Source: an uncultured virus (IMG/VR IMGVR_UViG_3300008255_000127) (Duplodnaviria; Heunggongvirae; Uroviricota; Caudoviricetes). Taken from it: a stretch of DNA of 64,000 bases. The DNA is taken from the IMG/VR virus record IMGVR_UViG_3300008255_000127. One strand, given 5' to 3'. The notes under the pieces are model-generated. The model worked only from the letters and a program-made list of their open reading frames with translations. It was not told the DNA's origin and made no database searches. Both the position numbers and the translations under genes were made by a program. Positions 1-64,000 of this stretch are shown here, piece by piece. The number at the start of each line of letters is the position of its first letter. The stretch's first letter is position 1.

Positions 1-606
1 GCTCCCGCTGTTGATCCCGAGGGCGTCGTCGACGAACTCGCCCATTCCGTTGATCGCGGCCCACACCGGGGCGGTCACGTCGTTGACGGTCAGGTCGTTC
101 TGGAAGACCCGGATCACGACGTCGCCGTTCTCGTTGACGGTCAGGTCGATGCGGAGGTGCAGCCACGTGTTGTTGGCGAAGCTCGCGGTGCTCGAGCGGA
201 GCACGTCGCCGGCCTCGTCGCTCGGGACGCCGTCGGCGAGCCGCCCCTTGCGCAGGATGATCTTGTGGGGGTCGTCGTCCTCGAGGCCGAGCAGGTAGCC
301 GTTGTCGAGGACGCTCGGACCCTGGGCGGCCAGGAAGAGGAACGGCGACCACCCGGTCGGACCACCGCTCGGGCCGCGCTTCACGCACCCCTTCACCGAG
401 GCCCCGAACCCGTTGGGCGCGAAGTTGACGTCGCTGACGAAGAGGCCCGCGGCGCCGGCGCCGGCGGCCAGCGAGTTGAAGCCGTAGATGAAGGAGCCGC
501 CCCCGTTGGGCGCACCACCAGCCACGGCGCCGGCGTCGATCACGCCACGGCGCAGGGTGTTCGCGTCGAGCGCGTCGTTCAGCTCGGTCCAGTCAGCCAG
601 GGCCAT
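1..606 (-). CDS. Virion/baseplate-associated structural protein (runs off window edge)
   Basis: Not in the ORF track. ATG at 606 with a GGAGGAG RBS. Reads MALADWTELNDALDANTLRRGV...WLHLRIDLTVNENGDV..., open to position 1. Lies downstream of the baseplate genes. Confidence 0.6.
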   Translation of the reverse strand, partial: MALADWTELNDALDANTLRRGVIDAGAVAGGAPNGGGSFIYGFNSLAAGAGAAGLFVSDVNFAPNGFGASVKGCVKRGPSGGPTGWSPFLFLAAQGPSVLDNGYLLGLEDDDPHKIILRKGRLADGVPSDEAGDVLRSSTASFANNTWLHLRIDLTVNENGDVVIRVFQNDLTVNDVTAPVWAAINGMGEFVDDALGINSGS

Positions 607-618
607 CGTCGTCTCCTC

Positions 619-1155
619 CTACAGCGTGGCCAGCGCGGGCCACGACGGGTCCTCGAAGGACTCAGCGGCCGGCGTCGTCGGGTCGCCGAAGACCTTGATC
701 AGAGCGCCAGCCTCGGTGTCGAAGTTGCGCCCGTAGGTCGCGATCGTCCAGTCCTCCGGCCCCGGCGCCCATGCTGCCAGCGGGACGGCGTCGAAGTCCC
801 GCTCGTAGGGCGCGTCGTTGTTCCAGCCGTCCTCGAAGTCCTCATACCCCTCGCCGTCGAAGATCGCCTGCTCGGCGAAGCCATCGGTCAGCTCGCGCTG
901 GTAGAGGTCGTTGTTCCAGCCACCCTCGAAGTCCTCCCAGGGGACGGGCACGAGGTCGAACAGGGCATCTTCCCACAGCAGGGGGTCGTCGAGCAGCAGA
1001 TCCGTCTCGGTCGCCCAGGAGAAGCTCTCGAAGCCGACGGGCGGATCGTTGAAGGCGGCCACCTCCTCGACGGACGTGAATGCCGAGATCGTCCACCCGT
1101 CGGGCACGCCCGGCCGGGCACCGGGGTCTTCGAAGGAGCCGTTCACGATCGGCAT
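619..1155 (-). CDS. Acidic baseplate/tail-associated protein
   Basis: 178 aa. Starts with IVNGSFE and has repeated EDFEGGW/EDFEDGW/ESFE motifs. Coupled to baseplate J. Confidence 0.55.
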   Translation of the reverse strand: MPIVNGSFEDPGARPGVPDGWTISAFTSVEEVAAFNDPPVGFESFSWATETDLLLDDPLLWEDALFDLVPVPWEDFEGGWNNDLYQRELTDGFAEQAIFDGEGYEDFEDGWNNDAPYERDFDAVPLAAWAPGPEDWTIATYGRNFDTEAGALIKVFGDPTTPAAESFEDPSWPALATL

Positions 1156-2633
1156 CAGACCACCTGCCCGGTCGAGGCATCGACCACCGTGACGTCGCCG
1201 AGCGTCGGGAACTCACGGACCAGCAGCGCCTCGTCCTCGGCGCTGCCGTTGAGGGTCAGCCCGGATGCGTTGATCTTCTGCACGCTGGCGAGGTCGCGGA
1301 TCACGTTGAAGACGTCCGACCACGCCACCTCCTGCCCGGGCATGTTGAGCCCGAAGTCCACGGCGGGGTTGGGGGTGCCGTCGCTCAGCGAGACGGCGAA
1401 GTACGCTGCGAGCGCCGCGCGGATCTCTTCGCGCGCGGCGGTCTGCGACACGCCGGCGGCGAAGGTGACCTTCACCCACACGTCGATCGGCCGGTAGATC
1501 GCGGCCAGAACCTCGACGAGGAAGGTGATCGTGTGCGGCCGGGTCACCGTGACCATCTCGAGCACCGCGTCGAGCAGGGTCTGCGTCGGCGCCCCACCGC
1601 CCTCGGGCACGACGTAGATGACCCCGGCGTTCTCATCCACCGCGGCGTCCTCGTTGGAGGTGACCATCGCGGCCCGGGCCACGCCGGCGACGCGCTGCGC
1701 GTTGATCTCGAAGTCCTCCCGGGTCACCGAGCGGTCGGTCGTGCGGATCGAAGCGGGGATCGCGGCGCGCGCGGCCTCGATGCTCTCCCGCGCCGCGCCA
1801 CCGGACGCCGCTGCGGCGTTGCTCGCGGAGAGCTGCACGGCCCGACCCTCGGCGTCGGTGTAGCTCCCCTGCACCACCGCGATCGCCGCTGCCTCGACGT
1901 TGCCCTGGGTCCCCCCCCCGGTCTTGTAGTTGATCGTGACCAGCCCGCTGGGCTTCACGCCTCGGACGCCATCGCCGAACCGGATCATCGCCCGGTCCTG
2001 GGCGTCCACGAAGATCCGGAAGTGCCGGTCGTTCGGCCCGCTCGAGAGGAAGGTGGACACCTCCGTCCACGCGCCGGCCGGGCTGGTGATGGCGGCGGAG
2101 CTGTCGAGGAACGGGGTGCGGTCGAGGAAGATCTCCTCGCCGGCGACGCCGGCCGCGGTGAAGGTCTGGACGTGCCACTCCGACTGCTCGACGTCCACGG
2201 TGACGCTCTGCTGCCCGGCCAGGATGGTCGCCGGCGACAGGAGCTGGAACCGGATCGGGTCGACCACCGCCTTGGTGCGCACGATGGTGCCGGCCGGCAG
2301 GTCGATGTCGGCCAGGGCGACCGAGGCCGCGCTGATCACCACCTCGGCGGTCGCGGCAGTCGCGCCGCTCAGCCGGTAGCCGAAGTGCTGCCCCAGGTCG
2401 ATCATCGACTGCCGGAGCTGGGCGGTCTGCGTGAACCGCTCGCGGGCCTTCCAGTCGAGGTAGGCGCTCAGCCGGTCGCCCACGAACGCCTCCATCTCGA
2501 GCAGCAGCATCGTGAAGGTGGCGCTCTCGGTGTCGGCGTTCGGGAACACCGACAGGAGCAGCTCGATGAGGCGCAGGCGCAGCGAGTCGAAGTCGCGGTC
2601 GGTGTAGTCGGAATCGGGGGTCAGCAGCGCCAC
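1155..2633 (-). CDS. Baseplate J/gp47-like wedge protein
   Basis: 492 aa. Motifs DYTDRDFDSLR, IRFGDGVRG, ASGGAARESIE and RSVTREDFE are typical of baseplate J family proteins. Confidence 0.9.
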   Translation of the reverse strand: MALLTPDSDYTDRDFDSLRLRLIELLLSVFPNADTESATFTMLLLEMEAFVGDRLSAYLDWKARERFTQTAQLRQSMIDLGQHFGYRLSGATAATAEVVISAASVALADIDLPAGTIVRTKAVVDPIRFQLLSPATILAGQQSVTVDVEQSEWHVQTFTAAGVAGEEIFLDRTPFLDSSAAITSPAGAWTEVSTFLSSGPNDRHFRIFVDAQDRAMIRFGDGVRGVKPSGLVTINYKTGGGTQGNVEAAAIAVVQGSYTDAEGRAVQLSASNAAAASGGAARESIEAARAAIPASIRTTDRSVTREDFEINAQRVAGVARAAMVTSNEDAAVDENAGVIYVVPEGGGAPTQTLLDAVLEMVTVTRPHTITFLVEVLAAIYRPIDVWVKVTFAAGVSQTAAREEIRAALAAYFAVSLSDGTPNPAVDFGLNMPGQEVAWSDVFNVIRDLASVQKINASGLTLNGSAEDEALLVREFPTLGDVTVVDASTGQVV

Positions 2634-2653
2634 GTTGGTCCTCCTCCTACAGC

Positions 2654-3019
2654 CTACTCAGCCAGGGCCACGGAGGCGACCCGCTCTTCGCCGTCCTCGA
2701 CGTAGATGACCCGGATCGCGAGCGTGGTGTCCTCCCGGTCGACGGTGACCGAGGTGACGCGAACGGACGGAGCCCAGGCCGCCAGCGCCTCGATCGCCCG
2801 CACCCTGGCCTGCTCGGCGAGCAGGGCGTCGTTGGTGCGGAACCGGAGCCTCGGGATGCCGGCGCCGAACGAGGTGCGCCAAGGCAGCTCCCCCATCGCG
2901 GTCCCGAGCACCTGCTTGATCTTCGAGACCGACAAGAGGGCGCCGGAGCCCACCGCGAAGTCGGTGGCGCCGTCTCGCTGCATGGGGGTCAGGAGCCCGA
3001 TCAGTGCTTCGGCCGGCAT
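2654..3019 (-). CDS. Baseplate wedge protein, gpW/gp25 family
   Basis: 121 aa with GELPWRTSFG and ALAAWAPSVRV motifs. Sits directly upstream of baseplate J. Confidence 0.85.
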   Translation of the reverse strand: MPAEALIGLLTPMQRDGATDFAVGSGALLSVSKIKQVLGTAMGELPWRTSFGAGIPRLRFRTNDALLAEQARVRAIEALAAWAPSVRVTSVTVDREDTTLAIRVIYVEDGEERVASVALAE

Positions 3020-3029
3020 CGCCCCCTCC

Positions 3030-3755
3030 TTATTCCGGCAGCGGGATCAGATCCCGCACGCCCTGCAGCGCCTCGATCAGCGCGTCGATGGGCTCGATGA
3101 TCAGGTCGAGCGGAGCCCCGGCGATCTCCTCGAAGTCGGGGACCTCGACGGGGACCCCGGCGAGGTCCAGCAGGAAGATCACCATCCCGATGAGCCGCCC
3201 GAGGACGATCAGCCCCTTCATCTCGTCGGAGAGCGTGTCGCTCAGCCGGTCGGTCGCGCAGATGGCCAGCGTATTGAGGTAGTCGTCGCCAAGCTCAGCG
3301 GCGCGCGCCAGGGTCCGGCCGATCCGCTCGAGCTGGGCCTGCAGCGCAAGCAGCACCGACCGGAGCTTGAGCAGGATGCCGAGCACGCAGTCGATGAGGT
3401 CCACCGCCATCCTCGGGATGCTGTACTGCGGCAGGAGCGCGAGCAGTTTGTCGATGAGCCGGGCCATCCCGGGGATGCAGTCGATGATCCCGCTCGGGTC
3501 CAGCTCGGTGATCGCGTCGGGGACCGCCTCGAGGCACTTCTTGATGGCGACCAGCGCCTCCATGATCGTGAACAGCGGGGCGAGCGGGGCGAGCGCCGGC
3601 TGCATCATGTCGAGCACGTTGGGCGCGGCCATCTCGAACCCGCCGGGCATCAGGATCGCGCAGATGTCCGGCAGCTCGAACCGAGCGCAGAGGAAGTCGT
3701 CCAGCTCGGGCAGCTCGAAGGGCGGCGCCGGCTCGAAGGGCGGATCGGCTGCCAT
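3030..3755 (-). CDS. Helical hypothetical protein in baseplate cluster
   Basis: Likely start MAADPPFEP, overlapping the upstream stop (TGATG). Codon usage looks coding. Confidence 0.6.
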   Translation of the reverse strand: MAADPPFEPAPPFELPELDDFLCARFELPDICAILMPGGFEMAAPNVLDMMQPALAPLAPLFTIMEALVAIKKCLEAVPDAITELDPSGIIDCIPGMARLIDKLLALLPQYSIPRMAVDLIDCVLGILLKLRSVLLALQAQLERIGRTLARAAELGDDYLNTLAICATDRLSDTLSDEMKGLIVLGRLIGMVIFLLDLAGVPVEVPDFEEIAGAPLDLIIEPIDALIEALQGVRDLIPLPE

Positions 3756-4351
3756 CAGATCGGCTCCTCGAGGCCGACCTTCACCGGCCGGCCCCCGATC
3801 GTGATCATCGGCGCATCCAGATCGATCTCGCCCTCGGCGCGGAGCTGCAGGCTCGTCGTCGCCTGGATGAGGATCGAGTTGCGCTCCTGATCGAGCGTGA
3901 TGTTGTCCCCCGTCTTCTGGTTCGTGATCCGCAGCTTCCGCTGGTCCGGCGTCGCGTCGATCTCGATGCGCCAGCCGGGGACCGCAATCACCCGGTTGTC
4001 CGGCTCGGGGCTGTCGCCCGCGCCGTCGGGGAACGCCTCGGAGGGGACCTCGCTCTGCCCCTCGGGCAGCCCCCAATGGGCCGGCTGGTAGTAGGGCTCG
4101 TCGGGGTCGCCCTGGTTGAACCAGAGCGCCACCTCGGCTCCAACCTCGGGCACGAAGAAGAGGCCCGTGTTGCGGGTCCCGCCGCCGACGGTGAGGGGCT
4201 TCGCCCAGGCGGTGCCCTCGTCGAACCACCCGGGGACCTTCACCCGGATGCGACCCAGCTTGAGGGGGTCGGCGCGGTCGATCACCACCCCCACCAGCAT
4301 CCCGTGGATGCGCGTGTCCCTCGGATCGCTATCGTCGAACGAGCCGCTCAT
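3755..4351 (-). CDS. Baseplate spike, gpV/Gp5 OB-fold protein
   Basis: Motifs DPLKLGRIRVKVP, WA, GLFFVPEVGAEV.L.F.QGDPD.PY, then a beta-helix-like C-terminus. Confidence 0.9.
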   Translation of the reverse strand: MSGSFDDSDPRDTRIHGMLVGVVIDRADPLKLGRIRVKVPGWFDEGTAWAKPLTVGGGTRNTGLFFVPEVGAEVALWFNQGDPDEPYYQPAHWGLPEGQSEVPSEAFPDGAGDSPEPDNRVIAVPGWRIEIDATPDQRKLRITNQKTGDNITLDQERNSILIQATTSLQLRAEGEIDLDAPMITIGGRPVKVGLEEPI

Positions 4352-5628
4352 CGTCCTCCTCGCGGCAGGCTGATGTTGGCCTCCGGGTCCTCGGAGCCGA
4401 CCACCTGACCGCTACGACGGTACTCGATCCGGCTCTCCAGCGTCTCGGGGTCAACCACCTCGTGCGCGGTCACCTCCCCCGGGGCCTTGCCCGGCTGCCG
4501 GTTTCGGTCGCCCTTCTGCTGCTGGGTGGCGGTCTGCTGGGCGAGCTTCCCCTTCGCGTCTCGGATGATCTTGACGTCGCAGTGGTAGCCGCCGGAGCCG
4601 TCGATCTGGTGGCTGGCCTCGCGGACGTAGTAGAGGCCGTCGAACATCGCGGTGAGCCCCTGGACCTCCACGATCGTCTTGGCGCGGATCGTCGGGTCGC
4701 CGAGCACCCGCATCCTGATCTCGACGGTGGCTCGCTCCGCCTTGCGGAACCGGGCCTCCGCCTCCCGGGTCGCCCGCTTCTGAGTCGAGGCCGCCGTCGG
4801 CCGAAGCACGTCGGTGGCGTTGAGCCGCTCGAGCTGGCTCTCGAGCGTCTCGGGGTCGACCACCTCTCGGACCTCGCCGAGCGTGTCCCGGTCGACCGTC
4901 TCGTTGGTCGCCGTCGCCTCGATGTCCTTCTTCGCCAACGGGTCCCGGCCCTTCACCCGGACGCGACCGACCCGCCGGGTCAGGTTGCTCTCGATGTTGA
5001 AGCTCTCGATCGTGCCCTCGTTGCCACCGCGCCACTCGAGCACGTGAGACGGGGCGAGGTCGAAGCGCCGGCGGTGCCAGTGCAGCCCGGTGTCGTCGAT
5101 GAAGAAGACGAAGCCCTCGCGGGCCGCCAGCCGAGTCATGAAGGCGGCGTCGGTCTCGTTGTTCTGCGTGATGACCTCGAACTGCTCCTCGGTCTCTTCG
5201 ACCTCGACGTAGGCCCCTCGGTAGCCGTGCTCCTCAGCGATCTGGTTGACCACCTGGGCGCGGCTCATCCCGAGGAACTCCCGGCTCATCGTCTCGCGGT
5301 CGAGCTGGACCGACTCGGCCAGGGCCTCGACGTTGAGGGTCTCGCCCCCGGTGATCTTCTTGACGAGCAGCTTCCGCGGCAGCGCGAAGCTCCCGGGGTA
5401 CCCCCAGGAGACCTCGAGCATGGTGCCGCCGAGCACGTCGTCGCCAACCTCGAAGAGCGCGAGGTCCCGGTTGTCGAGGGTGAGCGTCGCCCGGTCTGCC
5501 TTCAGGTCGTTGTCCTGAAAGGAGAAGGACAGCACGCGGTCGCTGAGCAGCTCGGACGCGCGGCTGACGATCTGGCCGTCGCCGTCGAGCACGGCGATGG
5601 TGATCCCGGGGCGAGAGCGATCAGCCAT
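4348..5628 (-). CDS. Baseplate hub, phage late control D-like protein
   Basis: 426 aa. Motifs ADRATLTLDN, QNNETDAAFMTRLAAREGF and GDPTIRA...FDGLYYVREASH. Confidence 0.88.
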   Translation of the reverse strand: MADRSRPGITIAVLDGDGQIVSRASELLSDRVLSFSFQDNDLKADRATLTLDNRDLALFEVGDDVLGGTMLEVSWGYPGSFALPRKLLVKKITGGETLNVEALAESVQLDRETMSREFLGMSRAQVVNQIAEEHGYRGAYVEVEETEEQFEVITQNNETDAAFMTRLAAREGFVFFIDDTGLHWHRRRFDLAPSHVLEWRGGNEGTIESFNIESNLTRRVGRVRVKGRDPLAKKDIEATATNETVDRDTLGEVREVVDPETLESQLERLNATDVLRPTAASTQKRATREAEARFRKAERATVEIRMRVLGDPTIRAKTIVEVQGLTAMFDGLYYVREASHQIDGSGGYHCDVKIIRDAKGKLAQQTATQQQKGDRNRQPGKAPGEVTAHEVVDPETLESRIEYRRSGQVVGSEDPEANISLPRGGR

Positions 5629-5959
5629 GCTCCCTCCGCCGGCGCTCGCCGAGGATCACGGTGGTGAGCACGCGGGTCGACGGGATGATCACCCGGGTCC
5701 CGGGCTGGATCTGCAGCGTCGGATCGACCACCGGGCTCGGCTGGAAGTCGGCGATCGCCCACCAGAAGCCAGAGGCCCTGGGGAGCCCGGCGAAGTACTC
5801 GCCGGCGAGGCTGTCCCACGTGTCGCCGGCCTTCGCGATGCGGACACGGTTGTCGGCGAGGTCGCGGTATCGGAACGGCACCCGCTCGGAGAGGAAGGTC
5901 CCGCCGGGCTCGACGATGCCGGACGTGAAGATGTAGCGCGAGCTGGAGCCGGGCGGCAT
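5621..5959 (-). CDS. LysM-like / tail X baseplate protein
   Basis: Motif GDTWDSLAGEYF...WWAIADF...IQPGTRVIIP. Start M at 5959 overlaps the upstream stop. Confidence 0.8.
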   Translation of the reverse strand: MPPGSSSRYIFTSGIVEPGGTFLSERVPFRYRDLADNRVRIAKAGDTWDSLAGEYFAGLPRASGFWWAIADFQPSPVVDPTLQIQPGTRVIIPSTRVLTTVILGERRRREHG

Positions 5960-6441
5960 CAGTGGACCCCCCTTCGGTAGAGGCCGGCGGTCCGACGAGT
6001 CGGCACCCACTCCTCGACGGAGACGGTCGCGGTGTAGCCGGTCACGCCGCCCTCGTCGCCGAACCGCTCGTGGGTCACCGAGAGGTTGGTGATCACCCCG
6101 GTGAAGGTGATCACCCCGGGCCAGACGAAGGTGATCCGGGCCGGGCCGCCGGCGCCATCCTCTTCGACCGTCGCGGCCATGAGGAAGTGCCGGAGCTGCA
6201 TGATGTCCTCGTCCTCGCCGGCGAAGTGCTGGTCGACGTTGAAGGCGATGCTGGGCAGCTTGCGGTTGCCGGTGTTGACGTACTGCAGCGGCTGGTGGGT
6301 CAGCCCGATGATCTGGCCACGGCTGTAGCCGACCTCGACCTGCTCGGTCAGCGCGTCGGGGCGGATCGGGACCTCGAACAGCTCGTCCGTCTCGAGGTTG
6401 AGCAGCGTGATCTTCGGCCCCTTGATGGTGTCGGCGCGCAT
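5959..6441 (-). CDS. Tail tube initiator (gpU / CIS tube-like)
   Basis: 160 aa with LQYVNTGNR and P.RITFVWP...GVITNLSV motifs. Located directly after the tape measure gene. Confidence 0.75.
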   Translation of the reverse strand: MRADTIKGPKITLLNLETDELFEVPIRPDALTEQVEVGYSRGQIIGLTHQPLQYVNTGNRKLPSIAFNVDQHFAGEDEDIMQLRHFLMAATVEEDGAGGPARITFVWPGVITFTGVITNLSVTHERFGDEGGVTGYTATVSVEEWVPTRRTAGLYRRGVH

Positions 6442-6451
6442 CGATCCCCCC

Positions 6452-8917
6452 TCAGTAGACCGGGATGGGCGAGAAGCCCCGGTCCGCGGCGCCCTGGGCG
6501 GAGCGCTGGTTGGCCTCTGCGATCTTCTCGCCGTCGATCGAGACGACGATCGCCTTCTTCTGCGCCTCGGCGACGACCCTCATCAGCTCGACCTGCTTCT
6601 GCATGAGATCGCGGAGCCCGGCCCCCTGGACCTCGGCCTCGGCCGCACGGATCTTCTCCTGCTCGGCCGCCGGCAGCGCCGAGACGAACGAGCTGAACTG
6701 CTGGGCGTTGCGAGCGCGGTCGGCCTCCTCCTGCGTGGTGTCCAGGGCGGCGAACCGATCCATGCCCTCGGTCCGCAGCCAGCTCGGGATCTTCCGGGCC
6801 ATCTCGATCATCGAGTCGCGGAGCTTGAGCAGCCCGCTCATGATCTTCTGGCGCACCCGGTCGAAGAACTCGACCACCGGGCGGAAGAACCCCTTGATCG
6901 CCTCGACCGCGCCGGAGAAGGCGAGCTTCACGCTCTGCACCGTCTCGAATGCCCAATCGCCGATCGCCTCCCCCAGCGAGGTGAGGCTCCGGTACATCCA
7001 CTTGAAGCCCTGGGAGAGCTCCTTGAGCCCCCAGGCGATGGCGCCGAAGAACCGGACGAAGACCTCGAAGACGAACGCGACCACCCTGGCGATCGATCCG
7101 AAGACCGCCCCCACCACCGCGCCGAAGGTGTGGAAGTTGTCGGAGCTGGTCGTGGCGAAGCTGCGGAGGCCGTTCTGCGCAGGGCCAGCGATCTCGTCGA
7201 CGAGCCCGGAGATCTCGTCGACGAGGAACTTGAAGGCGCTGGAGATGCCATCGATCGCCGGCCCGAGTGTCTCGTTGAAGGCGCCGGCGAGGCCCTCGAC
7301 GAACCTCTTGAGCCGGTAGAAGATGCCGAAGATCGACTTCGCGAAGCCCTTGACTCCGGCGTTCTCGACCTTGTTCAGCTCCTCGAGCACCGCGCCCGAG
7401 AAGGCGCCGTCTCGGATGAGCTGGCTGACCGCCTCCCAGGCGAGCTTGGTGCGCTTCCACATGCGCTGGAAGGCGTCGCCGATCCCTCCCAGGTTGTCCT
7501 GGATCGCCCAGCGCAGCGCGAGCACCGCACCGACCACGAGCCCGATCACGAGGATCACGGGCCACGCGGCGGCGAGCAGCGCCATGAAGGCGGCGATGGC
7601 TGCCTTGACCGCGACCACCACGAAGCCGAACACCATCTTGAGGACCATCCCGCCGGCGACGGCGGCTAGGATGCCGGCGACCGCCACGAAGAGGCCGGCG
7701 GCGAACCGCTTGATCGGACCCGGGATGGCGCGGATCAGCTTGATCAGCCCGTTGATGATGGTGACGAGCCCGGAGACGATCGGCTTGAGGACCTGGGCCA
7801 GCGGCTGCCCGATGGTGATGGCGAGCGTCTGCATCGACCCCTTGAGCAGCGTCTTCTGCCCCTCGAAGTTGTTGAGCAGCTTGTCGCGGAACTCGCCGGC
7901 GGCCCCGCCCGCGTTGGCCATCGACTTCCGCAGGAAGTCCACCGCGGCGGCGCCCTGAAGCAGTTCGCCCTTGGCGTTGCGGACGCCCTTGGCGAGCTGC
8001 CCGGCGATCGCGTTCTGGGCGGTCAGGCCGAAGCGACCGAACAGCTCGGTCATCTTCGCCACGCGCTTGGTGTCGGTCAGCCCGGCGAGCGCCGCATCGG
8101 TCTCGAGGACGATGTCCATGAAGGGGCGGAACTTGCCGTTCGCGTCGGCGACGTTGACGCCCACCTGCTTGAACTTGTCGGCGTTCTTGGCCATGAACAG
8201 CAGCGCGCTCGAGACGCTGCTCGCGGCCACGGAGGCGTCGACGCCGGTGTTCTTCACGAGGCCGACGGCCGGCAGCATCTCGTCGATGCTCTGCTTCGCG
8301 GCGCCGGCGCCGCGGGCCACGGTGCCCAGGGCCAGCGAGAGGTCCTTGGCCTGCAGGGCGGTGACGTTCGAGATCCGCAGGAGCTTGTCGGTGGTGATGC
8401 CCGCCTGATCCACCTCGAGGCCGAAGATCTTGAGCGCGGCGGCGGTCGATGCCGTCGCCTCCGCGACGCTGATCTGCCCGCCGGCGGCGAGGTCCAGCGA
8501 GGGGATCAGCGCGGCCATCGACTCCTGGGCGTTGTACCCCTGGGCTGCGAGGTTGCCGAGCCCCTCGGCCGCCTCCTTCGGGCTGAACTGCGTGGCGAGG
8601 CCGGCGTCGAGCGCGGCTGTCTCCAGCAGCCCGAGGTCGGCGGCAGACGCACGGCTGATCGCACCGACCTTGGCGATCTCCTGATCGAACTTCCCAGCCG
8701 GGTTGGCGATGGCGAAGGCGGCGCCCAGGGCGGCGGCGCCCACGACGAAGGCGCCGAAGGCGACCTTCAGCTTGCCCAGGTTGGCCTTGATGGAGGCGGT
8801 GCCAGCGGAGACCCGCTGGTCCAGGGCGCCGAAGCTGCTCGACACGCGACCGAACTTCGCGCTCGCCGCGTCGCGCGCGGTGAAGATGAAGCCCAGCCCC
8901 ATGTTGTTGAGCGCCAT
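6452..8917 (-). CDS. Tape measure protein (TP901-family core)
   Basis: 821 aa, Ala/Gly-rich and helical. Contains TQFSPKEAAEGL.NLAAQG, hydrophobic segments and W/F periodic repeats. Confidence 0.93.
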   Translation of the reverse strand: MALNNMGLGFIFTARDAASAKFGRVSSSFGALDQRVSAGTASIKANLGKLKVAFGAFVVGAAALGAAFAIANPAGKFDQEIAKVGAISRASAADLGLLETAALDAGLATQFSPKEAAEGLGNLAAQGYNAQESMAALIPSLDLAAGGQISVAEATASTAAALKIFGLEVDQAGITTDKLLRISNVTALQAKDLSLALGTVARGAGAAKQSIDEMLPAVGLVKNTGVDASVAASSVSSALLFMAKNADKFKQVGVNVADANGKFRPFMDIVLETDAALAGLTDTKRVAKMTELFGRFGLTAQNAIAGQLAKGVRNAKGELLQGAAAVDFLRKSMANAGGAAGEFRDKLLNNFEGQKTLLKGSMQTLAITIGQPLAQVLKPIVSGLVTIINGLIKLIRAIPGPIKRFAAGLFVAVAGILAAVAGGMVLKMVFGFVVVAVKAAIAAFMALLAAAWPVILVIGLVVGAVLALRWAIQDNLGGIGDAFQRMWKRTKLAWEAVSQLIRDGAFSGAVLEELNKVENAGVKGFAKSIFGIFYRLKRFVEGLAGAFNETLGPAIDGISSAFKFLVDEISGLVDEIAGPAQNGLRSFATTSSDNFHTFGAVVGAVFGSIARVVAFVFEVFVRFFGAIAWGLKELSQGFKWMYRSLTSLGEAIGDWAFETVQSVKLAFSGAVEAIKGFFRPVVEFFDRVRQKIMSGLLKLRDSMIEMARKIPSWLRTEGMDRFAALDTTQEEADRARNAQQFSSFVSALPAAEQEKIRAAEAEVQGAGLRDLMQKQVELMRVVAEAQKKAIVVSIDGEKIAEANQRSAQGAADRGFSPIPVY

Positions 8918-8959
8918 GCGCGACCTCCGGGTCGGTTCGAGCCGACCCCCATCCTACCG

Positions 8960-9301
8960 CTACCGGCCGGACTTCGCTGCGGCCTTGATCGCCTTCGCCT
9001 CCTCGTGGCGCCTCCGGTCCACCGCCTCGTAGAGCCAGTTGGCGTCGGCGGCGTCCAGCTCGAGCACGTCCTGCCAGGAAAGCCCGAGGCCGGAGCCACC
9101 ATGCGCTGTCCAGCATAGCTCGAAGGCGCGGTTGCGCCAGCTCTCGATGTCCAGGCCGACGAAGACACCGCCGTCGATCTCGGCGGTGTTGAGGGCTCCG
9201 GCCAGGGCGTAGAGGTCGACCCGGTGCTCGCCGAGGAAGCCAGCTACCGGCCCTGCGTCGACCGACGCTTCTTCGGCAGCCAGAACCCCTCGTCGAAAGG
9301 G
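8960..9301 (-). CDS. Tail assembly chaperone, frameshifted (G-T type) C-terminal extension
   Basis: The -1 frame is open from slippery C CCT TTC (9301-9295) to the stop at 8960 (…GLSWQDVLELDAADANWLYEAV…). Located just before the tape measure gene. Confidence 0.75.
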   Translation of the reverse strand, partial: PFRRGVLAAEEASVDAGPVAGFLGEHRVDLYALAGALNTAEIDGGVFVGLDIESWRNRAFELCWTAHGGSGLGLSWQDVLELDAADANWLYEAVDRRRHEEAKAIKAAAKSGR

Positions 9302-9993
9302 ATGTCCAGTTCCTGCTCGGCCCCGCAGTCCTGGCACTCCACCCCAATCGTGGTCTCGACGCCGCAGTCGCGCCGCTCCATCTCCTCGATGATCGCGAGT
9401 ACGTCGGCCATGCCGAGGTCCTCGATCCAGGGCATCCGGTCCTTCGGCTTGAGCGGCTCGCCGTCGACCACCACGTCCACGATCCGGGTCATGAGGGCGC
9501 CGGAGATCGGGGCGTCCTTGAACCGGCGGGCGTTCTGCGCCATCGCCTGTTCGTCGGCGCCGACGGCCACCTTGAAGACGACCACCCCGCCTGCCACCTC
9601 GAACTCGAAGCGGTTGGTCGTGATGAAGACCTCGAGGTCGGCCGGGTCGAGCACGCGGCGAGGCAGGTCCTCGAGGATGTGGACCCGCCAGTCGTTGCGC
9701 TCGCGGCAGGCGTCGCAGTGCCAGCGGAAGTCGTAGTGCGGGCCGTAGGTCGCCGCGCGGATCGCGAGCGCGGCGGCGAAGCGGTCGCCCTGGCAGACCT
9801 TCGGCCACGGCAGCGAGCCGTCGGCGTTGAGGGTGTAGGGGCCGGCGTCCACGACGCCTTCGGTGCAGTCCTCCACGAGCTTCCCGATCGTACCACCGCG
9901 CTTCGCGAGGCGACGATCGGAGAAGATGCGCTGCTCGCGCACCTTCATGCCGCGGAGGTCCAAGACCAGACCAGTGGGGAGCGTGGTCTGCAT
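9244..9993 (-). CDS. Tail assembly chaperone / baseplate hub assembly protein with two CxxC pairs
   Basis: 249 aa with CDAC and CQDC. Located between tube and tape measure. Ends IPFDEGFW. Confidence 0.75.
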   Translation of the reverse strand: MQTTLPTGLVLDLRGMKVREQRIFSDRRLAKRGGTIGKLVEDCTEGVVDAGPYTLNADGSLPWPKVCQGDRFAAALAIRAATYGPHYDFRWHCDACRERNDWRVHILEDLPRRVLDPADLEVFITTNRFEFEVAGGVVVFKVAVGADEQAMAQNARRFKDAPISGALMTRIVDVVVDGEPLKPKDRMPWIEDLGMADVLAIIEEMERRDCGVETTIGVECQDCGAEQELDIPFDEGFWLPKKRRSTQGR

Positions 9994-10033
9994 GGGTCCT
10001 CCTGGGTGTGCGGCGCCGGGCCGGCGCCTTGGA

Positions 10034-10486
10034 TCATCCGATCTCGAAGTAGTCGTAGGCCAGCTCGACGCTCTCGATCAGCGGGTCGTCGCTGTCGGCG
10101 TCCCAATCGCCCGCGACGAAGCGGACGGGGAAGCAGCCGTAGAGCGTCCACCGCCGGCGCTCGGAGCCGTCGCGGTCCCGCTGGACCACGTCGATGGTCC
10201 GCTTGTAGTTGTTCTCGTTCAGGCCGGTCCCGGTGGACGCCTTCGAGACCTGCTCCATCCAGTCGTAGATGTCGCGGTCGTCGGTCGCCCCCCGGCCCAG
10301 CGTGACGTTGGGGTAGTTCTTCTTGACGGGGCGCTTGTGCGGGATGGCCCGGCCGCCCTCCATGAGAGAGGCGACGGTCACCTCGACTGCCAGCTCCGAC
10401 ATGGTCAGGAAGCCGGCGCGCTGGATGCCGTCGATCTCCACGAGGTACTCGTGGCGCGTGTAGAAGTCGAGGGGCTCACCGGCCAT
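10034..10486 (-). CDS. Tail tube protein (T4 gp19-like)
   Basis: Motifs EGG…KRP…Y.NVTL.RG, RRWTLYGCFP, DWDA and IESVELAYD. Confidence 0.93.
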   Translation of the reverse strand: MAGEPLDFYTRHEYLVEIDGIQRAGFLTMSELAVEVTVASLMEGGRAIPHKRPVKKNYPNVTLGRGATDDRDIYDWMEQVSKASTGTGLNENNYKRTIDVVQRDRDGSERRRWTLYGCFPVRFVAGDWDADSDDPLIESVELAYDYFEIG

Positions 10487-10510
10487 CTGTCGTCCTCCTG
10501 CAGCGGGGCC

Positions 10511-12718
10511 TTACAGCGCCCGGGTGTCCTGGGTGATCTCGATGATCACGTACTCGGTCGGCTTGGCGGTGGCCAGCAGCGCCTTGGCGTTCAGCCGCCC
10601 GGCGAACTCGTCGGCGGTCGAGTTGTTGGTCGTGTCGCAGACCACCTGAAAGGCGTCCTCGGGCTCTTCGGAGCGGAAGGCACCCCGCTGCATCTGCGTC
10701 ACGAGGAAGCTGATCATGGTCCGGCGCACCGAGGCGCGCAGCGATTCGCCGTTGCGCTTGAAGCGCGCGAAGTCGAGGCCCCGGCGCAGCGACCGCTTGA
10801 TGAAGTTGACGCCGCGCCGCTCGTTGATGTTGGGGAAGTTGCCGTCCCCCTTGAGCGTCCGGCTGCCGTCCACGTAGTAGGACCGGCCCGGGGCGGTCGT
10901 GATCGGGTTGATCCGCTTCGGGTAGACGAGGTCCCTGGTCGCCTCCTCGAGCACCGCCTCGTCCTCGACACCGAGCACGCTCAGCAGCACGCCGGGGCCG
11001 TCGGAGCCGGCCGGGGGGTCGTAGACGCCGCCGGGCCGGGCGCCGTCGCCCTTCGCCATCCGACCGCAGATCAGCCCGCTCGGCGCGATGGTGATCGTGT
11101 CCTCGTTGCCGAAGATCGACTTCGACGGGTTGAGCACCTTGCACCAGGGCCAGTAGACCGCGCCCTGCTCGCTCGCGCCAATGAGCGCGGCGGTGGTCTC
11201 CACCCACGTGATGACCTCGGTGCGGTCCTGCGCCTGGGGCACGTCGATGACCGCGAAGACCTCGCCGTCGCGCGTGTTGTCGCAGTAGGCCAGCATCCCA
11301 CTGGCCACCGCGGCGCTCGCCCGGCCGGGGATCGCGATCACGGTCAGGTCGAGGGTCAGGTCGAGGGCGCGCAGCCCGGTCCGGCCGGCGTCGCTCGAGC
11401 CGCCGAGGAAGTCGTTGTCGTCGAGGTCGACCAGCCCGTCGTTGCCGCCGGCGAGCACGATGCTCTGGTTGTCCGGCCGCGGGTTGCCGACCACGTCGAG
11501 GTCGGTCAGGCGGATCAGGTCCGACCCGGCGTTGACGATGTCCACCGCGTAGCGGTCGTCGGTCGGGTCCGGGCTCAGGTTGACGAAGGTCTCCTTCACC
11601 ACGCCGTCGATGGTGACGGTCGTGTTGAAGCGCGCGGCCTCCCCCGAGGTCGCGGCGGCCACCGCCACCGCGGCGCCGTCGGCGTAGGTCCCGTGGGTCT
11701 TGCCCTCGACGGTGTAGACGTCGACCGAGCTGCTGTCGGCCCCGGTCTGCACCACGTCCTCGACGAAGCCGAAGGCATCCGCGGTCGCCCCCTTCACCTC
11801 GAGGGTGGCGGCCAGCCCGGTGTCGCCGGTCGAGATGCGGAGCAGCCCGCCCGACTCGTCCACGACGACCTCGCCCGGCAGCGCGGCGGCCTCCACCAGC
11901 GTCTTCACCTCGTCGGCGGTGACGGCGGCGAGGTTGGCGACGCTGCCGGCGCCGGCCACGCTCTCGGCGAAGGCGAAGGCGGCGGCGGCGGTGCCACCGT
12001 CCACGGAGACCGAGCTGTCGGTGCCCTCGATCTCCGACTCGATGAAGATGTCGGCGCCGTCGTTCCAGACCTTCGCGTCGTTGATCTGCTGCGCGATGAC
12101 CGCGGTGGCCTCCCCCAACGTGACCGCGCCGATGACGGCGATCAGCGGGTCGGCGGCGGCGAAGGTGACCGTCTGCTGCGCGCCGCCGTCCATCGTGATC
12201 AGCAGGGTCTGGCCGTCGGCCAGGGCCAGGGGGAAGACGCCGGCGCTCTGGACCTGCTCTGCGGTGCCGTTGAAGGTCGCGGTGTCGTCGGGGCCGCCGT
12301 CCACCGAGAAGACGAGGGTGTCGCCGTCGACCATGGCGAAGGGGGCCGCGCCGCCGGAGATCCGCGCCGGAGTCGCCGCGCCGGGGGTGACGAGGTTCTT
12401 CGTCGACCGGACCGCCGTCAGGGTCGTCGGGTCCAGCACGTCGGTGTAGTGCGCGGTGCGCACCACCCAAAGCTGCCCGGAGCCCTCGGCGAAGAAGGCC
12501 CGGACCGCCTGCGCGAGGTGCGCGGTGGCGATGTTCAGGTAGCCGCCGAAGTGCTTGGTGTACTCGGCGAAGCTGGTGACGAGGACCGGGGTGCCGATGG
12601 GGCCGCGCTCGGCGACGCCCACCATCCCGAAGACCGCGGTCGCGGCCCCCTGGATCTGACGGACCGCCGGCGGGGTCTCGATGACGGCGACCTTGGAAGC
12701 AAGCTCGGTGGCGGCCAT
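10511..12718 (-). CDS. Tail sheath protein
   Basis: Start MAATELASK. Contains GVAERGPIGTPVLVTSFAEY, LAGGNDG, YWPW, RINPI, INERR and AFQVVCD.TNN…KPTEYV. Confidence 0.95.
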   Translation of the reverse strand: MAATELASKVAVIETPPAVRQIQGAATAVFGMVGVAERGPIGTPVLVTSFAEYTKHFGGYLNIATAHLAQAVRAFFAEGSGQLWVVRTAHYTDVLDPTTLTAVRSTKNLVTPGAATPARISGGAAPFAMVDGDTLVFSVDGGPDDTATFNGTAEQVQSAGVFPLALADGQTLLITMDGGAQQTVTFAAADPLIAVIGAVTLGEATAVIAQQINDAKVWNDGADIFIESEIEGTDSSVSVDGGTAAAAFAFAESVAGAGSVANLAAVTADEVKTLVEAAALPGEVVVDESGGLLRISTGDTGLAATLEVKGATADAFGFVEDVVQTGADSSSVDVYTVEGKTHGTYADGAAVAVAAATSGEAARFNTTVTIDGVVKETFVNLSPDPTDDRYAVDIVNAGSDLIRLTDLDVVGNPRPDNQSIVLAGGNDGLVDLDDNDFLGGSSDAGRTGLRALDLTLDLTVIAIPGRASAAVASGMLAYCDNTRDGEVFAVIDVPQAQDRTEVITWVETTAALIGASEQGAVYWPWCKVLNPSKSIFGNEDTITIAPSGLICGRMAKGDGARPGGVYDPPAGSDGPGVLLSVLGVEDEAVLEEATRDLVYPKRINPITTAPGRSYYVDGSRTLKGDGNFPNINERRGVNFIKRSLRRGLDFARFKRNGESLRASVRRTMISFLVTQMQRGAFRSEEPEDAFQVVCDTTNNSTADEFAGRLNAKALLATAKPTEYVIIEITQDTRAL

Positions 12719-12729
12719 GCGCGTTCTCC

Positions 12730-13653
12730 CTACAGGGCTTCGTCTTCGACGACCACGTCGTCGACGACTCGGCTTCGGTTCAGCGGGCGTCCCGAGTCGA
12801 TCTGGACCCCCAGGATGGTGACCTCCCAAACGGCCACGTTCGGCCGCTGGTCCGTGCTCATGGTCGTTCGCACCTGCCCCGCGACCATCGGCCACCGCAG
12901 TGTACCAGAGTCTGGGTCTCCATCGACCTTGAGCATAGAGAGCCGCCGGTTGGCGTTCAAGAAGCGTCCGACGGCGGCGATCATGTTGTGGAGCTGGCGC
13001 TTCGCTCCGGCCTCGGTCACGAGGTTGAGCGCGAACTCGAGGTGGTACGCCAGCCCCTGGCTTCGCGTCTCGAGCACGTCCGCTGGGCCGACGGGGACAT
13101 CCTCCTCGCGCAGATCCCGCTGTCGCCAGAGGAGGGCGGGCGTCATCTTCGGCCCGGCCAAGATGATCGCCGGGGTCTCGGCGACCTCGACCACGCGAAG
13201 TCCGTCGCCGGTGTCCGGGTCGAAGTCGACCGCGACGCCGGGGGTGACCCGCGCGACCACCTCTCGGCGAAGCAGGAGGATGAGGCGCCCGATCAGCCGG
13301 CTCAGCTCGCTCGGCTGGGTCGTCGGCGTCCTCGTCATGGTGAAGGCGTCGGCCGAGACGTCCACCTCGCCAACGACCGGCAGGCCGCCGGCGTCGAGGT
13401 TCTGGATCGAGACATCGACCAGACCAGGGCCAGCGGTGTTCGGATCGTCGGCCGGATCGGGCTCGAACTTCGGCACCCGCACCAGGGCCACGCGGTCAGG
13501 CCCCTCGTCGATCACCCCGAGCACATCGGCGACCGCCTCGCCGAAGCGCACCTCGACGCTGTCGGCGAAGTCGACGCCGGTGATGTAGGCCAGCTCGGTC
13601 CCGTCGGCGACGGCCGCGTTCGGCGTGATCAGCGTGATGGAGGGCACCGCCAT
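12730..13653 (-). CDS. Tail completion / sheath terminator protein with N-terminal IPT/TIG-like domain
   Basis: N-terminus PSITLITPN…GTE..ITG.DF…V.FG is an IPT/TIG signature. Positioned before the sheath gene. Confidence 0.6.
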   Translation of the reverse strand: MAVPSITLITPNAAVADGTELAYITGVDFADSVEVRFGEAVADVLGVIDEGPDRVALVRVPKFEPDPADDPNTAGPGLVDVSIQNLDAGGLPVVGEVDVSADAFTMTRTPTTQPSELSRLIGRLILLLRREVVARVTPGVAVDFDPDTGDGLRVVEVAETPAIILAGPKMTPALLWRQRDLREEDVPVGPADVLETRSQGLAYHLEFALNLVTEAGAKRQLHNMIAAVGRFLNANRRLSMLKVDGDPDSGTLRWPMVAGQVRTTMSTDQRPNVAVWEVTILGVQIDSGRPLNRSRVVDDVVVEDEAL

Positions 13654-14238
13654 TCAGGTCCACCCCATATCCTTCGCGATCTCGGCGAGCATCCTGCGCT
13701 GCGGGTTGCTCCTCTTCCAGCGGTCGAAGGCGGTCCGAAGGAAGGGACGGGCGGGGATCTGGATCACGACGACGCCTGCAGGCCCGGACGACCCGCGGCG
13801 GCGCTTGCGCCGGCCTCGCTCGCGCGAGAAGAGCGCCCCCAGGAACTTCCGCATCTTCGGGGTGATCGGGATCACGAACGGCTGGGTGCCGTACTCGTGG
13901 ATCTCGGCGATGCGGACCAGCTTGTCGCCGGCCTTCCGCGGGACGCCGACGAAGGCCCGGTCGCCGCGGGCCACCACCGAGATCGAGTTGCGCAGCTCGC
14001 CGCTGCGGATCAGGGGCTTGCCACCTCGAAAACCGCTTAGCCGGCGTGCGGCCCGCGTGAGGGGCGACAGCGGCTCGAACTCCTTGGACCCCTTTCGAAG
14101 CCCAACGACGATCTCTCGGCGCAGACGCTGCGCCTCCCGGCGCACAGCGAGGTTGATCGCCCGGTGCATGCGCGGCCCACCGCCGGCGCGGAGAACGCGA
14201 CGAGCCCGGTCCCACTGGCCTACGCGGCGCACAGCCAT
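13654..14238 (-). CDS. Neck / virion morphogenesis protein (Mu gpG-like)
   Basis: Basic protein with KPLIRSGELRNSI, IAEIHEYGT and IPARPFLR motifs. Confidence 0.8.
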   Translation of the reverse strand: MAVRRVGQWDRARRVLRAGGGPRMHRAINLAVRREAQRLRREIVVGLRKGSKEFEPLSPLTRAARRLSGFRGGKPLIRSGELRNSISVVARGDRAFVGVPRKAGDKLVRIAEIHEYGTQPFVIPITPKMRKFLGALFSRERGRRKRRRGSSGPAGVVVIQIPARPFLRTAFDRWKRSNPQRRMLAEIAKDMGWT

Positions 14239-14258
14239 CAGGTCGTCCCCCGGGCGCG

Positions 14259-14765
14259 CTAACCCTGCGGTCGCGGCGCCAGCTTGAGGCACAGCAGGTT
14301 GCGGTGCGGGTTGGCCAGGGCCAGGGCGAACCCCTCGGGGCGCGCCTCGGTGACGTAGACGGGCTCGCGCGGCGTCATAACCACGGTGCCGTCCTCTCGA
14401 GAGATCGAGACGAGCCGGTCGCCGGCGCGGATCGCGGCCATGCCATCGGCGCCCACCAGCCCCTGGGCCTCGAGGTCGGCGAAGTGCAGGGTCAGCTCGA
14501 TGTCCGAGTCGGGCACGTTGCCCGCCTCCACCATCGCCAGCCCCTCGAACGCCTTATCGTCGATCTGCGCCGGCAGCCGGATGTTCGGGTCCAGCTCTCG
14601 CCGGATCGGGACGCCGGCGTCGGCGGCCCCCTCGAGGGCGGGCTCGTCGTAGAGGGTGTCGTACCCCTTGGTCGCCGGCCCGGGCGGATCGACCGCCTCG
14701 ATGCCGGCCGGGTCCAGACGGGCCAGTTCCACCACGAAGGGGCAGATCAGGAAGCCTCGAAACAC
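14259..14765 (-). CDS. Head closure / head-tail joining protein (putative)
   Basis: 168 aa beta-rich ORF in the neck position of the operon. Confidence 0.55.
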   Translation of the reverse strand: MFRGFLICPFVVELARLDPAGIEAVDPPGPATKGYDTLYDEPALEGAADAGVPIRRELDPNIRLPAQIDDKAFEGLAMVEAGNVPDSDIELTLHFADLEAQGLVGADGMAAIRAGDRLVSISREDGTVVMTPREPVYVTEARPEGFALALANPHRNLLCLKLAPRPQG

Positions 14766-14766
14766 G

Positions 14767-15786
14767 TCACACGCTCGCGATGCCGGATCGGCGGTAGCGC
14801 TTGATGATCAGGTCCACCTCGGCGTTGCCGGTGAACGGCGCGTCGCTCGCGGGGCGCTGCGCCCAGGCCGCGCTCTGCGTCTTGGTGCGGATCGAGATGA
14901 GCTGCCCGGCGCCACCTCCACCACCGCCACCGCCGGCGAGCGCGGTCGCGATCGGGGTGCGCCGGCCAGCCACCAGCATGATGCAGGCACGCTTGATCGG
15001 GAGCGGGACTCGCCCGAAGGCAGATCCGTCGGCCTCGGTGTAGCCGAAGACCCCGGTCACCACGATGTTCTGCTCGCCCTTCGGCCAGCGCTGGGCGTCG
15101 GTCGCCTCCGGGTCCCATCGGAACCCAGGCGCGTCCTCGAAGCGCGTCCCCTCCATCGGGCCGCCCTCGACGAGGATCATGTCGGCCGGGTCGTAGGTCG
15201 TGTCGCCCACCGAGATCGAGTCGATGCGGAGAGGGGGGGCCGGGGTGTAGAGCCGGAGGGTGCCGGTGCCGTCCAGCCGGAGCGTGCGCATCCGGGGCTC
15301 GAACCACCACCGGCAGTAGCTGTCGAGGTCGCGGCTGGCCTCCTCGATCATCTCGCGCAGGCGGGCGTCGCTGACCATCGCCACGGTGAGCCACTCCGCC
15401 CGGCAGTCCTCGACGGTGCAGTAGCCGCGCAGCCGGTCTGCGCGGGCGGCCACCGCATCGCCCACCGAGAAATCCTCGGTGAAGGAGGACTCGGGGTCGC
15501 CATCCTCGGCGACGAAGAACCAGCGGATCTCGTGCGGGCCGAGGGCCTCGTCGTCGGGCACCAGCCAGTCGGCGACGTAGTGGCCGACCTCGAGGGCGTC
15601 TGCGTCGAGGTCGACCGCGGCCCGGCCGGCGACCGGGTAGGTCTGCACGTCGGGGCCGCCGTCGGGCGTGCTCCAGATCTCGAACTCGAGGGTGAAGGGG
15701 GCGAAGGGGATGCCGGAGCGCTCGAGGTAGACATCGAGGGTCGGATTCTCGAACGAGCTGGACTCCCCCCTGTTGATCTGGACCAC
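14767..15786 (-). CDS. Head-tail connector/adaptor with N-terminal Ig-like extension
   Basis: Motifs YCTVED…ASRDLDSYC..WF, LDG.G, NIVVTG.FGY and VP.PIKRAC are typical of adaptors. Confidence 0.75.
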   Translation of the reverse strand: MVQINRGESSSFENPTLDVYLERSGIPFAPFTLEFEIWSTPDGGPDVQTYPVAGRAAVDLDADALEVGHYVADWLVPDDEALGPHEIRWFFVAEDGDPESSFTEDFSVGDAVAARADRLRGYCTVEDCRAEWLTVAMVSDARLREMIEEASRDLDSYCRWWFEPRMRTLRLDGTGTLRLYTPAPPLRIDSISVGDTTYDPADMILVEGGPMEGTRFEDAPGFRWDPEATDAQRWPKGEQNIVVTGVFGYTEADGSAFGRVPLPIKRACIMLVAGRRTPIATALAGGGGGGGGAGQLISIRTKTQSAAWAQRPASDAPFTGNAEVDLIIKRYRRSGIASV

Positions 15787-15844
15787 GAGGCACCTCGCTC
15801 GGTTGGCGCGGACTCAGGATAGCAGAGCCCGGCGAGGTGTGGGA

Positions 15845-16240
15845 TCAGGAGGTGGGGCTGGCCTTCTTCGTCGAGCGCCGGCGGCTGCGACCGCTGCTCT
15901 TCGGCTTCGCCGGGGCCGGGGCCGGGGCCGGGGCCGGGGCCTCGACCGGGGCCGCCTTCGCCGCGCGGGTCGCCCGGGGCCGGGGCGGGACCGGCTTCGG
16001 CTTGTCGTCGATCACCTCGATTTCGAACATGCGCGGGCCGCGGGTCACCGGCTGTCGCTTCTCGCGGAGGATCGCGGCCAGATCGGCGGAGACCTCGCGC
16101 GACTGCCCCTGCGTGAAGGGGTGGGCCTTGCGGCGCGACCGGGGCTTCGCGCCATCGGGCCTGGGCTCGAAGACGGTGATCGTCTGCGTCGGGTAGTCCT
16201 TCGCCGGACCCTCGACCATCGTGGCGATGTACTTGGGCAT
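15845..16240 (-). CDS. Small basic protein with Pro-Ala repeat, downstream of the capsid gene
   Basis: Begins MPKYIATM, has (PA)n and an Arg/Lys-rich tail. Confidence 0.55.
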   Translation of the reverse strand: MPKYIATMVEGPAKDYPTQTITVFEPRPDGAKPRSRRKAHPFTQGQSREVSADLAAILREKRQPVTRGPRMFEIEVIDDKPKPVPPRPRATRAAKAAPVEAPAPAPAPAPAKPKSSGRSRRRSTKKASPTS

Positions 16241-16345
16241 GGAGCTGCTCCAGGGCTGGGTGGTCTGCCCCCGGGGAATCCCCCGGGGGTCACACAGCAT
16301 CGTCGCTCAGAACGGACGCCGGATCAAGCGTCCGGCGAATCAGGA

Positions 16346-17290
16346 TCAGGCGAAGCCCTGGTTGAGGACGTTGTCGCCCACGACCACCGCGTTGGGGTCG
16401 GAGAACTTCACGTCCATCCGGCAGGTGATCACGATGCTGATGTAGCCGGCCCGGACGTTGCGGTCGACCTCGAAGCGGATGTTCCGCCAGAAGCCCACCA
16501 CGATGTTCTTCGGCACGGTCAGCAGCACCTTGGTCTCGTCCTCGCCCACCCCCAGGTCCTCGGGCCAGAGGCCGATCGGGGTGATGAGGGTGCCGTGGTG
16601 CTTGATCGAGGTCGCGTCCGACTGCTGCTTGTCGGCGGCGTCGGTCTCGCGGTCCTCGAACAGCAGGCGGAAGTCCTCCTCGGCGTTGTCCGAGGTGAGG
16701 AACTCCATCTTGCTCTTGAGCCGGCGGTAGGGCTTGGGGATCGCCCGGTGCATCAGGGTGAGGTTCTGCCGGTTCACCCGGTCGCCGCCGAAGTCGACCA
16801 CGTGGAGCGTCGCCTGCTTGAGGATGCCGTCCAGCGTGGCGAGGTAGTCGTCGGCCGAGTCGACGTCGCCGTTGATGACCAGCTCCTCGAGATCCGCCGA
16901 CACCCGCTCGCGGGCCATCGCCGTCACCAGGGCGGGGAAGGTGCCGCGCTGGATGTTGTCCTCGACGATCTCGTCGGGGATGCGGATCTCGCCCTTCAGG
17001 AGCTGCGCGTCCAACTCCACGAAGCCGAAGTCCGGGTTGGACCGATCGGCCTCGTTGTTCAGGGCGGTCGCCGAGGTGCCGCGTCGCATGATCCGGCTGT
17101 TCAGCCCGATGCGGGGGATGCGCTGCTTGGGCGCGTCCATCGGGGTGACGGTGACCTTCTTCATCAGGTCACTCGACTGGATCATCTCCTTGATGAACTG
17201 CTTGGCCTTCGCCGGCTCGAGCAGCCCGCCACCGTCGCGGATCTCGTCGAGGGCGAGGTCGGCCTTCTGGATGAGCTGCCGATTCGACAT
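16346..17290 (-). CDS. Major capsid protein (HK97 fold)
   Basis: 314 aa. Motifs GGLL.P..A..FI, EDNI, DLEELVINGD and DGILKQA. Follows the scaffold and protease genes. Confidence 0.92.
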   Translation of the reverse strand: MSNRQLIQKADLALDEIRDGGGLLEPAKAKQFIKEMIQSSDLMKKVTVTPMDAPKQRIPRIGLNSRIMRRGTSATALNNEADRSNPDFGFVELDAQLLKGEIRIPDEIVEDNIQRGTFPALVTAMARERVSADLEELVINGDVDSADDYLATLDGILKQATLHVVDFGGDRVNRQNLTLMHRAIPKPYRRLKSKMEFLTSDNAEEDFRLLFEDRETDAADKQQSDATSIKHHGTLITPIGLWPEDLGVGEDETKVLLTVPKNIVVGFWRNIRFEVDRNVRAGYISIVITCRMDVKFSDPNAVVVGDNVLNQGFA

Positions 17291-17377
17291 CGCTCTGTAC
17301 CTCTCCTGCTGTGAGCCGACCGCTGCCGGCCGTTGTAGCCTACTACGCCACCGAGGTCTTCACCAGCGCTTGCTGGA

Positions 17378-18310
17378 TCAGCCCTTCTCGGGCGCGTTCA
17401 GATCCGAGGGCCAGTCCACGTCGACCCCCTTGCGAGCGTTCGCGCGGGCGCCCCCACCGGAGCCCCCGGTCGACGGCGCGACCGGCACCGCCTCCATCTT
17501 CGTCACGCGGGCCTGCAGCTCGCCGAGGGCTTTGCCCACCGCGTCCTTGGCCTGGGTCTCGAGCAGCCGGTCGAGCTTCTCGTCGAGCGCGCCGAGCTTC
17601 TCGAGCACCATCGCCCAGCGGTCACCCTCGGTGCCCGCGGGCGCCTCTTCGCCGCCCTCGCCCTCGGGCGCACCGGGATCGCCGCCCATGCCGGGCTCGT
17701 CATCGGGGGCCTTGCGCGCCTCGGCGATCAGCTCGGCCTGCTTGGTCAGGATCGAGCGCTCGATGGGCGCGAACGGGTCGGAGCCGCCCGCCGACTTCAT
17801 CAGCCGGACCACCCCCGCCGACTCGCGCATGCTGTAGATCAGCGTCCAGACGGAGTCGAGGTGGTCCATCGCGGCCTTGAAGTCGACGTCCTCACCGTCG
17901 ATGGACGCGAGCACCTTGTCGACGGTGGCCTTGAGCGCGGCGGCCTGCTCGTTGAGCAGCGCCATGTGCGCCGGCGCAGCCTTGTCGGCCTCGGCCCCAT
18001 CCTCGCCGGCGTCGCCCTGCTCCTCGTCTTCGGGCGAGGCGGGCTCATCGGCCCCACCGCCACCGGCCGGAGGCTCGGCCTTCTCGCCCTCGGCCTGGGC
18101 CTGCTCGCCGTCCTTCGGGGGCTCGGCGCTGGCCTTCTCGCCTTCGGCCTGGGCCTGCTCGCCGTCCTTGGTGTCCTCGGCGGCCTTCTCGCCGTCGGCC
18201 TGCTGCTCGTCGCGCTTGGTGATCACGAACTTCTCTCCGTTGGCGGCGCGGTCGACCGCGCTGACCTCGTCGATTTCGAACTCGTCCAGGCGGTGCTGCG
18301 GGTCAGGCAT
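17378..18310 (-). CDS. Capsid scaffolding protein
   Basis: N-terminal EVSAVDRAAN..KF.I.KR motif, acidic low-complexity and coiled-coil body. Directly upstream of the capsid gene. Confidence 0.75.
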   Translation of the reverse strand: MPDPQHRLDEFEIDEVSAVDRAANGEKFVITKRDEQQADGEKAAEDTKDGEQAQAEGEKASAEPPKDGEQAQAEGEKAEPPAGGGGADEPASPEDEEQGDAGEDGAEADKAAPAHMALLNEQAAALKATVDKVLASIDGEDVDFKAAMDHLDSVWTLIYSMRESAGVVRLMKSAGGSDPFAPIERSILTKQAELIAEARKAPDDEPGMGGDPGAPEGEGGEEAPAGTEGDRWAMVLEKLGALDEKLDRLLETQAKDAVGKALGELQARVTKMEAVPVAPSTGGSGGGARANARKGVDVDWPSDLNAPEKG

Positions 18311-20186
18311 CGGGGGCCTCCTTCACCGGGGTCTTCCGGGCCGTGCCGCCGATGGAGAAGCCGGTCCACTTCCCAGCCTTGATCTCCTGCCAGAGCTTCT
18401 CGCTCTTGACGAGCCAGCCCATCAGCCACGTCCCCTTCTTGATCTCGCGCCCGCCGACGGTGAAGTCCACCGGGGCGAGGTAGCTCTCGACGAGGACGAC
18501 CTGCTCGTGGAGGCGCATCTTGTGCTGGAGGCCGAGCCGCCCGCTCCCGTTCGAGAAGCTGGCCATGTAGCCGAAGGCGGCCTTTCGGATCGCGTCCTCG
18601 TCGTAGATGTCGCCCTGGGTGTCGGTCTCCTCCGGCTTGAGCACGATGCCGAGAACGTACTGCTCGTCCGCGGCCTTGGCACAGGGTAGCACGACCCCGT
18701 CGGCGCCGTTGACGATGGTGTCGATCTTGATCTCGACCCGGTCGCGCTTCGCCGCCGGCGCCGAGAGGCTGTAGACGGTCCGGCCCTCGGAGGTCCAGAC
18801 CTCGATCGTCTTGACCACCGAGGTGCCAGACGGCACCGCCCCATCCCACTCGGACCCGGCCTCGATGTACTGGATCGTCGCGTGCGGGGTGAAGCCGTCC
18901 TTGTGGGTCTCGGCCTCGATGCCCTCCGACTGCAGCTCCAGCTCGATCGCCCGGCGCAGGGCCTGGACGCCGTCGCCGGCGACCTTGGCGTAGGCGACGC
19001 TGTGCTCGTCGCCGTGGAAGTGCCCCAGCCCGCCGATCTGCACCTCGAACTGCTGGACATTGGCGGCGGCCCGCTCGATGGCGGCCTTGATCTTCGGGAC
19101 CTCGGCGGCCTTCGGATCGCTCTGGAACAGCACGGTGACGTGCGGAGGCATGCGATCGCCGGGCGCGACGTCGGGCTCGTTGGACCTGGGGAACTGCCCC
19201 TTGAGCGCGCCGCGGATCGGGATGATCGCGCAGACGGACCCGGCCTCCACCTTGTCGAGATCCGCGTCGGTCTTCTCGGTCCAGACGCCGACCTCGTACC
19301 CCTCCGAGCGGAAGATCTCGTCGACCGCGGCGGCGGCCTTGAAGGTCGCGTCGAAGTTGGTCACCACCAGGGTCGGCAGCACCTTCGGCCCGGCCACGCC
19401 TCGCATCGTTCGGATGCTGCGGGGCGGGGTGATCGTGCGGACGCTGAAGCCCTCGTGTCCCTTCACCATCGCGGGGAGCTTGCCCCGGATGCCGTAGGTC
19501 AGCACGAACTTCCCCTTGAGCGCCTTGAGGCGCGCGAAGAAGCGCTCCTCGTCGAACTCGCTCTCGTGGACCGCGGCGTTGTAGCCGGCGTAGGGCGGGT
19601 CGAGGAAATGGAAGGTCTCGCGGCTGTCCGCGTCGACCATCACCCGCTCGTAGTCACCCTGGTAGAGATGGGCGTTGGCCAGCCGGGGAGCGAAGCGCTC
19701 GGCGCGCTCGGCCATCTTCCCGGTCTTCCCCTCCGATCCAGGGTCGAAGGACCGCTTCCGCATCGAGCCGTAGCTGAAGCGCGCGACGTAGAGGAAGCGG
19801 TGCAGCTTGGCCAGGGCCGTCGTCGGCCGGCTGTCGTAGACCTTGTGGAAGGTCGTCTTGCGGCCGGTCCAGTCCATCGCCTTGAGACGGGCGAAGTCGC
19901 TCGGGCGCATGCCCTTGAGGATCTTGAGCGCCTCGGCGATGTCGGTCGCGTAGTCGTTGAGCCACGCCTCGGGCGTGACGTCGCGGCCCTCGCAGAAGGT
20001 CCAGAAGACCGAGCCGGCCCCGAAGAACGGCTCGCAGTACTTGGTGACGCCCTCGGGGATCATCGCAACGAGGCGCTTCGCCAGACGAGCCTTGCCCGCC
20101 GGGGAACCCCAAATCGCCACCTTGGCGATCTGCACCTCGTGAGCCGCCTCGAGGGCGAGGTCTTCGATGAGCCCCGGCCCGAACAT
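18303..20186 (-). CDS. Fusion of Dam-like N6-adenine DNA methyltransferase, 2H phosphoesterase and XkdF-like prohead serine protease
   Basis: MTase motifs GSPAGK, YCEPFFGAGSV and FLDPPY. Two HxT motifs (PPHVTV, TPHATI). C-terminal VLGIVL.PE.TD.QGD…QH…VESYLAP…GTW…W..IK.G.WTGFSIGG. Confidence 0.88.
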   Translation of the reverse strand: MFGPGLIEDLALEAAHEVQIAKVAIWGSPAGKARLAKRLVAMIPEGVTKYCEPFFGAGSVFWTFCEGRDVTPEAWLNDYATDIAEALKILKGMRPSDFARLKAMDWTGRKTTFHKVYDSRPTTALAKLHRFLYVARFSYGSMRKRSFDPGSEGKTGKMAERAERFAPRLANAHLYQGDYERVMVDADSRETFHFLDPPYAGYNAAVHESEFDEERFFARLKALKGKFVLTYGIRGKLPAMVKGHEGFSVRTITPPRSIRTMRGVAGPKVLPTLVVTNFDATFKAAAAVDEIFRSEGYEVGVWTEKTDADLDKVEAGSVCAIIPIRGALKGQFPRSNEPDVAPGDRMPPHVTVLFQSDPKAAEVPKIKAAIERAAANVQQFEVQIGGLGHFHGDEHSVAYAKVAGDGVQALRRAIELELQSEGIEAETHKDGFTPHATIQYIEAGSEWDGAVPSGTSVVKTIEVWTSEGRTVYSLSAPAAKRDRVEIKIDTIVNGADGVVLPCAKAADEQYVLGIVLKPEETDTQGDIYDEDAIRKAAFGYMASFSNGSGRLGLQHKMRLHEQVVLVESYLAPVDFTVGGREIKKGTWLMGWLVKSEKLWQEIKAGKWTGFSIGGTARKTPVKEAPDA

Positions 20187-20503
20187 CAGTCGTTGATGTC
20201 GAGCGGCCAGGGCATGGTCGCCGCCTTGGAGGTCTTCGACTTCTCGCCGTCCATGCCCTCCTCGTCCTCGGGCTTCTCGCCGTCGGCGCCGGCCGCGCCA
20301 CCGCCCGCACCGCCGGTGGCCTTCTCCTCGGCCTCCTCACCCTTGGCGCCGGCGTCGGCCGGATCGCCCTTCTCGGGCTCGGCCTTCTCGGGCACCAGCG
20401 CCTTCGCCGCGTCGGCGAGCTGCGTCGCGAGGTCCGTCTTGGCGGCCTCGTCCATCTGCTTGGCGGCGTCGACGATGCCGTCGATCACGTGCTTGAAGCT
20501 CAT
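20186..20503 (-). CDS. Small acidic head-module protein
   Basis: 105 aa with a GGAGG RBS. Ends WPLDIND, resembling the scaffold C-terminus. Confidence 0.65.
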   Translation of the reverse strand: MSFKHVIDGIVDAAKQMDEAAKTDLATQLADAAKALVPEKAEPEKGDPADAGAKGEEAEEKATGGAGGGAAGADGEKPEDEEGMDGEKSKTSKAATMPWPLDIND

Positions 20504-20580
20504 CTCGTAGACCTCCTCGCGGTGAGGGTAGCAGATTGGGGCGTCTGCGACGCCACCATCTTGTCGTCTCTCGCCTCAGA

Positions 20581-21642
20581 CTACAACACGGGAACGGTCG
20601 TCGTCCTGCACAGCCCGTGGTATGGCGGCAGTCCGATCCCGAGCGAGCCAAGGTCGGGGGCTGATCGCAGCCCCTTGAACTTGCCGATCTCATCTGCGCG
20701 CCCGACGGCGGAGTCTACCACCGTCCCGACCGAGATGCGCTCCGCGCCGCGCTTCACCCACATCTCGGTCGTGCCGTCTTCGTTCTTCGACTCGCGCACC
20801 CAGGGCGCCGCGTCCTTGATCTCCTCCGGCGCGGTCAGTCGCTCGGCGTCGGCGAACGCCTGGAGCCCCGCTCCGACGGAGAACTCGGTGCCGTGGATCG
20901 ACCGGCAGAAGTTGGTCGTCACCTCGTCGAGCACCGCCTCGATGCGGTACTTCTCGACGCCGGCCTCGGCGTAGCCGGAGACCTGGGCGAACGACCTGCC
21001 GCGGGTCGTGAAGGCCGCAGCGACCACCTCCCAATAGAAGCCTGAGCGGGCCGCCAGATCCTTGGTCGCCGCAGCCTGCAGCCGGCCAGCGATGTCGGCC
21101 CGGCCGAGGCCCAGCTCGACCCCGTCGGCGACGATCCCGCGCGCGGAGGCGCCGAAGGCGTCGATCCGGCGCCCGTACTCGTCGGTCACGTAGAGGACGT
21201 GGCTGTCGCGGAGGTGCTCGACGATCCGCTCGTCGACGCTGTTGAAGTCGGCCCCGATGGTCAGGCCGGCCCGGCGCACGTCGGCGCGCCCAGCTTCGAC
21301 CACATCTCGAGCCCGAGGAACGACGACCTCCTCGTGTCGGACGGGGATCACGGCCGTCGCGCGCCCGGCTGCCACGAGCGCGTCGTTGACCAGGGCGCTC
21401 CGCTGGGCAGCCGTCGTCGCCTGCCAGTCCACGTCGAGCACCTTGAGCGCCTCGGCCACCGCGTCGCGCTCCGGCTCGGCGGCGCGCCGGCGCAGGGCGC
21501 TGGCGAAGCTGGCCACGGCGCGATCGAAGCCTGCCTTCGAGCCGAGGTTGATCGCCTTGGCGACTGCGTGGACGCCACAGCACCCGGCCAGGATCTCGCC
21601 GGCTGCGTCGGCCCCGGCGCTGACCACGTCGAAGCGGATCAC
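20581..21642 (-). CDS. MuF-like head morphogenesis (minor capsid) protein
   Basis: Motifs AVLDEVTTNFCRSIHG and PPYHGLCRTT. Probable GTG start overlapping the upstream stop. Confidence 0.88.
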   Translation of the reverse strand: MIRFDVVSAGADAAGEILAGCCGVHAVAKAINLGSKAGFDRAVASFASALRRRAAEPERDAVAEALKVLDVDWQATTAAQRSALVNDALVAAGRATAVIPVRHEEVVVPRARDVVEAGRADVRRAGLTIGADFNSVDERIVEHLRDSHVLYVTDEYGRRIDAFGASARGIVADGVELGLGRADIAGRLQAAATKDLAARSGFYWEVVAAAFTTRGRSFAQVSGYAEAGVEKYRIEAVLDEVTTNFCRSIHGTEFSVGAGLQAFADAERLTAPEEIKDAAPWVRESKNEDGTTEMWVKRGAERISVGTVVDSAVGRADEIGKFKGLRSAPDLGSLGIGLPPYHGLCRTTTVPVL

Positions 21643-21878
21643 GACGCAGCCCCTGGGATCTCGACGCCGCGGACGCTGATGTCGCTCCCGCACCGAACGC
21701 ACCCGGCGTTGATGGTCGCCTTGCCGCCCTCCTCCTTGGCCTTCCTGGCCATGTTCCTCCAGCCGCACTTCGGGCAGCGAAGGAAGTAGGCGACCAGCGG
21801 CATCGCCGCCGGCCGGGGAGATCGCATGCCCTCCCCCGGCTCGAGGCACTCGATGCAGTCGTGGCCGACCAGCTTCAC
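21639..21878 (-). CDS. Small Cys-rich (zinc-ribbon) protein
   Basis: Contains CIEC, CPKC and CVRC. Coupled on both sides by 4-nt overlaps. Confidence 0.6.
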   Translation of the reverse strand: MKLVGHDCIECLEPGEGMRSPRPAAMPLVAYFLRCPKCGWRNMARKAKEEGGKATINAGCVRCGSDISVRGVEIPGAAS

Positions 21879-23686
21879 TCGCCCGCCCCCTCCCCCGTCG
21901 GCTTGAACCACGATCGGAACTCGCCGGCGGGGACCTGCAGGGTGATCTCGTCGAGGTCGCCGCCGAGCTGCTGCTGGCGCGCGAGCGCCATCCGGCGGTC
22001 GGCGAGCTGGGCCTTCGCCCGGTCCAGGCGGGACTTCACCTCGAGCATCCGGCGCGCCTCCTGATCGACGTCCACCTCGTCTGAGTCGCCGGCGCCCGGC
22101 GCCATGTCGTTCTGAATGCCGGCCAGGGTGAGCGCGATCGGCTGGTCCATCCAGGGGCGGTTGATCGGCGGCAGCCGGCGGTTGAATGCGTCCTCAATGA
22201 TCGCCCGGCCATCGCGCGGGGTGATCGTCCCGGCCACGACCTGCTCCTTGACCACCTTCGAGAGCCGCTCGGGGTCGCGGGTCACCGGGGTCAGCGACCG
22301 GAAGATGTAGAAGGAGCAGCCGATCGACGGCATGACCCGGCGGTTGATGTAGAAGTCGAAGTCGTCGCGCTCGGGCGCGAAGACCTGATCCTCGCTCAGC
22401 CGGATCGCCGCGTCGGCGGTCGCCCGGTTGAAGTCTCGGGTGTCGCCTCGCATCAGTCGTGGAAGCCGGAACTGCCCGCCGGCCTTGTCGGTGCCGCGCT
22501 CGTCGTAGTTGAGGAAGAGGGCGTCCTTCTGGATCGCGTCGGTCAGCGGCTTCAGTTCGACCCGCATCGCGGTGCCGCTCTTGCCGTCCGACTCGGCCTC
22601 GATCACGAGAATCTTGTGGAAGTTGTCGACCCCCTTGATGTTCTCTTCGATGTGCTTCTTGATCCGCTCCTCGCCGCCGTCGGCCAGGGTGCCGCCCGAG
22701 ACGAGCAGTGCCATCGGGGGGATGCTCTTGTTGTCGAAGAAGAGCAGGTTGACCTTCGCGGCCTTGTAGAGCCCCATCACGTCGGGCAGGGCGCCGATCC
22801 ACCGCGGGACGCCGTAGGGCGTGTCGGGGGCCTCGATCTTGAAATGGACGTACTCGTTGGCGGGCTGGACGCCCTCCTCATCGCGGGCCAGATCCTCGGG
22901 GCTGAAGTAGTAGCGCCCGGTCCTCGGCGACATTACCCGCGGGTCGCCGAACTCCTTGAGGTAGACCTCCTCGGTCGTCCCATCCTCGATGTAGACGACG
23001 CGCCGGCAGCGCTTCGGCAGCGAGGTCTTCGTGACGTGGATCTGGCTGGTCCGCTCCCAATCGTCGACCATCGTGAAGTCGTCGTCGAGCGGCATGAGCT
23101 GGCAGAGGTGGGGCGGGACCAGCTTGAAGCGCGAGGGCTCGCCGCGCCGGTTGCGCAGCACCTCCCAGAAGGCGTTGCCGGTCCCCTCGAGATGCCGGCG
23201 AGTCTCGCGACGCAGCCCGGCGAAGCTCTGCCCGGGCTCGTAGGCGCAGTTGGCGAAGAACGCCTCGGCGCGCGCCTTCTCGATCCGGGCCTTGCGCCGG
23301 ATCGCCTCGACCTCCGCATCCAAGGCATCGCCCTCGGGGAAGGCGGGCTCGATGCCGGAGGTCAGCAGCAGGTTGGCGAAGACCGCCTCGGCGACTTCGT
23401 CCTTCGCGCCCTCGGCCCGCAGGTCGATCGCCGGCTCGAGCCGGTGCCCGAAGCCGTCGATGTTGTTCGCGTAGGCGTCGATGTTCGGGCGGAGCGTGTG
23501 GCTGTCCTCGACCCAGCGGAAGAGGACGGCCATGTCGTAGGGCGGCGGGATGGAACCGACGTTGGCGAACGGCCCCTGGCTCTCGCCACCGCCGACGGTC
23601 TTCGGCTTGCTCAGACCGATCGACCGGACCTTGACGACGGCGGTCTTCGTGCCGTCTGCCTCGTTGATGACCTCCGCGGCGCTCAA
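21875..23686 (-). CDS. Portal protein (PBSX-like)
   Basis: Motifs GNAFWEVLRN, VHFK…YGVPRW, N..FFDN..IP and FNRATA. Probable TTG start at 23686 with a GGAGG RBS. Confidence 0.92.
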   Translation of the reverse strand: MSAAEVINEADGTKTAVVKVRSIGLSKPKTVGGGESQGPFANVGSIPPPYDMAVLFRWVEDSHTLRPNIDAYANNIDGFGHRLEPAIDLRAEGAKDEVAEAVFANLLLTSGIEPAFPEGDALDAEVEAIRRKARIEKARAEAFFANCAYEPGQSFAGLRRETRRHLEGTGNAFWEVLRNRRGEPSRFKLVPPHLCQLMPLDDDFTMVDDWERTSQIHVTKTSLPKRCRRVVYIEDGTTEEVYLKEFGDPRVMSPRTGRYYFSPEDLARDEEGVQPANEYVHFKIEAPDTPYGVPRWIGALPDVMGLYKAAKVNLLFFDNKSIPPMALLVSGGTLADGGEERIKKHIEENIKGVDNFHKILVIEAESDGKSGTAMRVELKPLTDAIQKDALFLNYDERGTDKAGGQFRLPRLMRGDTRDFNRATADAAIRLSEDQVFAPERDDFDFYINRRVMPSIGCSFYIFRSLTPVTRDPERLSKVVKEQVVAGTITPRDGRAIIEDAFNRRLPPINRPWMDQPIALTLAGIQNDMAPGAGDSDEVDVDQEARRMLEVKSRLDRAKAQLADRRMALARQQQLGGDLDEITLQVPAGEFRSWFKPTGEGAGE

Positions 23687-23886
23687 CGGCCGACCTCCAC
23701 GTAGACGATCAGCCCGCGCGCGCCATGCGAGATGCTTCGGATGGCGGCCCCGCCCCTCTCCAGCCGAGCCCGGGCGGCGGCGCGCAGGTCGTCCTGCGTG
23801 CGACCCTCGACCTCGAAGGTCCGCTCGGACTTCCGGGCCTGCTTCGTGCGCTTGCTGACCATGAAGATTTCGACGGTCGCCTTCAT
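23683..23886 (-). CDS. Small hypothetical protein
   Basis: 67 aa, translationally coupled between terminase and portal. Confidence 0.6.
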   Translation of the reverse strand: MKATVEIFMVSKRTKQARKSERTFEVEGRTQDDLRAAARARLERGGAAIRSISHGARGLIVYVEVGR

Positions 23887-25379
23887 CCGAACACCCTGAC
23901 CCGCACGCGCCCTCGGCTCGGCGGCGCGGGCTCCTCCTGGCAGGCGAGGGCCACCGACCAGAACATATCGGCGTGGCCACCCTCGGTTCTACCGGCATCG
24001 TACCGCACATTGCCGGATGCCGTGACCTGCTTGCGCACGGCGTGGATCTGCGCGGCCAGCCGGCGGCGGCGCGGCAGGAGCACTCGGCGCTCCTGCATGA
24101 GCGTCTTGAGGCGGATGGCCCAGCGCTCCTTGCTCGCCAGGGTGAAGGTCTCGGGCCGAACGATCAACGGGAACTCCTCCACCAGTTCCTCGGAGAGTTG
24201 GAGGCCCATGCCCGTGCTGTCGATGGAGAGGCGAGCGAGCGGCAGCGTTTTCAGCAGCCGGCGGAGGTACTCGCGCTGCTTGCGGAAGGCCGTGCGAGCC
24301 ATCTCAACCTGCAGGCGTGTGAAGTAGTGCCCGCCGATGCTCTCCATGACCGTGACCGAGGTGAGGTCGCGCTTCCGGCCGATGTCGACCCCGGCGACCA
24401 GCCGGCCGATCGGCTTGGGCACCATCTCGGGCTCCTCGGCCACGAGGATGTGCTCCCGAGTCAGCGGCTCGCCGGGCTCGGGCTCGTCGAGCATGCAGGA
24501 GAGGATCAGGTCGTAGGGCAGGAAGGCGGTGCTCTCGTCGATGAAGACGCACTCGAACTCCTGCTGGAACGCCTCGACCCCGAGGGCCTCGAGCTGGTCT
24601 TGGATCGCCTCCGTGCCGAACCGGGCCACACGCTCGTGGGTCGGCATCCGGTTGACCTCGAGGCTCGCCCGCAGGATGTCGTGGCAGAACTGCTCGCAGA
24701 GCCACCAGGGGTAGCTGAACCGGCTGAACTTCCGATGACGCCCGCCCTCTCGCGACGAGATCTCCCAGAACTTCCCCCGCTTGCCGAGCGGCGTGCTGCA
24801 GATCGTGAGCTGCCCGCCGGACCGCGCGATCAGCGCCGTCGCGCCGCGGTAGATCTCCTCGTCGTTCGGGCAGTGCGCGAACTCGTCGAGGTAGCAGTCG
24901 CCGTCCTTGCCGCGCGGGGCCTTCGCCGGCAGCGAGATCATCCGGCTCTGGTGCCGGCGCCCGCCGGTCCTCGGCTCGAACGCCAGCTCGGTCTTCGTGT
25001 CCACCGCGAGCCGCTTCTGGTAGGCCAGCGGCAGATCCTCGTGGACCGCGCGCGCCTCGTGGATGATCTCCTTGGCGTCGGCGAGGTTGTAGGAGACGTA
25101 GACCGCCTTGTGGCGCTCGCGGAGGTGGCATCGGGCCAGCCCCTCGAGCGAGCACATGAAGCTGAAGCCGATCCGCCGGCTCTTGTTGGCGTGGCGGAAC
25201 CGGGGCCGCCGGCCGTCGCCCTTGGTGAAGTCGAGGAACTCGCGCTGGAACGCCTCGAGCTGCAGCTCGTCGTCGGCGTACCGGCCGAACGCCTCGAGGA
25301 AGCCCGCCTCGGTCGCGATCCAGTCGTTGAACTCCTGCTCGTCACGCCGGACGATGATCTGAGGCGAAGCGTGGCTCAT
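23883..25379 (-). CDS. terL: Terminase large subunit (Mu gp28-like)
   Basis: Walker A-like KSRRIGFS, Walker B YLDEFAH, CSTPLG, FQQEFEC, nuclease GVDIGRKRD and C-terminal HAD.FWS.ALA. Confidence 0.95.
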   Translation of the reverse strand: MSHASPQIIVRRDEQEFNDWIATEAGFLEAFGRYADDELQLEAFQREFLDFTKGDGRRPRFRHANKSRRIGFSFMCSLEGLARCHLRERHKAVYVSYNLADAKEIIHEARAVHEDLPLAYQKRLAVDTKTELAFEPRTGGRRHQSRMISLPAKAPRGKDGDCYLDEFAHCPNDEEIYRGATALIARSGGQLTICSTPLGKRGKFWEISSREGGRHRKFSRFSYPWWLCEQFCHDILRASLEVNRMPTHERVARFGTEAIQDQLEALGVEAFQQEFECVFIDESTAFLPYDLILSCMLDEPEPGEPLTREHILVAEEPEMVPKPIGRLVAGVDIGRKRDLTSVTVMESIGGHYFTRLQVEMARTAFRKQREYLRRLLKTLPLARLSIDSTGMGLQLSEELVEEFPLIVRPETFTLASKERWAIRLKTLMQERRVLLPRRRRLAAQIHAVRKQVTASGNVRYDAGRTEGGHADMFWSVALACQEEPAPPSRGRVRVRVFG

Positions 25380-25444
25380 GCCGCTATCATCGCGATCTGG
25401 ACCGCCTGTTGCAAGACGGGCCGGCCGGTATGGAGGGGACCCCC

Positions 25445-26035
25445 ATGTACGAGCACCTCACCCCCGGCGTTAGCATCGCCGCCCGGACCCTCATGGTCAC
25501 CCGCGAGATCCAGGCGCGCGGCTACTCGATCCGCGGTGGCACCCACCCCACCCGGTCGATGACGAACCCGATCACCAGGGTGATCACCCTCCGGGCCGGG
25601 ATGCTCGAGCCGGGCTCGAGCAGCGACGTGGATCTGCTCGCGCTGCTCGCGCACGAGGGCCACCACGTGGAACAGCAGGCCGGCCGGCTCGTCAAGCGGA
25701 TGTGGTGGGGGACCCGCTACCTCGTCTTCGGCGTCCTCGGCGCGCTGATGATGCTCGCCGGCGCCCCCCTGGCCTTCGCCTCCCCCTGGATGCTCCTGCT
25801 GCTGCCGGCCGGACTCGGGCTCGCGCTCTGGTCCAACAGCTTCCGCCTCGCGGTCGAGATCGAGGCCGAGGCGATGGAGCTGGCCACCCGTCGAGCGGCC
25901 GGCCAGACCAGAGCCAAGCCCAGCCACAAGCTCGGCGGCTTCCGGCTGCCCTACCTCATCCTTCGGAACCCGAAGCGCATCGACGCCGAGATCGAGGCCG
26001 GCGCCGACGAGCTGATCAGCATGGCAGGTCGCTGA
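25445..26035 (+). CDS. Membrane-anchored HExxH zinc metallopeptidase-like protein
   Basis: GGAGGGG RBS. LLAHEGHHVEQ, then two hydrophobic segments and E.EA. Oriented opposite to its neighbours. Confidence 0.6.
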   Translation: MYEHLTPGVSIAARTLMVTREIQARGYSIRGGTHPTRSMTNPITRVITLRAGMLEPGSSSDVDLLALLAHEGHHVEQQAGRLVKRMWWGTRYLVFGVLGALMMLAGAPLAFASPWMLLLLPAGLGLALWSNSFRLAVEIEAEAMELATRRAAGQTRAKPSHKLGGFRLPYLILRNPKRIDAEIEAGADELISMAGR

Positions 26036-26627
26036 CCCCAGCCTCGAGGTCCTCGGCGGTGGGGTGGGTGTAGCGCTGGGTCGACCTGATGTCGGCGTGC
26101 CGGGCGAACATCTGGACCAGCAGGATGTCGCGGTGCCGGCGCCAGAGGTTGGTGCAGGCGGTGTGCCGGAGGTTGTGAAAGGTCAGCGGCCGATCGATCT
26201 CCGCCCGCTGCTGCCAGATCCCGAAGTTGTGCCGGATGGCTCGCTCCGAGATCCGCTTGCGGCGGTTGGAGCAGAAGACCGGGTCGTCCGGCCCGGTCTC
26301 GAACCCCTCCGACTCCATCCTCTCCCGGTGCGCGACCAGCTTCTCGCGGACGCGGTCGTTGAGCGTGATGACCTGCTGCTCGGCGCGCGTGTTCGAGGTC
26401 TTGAAGACCCGGAGCCGGACCCGCTTGCGAGGAAGGCGCTGCCCGGGCTTGAAGAGGTCGCCGAAGTTGAGGGCTGCGATCTCGAACTCGCGCAGCCCTG
26501 TCGCCAGGGCGATCGAGATGATGACGTGGTCCCGGGCGCCCCGAACGTGGTCGGCGGTCACCTTCAGCAGTCGGGCCACCTCGGCGCGCGTGAAGGTCTG
26601 GACTCGGTCGCTGGCGTCTTGCCGCAT
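26016..26627 (-). CDS. Tyrosine recombinase (catalytic domain only)
   Basis: 203 aa. TGLREFEI, FHNLRHT and RHADIRSTQRY provide the R, HxxR, H and Y catalytic residues. Confidence 0.92.
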   Translation of the reverse strand: MRQDASDRVQTFTRAEVARLLKVTADHVRGARDHVIISIALATGLREFEIAALNFGDLFKPGQRLPRKRVRLRVFKTSNTRAEQQVITLNDRVREKLVAHRERMESEGFETGPDDPVFCSNRRKRISERAIRHNFGIWQQRAEIDRPLTFHNLRHTACTNLWRRHRDILLVQMFARHADIRSTQRYTHPTAEDLEAGVSDLPC

Positions 26628-26668
26628 CTGGCTCTCCTCCCCTGCCCCGGCCTCCAGGGCACATGGAC

Positions 26669-26697
26669 ACCGTACCGGATGGCGCGTCCGGCATCAA
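26669..26697 (-). promoter_or_regulatory. Repeated promoter/operator element, copy 1
   Basis: TTGATG-CCGGAC-N5-ATCCGG-TACGGT, upstream of the recombinase. Confidence 0.75.
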
Positions 26698-26714
26698 GAG
26701 GAAGTCGGCAATTC

Positions 26715-27740
26715 TTAGAGGTGGTCCCGAAGGACCCGGATCGGGACGCGACCGGGCTTCCGCCCATGCTGCCCGGGCTCCTCCCAGGCTTCGCCGAAGA
26801 CGATGCGCTCGGCGTCGATGCGCCCGGTGACCGTGAACCCGATCCAGGCGAACTTCGACGCCTTCTCGCCGGCCCGGCGTTCCACCGCGCCTCGTCGCTC
26901 GATCGTCGTGTAGTTGAGCTGGGCGAGGGGGTCGGAGGCTCTGGCCTCCATCAGCAGGGCCAGGGCGCCGGCCGGCGGGTTGCGCGGCTCGGCCATCGAG
27001 ACGCGCCGGCTCCGGCTGGCCTTCGTCCATCCGGGGCGCTCTGCGGCGATGCGCTCGTCGAGGTAGGCGGCCCGGTGCTCGAACCCCTCGGCGACGCAGG
27101 TCTTCAGCCGATCGGAGCCGTGCTCCATGATCCAGTCGACCCGGGCCTTCTCGGCGATCTGCTCGCGGAGCAGGGTGATCTCGCCGTCGACGAGTCGCTC
27201 GAGCTGGTTGGACGGGCCGGCGGCGGCCAGAGACTCGCGCATCGCCGTCGCGTCTCCGCCGATGCGCTCGATCTCGGCGATGCCAGACTCGATGCCTTCG
27301 CGAAGGCGGTCGGCCCGCTCGCGCCGAGCCGCCTCCGTCTTCAGCCGGCGGGCCTCCTCGGCTCGGGCTCGGACCTCGGCTGCGCGCGCCTCGTAGTCGG
27401 ACACCGCATCGCGGCGGCGGCGCTCGTCCTCGAGCATCGCGCAGAGGTCCGGGCTGTGGGTGTCGAAGAGCGTCACCCGCTCGACGAGGGCGGCCCCATC
27501 CACCACCGGAACCGGCGCGGCCCCATCCTCCGTCCAGTCGCGATGGCCGACCTCGACACGAGCCTTCCCATCGGGCGAGAAGGTCGCGAGGTCCACCGCG
27601 AGCCCCCATGCCTCGGCCCCCTCATCCACCGGGCAGACCACACGCTGAGTCGGGTCGAGCCCGCGCTTCATCTTCTCCCGCTGCCCGGCCTCCGAGAGCA
27701 GGAAGATCACGTCGATCGCCTTCATGGCGTCCTCCTTCAT
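26715..27740 (-). CDS. Hypothetical coiled-coil protein
   Basis: 341 aa with coding-like composition. Confidence 0.6.
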   Translation of the reverse strand: MKEDAMKAIDVIFLLSEAGQREKMKRGLDPTQRVVCPVDEGAEAWGLAVDLATFSPDGKARVEVGHRDWTEDGAAPVPVVDGAALVERVTLFDTHSPDLCAMLEDERRRRDAVSDYEARAAEVRARAEEARRLKTEAARRERADRLREGIESGIAEIERIGGDATAMRESLAAAGPSNQLERLVDGEITLLREQIAEKARVDWIMEHGSDRLKTCVAEGFEHRAAYLDERIAAERPGWTKASRSRRVSMAEPRNPPAGALALLMEARASDPLAQLNYTTIERRGAVERRAGEKASKFAWIGFTVTGRIDAERIVFGEAWEEPGQHGRKPGRVPIRVLRDHL

Positions 27741-27787
27741 GGCTAAGGCCGGCCCGGAGGCCGGCCTCTGTTCGGAGCCCCCTGGGC

Positions 27788-28507
27788 TCAGCCGTTGGTC
27801 TCGACCTTGTCGGCGTCGAACCAGCCGGCGAGGGCCGCGGGGATGCCGTTGCCGGTGTAGCTCAGGGTGAAGGCGACCGCGTGGCGCAGGAAGTCCATCC
27901 GGCTCTTGAAGCCCAGGGCCTCCCAGGCGGCGTCGAGGGTCGGGACGTCATCCCGGGCGACCCGGAAGGGGAGGGCCATCTGGTCGCTCGAGCTGGTCGT
28001 CTTCCGCTCGATGGCGCCGACCGTGATGTTGCCCTTCAGGGCCTCGCGGATCTTCCAGACGAGGTAGCCGCGGTCCGTGGAGCCCGTGGTGCGCCCGACC
28101 GCGATCTCGTAGGCGCGGCGGAGCTGCTCGACGTTGAGGTGGCGCGGCTTCAGGTTGTCGTCGCCGGCGGCGTAGCGCTGGGCGATCTCCTCGTCGGTCA
28201 GGCCGTCGGTGGGGTCGGCGGTCGCCGCCCGGGTCTTCTGCCGGTCCTCGAAGGCCGCGTCCTCGGCCATCTGCTTCTCGGTCTCGGCGGCCTTCGCCTC
28301 GGCCTCGATGGCGGCCTCGATGGCGTCGGCGATCCGGCGGGCCAGGAAGGTCTTGTTGGGGCTCCGGTTCGGCTCGCAGCCGGCGGCCTCGTAGATTTCG
28401 CGGACGTTGCCCAAGCTCGCGGCCTTGAGGGTCTCGATCAGGTTCTCGCGGTCGGTGGTCTCGAGGGTCGCGCGGGCTCCGGCGAGGGTGATGGCGGTGG
28501 CGGTCAT
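27788..28507 (-). CDS. DNA-binding protein with DUF2924-like helical repeats and C-terminal ribbon-helix-helix
   Basis: LNVEQLRRAYEIAVGRTTGSTDRGYLVWKI and C-terminal LPFRV.RDDV.TLD.AW..LGFKSRMDFLRHAV. AAGGAG RBS. Confidence 0.6.
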   Translation of the reverse strand: MTATAITLAGARATLETTDRENLIETLKAASLGNVREIYEAAGCEPNRSPNKTFLARRIADAIEAAIEAEAKAAETEKQMAEDAAFEDRQKTRAATADPTDGLTDEEIAQRYAAGDDNLKPRHLNVEQLRRAYEIAVGRTTGSTDRGYLVWKIREALKGNITVGAIERKTTSSSDQMALPFRVARDDVPTLDAAWEALGFKSRMDFLRHAVAFTLSYTGNGIPAALAGWFDADKVETNG

Positions 28508-28578
28508 GGCTGGCTCCTTGGTCTGTCCGGGCGCCTCGCCCGGGGTTGGTAGGGGGTCCGTCCCCCTTTGTGTCTACC

Positions 28579-28607
28579 AATATGCCGGAAACCGCGTCCG
28601 GTATCCA
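28579..28607 (-). promoter_or_regulatory. Repeated promoter/operator element, copy 2
   Basis: TGGATA-CCGGAC-N5-TTCCGG-CATATT. Confidence 0.75.
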
Positions 28608-28651
28608 CCCCCTATTCGAGAAAGATGCCCACAATCGACATTCTAGCGGGA

Positions 28652-29523
28652 TTACGCGGACTTACGCTCTGTCGCGCGCGGCCTCGGACGGACGGACATG
28701 ATCAGCTCGGCCACCGGGCCTCGCCCCTGGCCGTTGCGGCTGATGTTGCGGCGCGCCTCCACCGTCTCGAGCGCCACCCCGTCGAGCCCGAACCAGATCT
28801 CGCGGGTCAGCGGGACGTCGGAGTTGTGCGCCACCGCGGTCACGTCGCGCCGAGCGCCGAGGCGCTGGACGAGCGCGCCGACCCGGCGCTGGTCCGGCTC
28901 GAGGAAGCGCGTGCCGTCGTAGCACGTGAAGCTCGACGTCTCGCTGCGCGGGACGTAGGGCGGGTCGAGGTAGACGAAGGCGCCCGAGCCAACATGCTCC
29001 TCGACCACCTCCTCGAAGTCGCCGGCGATGATCCGGCAGTCCTGCAGCACGCGGGCGCAGCGCAGGATGTTCTCGGCGTCGACCGTCCGGGGATTCTTGT
29101 ACCGCCCGAAGGCGACGTTGAACTTCCCGCTCGAGTTGAGGCGGTAGAGGCCGTTGAAGCACGTCCGGTTGAGCCAGAGCAGCCGGGCCGCGCGTTCCAC
29201 CGGCCCCTCGGGGTCGAGCTTGTCGAGGACGTGGTAGTAGGTCTCCTCGTCGTAGCTCCACCGCTCGGCCAGCCGGATCACCGCGTGCGGCGCGTCGCGG
29301 ACCATCTGCCACGCCTCCGCGAGCGCGTCGTGCGGTCGGCCAGGATCACCTCGCCGGTCAGCCGGCCGGCGGCGGCCAGGGCAAAGAAGATCGCCCCGCC
29401 ACCGATGAAGGGCTCGATGTAGATCGGCACCTCCGGCGGCGCGATCTGGAGGATGCGCTCTGCCATCCGGCGCTTGCCGCCGGCCCACTTCAGGAAGGGC
29501 CGGGCCTTGGTCTTCTCGATCAT
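28652..29523 (-). CDS. dam: Dam-family DNA adenine methyltransferase, one frameshift near 29331
   Basis: One frame has PFLKWAGGK and YIEPFIGGGA. The next frame has LNRTCFNGLYR.N..G.FNV.FG and VYLDPPY. A single missing base joins them. Confidence 0.9.
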
Positions 29524-30596
29524 CTCGGTCTGCTCCTGTAGGCGCCCGCGCGGACTCGCTCCACCCGACCCTGGCGCACGAGACGGTGGACCGCCTCCTT
29601 CACCCTGATCCGATCCTCGCCAAGAGCGCGGGCCACCTCGGCGATGCTCATCGTGTCTGCTGCAAGCGCCCGGACGATCCGGTCTCGCAGCGGCGCAGCG
29701 ACGTCAGCATCGGCGTCGGGCAGCGCGTAGACCCCGCGCCCGACCCGGTCGACGATCCCGATCTCCACCGCTGCCTTCAGCCGGGCGAACCCGGTCGTCT
29801 TCCCCACCCCCATCGCGCTGATCAGCTTGCAGGCCGGGGCCGGGCCGTCGGCCAGGGCCTGCAGTGCGCCGGCGCACGCCTCCTCCACCCTGCGGTCTCG
29901 CTCCGCGCGCATCTCCGTCTCGCGGATCGACGCCCGGCGGTCTTCGATGAGGTCGCGGAACACGGGGGGCTCCAGCTCGGGCCGGCGCGGAGGGTCCACC
30001 GCCGGAGGCTCGTACTCGGGCTCGGGCTCGGGGCCGGGCAGCCGGAGGGTTGGCCAGCCCATGATGGTGTCGCGCGCGATCCTCCAGGCGAGCCGCATCA
30101 GGGGGCTGCGGCCACGCTGCAGTCCTCGCCGGCGAAGCTCGGCATCCAGTTCGGCGACGAACTCCTCCGGCAGATCGAGCTGGACCTGCAGATGCCGCCG
30201 GCGCCATTCGAGCACGCCCCTCGGCTGGACCACCCTGCCCTCGTCGCGCCAGACCCTCTCGAAGTGCCGCCGGCGAGAGCGCGCGGCCTCTCGCCGGCGC
30301 TGCCTGTTCGCGGCGGCCCGGATCACGTCGTTCCGGCGGTCTCCGACCCGGCTGGCGGTCACGAAGATCCCCAGCTCGGCGGCCCGCTTCCGGCCGTGCT
30401 CCGTGAGGCTGTAGACCCGGTGGTCGCCGCGCCGCAGCTTCGGACGGTGCTTCGCCCGGGCTGTTCCGGCGACCGAGTCGTAGATCTGCTGGGGGGAGAG
30501 GTCCGGCAGCGCCTTGATGATGTCGGAGGTGTGCATCGCGCCGCCGGCCCGGGCGATCGTCTCGATCACCCGGTCAAGGACCTCCGATCGAGGCAC
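29520..30596 (-). CDS. Multi-domain DNA-binding protein (winged HTH x3 plus RHH-like segment)
   Basis: Wing motifs V.RVGRGVY and VERVRAGAY. Segment QLDLPEEFVAELDAE…RSPLMRLAWRIARDTI. Start position uncertain. Confidence 0.6.
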   Translation of the reverse strand: MPRSEVLDRVIETIARAGGAMHTSDIIKALPDLSPQQIYDSVAGTARAKHRPKLRRGDHRVYSLTEHGRKRAAELGIFVTASRVGDRRNDVIRAAANRQRRREAARSRRRHFERVWRDEGRVVQPRGVLEWRRRHLQVQLDLPEEFVAELDAELRRRGLQRGRSPLMRLAWRIARDTIMGWPTLRLPGPEPEPEYEPPAVDPPRRPELEPPVFRDLIEDRRASIRETEMRAERDRRVEEACAGALQALADGPAPACKLISAMGVGKTTGFARLKAAVEIGIVDRVGRGVYALPDADADVAAPLRDRIVRALAADTMSIAEVARALGEDRIRVKEAVHRLVRQGRVERVRAGAYRSRPR

Positions 30597-30600
30597 CGGC

Positions 30601-31416
30601 TCAGTAGCCGCGCCCGCTCGGCGCCTCGAGCTTCGGAACGCCACGCACCACCAGCCAGCCGTCGCCGAGCGTCTCGCGGAGGTGGGCCACCTGATCGTTC
30701 AGGAGCTGGTGCATCACCTCGGTGAGGTTCTTCGGCGAGATGGCGAAGCGGACGCCGGCGCCCTGCAGGTCGGCCTCGACGCGGACCTCGAGGCGGTATG
30801 TCTTCTCCCAGCCGACGAGCAGCGGGATCTCGACCTCGAAGCTGCGGTCCAGCTCGACGATGCCGCTCTCGGTCTTCTGCCCCCGCTCGACGCGGGTCTT
30901 GAGCACGATCGCCTCGCCCTTGTTGAGGTCGGACGAGTACTCGACGCTCTGGTCGACCGCGAAGCCCTTGACCGCGGCCACCATGCTCTTGGTGACGACG
31001 TCGGCCTTGTGGTCCTCGAGGAAGTTGCGGAAGGCCACGTGGGTGAAGACGCCCTTGCGGAACGCCCCCTTCCAGTCCTCGAAGGCGGTCGAGGGCTCGG
31101 GCACGAGGTCGATCCAGTCGCGGTCGACGCCGCCGTCCTCGGTGGTGCGGTCGTCGATCACCGCGATGAACCGCTCGGCGGTGCAGAAGACGGTGGTCTG
31201 CCCGGGCACCCCGTGGCGGTTGAGGTAGTCGCAGAGGCTGACGACGTCACCCACGGTGTGGACCTTCCGCGGCGGGCGCAGGTCGACGGTGGCGGGCTGG
31301 TAGCCGTCGCGCTTCAGGAAGACGCTGAGCGCGCCGGGCTTGATCGGCTCGCTCGGCGGGCCGGCGGCCTTCGCCAGCTCGGTGATGTGCCCCAGCAGAG
31401 CCTTGATGATCTGCAT
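30601..31416 (-). CDS. DUF2303-like phage protein
   Basis: SLCDYLNR, AVIDD, F..W and FRNFLED pattern, paired with the small upstream gene as in many phages. Confidence 0.6.
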   Translation of the reverse strand: MQIIKALLGHITELAKAAGPPSEPIKPGALSVFLKRDGYQPATVDLRPPRKVHTVGDVVSLCDYLNRHGVPGQTTVFCTAERFIAVIDDRTTEDGGVDRDWIDLVPEPSTAFEDWKGAFRKGVFTHVAFRNFLEDHKADVVTKSMVAAVKGFAVDQSVEYSSDLNKGEAIVLKTRVERGQKTESGIVELDRSFEVEIPLLVGWEKTYRLEVRVEADLQGAGVRFAISPKNLTEVMHQLLNDQVAHLRETLGDGWLVVRGVPKLEAPSGRGY

Positions 31417-31467
31417 CGGTCTCTCGCTCCTTCTCGTTGGTCAGCGAGGTGCGCCCGGCGGCGCTCC

Positions 31468-31818
31468 TCAGTCCTTGCCCCGGCGGATCGGGGTCACGCG
31501 CTCGATGCCCGGCATCTCCTCCTGACGGGGGTCGACGCCGTACTCCTTGGTGCCGAAGCTCGCCTCGTCCGACTCGGTGTTCTGCACCCAGCCGGTGCCG
31601 ACGTCGGTGGTCACCGGCAGCTTGAGCTGGCAGCTCGTCTCCACCTTGACGAACTCGTCGTCGTCGGGGGTCATCTTGATCGTCAGGGTGATGGTGCGGG
31701 TCTTCCCGACCAACTCCTTGTCGCCCATCGTTGCGGCGACCGTCTTCAGGGCGCCCTGGAAGCGCCGCTCGAGCGCCCCCTTGTTGACGGTCAGCAGGTT
31801 CAGGTCCACATCGGCCAT
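31468..31818 (-). CDS. Conserved phage hypothetical protein (DUF2303 partner)
   Basis: Motif GALERRF..AL..V…RTITLTIKM.P…KLP. Confidence 0.6.
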   Translation of the reverse strand: MADVDLNLLTVNKGALERRFQGALKTVAATMGDKELVGKTRTITLTIKMTPDDDEFVKVETSCQLKLPVTTDVGTGWVQNTESDEASFGTKEYGVDPRQEEMPGIERVTPIRRGKD

Positions 31819-31872
31819 CGGTCACCTCTGGGTTTCGGCCTTCGCTCACGTTGCCGGACGCAGCGGCCGGCG

Positions 31873-32091
31873 TCAAGTCACTTCGGACGCGGCCACAGCG
31901 AGCCGATCCAACAGCGCCCCCGACTGTTCGAGGGCGCGCTCCATCATGCGCCGGGCCAGCGAGAGCTGGATCAGCGCGGCGGCGATCTCCTCCGGGCCGG
32001 ACCCGTCTCCGACCAGCTCCGCAGCGCGCGCGAGCGCGTCGCCCTGGTCGGCGAGGTCGCCGGCGATCGTCTCAAGGTCGTCTCGGATCAA
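31873..32091 (-). CDS. Small hypothetical protein
   Basis: 72 aa, coupled to the exonuclease. Confidence 0.5.
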   Translation of the reverse strand: MIRDDLETIAGDLADQGDALARAAELVGDGSGPEEIAAALIQLSLARRMMERALEQSGALLDRLAVAASEVT

Positions 32092-32951
32092 CGCACCACC
32101 TCCTCAAACAGCGCCCGGGCCGGCGCAGGGATGTCGGCGCCGAACTTCTGCAGGCAGAAGGCGACGTAGCTCGGCTGATCCACGAGCCGCGAACCCGAAT
32201 GCTTCCCGAAGCCGAGCCGCAGCCGATCGATCTGGGCCTCGGGCGGGAAGCTCGTCCAGGCGTCCCGGTCGAGATAGAGGTAGTGCGCCCACTCGGCATG
32301 CTCGAAGGCGAGGCAGCGCTCGAATCCGCGCTGGCGCTCGAGCAGCTCGTCGACGCTGTCGGGCAGCACGCCGCGGTCGATCAGCGTCAGGAGCAGCCGG
32401 AGGGTGGCGGCGGCGTCGGCGTCGGCCGAATGCGCCCGGCTCAGGTCGATCCCGAAGTGCCAGCAGACGTCGCCGAGCCGGCGGCTGCGCTTCCCATTCG
32501 GCCCAGGATAGCCGGCACGCTGGAACCACCTGATCCAGATGATCGGGTCGATGACCATCGCCGGGTCGATGAGCGGCCCCTGCCCGATGCGCTCCTGCTC
32601 GGCGTTGATGAACGGCGCGTCGAAGTGAACGGCGTTGTAGCCGACGAGGACCGGCCGGCCCTCGTGCCAGGGGTCAACGCTCTCGAGGTAGTGCCCGGCG
32701 AGGTGGTGGATCAGGCGTTGGGCGACCGCGCGCCACGTCGGCGCCCCCTCCACGTCCTTGTCGCCGATGCCGTGGATCTCAGTCGCCTCCGGCGGGATGG
32801 GGACCTCCGGGTCGACGAGCGTCCTGAATGTCGGGCCGGGCTCGCCGGCCACCGAGTAGGCGGCGCCCAGCTCGACCACCCGGTCCTGGCCGATCTCGAC
32901 CCCGGTCGTCTCGAGGTCGAAGCAGAAGAGGGTCGCGTCGGAGAGCTTCAT
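32088..32951 (-). CDS. DEDDh 3'-5' exonuclease (DNA polymerase III epsilon-like)
   Basis: Motifs FDLETTG, IHGI, VGYNAVHFD and AHSADADA. C-terminal FGKH.G..L…P.Y motif. Confidence 0.92.
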   Translation of the reverse strand: MKLSDATLFCFDLETTGVEIGQDRVVELGAAYSVAGEPGPTFRTLVDPEVPIPPEATEIHGIGDKDVEGAPTWRAVAQRLIHHLAGHYLESVDPWHEGRPVLVGYNAVHFDAPFINAEQERIGQGPLIDPAMVIDPIIWIRWFQRAGYPGPNGKRSRRLGDVCWHFGIDLSRAHSADADAAATLRLLLTLIDRGVLPDSVDELLERQRGFERCLAFEHAEWAHYLYLDRDAWTSFPPEAQIDRLRLGFGKHSGSRLVDQPSYVAFCLQKFGADIPAPARALFEEVVR

Positions 32952-32982
32952 CGTGGCGCTCGCGAGGGTTGCTTCAGCGCCA

Positions 32983-33012
32983 ACCTTACCGGACTCCGCG
33001 CCCGGCATTCAA
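32983..33012 (-). promoter_or_regulatory. Repeated promoter/operator element, copy 3
   Basis: TTGAATG-CCGGGC-N5-GTCCGG-TAAGGT, upstream of the exonuclease operon. Confidence 0.7.
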
Positions 33013-33015
33013 CCC

Positions 33016-33342
33016 CTATGGAGGGGAAATCTGACCTGGGGGGGCCGAGATGGGGCCTCGACCAGCCCGAGAGGCGTCGGCCATCCGAACCGCGTACACG
33101 CGACGCCCACCGTCGATGCTCGCCCCCTCGATCCGAGAGGCAGGCATCGGGTCGATGCTCTGCCCGGGGCCGATCAGCGCCACGGTCCACGTCTCGGTGT
33201 CGCCCGGGTCGTCTGCGAGCACGTCGAGGACGAAGTTGGGTCGCTCGAGCCGAAGGCCCAGCACCTCGGCCCCGACCGGCATCTCAACATCGAACGGCGC
33301 TCCAAAGAGGCGCCCGAGGATGACCTTGGTGACGCTGGCCAT
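33016..33342 (-). CDS. Hypothetical protein
   Basis: 108 aa with a MP.GAEVL motif seen in small phage proteins. Confidence 0.5.
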   Translation of the reverse strand: MASVTKVILGRLFGAPFDVEMPVGAEVLGLRLERPNFVLDVLADDPGDTETWTVALIGPGQSIDPMPASRIEGASIDGGRRVYAVRMADASRAGRGPISAPPGQISPP

Positions 33343-33343
33343 C

Positions 33344-33949
33344 TCAGACCTCCACGAAGGCGTGAACCGTCAGGGTCGCCCGCACCTGCAGCGACTCCCC
33401 GGCCGGGCCGAAGATGTTGTACTCGAGGGTCAGGTCGACGGTCGTCGTGTCGTCGGACACGAAGACCATCTCGCCGTTGCTGTACTCCGCCGGCAGCGCA
33501 TCGCCGAAAAGGAACATCGGCTCGACGCTGCGGGGCGTGGCCTCGACGCTGACTTGGAAGAAGAAGTTACCGGAGAGCGCTCCGGCGTAGTCGCCGGCAA
33601 TCTTGGTCAGATCGATCTTGGTCAGCACCCAGCGCTTGAACGGTACGTTGACGCTGATCGAACTGCTGGTGAATCCGCTGACGTCAGGGCACTCGTCGAA
33701 GTCGCCCTCGAAGGTCATCTCGACGAAGCCGACCGGCTTCGGCGGGTCCACGAGGATGATGCTGCCGTCCGGGTCGGCCACGACGATGGCGAAGAGCGCC
33801 TCGCCGTCGTCGTTGATGAGTGTCTCGATGTAGGTCTTGGTGGCCTCGCCCACCACGACGGACTTGCCGCCGGCGGTCCACTTGTAGACCTCGTAGCCGA
33901 AGGTGGTCGGCCCGCGGCCAGCGATGAGGGTCGCGCTGTAGGTCGCCAC
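33344..33949 (-). CDS. Putative virion/fibre-associated protein
   Basis: Beta-rich 201 aa. N-terminus is paralogous to the next gene. Confidence 0.55.
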   Translation of the reverse strand: MATYSATLIAGRGPTTFGYEVYKWTAGGKSVVVGEATKTYIETLINDDGEALFAIVVADPDGSIILVDPPKPVGFVEMTFEGDFDECPDVSGFTSSSISVNVPFKRWVLTKIDLTKIAGDYAGALSGNFFFQVSVEATPRSVEPMFLFGDALPAEYSNGEMVFVSDDTTTVDLTLEYNIFGPAGESLQVRATLTVHAFVEV

Positions 33950-33966
33950 GGGCCGGCCTCCTCAGA

Positions 33967-35061
33967 TCAGGCGAAGGTGACCTTGGTCATCAGCGGCTTG
34001 CCGGGCTGCGAGATCTGGGTGGACTTGAGCCAGACGTCGCCGGCCAGGAGCGCGGACTTGTCGATGATGTCGAGGACGATCGAGCCCGCGTCGGCCTGCA
34101 TGAGCAGGGAGCCGTTGGACCCGGGCACGTCGTCGCTGAGCGCGGTGCCGGTCACCACGTCCAGCGCCTGCCCGGCCACCGGGTCGGCGGCCACGCAGCC
34201 CCCGGTCAGCAGCTCGCAGAGCACGTCGCCGGCGGCCTCGCTGACCATCAGGGTCGCGCGGATGACGTTGCCGGCCTCGGCACCGAGCGCGGCGGCGATG
34301 GTCATGTGGGCGACCGCGTCGTCTTCGGTCAGGATCGCCTTCCAGGCCCCGCCGAGGCGCAGATAGAAGACGTTGGTGTCGGTCTGGTAGACGATCGTGC
34401 CGTCGTCCACCGCCCCGAGGGCGGTCTTCGCGGCGTCGTCGGCCACCGCCGGGATGGCCAGGGCGCCGGCGGCGAACGCGGCCTCGGTCGCGATCACATG
34501 CCACGCGCCGTTGAGCCGGATCTGATACTCGTCGGTGTCGAGCTGGTAGACGATCGTGCCGTCGTCCACCGCCCCGAGGGCGGCGAGCCCGGCGGCGTCG
34601 GCGACGGTCGGGACCGCGAAGGTGCCGGCGGCGGCGTCGAGCGCGGTGCGCAGCGCCACCCAGGCGCCGCTGTGCCGCAGGTAGAGCACGTCGGTGTCGA
34701 GCTGGTAGACGAGGTCGCCGTCGTGGACGCCGGTGAGCGCCGCGAGCGCGGCGGCGTCGGCGACCCGGGGGACCTGCAGCGGCAGCGGGTTGCTGTCGTC
34801 GGGGGTGCTCTCGAGCAGCTTGCGGGTCTGCTCGCGCTCGGTCGGGCTCAGCCGCGTGCTGTCGGCGTAGTCCGGCGTCTCGATGGTCGCGGCGCCGTCC
34901 TCGACGGCGTAGCTGAACCACCCGGCGCGGTTGGCCAGGAGGTAGGTCTTGGCGTCGTCGCCGATGACCTGGGAGGCGCCGACCTGGGGCCACGACCACT
35001 CCTTGTAGGCGAAGCGATCGACTCCGGCGGCGGCGAGCAGGGTGGCGCGGTGCGTGGCCAT
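33967..35061 (-). CDS. Putative fibre/decoration protein with three internal ~48-aa repeats
   Basis: Three copies of P.VAD.A…AL..V.DG..VYQ.DT…Y.R..GAW. GAGGAG RBS. Confidence 0.65.
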   Translation of the reverse strand: MATHRATLLAAAGVDRFAYKEWSWPQVGASQVIGDDAKTYLLANRAGWFSYAVEDGAATIETPDYADSTRLSPTEREQTRKLLESTPDDSNPLPLQVPRVADAAALAALTGVHDGDLVYQLDTDVLYLRHSGAWVALRTALDAAAGTFAVPTVADAAGLAALGAVDDGTIVYQLDTDEYQIRLNGAWHVIATEAAFAAGALAIPAVADDAAKTALGAVDDGTIVYQTDTNVFYLRLGGAWKAILTEDDAVAHMTIAAALGAEAGNVIRATLMVSEAAGDVLCELLTGGCVAADPVAGQALDVVTGTALSDDVPGSNGSLLMQADAGSIVLDIIDKSALLAGDVWLKSTQISQPGKPLMTKVTFA

Positions 35062-35101
35062 GTTGGACTCCTCGTCGATGTTCCGGGCGCATCATAGCGC
35101 A

Positions 35102-35602
35102 TCAGGGATCGAGCGCGAGTACCTCTTGCGCTCCGCCGGCGTCCAGCTCGCGCCCGTCGAGGACGACGCGCCAGCCGGCGAGCACCAGCATAGCAGCGGC
35201 CCACACCCGATGGCACGCCCCTCGTGCAGCGGAAGCTCTCCCGCACGCGCATGTCAAGGTGTCTCAGTCCTCGACGAGCATCGGAGGCCCGCTCCCCCAG
35301 GGCTGATAGGCGAGCCGGCCGGGCTCGAGCCGCCCGGTGCCCGCCGCAAGAAGCGGTCCAGTGTACGCCTCGCGGTACTCGTCGATCCCGAGCCAGCCCG
35401 CCTTCGCGTCGTCGACCATCTCCGCCGGCGGGGTCAGCGCCTCGACCCGGCCGATGCCGTCCTCCCCGTACTGCGCCCGAGGCTTCGCCATGATGGTGAT
35501 CTGCGACCGCGGGCCGACACAGGCGCGGGTCTCGTCGGTCGCCCGGCCTCGCCGGACCTGCACGACCGATCCGGCGTTGGTGAGGTAGATCGTCGGGGTC
35601 AC
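35102..35602 (-). pseudogene. DUF488-like protein interrupted by an in-frame TGA at 35266-35264
   Basis: The frame continues after ED* as DTLTCACGRASAARGACHRVWAAAML…, a C-x-C…CHR motif. Confidence 0.55.
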
Positions 35603-36183
35603 GCCATCCACGGGATGCGCCTCGCGATCCGAAGCGCCAGCGGCGCGCGCTCGCCCGTTCGGGTGAGGTCGTAGAACATCGCCAGCCACGCCCGGCGAGC
35701 CCGAGCCGCGCGCCAGGGCCGAAGCCGGCGCTCGAGCCCATCGACGCCATCGCCCTCGCCGAGGTGCGGGCCGAACCCACGAAGGTCGCGCTGCTCGGTC
35801 CGCAGCAGGATCAGGTCGGCGCGCTTCACCGGCGGCGCCCGAAGCTCGGAGAACTGGAGGCCGAAGCGCTCGGCGACCGCCCGATCGACGCGCGCCTCCA
35901 CCTCCTTGATCGCCGGCTTCAGCAGCGCCTTCGCCGGACCGATGATGTCGCCGATCCCGAGCCCCTCGTGGGCATCGTGAAGCAGCCCGGCGAGTTGCAG
36001 CGGCCGGGGGAGAAGCCGAGCCACCTCCACCGAATGCTGGGCCACGCTGTAGTGGCTCGGGACGTGCCCTCCGTAGCGGCAGATCATCGCGAGGGCGTGC
36101 GCGATCATCTCCGGGCTGATCGCCTCCGGGTCCGGGGCCGCGAGGTCGAACTCGCGGCCGTTGACCTGCCTGAACCTGCTCAT
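35599..36183 (-). CDS. HD-domain phosphohydrolase (YfbR/YfdR-like nucleotidase)
   Basis: Motifs IAHALA.ICRYGGH, YSVAQHS, LLHDAHE and VKRAD…TEQRDL. Confidence 0.9.
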   Translation of the reverse strand: MSRFRQVNGREFDLAAPDPEAISPEMIAHALAMICRYGGHVPSHYSVAQHSVEVARLLPRPLQLAGLLHDAHEGLGIGDIIGPAKALLKPAIKEVEARVDRAVAERFGLQFSELRAPPVKRADLILLRTEQRDLRGFGPHLGEGDGVDGLERRLRPWRAARARRAWLAMFYDLTRTGERAPLALRIARRIPWMA

Positions 36184-36193
36184 GGGCCTCCTC

Positions 36194-36427
36194 TCAGCAG
36201 CCGGTCAGCTTGACCGCGCTCATGTGGATGCGGGCGCCGGCGCGGGCGGCGAGCTGGACCGCGGCGCGCTTCGCCGCGACCTTGGTGCCGCGGAAGGTGG
36301 TGAAGCGGCCGGTCTTCCCGCAGTCGATGTCGAGGTTCCAGTCGTAGACCGCCGGGGCGGTGGTCAGGCCGAAGCGGCGGTCGGCGGTGATCTGGCGGTG
36401 GGCGTGGGCGGTGGCGGTGGCGGTCAT
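36194..36427 (-). CDS. Small early hypothetical protein
   Basis: 77 aa with a GGGGAG RBS, directly downstream of promoter copy 4. Confidence 0.6.
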   Translation of the reverse strand: MTATATAHAHRQITADRRFGLTTAPAVYDWNLDIDCGKTGRFTTFRGTKVAAKRAAVQLAARAGARIHMSAVKLTGC

Positions 36428-36454
36428 CTTCGTTCTCCCCTTCGTTCTGTCACC

Positions 36455-36483
36455 ACATTACCAGACGCCCCGTCCGGCATCCA
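36455..36483 (-). promoter_or_regulatory. Repeated promoter/operator element, copy 4
   Basis: TGGATG-CCGGAC-N5-GTCTGG-TAATGT. Confidence 0.8.
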
Positions 36484-36520
36484 CCTCTTTCTGCCCGGTT
36501 GATGCAGAAAGTTGGTGGCG

Positions 36521-36700
36521 TCAGGCGACCCGGTAGATCCCCCGGCCGGCCCGCTCGATCGCGCCCTTGCCGAGCAGCCGGTTCATCGCACCCCAGGCGG
36601 CGTTGCGGGTCAGCCCGGTCGCGATGGCGACATCCTTGGTGCGCTGCGCGCCGGCGCGGATCGCCTCGAGGCAGGCCGCCTCGCTGTCGCCGGCCGGCGC
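36521..36700 (-). CDS. Winged-HTH domain fragment (start unclear)
   Basis: LEAIRAGAQRTKDVAIATGLTRNAAWGAMNRLLGKGAIERAGRGIY, closely similar to the C-terminus of 38419..38952. Confidence 0.55.
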   Translation of the reverse strand, partial: APAGDSEAACLEAIRAGAQRTKDVAIATGLTRNAAWGAMNRLLGKGAIERAGRGIYRVA

Positions 36701-36871
36701 CTCATCTCCTCGGCGGGCTCGGGCTGGGCCTCGGGCTCGGGCTGGGCCTCGAGAAGGAGACGGGGCTGCGGCTGCGCATCGACGAGGACGAGCGGCGCAT
36801 CGGGTCAGCGCGCGCGGCTTCCACCGCCAGCCCTGGCCCGAGATCATCGAGATCGAGATCGAGGAGTAGCG

Positions 36872-37702
36872 CTACCCGAAGAGCGCGGCCTCGGTGACGA
36901 GGTCGCGCTCGGCGGTCGCCGGCAGACCCGCATCGCGCTGGAATGCGAGCAGGGCCTGCTTCGACGCCGACCCCCAATCCCCATCCACCCCGTCGCCGGC
37001 CAGCCCCCAGGTCCCGAGGTCGTAGCCGCGATCGACGAGCGCACGCTGCCAGTCGGAGGCCGATCGGTCGGCGCGCACGGCGTCGCCAGCGGTCTCGCGC
37101 ATGAGCAGCAGGAGCTGCTCGGTGTCCTCGCCCGGGCAGGCAGCCTTGCCGAAGGCGGCGTGCGGCCAGACGTCTCCGGTCGAGAGGTGGCCGACCGCGC
37201 CGAACAGCTCGGCCGGGATGTCGTCGCAGCGCACGGCCCCGGTGAGGTGGCCGATGAGGACCTGCAGGCTCAGGAACTGCTGGAAGGTCGGACGCTGCTC
37301 GGTCCGGTTCCAGCGGCTGCGGAAGGACCCACCCAGCACGATCGCGAGGTAGGTGCTGTTCGCGCGGCCCAGGCCGTCGTCCCGATCCACATCGCCGTCG
37401 CCGTCGGCGTCGGGCACGGTCTTGCCGCCCTGGCTCCACGTCTGCTGATCGAGATCCCAGGCCCACCAGATCGACCCGTCCTTGGGCAGGAAGAAGGTGT
37501 AGGCGAGGCCGGGCATGCCGTCGTCGGACGTGTGGCTCTTGCCCACGTGGTACTCGGCGGTGCGCCGCGGGTCGTCGCCGCCGGCGGTGTGGTGGATCGC
37601 GAAGCCGAGCAGGCGCTCGACCGCTCGCCGGCGCCAGCTCTTGCTCGGGTTGTTCGGCAGGGCCTCGGGGGTGCCGGGCCGGGCGTCGTGGAAGTCGATC
37701 AT
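36872..37702 (-). CDS. Endolysin: N-acetylmuramoyl-L-alanine amidase with C-terminal peptidoglycan-binding domain
   Basis: Amidase motifs IHHTAG, GLAYTF, H….K.ACPG. C-terminal WQ.AL…GYD….GVDGDWG.AS..AL.AFQRD.GL. Confidence 0.9.
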   Translation of the reverse strand: MIDFHDARPGTPEALPNNPSKSWRRRAVERLLGFAIHHTAGGDDPRRTAEYHVGKSHTSDDGMPGLAYTFFLPKDGSIWWAWDLDQQTWSQGGKTVPDADGDGDVDRDDGLGRANSTYLAIVLGGSFRSRWNRTEQRPTFQQFLSLQVLIGHLTGAVRCDDIPAELFGAVGHLSTGDVWPHAAFGKAACPGEDTEQLLLLMRETAGDAVRADRSASDWQRALVDRGYDLGTWGLAGDGVDGDWGSASKQALLAFQRDAGLPATAERDLVTEAALFG

Positions 37703-37742
37703 GGGGAGCCTCCGCTGTGGGTGCGGAGGCGATCTTACCCGA

Positions 37743-38186
37743 TCAGGCGTTCGCCGCGACCTTCGCCTGCCAGCGGGCCTTGTCCATCCAGCGGGGCCGG
37801 CGCCCGTCGTAGAGGCCGTAGGCCGTGTTCCGGTAGACGCAGCCGAAGGCGTCGCCGGGGTTGATGGGCTCGCCCTCGGGCGCGCCGGCCTTGATCGCGG
37901 CCTCGCGGCCCTCGGCGATCATCTCGTAGGTCCGGGCGAGGACCTCGCGCGCCTGCTCGACCGTCAGCTCGACCTCGCCCTGGAAGGGCTCGAGCGTCTC
38001 GGTCCGCATGTTGAAGCGCACCGTGGCGTCGCCGGCGACCGTGGTCATGTAGACCTCGTGGACCTCGCGGAACTCGCCGTCGATCAGCCGGCGGTCGTTG
38101 TAGCTGACCTTGCCGATCCCGTGCGCGATCGCGTGGAAGGTGTGCGGGCGGGCGCGGCGGCTGCGGGTCTTCGTGGAGCGGGTCAT
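37743..38186 (-). CDS. Early hypothetical protein
   Basis: Begins MTRSTKT with a GGGGAGG RBS, downstream of promoter copy 5. Confidence 0.6.
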   Translation of the reverse strand: MTRSTKTRSRRARPHTFHAIAHGIGKVSYNDRRLIDGEFREVHEVYMTTVAGDATVRFNMRTETLEPFQGEVELTVEQAREVLARTYEMIAEGREAAIKAGAPEGEPINPGDAFGCVYRNTAYGLYDGRRPRWMDKARWQAKVAANA

Positions 38187-38238
38187 CGGGGCCTCCCCGG
38201 TTGGTGTGGCTGGGGGCCATCCCCAACCTTCTGTGACC

Positions 38239-38351
38239 ACTTTACCGCCTACCGCGTCAGGCATCCAGAACATTTGACCATGAATCGGCGGAATCTTTCG
38301 CACAGAATCACGTCGATTCGACTGGATGCCTGACGGCGCGTCCGGTAATGT
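38239..38351. promoter_or_regulatory. Divergent pair of promoter/operator elements (copies 5 and 6)
   Basis: Minus strand 38267-38239: TGGATG…TAAAGT. Plus strand 38323-38351: TGGATG-CCTGAC-N5-GTCCGG-TAATGT. Confidence 0.8.
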
Positions 38352-38418
38352 GGTGTCAGAAGGTTGGGGAACGCACCCAACCAGGGGCGATGCGCCCCGA
38401 GCCACCAAGGAGCCGAAC

Positions 38419-38952
38419 ATGACCGCCACCTTCACCAACGAGATGATCGCCGGGCTGGCCCAGGCCCTCACCTTCGAGATCGAGCTGAGCGCCCGGAGCT
38501 GCGGCTGGCTCGACGCCCGGATCGGCGCCCCCGAGGGGACCTGCTACGCCGCCATCAGCACCAGCGAGCTTTGGGAGATCCACCCGGCCTGGGGCGGGAC
38601 CACCCACAAGCCGGTCAGCGGGGCCTACGACGAGGCCGGCGCCCAGCAGGCCGGCGACCTCGCCCGCTCCTTCCCCAGCACCGAGATCCCGGCCTGGAGC
38701 GCCGCGAGCGCCGCCTGGATTCGGGAGCGCGCCCTGCGCTTCGCCACCGCCGGCGAGCTGCCCGGCAGCGAGCGGGCCACCCTCGAGGCCCTCGACGCCG
38801 GCGCCGCGACGGCCGGGCAGATCACCCAGGCCGCCGGGCTCACCCGCGACGCCGCCTGGGGCGCGATCAACCGCCTGCTGCGCAAGGGCCTCGCCCGGCG
38901 CATCGCCCGCGGGACCTACGCCTCCTGCGCCACCGCGGCGCAGGCCGCCTGA
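38419..38952 (+). CDS. Protein with C-terminal winged HTH
   Basis: AAGGAG RBS. LEALDAGAATAGQITQAAGLTRDAAWGAINRLLRKGL.RRIARGTY. Confidence 0.7.
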   Translation: MTATFTNEMIAGLAQALTFEIELSARSCGWLDARIGAPEGTCYAAISTSELWEIHPAWGGTTHKPVSGAYDEAGAQQAGDLARSFPSTEIPAWSAASAAWIRERALRFATAGELPGSERATLEALDAGAATAGQITQAAGLTRDAAWGAINRLLRKGLARRIARGTYASCATAAQAA

Positions 38953-38964
38953 AGGGAGGCGACC

Positions 38965-39927
38965 ATGCCGCGCGGCATCGACCTGACCCCCAGCGCCCGC
39001 ATGACCAAGCGCGAGCGCGAGCGGTTCGCGATCCGAGACCGGAGGCCGCGCGCCTTCGTGATGAACGGCGGGACCGAGACCGCCACCTACGACCTCCGGC
39101 TGCTCTTCGCCCGAGTCGCCGAGCTGGCCACCTTCCAGGCCGCCCTCCGCGCCAAGGGCGCCAAGTACCAGCCCTGGCTCGACCGGGTCAGCCGGTCGAA
39201 GGCGAAACCCGCCCATTGGTACGCGACCGGCGGAGAGAGCACCGGCCGGGTCGTCATCCGGGTCCTCGGGGTCCGGGTCGACCTGCCCACCACCCTGATG
39301 CTGCTCCTCCACGAGATCGCACACGCCTGCGCGAAGCCGGGCACCCAGCACAAGCAGCCCTGGCGCGACCTCTACCTCGAGGCGACGGCCGAGCTGCTCC
39401 CAGGCATCGAGGTCATGGCGCCCGAGGTCGAGGGCCGCTACACCGACAGCACCAAGTACCCCCTCGACTGCGCCGTCCGAGAGGGGATCATCGACTGGCT
39501 CAAGGACGCCCGGGCTCGGGCCGCATTCGACGACTGCCTGCAGCCGGCGGCGCCGGCGAAGAAGACCGCGCCGGCGAAGCGGCTCGACAACGGGCTGACC
39601 TACCAGCCCCAGCCCTTCGACGGCAGCCTGCGCCTCCGGGCCGGCGGCGCAGCCGGACGCGACCTGCTCGACAGCCTCGTCGCGCGCGCCGAAGACCCCG
39701 GGCTGGCCTTCGCCACCCGGAACGCCAAGGTCCGCAAGATCGAGGTGGTCATCGACGTGCCCAACGACGAAGACGCCCTCGACGAGCTGATCCGCATCCT
39801 CGAGACGCTGATCAACTACACCTGGGACGGACACGCCGAGCGCGCCTACCGCCGGCTCCGCAGCCGGGTCATCGACCGGCTCTGCGAGATCAGGGCTGGG
39901 GTCGCCGCTGCGGCCGGCGGCTGCTGA
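38965..39927 (+). CDS. SprT-like HExxH metallopeptidase domain protein
   Basis: Motif LLLHEIAHAC…QH.QPWR. GGGAGG RBS. Confidence 0.65.
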   Translation: MPRGIDLTPSARMTKRERERFAIRDRRPRAFVMNGGTETATYDLRLLFARVAELATFQAALRAKGAKYQPWLDRVSRSKAKPAHWYATGGESTGRVVIRVLGVRVDLPTTLMLLLHEIAHACAKPGTQHKQPWRDLYLEATAELLPGIEVMAPEVEGRYTDSTKYPLDCAVREGIIDWLKDARARAAFDDCLQPAAPAKKTAPAKRLDNGLTYQPQPFDGSLRLRAGGAAGRDLLDSLVARAEDPGLAFATRNAKVRKIEVVIDVPNDEDALDELIRILETLINYTWDGHAERAYRRLRSRVIDRLCEIRAGVAAAAGGC

Positions 39928-39933
39928 CCGGGG

Positions 39934-40575
39934 TCAGCCCGCCGCGCGCGCCTGGACCAGAGCTTGCAACGCAGCGAGGGCCGCCGGCGCCGGCGGCCAG
40001 AGCCCCAGCGCCCCCTTGTGCGGGATCGGATCGGCCAGCTCGAGGGCCTCGTCGAAGACGATCCCCCAGCCACCCATCCACCACACCGAGTCGAGGTGCG
40101 GCCGGACGAGCTTCTCGTCGCCGGCGACGACGGTCCGGCCGGCCCCGATCACACCGATCACGCGCGCCGCGCCGACGATCCCCAGCGGGGTCTCGTCGAG
40201 GGCCTCGCCGGTCTCCGCCTCGATGGAGGCGGCGCCCGATCCGTCCCAGGTCTGCCCGGCGTGGATGCCGAGCCACTGGCCGACCAGCCACGCGCCCGGC
40301 GCGTGCTTCCAGTTGCGGTTCTCGACGTCCTTGCCCAGCCGGACGATCGCGCGCGCCCAGGGTCGGTGCAGCGAGAGGCATCGCTCGACGGTGCCCAGCG
40401 ACCGGCCCGTCTTCGGGTAGCGGCCCGTCGACCGGAGCCACGCCCAGGTCTGGTCCGCGGTCCACCCGGCCGAGATCAACCGCCCGTGGCAGTCGATGAC
40501 GCGCCGGCGCCCATGACCGGCCGGCTCGTGGGTGCAGCCGTAGCGCTCAAGGACCTGGGTCAGCGGCAGGCCCAT
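39934..40575 (-). CDS. ASCH/PUA-like domain protein
   Basis: Motifs LSLHRPWA.AI…GKDVENR.W, IHAG, GIVG and P.PHKGALGLW. Confidence 0.8.
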   Translation of the reverse strand: MGLPLTQVLERYGCTHEPAGHGRRRVIDCHGRLISAGWTADQTWAWLRSTGRYPKTGRSLGTVERCLSLHRPWARAIVRLGKDVENRNWKHAPGAWLVGQWLGIHAGQTWDGSGAASIEAETGEALDETPLGIVGAARVIGVIGAGRTVVAGDEKLVRPHLDSVWWMGGWGIVFDEALELADPIPHKGALGLWPPAPAALAALQALVQARAAG

Positions 40576-41099
40576 CACGGCTCCGGCCCCCACACCATGA
40601 TCAGCGCGTCGTCGCCGCCGGCGTAGGTGCCCTCGACGTGCCACGCCGTCAGCGGGTCGATCGGCCGGCCGCTCGCCTCGAGCACCGAGATCGCCCGGTC
40701 GGTCTCGACGAGCAGGTCGAGGCGATCGACCGAGAGCGCGACGTGCGGGCGCGGGATCACGCAGCCGTCGTCGCCGTCCATCGATCCACCGACCTTCGAG
40801 ACGCCGTCGCCAGAGTCGGTCGGCGTGAAGCCGGCGTCCCACAGCAGCCGGACCAGATCGACGATCCCAGGGTCGAGATCGTCCCAGGGCGGCGGTCGCC
40901 CGATGCCGGCCAGCCGACGGGCATCGGGCAGGTAGCGCTGCCCCTTGGCGAGCAGGTCGGTCAGCCCCGAGATCACCTCGGCGTAGGTCATCGTTCGGCC
41001 GGCCTCCTCGAACCCGTGAGCCGGGTCGTCCCAACTCGCCTCGCCGGCTCGGATCTCGCTGGTCAGGTTGCGGATCGCTCCGCGAACGTCGGTACGCAT
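40575..41099 (-). CDS. Hypothetical protein
   Basis: Contains LDPGI.DLV.LL..AGF.PTDSGDG. Coupled on both sides. Confidence 0.55.
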   Translation of the reverse strand: MRTDVRGAIRNLTSEIRAGEASWDDPAHGFEEAGRTMTYAEVISGLTDLLAKGQRYLPDARRLAGIGRPPPWDDLDPGIVDLVRLLWDAGFTPTDSGDGVSKVGGSMDGDDGCVIPRPHVALSVDRLDLLVETDRAISVLEASGRPIDPLTAWHVEGTYAGGDDALIMVWGPEP

Positions 41100-41734
41100 C
41101 ACGCGACCTCCGGGTAGGCGCGCACATCCAGCTCGGGCCGGAGGTGCTCGAGGTCGTCGTGGGCGACCAGATCGACGCCGCCCTCCAGCTTCATGGTGAT
41201 CGCGCCGCGCTGCTTCACGAAGCAGGCGACCCCCTCGGCGGCGCACGCCTCGACGATGTCGATGGCGTGGCGCTCGTAGAAGGGACGCACCTTCTCGCGC
41301 GCGCCGCTCTCACCGCCGACGATCACCCAGCCGATGCCGTCGCGCAGCACCGCGCGCAGCTCGGTCTGGTCGACCGCGCCGATCAGCGGCTCCATCGAGA
41401 GGAACCGGACCTTCGCAGGCACCTTGTTGAGCGAGGCCGCGCGCCGGAGCCAGTTGCCGTCCTCGACGCTGACCCCCAGCCAGACGTTGTCCCAGCCGTC
41501 GCCCCAGCCGTCGGGCAGGTTCGCCGCGATCCGACCGTGGCGCTTGGTGAGGATCTGGAAGGTCAGCCCGGGGCAGGCCCGGATCACCTCGTAGGCGTCG
41601 GCCCGGAAGGGATCGGCGGCCCGGTGGAACCAGTCGCTCAGCGAGCAGGTGAAGACGAGCCGGCGCTCGCCGGGCTCGAGGTCTCGGTGCCAGCGCATCG
41701 GCGCCCGGAAGGTGCGCTGCGAGGTGCGCGTCAC
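41099..41734 (-). CDS. DUF5131 (phage Gp37/Gp68-like) protein, apparently N-terminally truncated
   Basis: Motifs VFTCSLSDWFH, FQILTKR, NVWLGVSVE, RFLSMEPL, WVIVGGESG and FVKQ.G. Confidence 0.85.
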   Translation of the reverse strand: MTRTSQRTFRAPMRWHRDLEPGERRLVFTCSLSDWFHRAADPFRADAYEVIRACPGLTFQILTKRHGRIAANLPDGWGDGWDNVWLGVSVEDGNWLRRAASLNKVPAKVRFLSMEPLIGAVDQTELRAVLRDGIGWVIVGGESGAREKVRPFYERHAIDIVEACAAEGVACFVKQRGAITMKLEGGVDLVAHDDLEHLRPELDVRAYPEVA

Positions 41735-41766
41735 CGACTCCGGGTCCCGGCCCGCGGGCGCGGCCC

Positions 41767-42846
41767 CTACCAGGGGGCCTCGCCCTCGAAGCGCCGAGCG
41801 CCGCAGTGAGGGCAGCGCCCCTCCAGCCTGCGAACGCTCTCGATCCGGTCGGCTGCGATCTGGAAGGCGATCCCGCTCTCGAGCCGGACCAGCACGGCCT
41901 CGCCGCTCATCTCGATCACGGTCTGCAGGCGCACGTCGGCGGTGCCCGGAAACCCACCCCCTCCAGCCTCGCAGCCCCAGGTCACCCTGACCTCGCGGCC
42001 GGCGTGCGCCATCAGCTCGTCTCGGGTCACCGATCGGCCCCTGTCGCCACCTCGAGCTTCGACCAGTCGTCGGTGGCGCGCCCGGCGGGGAGCCGGGCCA
42101 GCCAGGAGCGGGCGGGCTCGAGGCCCTCGATCACCGCGCGCGCCATCGCGAGGACAACCACCGCGGTCCGCTCGCGCACGTCCATCTTCTCGCGCACGTA
42201 GTCGATCGCGTGCCACGCCTCACCATCGTGCCCGGTGCCACCCCGGGGCAGCACCACCGAGCGCGGCGGCCCGTGGTTGAGCAGGGCCAGCAGCGTCCGG
42301 CCGTCGGGGATCGACACGACGACCACCTCGTAGCGGGTCGCGTCGCCGGGCTCCCAGGTCACCAGCACCGTCGGGTAGATCGCCTGGGTCGGCGGGCGGT
42401 CGCCGATCGCCCCGAGGGGGCCGGCCGGCTCGTCGGCCAGCATCTCCTCGAGGTCGCAGAGCAGGTTGCGCTCGAAGGTCGACATCTCCTCGCCCTCGGC
42501 GTCGATGCTGCGAAGGCTCTCGAGCCACCCCAGCGCTCGCAGGCGCCATCCGTCCACGGTCTTCATCGTCTCGCTCCTCCGGGGCCGGCGGCCCCGCTCG
42601 TCAGCGCGCCTCGGTGTAGGCGCAGATCGTCCCGTCGTAGAAGCCGCTGCCGATCGCCGTCAGCCCGGCGTAGCGCCGGCTCGCCGCGATCGCGTGCGCG
42701 ACCGCCTGCGCCGACTCCTCGTCCAGCTCGCGCTTCAGGTAGCTCGCCCGGCTGGCCACCGCGCGGGCGGCGCGCTGGGCCGCGTCCTCCTCGAGCCCGG
42801 CGTGGCTGTAGAACTCGTCGGCCATCGTGTCGGTGATGCGGCTCAT
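41767..42846 (-). CDS. Three small hypothetical early genes (41767-42030, 42027-42566, 42601-42846)
   Basis: Coupled ORFs with RBSs, downstream of promoter copy 7. Confidence 0.55.
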
Positions 42847-42871
42847 GCTCGGCTCCCTTCGTTCTGAGACC

Positions 42872-42984
42872 ACATTAGCAGACGAAGCGTCCGGCATCCA
42901 GTCGATTCGCACGATCCACCGCAGAAAGATTGTTCGCGAGATGCGTCGATTGTCGTGGATGCCGGGCGCGGTGTCCGGTAATGT
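42872..42984. promoter_or_regulatory. Divergent pair of promoter/operator elements (copies 7 and 8)
   Basis: Minus strand 42900-42872: TGGATG-CCGGAC-N5-GTCTGC-TAATGT. Plus strand 42956-42984: TGGATG-CCGGGC-N5-GTCCGG-TAATGT. Confidence 0.8.
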
Positions 42985-43009
42985 CATCTCAGAACGAACG
43001 GAGAGCACC

Positions 43010-43291
43010 ATGACCCACGACGCGAACAACGAAGCCCTCGACCTCGCCAGCTACCTCCTCAACGAGCTGGGCACCGGCGGCGGGACGATGGATTGCTTCG
43101 ACGACGAGACGATCAGCGAGGCCCTCACGGCGGCGCGCGAGGCCGGCTGGATCTTCGGCGGCGACTGGAGCGGCTACCGGATCACCGCGAAGGGCACCGA
43201 GCACACCGGGGTCGAGGCGGGCACCATCATCAAGGAGACCCGGCCGCACATCCGCGACGCCTGGGCCGAGGCGGTCTTCCGGGGGATCTGA
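43010..43291 (+). CDS. Small hypothetical protein (possible winged helix)
   Basis: Begins MTHDANN with a GGAG RBS. Contains G.I…Y.IT.KG. Confidence 0.6.
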   Translation: MTHDANNEALDLASYLLNELGTGGGTMDCFDDETISEALTAAREAGWIFGGDWSGYRITAKGTEHTGVEAGTIIKETRPHIRDAWAEAVFRGI

Positions 43292-43303
43292 GCGAAGGGG
43301 CCT

Positions 43304-43345
43304 GGAGGGGGCCGGGCCTCCCTGTACAAGAGCCCGGCCCCCTCC
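43304..43345. terminator. Stem-loop between convergent genes
   Basis: 14-bp perfect inverted repeat GGAGGGGGCCGGGC…GCCCGGCCCCCTCC. No strong U-tract. Confidence 0.55.
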
Positions 43346-43405
43346 GGCTTCCCAGCAGGGCGCTGGGATCGGGGAGGGCGATTGCGGCGCCGGCCGGCGC
43401 CCGCG

Positions 43406-43846
43406 TCAGGCCGCGGGTCTGGTCGGCGCCCGCACCTCCCCGGCGGGCGTCGCGGGGTGGATGGGGTCGCCGCGCAGCGTCAGGCGGTCGGGCTCGTTCA
43501 GGCGATCCGGGTCGGGCGCAGGCGGGCTCGACTGATCGGGGCTCGGCACCTCCACGCCGTCGGGCTCGATGAGCACCAGCCCCTGGGCCAGCTCGCAGGC
43601 GGGCTCCACCTCAAGCCGCGCCACCGCGTCCTCGTGGACCTGCACCGCCACCGAGATCAGGTCGTGCACGCCGGCGTCCAGCTCGAGCACCGCGCTGGCG
43701 ACCTCGGGGGCCTCGAGCGCGGCGGTCGCGATGGGCACCTTCTCGGGGGCCGCGGGCTGGTGGATCTCCATCGGGTCGGGGGGCTCGGCCTGGGCCGAGG
43801 GCGCGAGCGCCAGGGCGGCGAGCGCGAGGAGGGCGAGTCGTCTCAT
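43406..43846 (-). CDS. Secreted hypothetical protein
   Basis: Signal peptide MRRLALLALAALALAPSAQA. Confidence 0.6.
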   Translation of the reverse strand: MRRLALLALAALALAPSAQAEPPDPMEIHQPAAPEKVPIATAALEAPEVASAVLELDAGVHDLISVAVQVHEDAVARLEVEPACELAQGLVLIEPDGVEVPSPDQSSPPAPDPDRLNEPDRLTLRGDPIHPATPAGEVRAPTRPAA

Positions 43847-43926
43847 CGGCAGGGTCCTCCTGTGGTTCCGCTCCGGCCTCCGCGGCCGGCATGTTCAGCT
43901 TGGGGCCTCCTCGCCCCGAGCGCAAG

Positions 43927-44322
43927 TCAGTCTTCGGGGTCGACCACCCACTCCGCCTCCTTCACCTCCGCCTTCAGCTCGGCGAGGATCTCGTCGGCGG
44001 CGTGGTGCGGCGGAAGCTCGCCGGCGGCGGCCCGCTCGGCGACGAGGTGCTGGACGTCGCAGTGCCGGCGGATGCCGGAGAGCGCCTCGTGGATGTGCCG
44101 GCCGGCCCGGTCCATCGCGCGCAGCGCGCGGCGCAGGTCGTAGGTCTCGATCGCGAGCACCTTGAGCGCCTGGATCAGTGCGCGCGTCGTCGCCGCGTCC
44201 AGCGGCCCCTCGGCATGCCGGGCGATGCACTCGCGCTCGAACGCCTCGATCAGCTCGGGCCGCTCGGTCTGCAGCCCGGCCTGCAGGAGCAGCAGCGGGT
44301 TGGTCGCCATCTCACCGTCCAT
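43927..44322 (-). CDS. Hypothetical protein
   Basis: 131 aa helical ORF with an RBS. Confidence 0.55.
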   Translation of the reverse strand: MDGEMATNPLLLLQAGLQTERPELIEAFERECIARHAEGPLDAATTRALIQALKVLAIETYDLRRALRAMDRAGRHIHEALSGIRRHCDVQHLVAERAAAGELPPHHAADEILAELKAEVKEAEWVVDPED

Positions 44323-45196
44323 CGGTCACCTCCTCGAGGCCCAGCCGGGCCTGGGTCATCAGGCGCGCCGGCGGCGCGCTCGTCGTCAACCACTCGCTCG
44401 TCGGCCCGAAGCTCCGGGCCTGCCACGCTCCGCCGTCGGGCACATCGGCGTGGTGCCAGCCCCGCCAGGGGATCGGCTCGCCCTCGCTGATCCCGACCAG
44501 CACGCCGGCGACCACCAGCCGGTCGGCGAGCGAGCGCAGGTCGCGGCGGCCCAGCACCGCCGGGCGGTAGCCGGTCGTCCCCTTGTAGGGCGGGTCGATG
44601 TAGGCGCCGGCGCCGGCGCCCAGGTCCAGCTCGGCCTGCTGCAGCGGCCCGCCGATCACCTCGAGCGGCGGCCAGGGCAAGCTGGCGACGCGAAGCACCT
44701 CCGGCGCGATCCGCCAGGGCCGAAGGCGCTCGCCGAAGCTCCCCTTCTCGCGGGCGGTCCGGCTCAGATGGGCGTACCCCTGCCGGCGCCACCGGCCGTC
44801 GATGATCACCACCGGCCGGCCCATCGCGTTGCCATGCTGCAGGGCGAGGAAGACCGCGCAGAAGGCGACCGGGTCTTCGGGCACCGGCTCGTCGCCGATC
44901 GCCTTGAAGAGCGCCGCGCCCTGCTTCTCCGGCCGGCGCCCCAGGGCGCGCAGCGCATCGGCGATCTCGGCGGCGCGGCCGTCGACGATCGCCGTCTGCC
45001 AGAAGGTCGCCCAGGGGCCGGCGTCGGCCATGATGATCCGGTCGGGCATCCGGCCCCGCAGCCGGAGCAGGTCGAGGATCGCGGGCGCGAACCTCCGCTT
45101 CCCCCCCATGTAGGGGGCCGGCGGGCGCGCGGCCGGCCCGCCGATCAGGCGCAGGGTCACCGCACCCGATCCGCAGCAGAGGTCCACGAAGATCAC
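44312..45196 (-). CDS. Amino-DNA methyltransferase, divergent Dam-like
   Basis: Motifs FVDLCCGSGAV, PYMGGKRRFA and AYIDPPY. Probable GTG start. Confidence 0.8.
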   Translation of the reverse strand: MIFVDLCCGSGAVTLRLIGGPAARPPAPYMGGKRRFAPAILDLLRLRGRMPDRIIMADAGPWATFWQTAIVDGRAAEIADALRALGRRPEKQGAALFKAIGDEPVPEDPVAFCAVFLALQHGNAMGRPVVIIDGRWRRQGYAHLSRTAREKGSFGERLRPWRIAPEVLRVASLPWPPLEVIGGPLQQAELDLGAGAGAYIDPPYKGTTGYRPAVLGRRDLRSLADRLVVAGVLVGISEGEPIPWRGWHHADVPDGGAWQARSFGPTSEWLTTSAPPARLMTQARLGLEEVTDGR

Positions 45197-46885
45197 GTCG
45201 CCCCCGGGTCGGCCCGGCGCGCGCGGTGCCGCGCCAGCGCCAGCCAGTAGAGCCCTCGGTCGTCGGCGGTCAGCCCAGCGGCGCGCGCCTCGTCGTAGGT
45301 GCGCTCGATCGCCTCGAGCACCGCGGCGGCCCGCCGGCGCTCGATGTCCTTCGCCGCGCACACCCCGCGGAAGCGGTCGACCGCCCGGGCGAGGCGTCGA
45401 TCGAGCAGCCGGAGCAGCTCGCGCATCCCGCGGTCGCGCTCGAAGCCCTCGGCGGCCTGGGGCCGGGCGCGAAGCTCCGCCTCGATCTGCCGGCTGATCA
45501 CCGCCGATCCGCGCTGGTAGGCCGCGTGCCCCATCAGCCCTCCGCCTCCTCGGCCCAGGCCCGCTCGAGCGCCGGCTGGCACATGGCGACGAGCTGGGCG
45601 AGCCCGGGCGCGCCGGCGGCGTCGAGCAGCTCGGCGCAGGTCGCGCAGTCGTGCTTCTGCAGCGCGTGCTCGGCGGCGCCCACCAGCTCGCCGGGCGACT
45701 TCATCTGCCCCTGCGCGATCGCCACCGCCCAGGCGACGCGGTCGGGGGTCTTCGCGCGGCGCGCCTCGATGAGGTAGAGCGCGCGGCGCGCGTGCTCGCG
45801 CAGCTTCGCCGGGTCGAAGGCGGTCGCCTTCGCCATGTCCAGCGCCTCGACGATGCTCGCCAGCGACGGCACCTCGAGCTTGATCCTCTTCACCATCGGT
45901 CAGTCCTCCTCCCAGGGGTCGACGTCCTCGGGCTCGACCTCGGCGATCCGCAGGTCGGCCAGCACCGGGGTGCCGCAGCTCTCGGTCGCGCGGGCGGTGA
46001 TCACCCCCAGCTCGACGAGCCGCTCGATCCGGTCGTAGTTCAGGCGGGCGGCGCCGGCGCGCCAGACCTCGTCCAGCTCGCCGGCGTCGATCGCCAGCAG
46101 CAGGTCCGCGTCCTCTCGGCTGATCGGATGCTCGGCCTCGATCGCGTCGGGGTCCTTGCCGGTGCGCTTGATGATCGCCCCGATGATCGCGTCAGCCATC
46201 GGCCCGCTCCGGCCTGCGGCGCACCGTGATCTGCGGGCAGGCCCCGCCACCGAGCACCACCTCGTCGCCGGGCTCGAGCGCGCGCACCGCGTCGCAGGTC
46301 TCGGGGTCGTCCTCGTTGACGCTCAGGAAGCTCTCGATCGAGCTGCCCCATTCGACGCGCCCGGCCTCGTCGATGCCGATCAGCTCGTAGCTCTGCCGGA
46401 TCTCTCGGGTCATCCCATCCTCACGATCTTGGTGGCCAGGGTGGTCATGCCGGCGCAGGCGGCGCGCGCGAAGCGCCGGGCCTCGGGGTCGAGGCGCCGG
46501 TTCTCGGCGTCGCCGTCCTCGGCGTTGGCGATGTCGTTGAAGAGGCGCCAGAGCGCCTCGCGGTCGTCGGCGCCGTCGGGCACCGCCAGCCGGCCGTCGC
46601 TGTAGCAGCGGGCGGCGAGCTGGTAGGCGGCGGTCTCCTCGGCGTCGAGCCCGTGGCCGTCGGGGTCGGCGGCCAGCTCGGCGATGCGCGTCTCGAAGAC
46701 CCCCCGGGCGTGTCCCCGGACCAGCAGGCGGGCGCTCATCGGGCGGCCTTCTTCGCGGCCAGCGCCTTCTGGTGGCGGGCGCTGCGCTCGTGCTTCGCGA
46801 TGTTCATCAGGTGGACCCGAGCCCCGCAGCAGGAGCAGGTGGTGTGGGTGGCGGCGCGGCTGGCGTTGCGGTTCGTGCGGCTCAT
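45193..46885 (-). CDS. Operon of about six small hypothetical genes, the first a 49-aa zinc-finger-like protein (46736-46885)
   Basis: Overlapping start/stop coupling. First ORF has CSCC…H…H. Downstream of promoter copy 9. Confidence 0.55.
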
Positions 46886-46909
46886 CGTGTTCCCCTTCGT
46901 TCTGATCAC

Positions 46910-46938
46910 ACATTACCGGACGCGCCGTCCTGCATCCA
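46910..46938 (-). promoter_or_regulatory. Repeated promoter/operator element, copy 9
   Basis: TGGATG-CAGGAC-N5-GTCCGG-TAATGT. Confidence 0.8.
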
Positions 46939-47131
46939 GTCGTTTCGCGGGTTATTCGACCATCGCGCGTCGAATCTCGAGGGCGCGCAGGCCCTTGGCG
47001 AGTCGGAAGGGGAGGGCGGTCAGCGGCTTCGGGGTGGTCATCGTCGGCTCCTTCGTCGTGGGGCGCGCCTCGCGCCCTTCTACTGCCGCAGCCCGCTCGA
47101 GGCGGGCGTCGGCGCGGCGGGCGGCCTGGGC

Positions 47132-47356
47132 TCAGGCGGCGCCGTGAAGCTCGAGGGCCTCGTCGCCGAGGATGGCGTCGATCAGCCCGAAGGCTTCGTC
47201 GGCGCTCATCGGCATCCGGCGGCGGGCGGCGCCGGCCCGGAGGCAGGTGGCGAGGTCGCGATGGCTGTGCTCGCCGGTGGCGGCCAGAGCGCGGATGCTG
47301 CGGCAGAGGGTCTCGTTGGCGATAATGCGGTCGGCGTTGGCGGCGGTGATGGTCAT
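47132..47356 (-). CDS. Small early hypothetical protein
   Basis: Begins MTITAANA with a GGGAG RBS, downstream of promoter copy 10. Confidence 0.6.
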   Translation of the reverse strand: MTITAANADRIIANETLCRSIRALAATGEHSHRDLATCLRAGAARRRMPMSADEAFGLIDAILGDEALELHGAA

Positions 47357-47424
47357 CTCGGTCTCCCTGGTTGCTTGGGGCGCCTCGCCCCCGGGCGGGG
47401 TCCGTTCCCCGTCCTTCTGTAACC

Positions 47425-47453
47425 ACTATGCCGGAATGCCCGTCCGGCATCCA
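47425..47453 (-). promoter_or_regulatory. Repeated promoter/operator element, copy 10
   Basis: TGGATG-CCGGAC-N5-TTCCGG-CATAGT. Confidence 0.8.
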
Positions 47454-47492
47454 GTCGATTCGACCACTTTCTGAACTTTGTTGGTCGATGAT

Positions 47493-48252
47493 CTAGCCGC
47501 CCAGCACCGCCCCCCGGCCCGCGCAGCGAGCGCAGACCACGTCGCCGTCCCCACCGCACGCCTCGCAAGCCGGGTCGCCGACCAGCTCCGCGACGTCCTC
47601 GTAGGTCTCCGGCAGGCACGAGCACGGCACCCGAGACTGCCCCGAGCAGGCCGGGCAGACGATCGGCCCGCCGCGCGCGGCGGCCTCGGAGTCAACGATA
47701 TTCGACCCAGGGGTGTTGATCGCCAGCGTCTCTCGGTCCCAGCTCACCAGCTTGAAGCCGGCGTCGGGCACCGGCCCCGCGTCCGGCCCGATCTTGAGCC
47801 GCACCTCGGTGTCGCCGATGAACGAGGTCAGGCGCGCTCGCCGCGTCTCGCCCTCCCATGGTCACCGGCGCCGGGTCGAGCGTCGCGTCGGCGTGCCACC
47901 AGGGCTTGCGCCCCAGGCTGCGCTCGATCGACGTCGCCGCGCTGTGGTTGCGCGCGGTCACCGCGAGGCGCAGCGCGGGCTCTGCGTCGATGAGGAACTG
48001 CGCCATGCGCCCCGCATCGCGCCGAATGAAGGCGAAGTCGTCGGGGCCGAAGCCGACCCGGCCCTCGATGGCGCCGACGAGGATCTGGTTGGCGGCCATC
48101 CCGCGGATGCGACGCGACTGCGTGATCGTCGCCTCCCAATAGAGCTGCATCAGGGCCAGCACCGGGCCGACCTTCTCGGGGAAGGCGTGGTAGGCGCTCC
48201 GGCTGTACTCGAGCACCCAGGCGATCGCCTGCTGGTCAGGTCGCAGGGCCAT
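47493..48252 (-). CDS. Protein with C-terminal DnaJ-type CxxCxGxG zinc finger, frameshift near 47859
   Basis: Contains CPACSG, CEACGGDG and CARCAGRG. The frames join if one base is removed. Confidence 0.5.
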
Positions 48253-51200
48253 CGGCCACCTCCTCGATCTCGCCGATGGCGTGCAGCGCGCCGGCCAGGG
48301 TCCGGTGCCAGCCGGGCGCCAGCTCGCCGTCATCGATCGGCTTCTCGTCGAGCTGCAGCTCCACGCTGCCCATGTCCTCGCCGAAGAACCGCTCGGCGAC
48401 CCGCGCCCCGCACCAGCCGTCGGCGATCGTCACCAGATCGCCCACCGCCGGCAGCAGTGCGCCAGGCTCGAGCCGCAGCGCGCGCCACGCGCTCACACTC
48501 AGGTCCGGGCCGACCTTGCGGCCCTTCAACAACACGATCATGTCCAGCTCCTTCAGGGCAGCGCCGACAGCGCCCACCCGATCAGGCCGGCGAGCGCGAG
48601 GCCCACCAGCAGCCCGGCGGCGAAGCTCTCGCGCGCCACCTCCGTCTCGTCCTCGGGGTGCATCCCGTAGATGTGCTTCCCCCGCAACACCCGGGTCCAG
48701 GGCTCCTTCAACATCGCCCGGTCGCCTCCAGCAGCGCCTCGGCCTCGGCGAGCTGCTCGGCGAGGTCGGCCGGGTCCTTGTCGGCGTGCGGGGGCACCTC
48801 GGCGAGGATGCGGGCGGCCAGCTTGTTCGCCTGCGACACCCGCGCCGCGAACGCGGCCAGGGCCTCGGGCATGACGCTCGCCGATCCGCCCGGCGGCGCC
48901 GTCCCGATCTGCAGCAGCCCGTAGACCGCGTTGAAGGCACGTCGGCTGATCCTCATCGCCCCGACCTCGCTTCGACCGTCGCGCGCTCGATCCACGCATC
49001 GCGCGCAGCCACCGCGGCGGCCCGCGCCGCCGACCGCCTCGGGGTCGCGCCGCCATCGCCGTGGATCTCGCCGGCGTCCACCACCACCCTGTCGCGGCTG
49101 TCGAAGCCGGCGAAGCGACCGAGCACCCGAACCTGCCAGCCCCAGCCGGCGCCCCGGCGCTCGGTGTAGATCTCGAAGATCGGCGCGTTCACGGCTTCGG
49201 CTCCCCCGCGGCTGCGTGCCGCGCATCGATGTCGGCGATCCAGGCCAGGGCCTGCTCGGCGTCGAGCCCGCGCGGCATCGCCTTCGGCCCGCGCTCCCAG
49301 CACCGACCGCTCCCCAGGATCAGGAGGCCGGCGCCCTCTCGCGCCGCGCGGATCACGACGCCACCCGCACGAACAGCGCCGAGCCGTCGCCGTGGTCGTA
49401 GACCTTCCGCGCGTACCCCTTTGCCACGAGCCGCTCGGCCACCCGGGCGTCGCGCCCGGAGAGCAGCCGGCTCGCCTGCTCGAGCAGCGCGTCGAAGACC
49501 TCGCGCTGCCGCTTCGTCATCCGGTCCCGGTCAGCCATCGTCGTCGTCCTCCTCGTCCGGCGGCCCGAAGCCGCCCGTCGTCTCCACCATCGCGTGCTCG
49601 CCGAGCATCCACTCGACCACCCCGCGCAACACCGGCCAGGGCAGCCGACGGCCCGTCGCATCGAGCACCCCGTCCAGGGTCACCGGCCCATGCGCCAGCC
49701 GGGCCTCGATCTGCTCGCGCGCCTCGATGCAGTCGCCGCAGGTGTAGGCGGCCATCGGGTCGACCGCGCGGCCCGTGTCGAAGTCGCGCTCGCAGACCAC
49801 GCAGGTCGCGATCGTCGGGCCGGGCGTCATCGCCCACCACCCACCGGCCGCTCGTGCCGGCCCCGGCCACCGCCACGAGGCCGAGACGTTCGCCCGTTCG
49901 CCCCGCAGACCTCACAGCGCCAGCGCACCTTGCGGTCCTCGCCGCGCACCAGCATGCCCTGGATCTGCTCGTAGCCGACCGGCCCGTCGCAGGGTGACCG
50001 CCACAGCGTCGGCGGCAGCACCCAGGCGAACCGGAGGCCGATCGCGTCGCGCCGATCGAGCAGCACCAGCACCCGGCGCGCCCGGGCGTCGAAGATCATC
50101 GCCCCCTGGACCGTCCGGCCGTGCGTCCCGATCTCGGCGATCTCCGTGCGCATCGCCTCGAGGAACCCCGAGGGCGTCCCCCGAAGGCAATCGGCCTCCG
50201 GCTGCAACCAGACCACCCGGCCCGGCTCGCCGCGCCAGTGGACCACCGCGCCCACCGCCAGCTCGTCGATCTTCACCGCGCCCTCCGATCCGCCTTCGCG
50301 ACGTGCTCGTCGATCGCCCTCACCACCGCGTCGCGCCCGCCGGCCTGGGCCGCCTCGATCAGCCAGGGCAGCGACCGCACCGAGCCCCGACCGTCGTCGT
50401 CGATCTGGTCGTCCAGCTCCGTGGCATCGCCCGCGGCCCGGCGCACAACCCGGTCGACCAGCCCAAGCCCGTCCGGCGGCTCCCCCGACACCGGCTCGAA
50501 GCTGCTGTGCCAGGGCCGCGTGCAGGGTCCGCAGGGGAAGGCATAGCCGCGCTCGCGCCCGTCCTTCGCCCACCGGCAGTCGGCACAGGCCCCGCGCGGC
50601 TCCACCGGCTTTGGCTCGAGGCCGGCCAGGGCGAACAGCGCGTCGATCTGCTCGGCCGTCGCCTGCCCCAGCCCCGCGCTGACGAAGTGCCAGCGGCCGT
50701 CGCGCCCCAGCCCCGAGATCCCACCGCCCTGCTTCGGGCTGAACCATCGGCTCAGGATCTCGCGCAGCGCATCGACCCCGGGGTGCCGGACCAGCGCCAC
50801 CGCCTCGGGGTGGTGTTCGACCGCGCCAAGCAGCGCCTCGAGCCCGCGGCCCAGCGCCCGGCGCCCGCCGGCCTCCGCCACCCGGCGCGCCCCCTCGTCG
50901 ATGGCGCGCTCAACCCGAGCGTCGAACGCCTCCTGGCTCTCGATCCCGGCGACACCCGGCGCCTCCAGCAGCAGCGCGTCCATCTCGCGCTCGTGATCCG
51001 GGTCGCCCGCAGGCCACCCGCTCTCAACCTCGGCGACCCCGTCAGCCAAGGCCGCGACCGCCTGGGCCAGATCGCCCTCGGCGTCGGTCGGGTCCACCCC
51101 ATCGAGGCAGCCAACCACCGCCCCGGCCTCGGCCAGCAGGCGGTCCCGCGCCCGCTCGGCCAGCATCTGCTCGCGCGTCTTCACGACAACACCTCCGTCC

Positions 51201-52402
51201 AGAGCAGGTCCAGCCGGACCGAGCCCGGCTTCGCGCCGGCCAGCGTCAACCCCGCTGTGTCGAGCGCGCGCGGTAGACCGATCGCCGCCTTCCGCAACGC
51301 GGCCGTCGCCGTCCTCGCACGCACCGTCCATCCGATCGCGTGGACACCGGCCTCGTCCTTCCACTCGATGTTCCACCGCCAGATCTGCATCTTCGTCCTC
51401 CTCGCCGGGGCACCTCGCCAGGGGCTTCTACGACCTCAGCCCCGCCGAAGCAGGGCTCGGGGCCGGACGTACAGTGGGCAGTCAGACGTAGATCCACTCG
51501 CCGTTCGGCAGTTTGATCTCCAGGGTCTTGCCGGAGCCGCGGGTCGAGAGCCCGCCCCACTCGATCTTCGCCTTGTCATCTTCGCCCATGACGACGACGC
51601 CGGCCGTGACCGTCGCGCCACCGCGCGCCACCCCGCCCCGGAAGTCGCGATCGAAGGCCACCACGACCGTGCCGACGATGACGCTGACCGTCTGCTTGCA
51701 GAGCCGCGCGCTGGCGAGGCCACCGCGCCCCTCCCATGAACCCCGCACGTCCTGGCCCTCGGCTGCCCACCGGAACATGGAGTCGCCCGGCTCGAGGATG
51801 CGCCGGTTCTCCTCGGTGCCGTTGCACCGGGCGTTCCAGTCGCGCTTGCGGGCCAGGATGCGCACCCGCGCGGGCTCCGCTTCGGCGGGCTCGACCCTCG
51901 CCTTCGCCGCGATGGCCTCGATGTCGCGGGCCATCGTCCGTGTCGCCGTGCCGGCCAAGAGCGTCCCCGCCCCCACCAGCCGGTCCAAGTACTCCGCGAT
52001 CGCGTCGACCACCTTCTCGTTCGTGGGCTCGATCTCGATGCTCATGTCGATCTCCTGTTGCTCCGCCCCGGGCCACCCGGAGCTCCTACGACCCCAGCCC
52101 GCCGGAGCGGGCTCTGGTCGATCCTCTTCGTCCTCGTTGGCTCAGAAGGGGATGTCCTCCGAGTCGGCCAGATCCGCGGCCTCGCGATCGATCCGCGCGG
52201 CATCCTCCGCCTCCCAGCGCGCGATCTCCGCCTGACACTCCGGGCTCGCCGCCCAGCGCTCGGCCTCGGCATCCATCTCCGCCTGCGCGATCAGCGCCTC
52301 GAGGCGAAGGTCGGCGGCGGTGGCTGCCCAGCGCTCCGCGTGATCGTCGAGGCGGGCGTTGAACTCGATCTCCAACTCGTGAGTCGCGGCGGCGTAGGTC
52401 AT
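48236..52402 (-). CDS. Cluster of about 12 short coupled hypothetical early genes (including 51482-52045 and 52142-52402)
   Basis: Chain of overlapping minus-strand ORFs downstream of promoter copy 11. No recognisable families. Confidence 0.45.
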
Positions 52403-52471
52403 TTCTGGCTCCTTCATGGTCGGCGGGGCGCCTCGCCCCTGGCTGGGCGTCTCCCCCAACCTTCTAGGATC

Positions 52472-52500
52472 ACCTTACCAGCCCGTCCGTCCGGCATCCA
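52472..52500 (-). promoter_or_regulatory. Repeated promoter/operator element, copy 11
   Basis: TGGATG-CCGGAC-N5-GGCTGG-TAAGGT. Confidence 0.75.
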
Positions 52501-52536
52501 GTCGAAATCGGCATCTATTCGCTCGCCGATGTCGAT

Positions 52537-53511
52537 TTACCGGACGCCTGCATCGCGACCCCAGCACGCATCCCAGGCAGAGAAGAACGCCGCATCGCCG
52601 AAGCCACACTCGCCGCCAGCCAGCAGATCGCCCCACTCTTCGTGGGCGTTGTCGATGCCGGTCGGGCCGCCCGGCCCGAACAACCCCGCCTGCATGCCGG
52701 GCGCCCGGCCGACTGCGGCGATCTGCGCGGCATACCACCTGCCCATCGCCGCAACCCTCACCGCCATCGTCCTCCCGGTCCTCACCTCCGCGCGCGCGGC
52801 CATGTCCCACGCCATCGAGTCGACACTCGCCACGCGAGGGTTCGCCGCCACCTGCGACATCGCGTCCGACTTGACGCCGAAGAGGTGCAAACGGACCTGG
52901 GCCGGCAGCACGCGGTCGAGCGCGTCGACCACCGCAAGCACGCCTTCCGGTCCTCCGGCCGATCGACGACAGACGGAGCCCACGCCCACGATCTGCGCGT
53001 CGCCGAGGTCGATCTGGCTCGCGTGCCACACGTAGTCCGCAGGCGTTCGACCCTGGAGCACAGGCATGGGCATCGACATCCCCGCGCGTCGAGCCCCGGC
53101 GCGGCATTCCGCGAGCAGCCGGATCGTCTCGGCCTGACGCAGTCGGACCGTTCCACGCCTCGGCGCGATCTCCTCCTCGCAGCAGGCGTCCATCTGCGCC
53201 CACCACGTCCATCGCCTCGACGCCGCGAGCTGCACGTAGTCCTCGATCCGCCAGGGGAATCCTCCGTAGTGCGCCCAGGCGACGAAGCCCGCCGAGTCGA
53301 GCGCCACGTCCATGCCGTCGAGATCAGGGGCGCGGCGAAATCCGGCGAAATCGCGCCACCCCCCACGGCTGAGCAGGCTTCTGCTGCCGGGCTCCGCGAC
53401 GCGCCGGTAGCGCGCCAGCGCGTTCGCGCTCACCAGCACAGGCGCGCCCAAGATCCGGGCGCCGGCAGGCAACGCGCCGCCCACCAGAGGCAGACCGATA
53501 CGGACCATCAT
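52537..53511 (-). CDS. Queuine tRNA-ribosyltransferase (TGT/DpdA)-like TIM-barrel protein
   Basis: Motifs ALDSAGF, QMD.CCE, MPVLQG, VGVGSVCRR, LHLFGVK and ASVDSMAW. Confidence 0.75.
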   Translation of the reverse strand: MMVRIGLPLVGGALPAGARILGAPVLVSANALARYRRVAEPGSRSLLSRGGWRDFAGFRRAPDLDGMDVALDSAGFVAWAHYGGFPWRIEDYVQLAASRRWTWWAQMDACCEEEIAPRRGTVRLRQAETIRLLAECRAGARRAGMSMPMPVLQGRTPADYVWHASQIDLGDAQIVGVGSVCRRSAGGPEGVLAVVDALDRVLPAQVRLHLFGVKSDAMSQVAANPRVASVDSMAWDMAARAEVRTGRTMAVRVAAMGRWYAAQIAAVGRAPGMQAGLFGPGGPTGIDNAHEEWGDLLAGGECGFGDAAFFSAWDACWGRDAGVR

Positions 53512-54802
53512 CGAGGCCACCACGCGCGGTTCGCCACGAGGCGCCCGTCGCCGCGGACGTGGATCCGCATCAACACGTCGCGCAGGATCTCGCCAATCTC
53601 GTCGCCAACCCGGCGCGCCATCAGGTCGGCGAAGACGTCGTCGGCATCCAGACATCCGCCGTGGTGCCAGCCCACCTCCGGGCGGCCGGGGATCTGGTAG
53701 AGCAGGCGAACGGTCGCGCCACGGAGCGGTCGCCCGCACCACGCGCACAGCGGTAGCCGGCGGCTCATCTCGCGCCATCCGCCATCTCGCGCAGCAGCGC
53801 AACGGCGCACGACCGCAAGATGCCCTCCATCGCTTCAGCGCCCACGCGCCCCGCGAAGTCGGGCATCTCGTCGATCGCCTCGGCCGCATCGAGCAAAGCC
53901 CGACGGCGCGCGTCGTCGCGATTCGCAGCCAACCGCGCCAACAGGTCCTCGATCTGGTCCTCGACCGTGCCGCACACGTCGAGGCCGATCGGCACGAGCA
54001 TCGCAAGACGCTCACGCGCCACCACGAGGTCGTTGACCTGCCCCGAGAGCCGGACCAGATCTGCGATCGCCAGATCCGCGGCCTGCTGCATCGGAAAACC
54101 CGGCTGGGCGATCGCCGCCAAAGCACGCAGGGCGTGCAGCGCCTTCTTCGTCTCGCCATCCATCACGCATCCTCCCATTCCGGCGGGATCTCCGCCCACG
54201 CCTCGCGCGCCTCCAGCAGCCGTTCGGGCGACGCGTCCTCGATGCACAACCCGACCATCCCCCGGTGCAGACGGCCGGCCTTTCGCCGCGCGTCGCGCAG
54301 GGCATCCAGATCGCGGCGCGGCAACATCGCCCACTCGATCACCAGCGCCAGAGCCTCGCAGGTCTGACACTCGCCCAGGCGAGGCGACCGATCATCCGGC
54401 GACAGCCGCGCAAGGGCACAGACCTCGAGATGGCGAAGCCGGAGGTCATTCTCTCGGTCCCGAAGGTTGCGCGGGATCATCATCGATCGTGCCGGCAGGA
54501 CCAGCAGTCGGAATCCTTCTCGTACTCCTCGACACTCCCGCAGGAGCATCCCGTTCGCGTCCCGCGCCGGCGCCCACCGCCATTCCGGCCCGCCGAAGGC
54601 GAACTGCTAGACCCACCCACGCTCTCGGTCGCGCAGACCGAGACCCCGCTCCCGACCCAAATCACCTTGCTCACCATCGCCTCCCAGCTCTTGCCGCTGG
54701 CCGTGGTGATCGTGACGATGTCGCCCTCGCAGACGTCGCCCTGGACCTTGGCGCCCCAGGCGCCGCTGCGGAGCTTGGTGGGGTCGCGCTCTTGCCGGCC
54801 AT
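53508..54802 (-). CDS. Four small hypothetical genes; the first (54480-54802) has a homopolymer frameshift near 54781
   Basis: MAGKSATP[fs]TKLRSGAWGAKVQGDV… followed by coupled ORFs. Confidence 0.5.
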
Positions 54803-54850
54803 GTCGGCCTCCTTGGTTGGGGAGGGCGCCTCGCCCTCGATCTGTCTAAC

Positions 54851-54879
54851 GCCTTACCGGACGACGAGGCCGGCATCAA
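54851..54879 (-). promoter_or_regulatory. Repeated promoter/operator element, copy 12
   Basis: TTGATG-CCGGCC-N5-GTCCGG-TAAGGC. Confidence 0.75.
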
Positions 54880-54899
54880 GACGTTTTCTCTGGATCGGC

Positions 54900-55500
54900 G
54901 CGGATATGAAAGGGGGGGGGAGAGGGGCGAGAGGGGGGCGGGGGGCCTCGAACCCCCGACCCCCCCCCGGGGGTGGCCACTGTGGTGTCCATCAGGCCGC
55001 CCACCGAGGGGGGTGGGGGGCCGCTCTGCGCGGCTCCGCGCCAGCGCCCGCGCCGGCGGGGCCGGGGCCGGGCACCTCCCCGGCTGTCAGGGCCGCGGTC
55101 GGGCAAGTCGGCAACTCCGACCCCGCGTTTCGGGGCCTCGCGGCCTCGTAACCCCGCGGAATCACGTAGCCTTGCGCCGGGGTGTTGCCGCTTTTACCCG
55201 AAAGCGGCAACTCCGGGCCGGGTCGGCGGGCGCGCGCCGCGGTCACGATCGCCGGGGCCGCTCCAGACCATGCCCGGCCCCCTCAAGCTCGGCTCGGCGG
55301 CCCGCGATCGAGGCCCCCCGGGGGGCCGTTCGGGGCGAGGGCGCCCGTGTGCGGGGGCGGAGGGGGAGCCCTCTTTTTCCCCTCCCCTCCCCCACCATCG
55401 TCAACCCGGCGGCCCGGCGTGGCACACCCTGGCACGTCGCGTCTCGCATGTAGATCACGCGCGCGCGCACTTCATCTCCGCGTCCGGTGCGCCTCGACCC
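54900..55500. other. Non-coding G/C-tract and palindrome-rich region (candidate packaging site, genome end or origin)
   Basis: Long G and C runs. 11-bp inverted repeat at 55184-55211. Direct repeat CGGCAACTCCG at 55109 and 55205. Flanking genes diverge. Confidence 0.45.
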
Positions 55501-55554
55501 GATCGACGGGGTCTCGCCGGCGGCGTAGCATGGGCCAGACCAAGGAGGCCCACG

Positions 55555-56974
55555 ATGTCCACATGGAACGCCCAGCTCACCGTCGGCGCCTCGGAGGGCG
55601 CCATCCAGTCCTACACGCTCGGTCAGGTCCGGTTCGTCGCCGGCGGCGATGTGCATCTCGTCGGCGACACCGACAAGGCCCGGCTCGCGGAGGTGGCCCA
55701 CCCCGACGGTGCGGCGGCCTTCACCTTCACCATGGTGTCCTCGACGGACGGCGTGGTGCCGCTCGACTACGAGGGGCCGGGGCTCGGCGAGGCCGACTCG
55801 AACCCGATGGTGGTGGACGTGCGCGGGCCTGCCCACGCATCTTCGACTCGAAGCTGGTGCTCCGAGCGGACGAGCCGCTCTACTGGCAGAACGAGATCAC
55901 CGCGGGCGGTCAGGTGCTGCTGCAGGCGGCGCGGTCCTCGGTCTTCCTGCGGGTCTCGGCGGCAGGCGACAAGGTCCACCGCCGGACGAGGCGCCGGCTG
56001 ATCTACCAGCCCTTGCGGTCGATGCTGCATGTGCTGACGGCGGTGCCTCGCGGCCTGGACGACAACGTCCGGTGGCGCATGGGGTACTTCGACCCCAACG
56101 ACGGGATCATCCTCGAGGGCCAGGGCGAGGATCTGCGGTGGGTGGAGCGCAGCAGCACGAGCGGGGTGCCGGTGGATCTGCCGGTGGACCGAGACGACTG
56201 GAACGTGGACCGCTTCGACGGCAGCGGCCCCAGCGGAATCAGGCTCACCCCGCAGACTTCGGTGCTCGGCTGGATCGACCTGCAGTGGCTGTCGATCGGG
56301 ACGGTGCGGGTCGGGCTCGACATCAACGGCCACCAGACCAGCACGAGGCCCACCGCTTCCACCACTCCAACATCACCGACGTCGCCTACATGGCGAACCC
56401 CAACCTCCACCTCGCCTACGAGCTGGAGGCGCTCGGGGTGCCGGCGGCGCCCTTCGACTTCGAGGTCATCTGCGCGGCGGCGGCGTCGGAGGGTGGCGAC
56501 GACCCGGTCGGGCTGTCCAGCCCGGTCAGCCGCTACCGCAGCTCTGTGCAAGTGACGGACGCCTACGCCGAGATCCTCGCCGTGCGGGTCAAGGACGCGG
56601 TCAAGGACCGGGTCATCTTCTCGCCGAAGAAGCTCGACATCCTCTCCTCGACGAAGGACGACGTCCTCTGGCTGGTGGTGCTCAACCCCACCGGGATGGC
56701 GGCGGGCGCCTGGGCCGACGTCGGCGGCGGGTCCTCGTTGGAGGTCAACAAGACGCGCGGGGCCTGGGGCGGCCCGGGCAACGAAGATCACATCATGGAG
56801 GCCGGCTACTTCTCCGACGACACCGACGCCCAGCTCTCGCAGATCGCCAGCCGGGTCCGGCCCGGGGTGAAGGCTGACGGCTCCGCGGACGTGATGGCGG
56901 TGATGGCGGTGAACGTCTCGGCGGCGAATGCCGAGCTGATCTTCGCCACCCTCCACTGCGACGAGTTCTTCTAG
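55555..56974 (+). CDS. Beta-sandwich putative virion protein, two frameshifts (near 55830 and 56335)
   Basis: AAGGAGG RBS. Motifs YQP.RS, RMGYFD.NDG, DWNVDRFDGSGPSG, WIDLQWL..G.VRVG, HRF.HSN and PNL continue across the frames. Confidence 0.65.
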
Positions 56975-57303
56975 AGGTTCCCGCGCAGGTCCTTGAGCAG
57001 CGGGTCGGCCGGGTCGGCGACGTCGGCGGCGGAGAGGTCGGCGGCGGCGCCGCGCAGCAGCCCGACGGCGCCCTGCTGGATGATGTGGACGGCGCGGTTG
57101 AGGTTGCGCTCGGCAGCCTGGGCCTCGAGCTTCTTGACGCGGGCGGCGTGGCGGGCGGCGGCCTTCTTGTCCTGCTCCTCATCGCCGGTGGGCTCGGGGG
57201 CCGAGACGTTGATGGGGGCCTCGTCCACGGTGACGCCGGCGCCGGCGGTGAAGATGGGCCGGCCGTCGAGGAAGACGGTCATCGAGAGGTTGCGGTCGGT
57301 CAT
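56971..57303 (-). CDS. Hypothetical protein
   Basis: Begins MTDRNLS with an AGGAG RBS. Confidence 0.55.
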   Translation of the reverse strand: MTDRNLSMTVFLDGRPIFTAGAGVTVDEAPINVSAPEPTGDEEQDKKAAARHAARVKKLEAQAAERNLNRAVHIIQQGAVGLLRGAAADLSAADVADPADPLLKDLRGNL

Positions 57304-58073
57304 CGGACGCTCCTGGCTTCGGGGGGCTGGCTGGGCCGGCCCTTCGGTGGCTGTGTTGCCCTGACCGTCTCGGCGAGCGAGCGGTGCAGGATGATGAGGG
57401 CTGAGAGTAGCGCGCCGAGGAACAGCGCGAGGATGAGAGATCCCCAGGCGACGACGGGCGGCGCGTCGAGCGCGACGAGGGTGCGCAGGCACTCGAGGCC
57501 CACGACGGTGCTGCCGGCGAGCGCGAGCGTCGGGGCCGAGCGCCAGGAGCCGAGGCGCGCCGACTGGATCAGCCAGCCGGCGGTGATGAGCAGCCCGAGG
57601 CTGGTGTGCAGCGCCATGCCGATGCCGTCGGCCCAGCGGCTCGCCTCCTCCACCCCCAGCACGTAGCCGGAGAGCGCGACGCCCGAGGTGGCGACGATGA
57701 TCGCGCCGATCCACCCGCGGACACGAGGACCCCTCTGCAGGAGGGCGCAGGCGGCGAGCAGCACGCAGGCGGCGGTGTTGATCGCCATGCGGCCGGGCTC
57801 GGGTCCTTGGTCGGCGGCGAAGAAGGTGCGGTCGATGCTGAGATCGACGCCGGAGAGGTACTGCAGCAGCGTGGCTCCCGAGGCGAAGGCGGCGACCCAG
57901 GCGGCGCCGCGCCACCAGCGCATCGCCACGCCCAGGGCCACGAAGCTGATCGCCGTCCACGGCTGCATCGCGGGCCAGCGATCGGAGAGGGTGGCTGCCA
58001 GGGGCCAGTCGAAGGTCCAGGCGGTGAGCACCAAGGCCCCGAGCGCCACCAGCACGGTGGCGGCGTGTTGCAT
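57300..58073 (-). CDS. Multi-pass membrane protein resembling the TM sensor region of histidine kinases/diguanylate cyclases
   Basis: About 7 hydrophobic segments with repeated MQPWTA, RMAINTA and MALHT motifs. No output domain. Confidence 0.6.
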   Translation of the reverse strand: MQHAATVLVALGALVLTAWTFDWPLAATLSDRWPAMQPWTAISFVALGVAMRWWRGAAWVAAFASGATLLQYLSGVDLSIDRTFFAADQGPEPGRMAINTAACVLLAACALLQRGPRVRGWIGAIIVATSGVALSGYVLGVEEASRWADGIGMALHTSLGLLITAGWLIQSARLGSWRSAPTLALAGSTVVGLECLRTLVALDAPPVVAWGSLILALFLGALLSALIILHRSLAETVRATQPPKGRPSQPPEARSVR

Positions 58074-58074
58074 C

Positions 58075-58493
58075 TCAGCCTTCCCCCTTCAGCCGCGCCA
58101 GCTCTGCCCGGAGCTTCGCCAGCTCTTCGGCCTCGCGCTTGTGCCGGTCCTCTTCGAGTTCACCGATGCGCTTGTCGTGGCCGTCGAGCCGGGCGTTGAT
58201 CATGGTCAGGGTCGTTCCGATGGTCTTGCCTACGCTGCCCACCCGCCACAGCGCCGCGATGACCGTGCCCGCCAAGCCGACGAGCGATATGACGATGCCC
58301 AGCTCTGCGCTCACTTCAACCTCCAGAGGGCGACAAAGCCTGCGACGGCGACCAGAGCGAGGCCGACGAGCAGGATGGTCTCCGGGGTGGAGGATAGCCT
58401 GTCGTCCCCCACCACGACGACCCCGCAAGCGATGAGCGCTGTGAGCACCCAGGGCCAACGGGGTCCCCTTCCCTTTGTGTCACAGCCGGCCAT
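58075..58493 (-). CDS. Two small membrane proteins, holin/XhlA-like candidates (58075-58314, 58311-58493)
   Basis: One has a single TM segment plus coiled coil. The other has two TM segments in 60 aa. Confidence 0.45.
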
Positions 58494-58511
58494 CGCGGGT
58501 CACCTCCTACA

Positions 58512-59346
58512 TCAGACTCGGCACTCGCACTCGCCGTCGCCCCACACGATCCGGCGGGCGCAATGGCTGGTGTGCCCGGCGGCCTCCAGCCCGGCGATGC
58601 GCTCGCCGTCGCCGCGCAGCGCGACCTGGGCGCGCCGGAAGTCGTGGGGCCAGACCTGGGCGGCCCCCTGGTTGAAGCTGATCAGGGCGCCGGCGCCGCG
58701 GTCGAGGATCGCCGGACCGCCAGGGCGGCTCGCCGCGTCGGTGGCGTCGGCGTAGGCGGCGAAGGGCTCGAGCGCAGCACGCAGCTCCTCGTGCTGCTCG
58801 ACGAAGACCCGCTTCGCCTCGGCCTCGGCGTCCAGGCAGGCGGCGATCGCCGTCGGCAGCTCGTGGTCCTCGAGCCCGTGCTTCGGCCCGAGGCCCACCC
58901 GGTCGTCGAGGGTGCTGAAGGCGGCGACCAGATCGCGCAGGTCCTTGATCTCGTCGAGCAGGGCGAGCGCCGGGATCTCCTCCAGATCTCCCCCCTCGCG
59001 CAGCCAGTGGCTCAGCTCGTCGAGCGGGACCGGCGGAGGCTTCCCCTCCCCGTCCTCGAGGGTCTCGTCGATGGCGGCGAACCAGTCGGCGACGGGGTCA
59101 GCGACGAAGCCGGCCACGCGGTCGCCGGGCACCACCGGGACGCCCGACGGACAGCCCGGCGAGCTGCCCGCCGGCGACGAGCTTCCAGGCTTCCGGGTCG
59201 TCGACCCGCATGCGGATGTGCATCCGACCATCGACCGTGGTCGTCTCGAGGATCTCGCCGATGCGCTCGCCGTCGAGGCGAACGGCGGTGCCGGGCTCGG
59301 GCTCGGGGCCGGCGCAGTCGGCGGTCAGGATCTTGGGCTCGCTCAT
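58512..59346 (-). CDS. Hypothetical protein with N-terminal XkdF-like motif, probable frameshift near 59140
   Basis: RVDDPEAWKLVAGGQLAGLSVG, then continuation in another frame. Confidence 0.4.
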
Positions 59347-60003
59347 GGGTCCGTCCTCTTTCGGCAGCACCCTCGGATGGTGCCGGTCGTCTCGATGGGC
59401 ACGCCCGCCACCTCGATCGGCCGGTGGCAGCGGGCGCAGGTGTGCGTCGGCAGGGTCACGAGGCCGTCGGCCTCGGTCGCCTCCCGAGCCAGGAAGACGT
59501 GGCTGTAGTCGCAGGCGGGGCAGAACAGCCGCCAGCCGGCGAGCGCACGGTGCGGGGCGCGCGGGATGCGGATCAGGTCATCGCCCGTCGCGTTCACCGC
59601 TCCCCCAGCTCCAGCACCAGCCCGAGGGCGGCGCCGGCGAAGGCGTAGACCACGACGGCCGGGGCGACCTGGGTGATCCCCCAGGTGACCCAGCCCGCGT
59701 GGAAGCCGGTGCAGTAGGAGCAGGCGAAGAGCGAGCCGAGCCACCGCCAGCCCGTCAGCCGGAGCAGGGCCGGGCCGGCGATCTCGCGCAGCCCGTAGAG
59801 CACCCCGACGATCGCGAGTAGGTGGACGACGATCACCCCGCCTCCTTCCCGCAGCGGACGCAGCGCTCGGCGAGGCGCTCGTCGTCCTTCGGGGTCCGGC
59901 CCGCCGGCTGCTGGACCAGCGCGCCGTCGAGCTTCTCGATCCGCCAGTGGAAGTCGCAGAGCCCTCCGCGGCGGCAGGGCTCGAGAGGGTGCATCGGCAT
60001 CAT
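59343..60003 (-). CDS. Three small genes: zinc-ribbon protein, DUF1360-like membrane protein (59594-59836), Cys-rich protein
   Basis: CPAC/CARC in the first, LFACSYCTGFH.GW in the second, C.RC in the third. Confidence 0.55.
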
Positions 60004-60644
60004 CGGCACCCCTCCTCCCACTCCCCGTCGCAGTCGTTGTCGAGCCCGTCGTCGCAGATCTCCGGGGTGGGCCTCGGAGGGTCCGGGGCGTCGCAGACGA
60101 GCTGCCCGCGCTCGTTGCAGTAGTCCCAGCCCTGGCGCTGGCAGCCGCCGGTCCCCCGGAAGCAGAGCGTCCCGCCGGTGTCCTCGTCGATCTCCCCGTC
60201 GCAGTCGTCGTCGATGCCGTTGCAGCGCTCGCGCCGCGGGCGGCAGTCGGGGCCGGGCTCCGCGTCCGGCTCGGCGTCGGGCGGCTCCGCGTCCGGCCAG
60301 TCCTCCCATTCGACGTCGGGGGCCGCGTCCAGCTCGGGCGCCGGGGCCGCATCGATCTCGAGCGGGGCCGCGTCGGGCTCGGCGGCGTCGGGCTCCAGCC
60401 ATGGCTCGGCGTCGGGCGGCGGCCCGAGGTCCTCGGGCGGCGCGGCGTCGGGGGGCTGGGCGTCGGGCTCGGCGCCGGGGCCGTCGGCCTTCGGCGTCGG
60501 TGCCCAGGGGTCGCCGTCGATCTCCCCGGCCCTCGAGTCGTCGCAGTCGTTGTCGCAGGCGGGGGTCGGCGGCGGGGCCGCGGGCGCCAGGGTGTCCTCG
60601 GCGCAGCCGGCCAGGATCAGGAGCAGCAGGGTCAAGCGGTGCAT
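60000..60644 (-). CDS. Lipoprotein with PDA(A/E)P repeats and myxobacterial-type cysteine-rich (MopE-like) repeats
   Basis: Lipobox LILAGC. Repeats ERCNGIDDDCDGEIDE and EICDDGLDNDCDGE. Confidence 0.85.
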   Translation of the reverse strand: MHRLTLLLLILAGCAEDTLAPAAPPPTPACDNDCDDSRAGEIDGDPWAPTPKADGPGAEPDAQPPDAAPPEDLGPPPDAEPWLEPDAAEPDAAPLEIDAAPAPELDAAPDVEWEDWPDAEPPDAEPDAEPGPDCRPRRERCNGIDDDCDGEIDEDTGGTLCFRGTGGCQRQGWDYCNERGQLVCDAPDPPRPTPEICDDGLDNDCDGEWEEGCR

Positions 60645-60713
60645 GGGTCCTCCTTCGGTCCTCTCCATGAGCCATCGCCTCGCCGGCGATAGCCAGCCTG
60701 TCTCAGATGACGA

Positions 60714-61214
60714 TCACCCCTCGTCGATCTCGACCTCGTAGAGCACCCGGGCCTGGGTGACGTCGGGCGCCAGCCGGGTCTCCATCTCCACCCCCTCGGG
60801 CAGCACGATGATCGGGGCGCGCTGCCCGGGGCCGTCGAGGAAGTCGCGCACCACCTTCTCCAGCTCCGGGGCCAGCTCGGCGCCGGCCCTGACCGTGACC
60901 ATCGGCGGCAGGCAGGCCCGGACCGCGCAGTCCTTCATCTCGAGCACGAGCAGCCAGAAGGCGTCGTCGGCGACGTGCTTGCGGTCGAGGATGCGCTCGG
61001 CGTCCCCCACCTTCCCCATCGCGAAGGTGAGCTGCTGCTCGTCGAGCACCCGGCCGTCGGCGGCGAGGTCTTGGAGGTGGTCGAAGATCCTCTCGAGGAT
61101 CATCCTGGGGTGATCGTCGGAGAGGGCGGCCACGCAGATGGGCTCGCTGATCTCGCGCAACGGCGGCGGCAGGTGCTCGAAGGCGAAGTAGCGGTGGATG
61201 GTCGAGTCGCTCAC
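60714..61214 (-). CDS. Conserved phage helical-hairpin protein, possibly Acb2/Tad1-related
   Basis: Motif RYFAFEHLPPPLREISEP…LEMKDCAVRA. Confidence 0.5.
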   Translation of the reverse strand: MSDSTIHRYFAFEHLPPPLREISEPICVAALSDDHPRMILERIFDHLQDLAADGRVLDEQQLTFAMGKVGDAERILDRKHVADDAFWLLVLEMKDCAVRACLPPMVTVRAGAELAPELEKVVRDFLDGPGQRAPIIVLPEGVEMETRLAPDVTQARVLYEVEIDEG

Positions 61215-63214
61215 AGGTCATCGCTCCAGGGGTCGTCGTCCTCGTCGCCGTCTTCGACGACGCCCAGGCGGCGCAGGGCGACCTGGGGATCGACGGGCCG
61301 GCCGGCGGCGAGGCTCTCGGTGGTTGCGCCAACCGGGATCGGCTCGCGCTCGTCGGTGGGGGTGACGTCGATCACCCCGCTGTCGTCCTCCTCCACCAGC
61401 CCGATGGCGGCGGCGGCGGTCACGCGCCGGCGGGCGGCCACCTTCTTGTGGCGCTCGCGCAGGCCCTCGATGGTCAGGGTCAGCTTCACCTCGTCCCGGC
61501 CGCCGTCCCCGTTGGCGGCGGCCCCGAGCTTCTGCGCCAGCTCCACCCCCTGCTTCACGTCGTTGATCGAGTCGACCCGGATGTGGTTCGGCGCGGTGCG
61601 CGGGGCCATGAGCCCTTCGAGGTAGCGGTCGGCGAGCAGGTGCGCGATGCGGTCGACCTTCTCGTGGAGGGCGGCCCGGTCGGCGGCCCGCTCGTGGATG
61701 ACGTGCTGCGCCACGATGGCGTCCTCCTCCTGCTTCACCTCGGCGCGCCGGCGCTCGATGTCGTGCTTCTTGACGTACTGCTGGACGGTGCTCTTGGCGC
61801 AGCCGTAGCGCCGGGCGATCTCCTTGACGCCGGGGTAGCGGAACCGGCGGGCGCCGGCCTCGTCCACGTACTCCTCGCCGTAGACCAGCAGGTCGTGGAC
61901 CTCGGTCCACGGGATCACCGGGTCGCTCTTGCGCGGGCGGCCCGGGCCTCGCTTCCGCGGGTCCTCCGGCGCGGCCTGCGCGCTCTCGATGATGTCGCGC
62001 GGGGTCAGCCCGGGCGGCAGGTCCTCGGGGTTGATCTTCATCTCGGTGCAGGCGGCCAGGAAGATCTCGCGCTCGCGGTCGTCGAGCGGCGCGTCCGGGT
62101 CGACCTTCACCGCCGGCGGGGTCCGGCGGGTCGTCCGCTCGAACAGCCGGCGCGCCGTCTGGACCTGCAGGGTGCTCGGCGGCGGCGGCGGGTCCTCGCT
62201 GGGCAGCTCGTCGAGCAGCTCGTCGGCGAGGTCGGCCAGCCCCTCGTCCCCCCGGCGCACCCGGATGATGTCGAGCTGACCCTGGTTGGCGAAGTTGCAG
62301 CCGCCGGTCACCACGAAGGTCTCGCGCTCGCCGCGGACCACGAGGATCTTGGCGTGGCTCGGGCTCCACCGCAGGTGCGTCGGGATCAACCCCATCGCCG
62401 CGTGGTAGCCGTCGGCGTTCGAGGCCCGCCGGCCGAAGAGGCTGGGCAGCGCCACGTCCAGCCGGGTCACCCGGCCGTCGACCAGGGCGGCCCCGAGCAC
62501 ATGCACGTCTCCCCGGCCGAGCCTCCACGTCGAGGCGCGGACCGTGCAGACGCCGGCCAGATCGAGCAGCCCGTCGAGCAGCTCGCCCACCCCGGCCCGC
62601 TCGACGATCACGATCTGGTCGGGGTCCATGCTGGCGAGCTGGTGGACCGGCATCGCCCGGCTCGGCCGGTAGACCACCAGCCCCGGTCGCTCGAGCTGGT
62701 CGAGCGCCTCGCCGAGCCCCTGGTAGGCGGCGGCCCCATGGGGGTTGGCGCAGCCCGGTGGCACCCGATCGAAGACCGCGCCGAACACCTCCTCGAGGAT
62801 CGGCCCGAGGTCGTCGGTGGTCTCGTACTGCTCGGGCCGGTTGTTCCGGTTGAGGTTGGCCGAGGTCACGAAGGCGTGCTCACCATCGGCGCCGGCGATC
62901 CGGCCGGCCTTCGCGTGGACCCGGATGCAGCGCACGGCCTCGGCGCCGACCGCGTCCTCGATGTCATGGGCGTTCGACCGCTGCCCGTCCTTCGCGCGGC
63001 TCCTGATCTTCAGCGTGCCGGCGTCAAGGATCAGGCGCAGCTCGCCGATCACCCCGGTGCGCTTCGCCTCGGCCAGCCGGCGCACGTCCTTGACGCCGGC
63101 GGCGGTCACCATCAGGTCCACGTCGGCCGGCGCGCCCACCTCGTCGATGCGCTGCAGGATGTAGTCGGCGAGGTCGAGGTCCCCGCTCGTGATCCAGAGC
63201 CGCTCGTCAGCCAC
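61211..63214 (-). CDS. Tandem phospholipase-D-like domains fused to AT-hook and HTH (terminase small subunit-like C-terminus)
   Basis: VHAK…TSANLNRN and SHAK…GGCNF, then KRGPGRPRK and GVKEIARRYGCAKSTVQQY, then helical and coiled-coil segments. Confidence 0.7.
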   Translation of the reverse strand: MADERLWITSGDLDLADYILQRIDEVGAPADVDLMVTAAGVKDVRRLAEAKRTGVIGELRLILDAGTLKIRSRAKDGQRSNAHDIEDAVGAEAVRCIRVHAKAGRIAGADGEHAFVTSANLNRNNRPEQYETTDDLGPILEEVFGAVFDRVPPGCANPHGAAAYQGLGEALDQLERPGLVVYRPSRAMPVHQLASMDPDQIVIVERAGVGELLDGLLDLAGVCTVRASTWRLGRGDVHVLGAALVDGRVTRLDVALPSLFGRRASNADGYHAAMGLIPTHLRWSPSHAKILVVRGERETFVVTGGCNFANQGQLDIIRVRRGDEGLADLADELLDELPSEDPPPPPSTLQVQTARRLFERTTRRTPPAVKVDPDAPLDDREREIFLAACTEMKINPEDLPPGLTPRDIIESAQAAPEDPRKRGPGRPRKSDPVIPWTEVHDLLVYGEEYVDEAGARRFRYPGVKEIARRYGCAKSTVQQYVKKHDIERRRAEVKQEEDAIVAQHVIHERAADRAALHEKVDRIAHLLADRYLEGLMAPRTAPNHIRVDSINDVKQGVELAQKLGAAANGDGGRDEVKLTLTIEGLRERHKKVAARRRVTAAAAIGLVEEDDSGVIDVTPTDEREPIPVGATTESLAAGRPVDPQVALRRLGVVEDGDEDDDPWSDDL

Positions 63215-63336
63215 GGCTCACCTCCTTCCCGATCGGGCGGAGGCTTCGAAGCGGCGCACCGGGCTCGGCCTCCCCCGCGTTGGCTCCCCACGGGGCGCCG
63301 GACCCGGGCGCCGTCGGCATCGTAGCAGGGCGGTGC

Positions 63337-64000
63337 TCAGGCCGCATCGATCTCGCCCTCCGCCTCGTCCTGCTCGACCTTCGTCAGCGTCGCGCGGGTC
63401 AGCACCGTCTTCTTGCAGCCCTTGTACTCGTCGAGCTTCTTGATGGTGCCGACCACCTCGACCCGGTCGCCCATCTCGATCTCGTGCTCGCCGCTGGCGA
63501 ACCAGCTCAGGCGGGCGCCGTCGTCGCGGGCCATCTTGATCATCGTGGTCATCCCGAAGTCGCCGTCCCAGGTGCGGACCGCGATCACCGTCGCCTCGAA
63601 GCCGGGCAGCAGGCTCGCGCCCTTCTTCTTCGCCGAGGCGGTCAGCTTCTTGCGCCCGATCTGGTCGCCGGGCTGGCCGATCCAGACCGAGGTCTTGGCG
63701 AGGCGCTCGCGCTCGCGCCGGGCGATCTCCTTCTCGATCACCCGGGCGTGCGCCGCGATGACGCTCGCCGCGATCCCCAGGGTCCGGGGCGTCGCGTAGC
63801 TCAGCGTGCAGGCGACCCGCAGGTTGCTCAGGTACTCGCTGGGGGCGTCGGCCGGGATCTCCCGCGCCCAGGCGATCGCCGCGCGCGCCGTCTCGAGGTC
63901 GGCCTCGGGCACCCCGCTCTTGAGCGCCTCGTAGACCTCGGGGTACTCGCGGCGCAGGGCCTCGTGCGTCTTGGGATTCCATGCGAACATGATCGCCTGC
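63337..64000 (-). CDS. Phage protein with C-terminal OB-fold-like domain (5' end probably outside window)
   Basis: Motif SVWIG.PG…FG…W.AS…GTIKK..EY.G.K.TVLTR. Confidence 0.6.
   Translation of the reverse strand, partial: QAIMFAWNPKTHEALRREYPEVYEALKSGVPEADLETARAAIAWAREIPADAPSEYLSNLRVACTLSYATPRTLGIAASVIAAHARVIEKEIARRERERLAKTSVWIGQPGDQIGRKKLTASAKKKGASLLPGFEATVIAVRTWDGDFGMTTMIKMARDDGARLSWFASGEHEIEMGDRVEVVGTIKKLDEYKGCKKTVLTRATLTKVEQDEAEGEIDAA

Follow-up and report, generated by a model that had tools for sequence, protein, structure and literature searches.

A predicted methylase, 2H phosphoesterase and XkdF protease joined in one head-module polyprotein of a phage with relatives in Myxococcota

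The window analysed here, a stretch of 64,000 nucleotides held as the uncultured virus record IMGVR_UViG_3300008255_000127, belongs to a contractile-tailed (pro)phage with relatives in Myxococcota. Its head genes lie on the minus strand in the order TerL, portal, MuF/SPP1-gp7-like protein, 105-aa acidic protein, polyprotein, 310-aa scaffold-like protein and HK97-fold capsid protein, with the following features:

23883..25379, minus strand: terminase large subunit (Pfam Terminase_6C, Terminase_6N)
21875..24010, minus strand: portal protein (Pfam Phage_portal, 3.7e-12; PHROG 12)
20581..21849, minus strand: MuF/SPP1-gp7-like minor head protein, true start probably internal (PHROG 13868, 1e-102; PHROG 115, 7e-8)
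20186..20503, minus strand: P0123, a 105-aa acidic protein whose stop shares one base with the polyprotein ATG
18303..20186, minus strand: P0001, the polyprotein ORF, stop codon included (ATG start, 627 aa, uninterrupted)
20121..20186, minus strand: N-terminal leader of P0001, aa 1-22, MFGPGLIEDLAL...IAK; a similar leader, MDSGPGIAEDLAL, starts the homologous ORF in L012, the nearest relative
19338..20120, minus strand: predicted Dam-like D12 N6-adenine DNA methyltransferase domain, aa 23-283 (Pfam PF02086, 6e-15)
19242..19337, minus strand: methylase/2H linker, aa 284-315, with K283/A284 and K312/V313 (pLDDT <50 for aa 296-313, model residues 1-18)
18753..19241, minus strand: 2H phosphoesterase domain, aa 316-478 (Pfam PF13563, 2e-16, and PF02834; AF2 pLDDT >90)
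18669..18752, minus strand: disordered linker before XkdF, aa 479-506, with K504/A505 (pLDDT <50, model residues 184-211)
18327..18668, minus strand: XkdF-type prohead protease domain, aa 507-620 (Pfam PF14550, 6.9e-30)
17378..18310, minus strand: P0122, a scaffold-like protein of 310 aa between the protease and capsid genes, overlapping the polyprotein end by 8 nt
18212..18295, minus strand: conserved N-terminal motif of the scaffold, HRLDEFEIDEVSAVDRAANGEKFVITKR, aa 6-33, which recurs in relatives
16346..17290, minus strand: P0271, an HK97-fold major capsid protein of 314 aa (Pfam Phage_capsid, 5e-9; PHROG 1623, 1.4e-79; NCBIfam major_cap_HK97)

The first-pass annotation of this DNA had described a single uninterrupted 627-aa ORF at exactly the polyprotein coordinates, which our analysis bears out, adding the strand that it did not give; its three domains in the protease slot between the MuF-like gene and scaffold/capsid agree with the Pfam matches and the gene order, and the motifs lie where it placed them. 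Among the neighbours, the MuF-like gene gave further, weak matches to NCBIfam phageSPP1_gp7 (35.3 bits, below the cut-off of 39.65) and Pfam Phage_Mu_F (0.012). P0122 is acidic, of low complexity and helical, and matched no Pfam family; P0123 ends in MPWPLDIND, resembling the WP(L/S)D(L/I)N motif at the scaffold C-terminus.

That the three-domain ORF arose as an artefact of assembly or gene calling is exceedingly improbable. The Logan contigs of X1, the probable source run, do break at 19537-19566, within the methylase and beside an unrelated high-depth contig, but this break is away from any domain border, and a single 18,451-base contig from run X2 (an independent metagenome from another study) extends across window positions 18144-20378 and differs from the window by substitutions and in-frame indels only. 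Since this independent contig covers the entire ORF, the methylase-2H-XkdF fusion is genuine, and the assembly artefact against which the first-pass annotation had cautioned is excluded. Contig pieces of run X3 also bridge the methylase/2H linker, and GC3 is uniform along the polyprotein ORF at 0.95, as is usual for genuine genes of this 70% GC window. An IMG/VR record (G001) holds a copy of the polyprotein that is 100% identical, and a different assembly holds one that is 98% identical (P0002).

The first enzyme of the polyprotein is predicted to be a Dam-like D12 N6-adenine methylase. Pfam MethyltransfD12 matches aa 31-208 with 56.1 bits (gathering cut-off 22), and the domain displays motif I, EPFFGAG, at 52-58 (SAM-binding, FxGxG) and a putatively catalytic motif IV, DPPY, at 196-199. 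In a 31-sequence alignment the columns W26, E52-P53-F54 and D196-P197-P198-Y199 are invariant, and the domain shares approximately 50% identity with methylase modules from the Myxococcota MTase-XkdF family. The same phage also encodes a second, stand-alone D12 methylase; as a counterpoint to packaging, a methylase made late could work in the cytoplasm unpackaged.

For the 2H domain, Pfam 2_5_RNA_ligase2 matches aa 343-440 (60.7 bits against a gathering cut-off of 27) and LigT_PEase matches as well; the two 2H motifs are HVT at 349-351 and HAT at 435-437, with His and Thr invariant or nearly so across 27 sequences. A 2H domain with both HxT motifs, as first annotated, is therefore present, whereas the link to the anti-CBASS nuclease Acb1 that had been suggested for it is weakened. 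Acb1 (Pfam PF23474) had no match in P0001 at E<=0.01, and a profile search of PDB sequences with P0001 returned no Acb1 at E<=1, while ThpR/LigT enzymes appeared at 1e-14 to 1e-11. The comparison of folds with Acb1 and LigT, which the first-pass annotation had proposed, also came out closer to ThpR/LigT: VIA-align scored ThpR-like enzymes at Z 15.1, 14.6 and 14.0 (the first with Deinococcus CPDase 5h7f, rmsd 3.5 over 158 aligned residues) and Foldseek matched the 2H model to 5h7e at 5.5e-8, whereas Acb1 (7t27; Z 8.8, 125 aligned, rmsd 3.7) ranked 18th, after ThpR-like, Usb1, AKAP18 and viral PDE chains, and the poxvirus cGAMP PDE scored 8.7. The best NCBIfam model is that of RNA 2',3'-cyclic phosphodiesterase (TIGR02258), and because its 33.9 bits fall below the equivalog cut-off of 65.7, the domain is related to ThpR/LigT without being an orthologue. 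Sequence and modelled fold both suggest that the 2H domain is nearer to ThpR/LigT-type 2',3'-cyclic phosphodiesterases than to Acb1. The ThpR/LigT enzymes that gave the best profile and fold matches (PDB 5h7e/5h7f, 1iuh, 1vdx/1vgj, 4qak/5ldi) are, unlike this domain, cellular and stand-alone; Acb1, for its part, stands alone as a compact protein of ~150 aa that ends in a lid, unlike a domain of a polyprotein.

These comparisons bear on the substrate of the 2H domain. Acb1 and P0001 are both phage-encoded and have in common the 2H fold and the HxT/HxT catalytic tetrad (Hobbs et al., 2022; PMC9117128), and degradation of nucleotide signals has been proposed for the 2H domains of polyvalent phage proteins (Iyer et al., 2017; PMC5512222). 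A 2H-XkdF relative (P0136) moreover shows a sub-threshold Acb1 Pfam match (1.6e-5; 25.1 bits, cut-off 27), and Tad3-like anti-Thoeris domains are found on the XkdF anchor in other proteins. Since the domain resembles ThpR/LigT (Z 14-15) above Acb1, however, the anti-CBASS reading is possible but not favoured, and an Acb1-like nuclease acting on cyclic oligonucleotides seems doubtful to us; the top NCBIfam model also argues against it, as do the ATP-dependent ligase domains joined to 2H in relatives P0149 and P0182. This ligase-2H pairing appears to point as much to nucleic-acid end repair. On that reading, which we put forward tentatively, the domain would be a ThpR/LigT-like end-healing enzyme in a carried repair kit, opening the 2',3'-cyclic phosphates of tRNA or mRNA that host anticodon nucleases or toxins have cleaved, or those at nucleic-acid ends that have suffered damage. 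ThpR/LigT CPDases as nearest relatives in sequence and fold, together with the ligase+2H+XkdF architectures among relatives, are consistent with such a role, but no ligase partner was found in the protein or, within the window, in the phage; polyvalent-type 2H domains are described as never seen with RNA ligases in the account that Iyer et al. (2017; PMC5512222) give of them, and fold neighbours in the 2H superfamily do not fix the substrate.

At the C-terminus, Pfam Peptidase_S78_2/XkdF matches aa 504-618 (104.1 bits; gathering cut-off 24; profile positions 8-124 of 126). Alignments of 27 and 31 sequences conserve D522, D526, H555, E567, W587 and S611, with H555 lying in the motif GLQH and S611 in GFSIGG (609-614); H555 and S611 are, to judge by the family name, the putative catalytic pair. 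The best VIA-align match in the XkdF range of the window model was the T4 gp21 protease 5jbl (Z 7.3, 111 aligned, rmsd 4.0), as for the XkdF part of relative P0152 (Z 8.0; next match 4.1), both values falling in the Z 7-8 range where the tool warns of a merely common arrangement. It is quite unlikely, in our estimation, that XkdF is an inactive relic or a capsid-targeting tag, with another phage or host protease maturing the head. The segment bearing the catalytic Ser is modelled at low confidence (pLDDT 49-67), and the literature searched contained no protease assay or head-protein cleavage for any XkdF protein; against this, His555, Ser611, D522, D526 and E567 are invariant over 27-31 relatives, and Pfam and PHROG profile searches detected no other protease family in the head module, of which XkdF appears to be the only protease candidate.

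Lysine sites at the domain borders had been taken as a sign of programmed processing. All four are present (K22/V23, K283/A284, K312/V313 and K504/A505), but since the 627-residue protein contains 25 K-[AVSTG] dipeptides, too many for them to mark cleavage sites, one such site per linker is the chance expectation, so that in P0001 alone the pattern does not rise above chance.

Residues 296-627 were matched by 5135 representatives (E<=1e-3). Among the best 150 of these, XkdF ended no more than 40 aa from the C-terminus in 137 and had at least 100 aa ahead of it in 133, frequencies that describe this subfamily and not all XkdF proteins, as the ranking favours the XkdF subtype of P0001. The survey of XkdF proteases for variable N-terminal cargo, which the first-pass annotation had suggested, thus found enzyme cargo to be very common. 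Cargo was scanned with Pfam in 105 of the best 150, namely 40 picked relatives, 36 of which carry 2H, and 65 others, in which we found D12 methylase (19), InPase (19), ATP-dependent ligase (4), Tad3 (3) or no other Pfam family (27). To judge by these matches, the polyprotein is a member of a very large class that has XkdF as its C-terminal anchor and variable enzyme cargo ahead of it.

Within a set of 121 close relatives (the query plus its 120 best matches), 119 have one to three methylase copies and XkdF, with or without 2H, and two lack XkdF. The order methylase+2H+XkdF occurred in only two of the 121 and in none of 80 genome loci, and is a rare new combination of a published general idea. 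Its 2H+XkdF two-thirds and its methylase third have different nearest relatives, indicating that the polyprotein is a product of domain shuffling. In the nearest relative, L012, the methylase is absent and the 2H domain is reduced to a broken remnant, which suggests that this cargo is accessory and makes the locus, with its rare methylase and 2H pairing, a clear case of cargo shuffling. An unnamed module of ~70 aa lies within the polyprotein of some relatives and within the scaffold of L012.

The general idea, that head proteins carry fused enzyme cargo processed by a protease, had been raised in the first-pass annotation and was already in print: Iyer, Burroughs, Anand, de Souza and Aravind described in silico polyvalent phage proteins with a C-terminal assemblin-like peptidase, and proposed that this peptidase processes the packaged multi-enzyme proteins (2017, J Bacteriol; PMC5512222), packaging and host delivery being inferred there also. 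Like those proteins, P0001 joins unrelated enzyme domains in one polypeptide beside portal and terminase genes and has its peptidase at the C-terminus (XkdF, aa 507-620 of 627); from the sequence we regard it as a genuine three-enzyme 'polyvalent' head-module protein with predicted activities. The 2H fusions described in the text of PMC5512222 are to MuF or portal domains, whereas that of P0001 is to a methylase and XkdF, and the assemblin-like peptidase class, called 'rather limited in distribution' in that paper, contrasts with the 5135 representatives found here. P1 DarB, as summarised in PMC5512222, is a head-carried DNA methylase that guards incoming DNA in cis against restriction; unlike P0001 it is a large methylase-SWI2/SNF2 fusion that is loaded via the Dar system, is not fused to a protease and has no 2H domain. 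With classical XkdF proteins (PF14550, PHROG 3017), P0001 shares the His/Ser protease domain and the slot before scaffold and capsid, and its XkdF part may also share the fold of T4 gp21 (5jbl), but classical XkdF has little ahead of the protease and runs on into the scaffold, whereas P0001 has 500 aa of enzymes before XkdF and its scaffold is a separate overlapping gene starting EVSxVDRAAN. The actinophage 2H-XkdF 'RNA ligase' proteins (Arthrobacter phage Salgado gp18; PHROG 14859) likewise have 2H immediately before XkdF in a head module after the portal; they are ~25% identical to P0001, lack the methylase and are annotated by name only, and PMC5513430, as searched, mentions no virion proteomics for them.

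The scaffold motif HRLDEFEIDEVSAVDRAANGEKFVITKR starts the gene that directly follows the polyprotein in 46 distinct related ORFs, an ATGA overlap being present in most cases, and in 27 sequences R7, L8, E15-V16-S17, V19-D20-R21, A23-N24 and K32 are invariant. Four natural fusions (P0152, P0166, P0188 and P0241) carry it in cis after XkdF; AlphaFold modelled it at pLDDT <50 in P0152, which lends docking no support. The WPLDxN-type C-terminal motif common to the scaffold and P0123 is absent from the polyprotein, a further point against packaging.

Prohead proteases of the HK97 gp4 and T4 gp21 fold act inside the procapsid. We regard as evenly balanced the chances that the XkdF-anchored polyprotein is packed into the head and cleaved, and that its enzymes are ejected with the DNA. 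XkdF would dock on the scaffold, whose gene comes next and overlaps that of the polyprotein, by way of the conserved motif at the scaffold N-terminus, and because of this docking (the two being one polypeptide in some relatives) the procapsid would incorporate the whole polyprotein. Once activated inside it, the protease would cut the linkers, possibly after Lys, and the folded methylase and 2H domains, trapped in the head, would exit together with the DNA when the next cell is infected. The methylase may then shield the incoming DNA from restriction, like P1 DarB, and the 2H enzyme may act ahead of any phage gene expression, either healing the 2',3'-cyclic-phosphate ends that host ribonucleases leave behind or destroying cyclic or 2'-5' oligonucleotide alarm signals.

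Alternatively, the polyprotein may be a late cytoplasmic enzyme, neither activity being carried into the next cell: the fusion would couple methylase and 2H synthesis to the late head genes, or tether both at the assembling prohead, and progeny DNA would be methylated before or during packaging. A methylase in a late structural operon has the right timing for this, the tandem methylases of relatives suit plain anti-restriction by pre-methylation, and the polyprotein has no visible capsid-binding motif. We nevertheless think it unlikely: cargo fused to a protease fold that acts in the procapsid should be enclosed, methylation timing leaves the InPase and Tad3-like cargo on the XkdF anchor unexplained, and cargo modules shift between polyprotein and scaffold. 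A narrower form of the packaging reading, in which XkdF and the scaffold EVSxVDRAAN hairpin form a two-gene hook loading arbitrary enzymes, here a methylase and an alarm-signal-destroying 2H domain acting at DNA entry, we consider decidedly unlikely.

Were the cargo packaged and ejected, the phages of a very large group would enter the cell with counter-defence or repair enzymes ready for use, and the modelling of early infection and defence evasion would change. If the two-gene hook with its alarm-signal-destroying 2H domain were real, that domain would be the first anti-signalling nuclease to be delivered by a virion, at work before any phage transcription. Proteins could also be loaded into capsids by using the XkdF anchor and scaffold motif as a natural tag. 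The literature searched held no experimental study of the XkdF-anchored cargo class, which has thousands of representatives; because cultivable strains of Myxococcus and Corallococcus carry relatives as prophages, virion proteomics is feasible.

The gene for P0001, the 627-aa polyprotein under study, lies in a head module with the following features.

18303..20186, minus strand: P0001 polyprotein ORF, ATG start, 627 aa
P0001 aa 31-208: D12 methyltransferase domain (Pfam, above gathering score)
P0001 aa 343-440: 2_5_RNA_ligase2/LigT (2H) domain (Pfam, above gathering score)
P0001 aa 504-618: XkdF (Peptidase_S78_2) domain (Pfam, above gathering score)
P0001 motifs: EPFFGAG (52-58), DPPY (196-199), HVT (349-351), HAT (435-437), H555 and GFSIGG (609-614)
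Gene order, same strand as P0001: terminase large subunit, portal, a weakly MuF/SPP1-gp7-like protein, a 105-aa acidic protein, P0001, a 310-aa scaffold-like protein (P0122), HK97-fold capsid protein

The first-pass annotation had proposed this ORF, its three domains with their motifs and its position between the MuF-like protein and the scaffold and capsid side, all of which were borne out, with the 105-aa acidic gene intervening. GC3 in the ORF is 0.95, matching the other true genes of the window (~70% GC). The stop of the acidic protein gene overlaps the P0001 ATG and the scaffold-like gene overlaps the end of P0001 by 8 nt; no protease family besides XkdF was seen in the head module of the window. 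Downstream of this module are tail tube, sheath-like, tape-measure and baseplate genes, and upstream are an integrase, a further D12 methylase that stands alone, an exonuclease and an amidase; the element is therefore a temperate phage, or a prophage, with a contractile tail. Isolated phages gave no Megablast match to window 14000-26000. The second methylase (28652-29488, minus strand) shares only 23% identity with the methylase of P0001; in this ORF as called the Pfam profile matched only from position 56, and the true start may differ. The phage region also holds a protein with an AbiEi-antitoxin-like HTH (29520-30644, minus strand), and a 667-aa protein at 61211-63214 (minus strand) has a weak PLD-like match.

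We compared public contigs over window 18100-20400. In sequencing run X2, from a study other than that of run X1, the likely source of the window, one 18,451-base contig covers 18144-20378. Its differences from the window are 12 substitutions and two in-frame indels, with 3 nt deleted within the ORF and 15 nt inserted into the scaffold gene. Pieces from run X3, a third study, bridge the methylase/2H linker, and the one RNA run compared, X13, yielded no sequence here. The X1 contig breaks within the methylase, beside a high-depth unrelated contig and with no domain border there; the break (19537-19566) coincides with a 30-nt stretch common to a ~190x contig from another organism, and we attribute it to a conserved methylase stretch that tangles the assembly graph. 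P0001 has a 100% identical copy in a 37,978-base IMG/VR record, and a 626-aa entry of the protein database, derived from a different assembly, matches it at 98% identity. Reads exposing a false fusion had been named as a refuting outcome; since the X2 contig is continuous over the whole ORF, the X3 pieces bridge the linker and the two copies exist, we rejected an assembly artefact.

P0001 is a mosaic whose parts have different nearest relatives: the 2H and XkdF part is 62% identical to P0124, a 321-aa 2H-XkdF protein with which it has an SNGSG insertion in common, and the methylase is ~50% identical to a Myxococcota family. In L012 (76% identity), the nearest relative of the window, the homologous gene (851-1602, plus strand) consists of the leader, a 2H remnant with the first HxT only, and XkdF; the methylase is missing and the 2H remnant lies in a different frame from the XkdF ORF, reflecting either genuine cargo decay or a contig error. 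The missing methylase and broken 2H suggest that the cargo is accessory with fast turnover.

A word-indexed search gave 406 relatives; the best 120 of these, together with the query, were scored for the three domains of P0001.

Domain architectures among 121 proteins (the query and the best 120 of 406 relatives)
One methylase + XkdF: 30
Two methylases + XkdF: 62
Three methylases + XkdF: 25
Three methylases, without XkdF: 2
Methylase + 2H + XkdF: 2 (P0001 and its 98% twin)

DPPY is retained in every methylase copy of these 121 proteins. Source names and a genome scan (189 relatives found, 80 loci kept) indicate that the methylase-XkdF family belongs mostly to Myxococcota; the 80 genome loci include cultured Myxococcus xanthus AM003, Corallococcus coralloides KYC2213 and Citreicoccus inhibens, and seven MAG titles among them point to other phyla. 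The 64 viral loci of this methylase lineage include 2 with 2H, the 80 genome loci none. The "DNA methyltransferase" annotations over XkdF in Lactococcus P335-type phages proved to mark ordinary XkdF-scaffold proteins and were rejected as methylase fusions; RefSeq gives gp33 of Lactococcus phage 28201 the name "head maturation protease".

An exhaustive search with aa 296-627 returned 5135 representatives at E<=1e-3 (2577 at E<=1e-10). A survey of homologous XkdF proteases for N-terminal cargo had been proposed in the first-pass annotation, and among the best 150 of the 5135, 133 have at least 100 aa ahead of XkdF, and in 137 no more than 40 aa lie between the end of XkdF and the C-terminus. After exclusion of 42 proteins shorter than 340 aa and three known methylase-XkdF family members, 105 of the 150 were scanned with Pfam, 40 of them picked for a match beyond XkdF or in two stretches. 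The 2H+XkdF pairing occurred in 36 of these 40, with additional cargo in some: a C5 methylase with an ATP-dependent ligase (P0149), a SAM methylase with a ligase (P0182), ChaB or DUF5824; one, P0179, has 2H, D12 methylase and XkdF together in an order unlike that of P0001. The 65 other long proteins yielded D12 methylase (19), InPase (19), a ligase domain (4) and Tad3 (3), with nothing recognised by Pfam in 27. As a rule, then, proteins of this XkdF subfamily carry enzyme cargo at the N-terminus, and the cargo varies from member to member. In P0156, P0218 and P0262 an InPase is followed by a match above the Pfam cut-off to Tad3, the Type I Thoeris inhibitor, indicating that a named anti-defence domain rides on the capsid-protease anchor.

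Proteins of this kind have been described in silico. Iyer et al. 2017 (PMC5512222) defined polyvalent proteins and describe ~35% of them as phage proteins "likely to be packaged in the capsid", the N6A methylase as a hub domain among them, and their 2H domains as predicted RNases or degraders of nucleotide signals; the mechanism proposed in the first-pass annotation, capsid-packaged enzyme cargo, is an already published hypothesis. For XkdF-anchored cargo, the literature searched contained no experimental work, only genome annotations and PMC5512222. As to virion proteomics that might cover 2H-XkdF proteins, PMC5513430 makes no mention of mass spectrometry, and PMC4524720 analysed Gordonia phage virions by mass spectrometry. 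P0001 is a rare methylase and 2H combination, recently shuffled, in a known, common and experimentally untouched class. Its interpretation is partly supported: the architecture and the cargo logic hold, and packaging is predicted.

We then compared the 2H domain with known structures. AlphaFold (27-sequence alignment) gave pLDDT >90 for this domain and <50 for both linkers.

Neighbours of the P0001 2H domain in a PDB-sequence profile search (E) and in VIA-align of the P0001 model against 48,161 chains (Z)
Profile search: 5h7e, E 1.5e-14
Profile search: 1iuh, E 2e-14
Profile search: 1vdx, E 4.8e-12
Profile search: 5ldi (E. coli ThpR), E 4.7e-4
Profile search: 9bkq (poxvirus cGAMP PDE), E 0.32
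VIA-align: 5h7f, Z 15.1
VIA-align: 1vgj, Z 14.6
VIA-align: 4qak, Z 14.0
VIA-align: 2d4g, Z 13.7
VIA-align: Usb1, AKAP18, rotavirus VP3 and MHV ns2, Z 13.2-11.8
VIA-align: 9q2y (Burkholderia phage PDE), Z 9.0
VIA-align: 7t27 (Acb1), Z 8.8

The first-pass annotation had cited Acb1 as an anti-CBASS member of the 2H enzymes and proposed a comparison of the domain with Acb1 and LigT, in which LigT/ThpR-type chains came out ahead of Acb1 by profile and by VIA-align. The 2H assignment with both HxT motifs stood, but the Acb1 claim was weakened (Z 8.8 for Acb1 vs 15.1 for 5h7f). No Acb1 chain appeared in the profile search at E<=1. Foldseek agreed with ThpR/LigT-type neighbours; Acb1 was absent among the 47 Foldseek matches listed, which we do not count as evidence. 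The top NCBIfam model was RNA 2',3'-cyclic phosphodiesterase, at a score under the equivalog cut-off. By profile and predicted fold, the domain is a genuine 2H enzyme that belongs to the LigT-like branch and lies outside the Acb1 family. Since neighbours do not fix the substrate in the 2H superfamily, we kept both end-healing and anti-signal activity as candidate roles, weighting them at about one third each.

For the XkdF part of the model, VIA-align ranked the T4 gp21 protease first, with Z 7.3 across 111 aligned residues, ahead of the VZV protease (Z 4.5); for XkdF of the relative P0152, T4 gp21 reached Z 8.0 and no other chain exceeded 5, the next being at 4.1. D522, D526, H555, E567, W587 and S611 are invariant in alignments of relatives. 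The four Lys sites at which the cargo had been proposed to be freed all exist, but cutting there is conjectural, with K-[AVSTG] occurring 25 times in P0001. At family level, a near-invariant Lys immediately precedes each methylase module (VEK|T), another follows the module (K283), and a third stands ahead of XkdF (LIK|G). K-[AVSTG] falls within 12 residues before 2H in 17 of 24 relatives (background 0.31 per interval searched; these are kin sequences, so no probability is attached), and ~50 related capsid proteins have ...LEK|ADLAL... near residue 10 in common. The conserved Lys positions are consistent with candidate sites for a Lys-specific prohead protease.

The scaffold gene after P0001 opens with HRLDEFEIDEVSAVDRAANGEKFVITKR. 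For 46 distinct ORFs of related viral loci the downstream gene opens with hRLxDxxVEEVSLVDRAANxxRFLIVKR, mostly with an ATGA overlap, and the motif has twelve invariant positions (27-sequence alignment). Programmed frameshifting between polyprotein and scaffold was considered from the overlaps and set aside, ordinary translational coupling accounting for them. In P0152, P0166, P0188 and P0241 the motif stands in cis behind XkdF after a 40-55 aa linker, and PHROG 3017 joins the N-terminal profile (positions 4-39) and XkdF in one profile, which the window scaffold N-terminus matches only weakly over positions 4-39 (E 4e-4). A ~70-aa module (INDLPDSAFL...RHFPV...PHLRNA), with no Pfam match at E<=1, forms part of the polyprotein in some relatives, but in L012 it belongs to the scaffold. 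By a Rosetta-stone argument, the cis fusions and the moving module suggest that XkdF and the N-terminal part of the scaffold act as partners; cargo joined to either would then be enclosed in the head. The motif region had low confidence (pLDDT 30-46) in the predicted single-chain fold of P0152 (XkdF + motif). The fuller pattern of the module is W..A.INDLPDSAFL...GK T.PRSLRHFPV...G.LDLPHLRNA..RIPQ, and it was seen in the L012 scaffold (1595-2698, plus strand), in P0104, P0026, P0030 and P0109, and in the methylase-XkdF interval of some polyproteins.

At the other end, the window scaffold terminates in ...VDWPSDLNAPEKG (17378-17420, minus strand), related scaffolds in WPLDLN.P.DR.SV.K..SFHD, and the 105-aa acidic protein (20186-20503, minus strand) in ...MPWPLDIND; this common C-terminal motif may be a capsid- or portal-binding tag. 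The cultured myovirus Pseudomonas phage KIL5 (L069; KU130130.1 24112-25472) has the same two-gene protease/scaffold layout as the window: its 149-aa XkdF protease is encoded on its own, and the next gene, which overlaps it by 4 nt, encodes a hypothetical protein of 304 aa. The phage is an isolate usable for experiments. In KIL5 a promoter is annotated inside the end of the protease gene.
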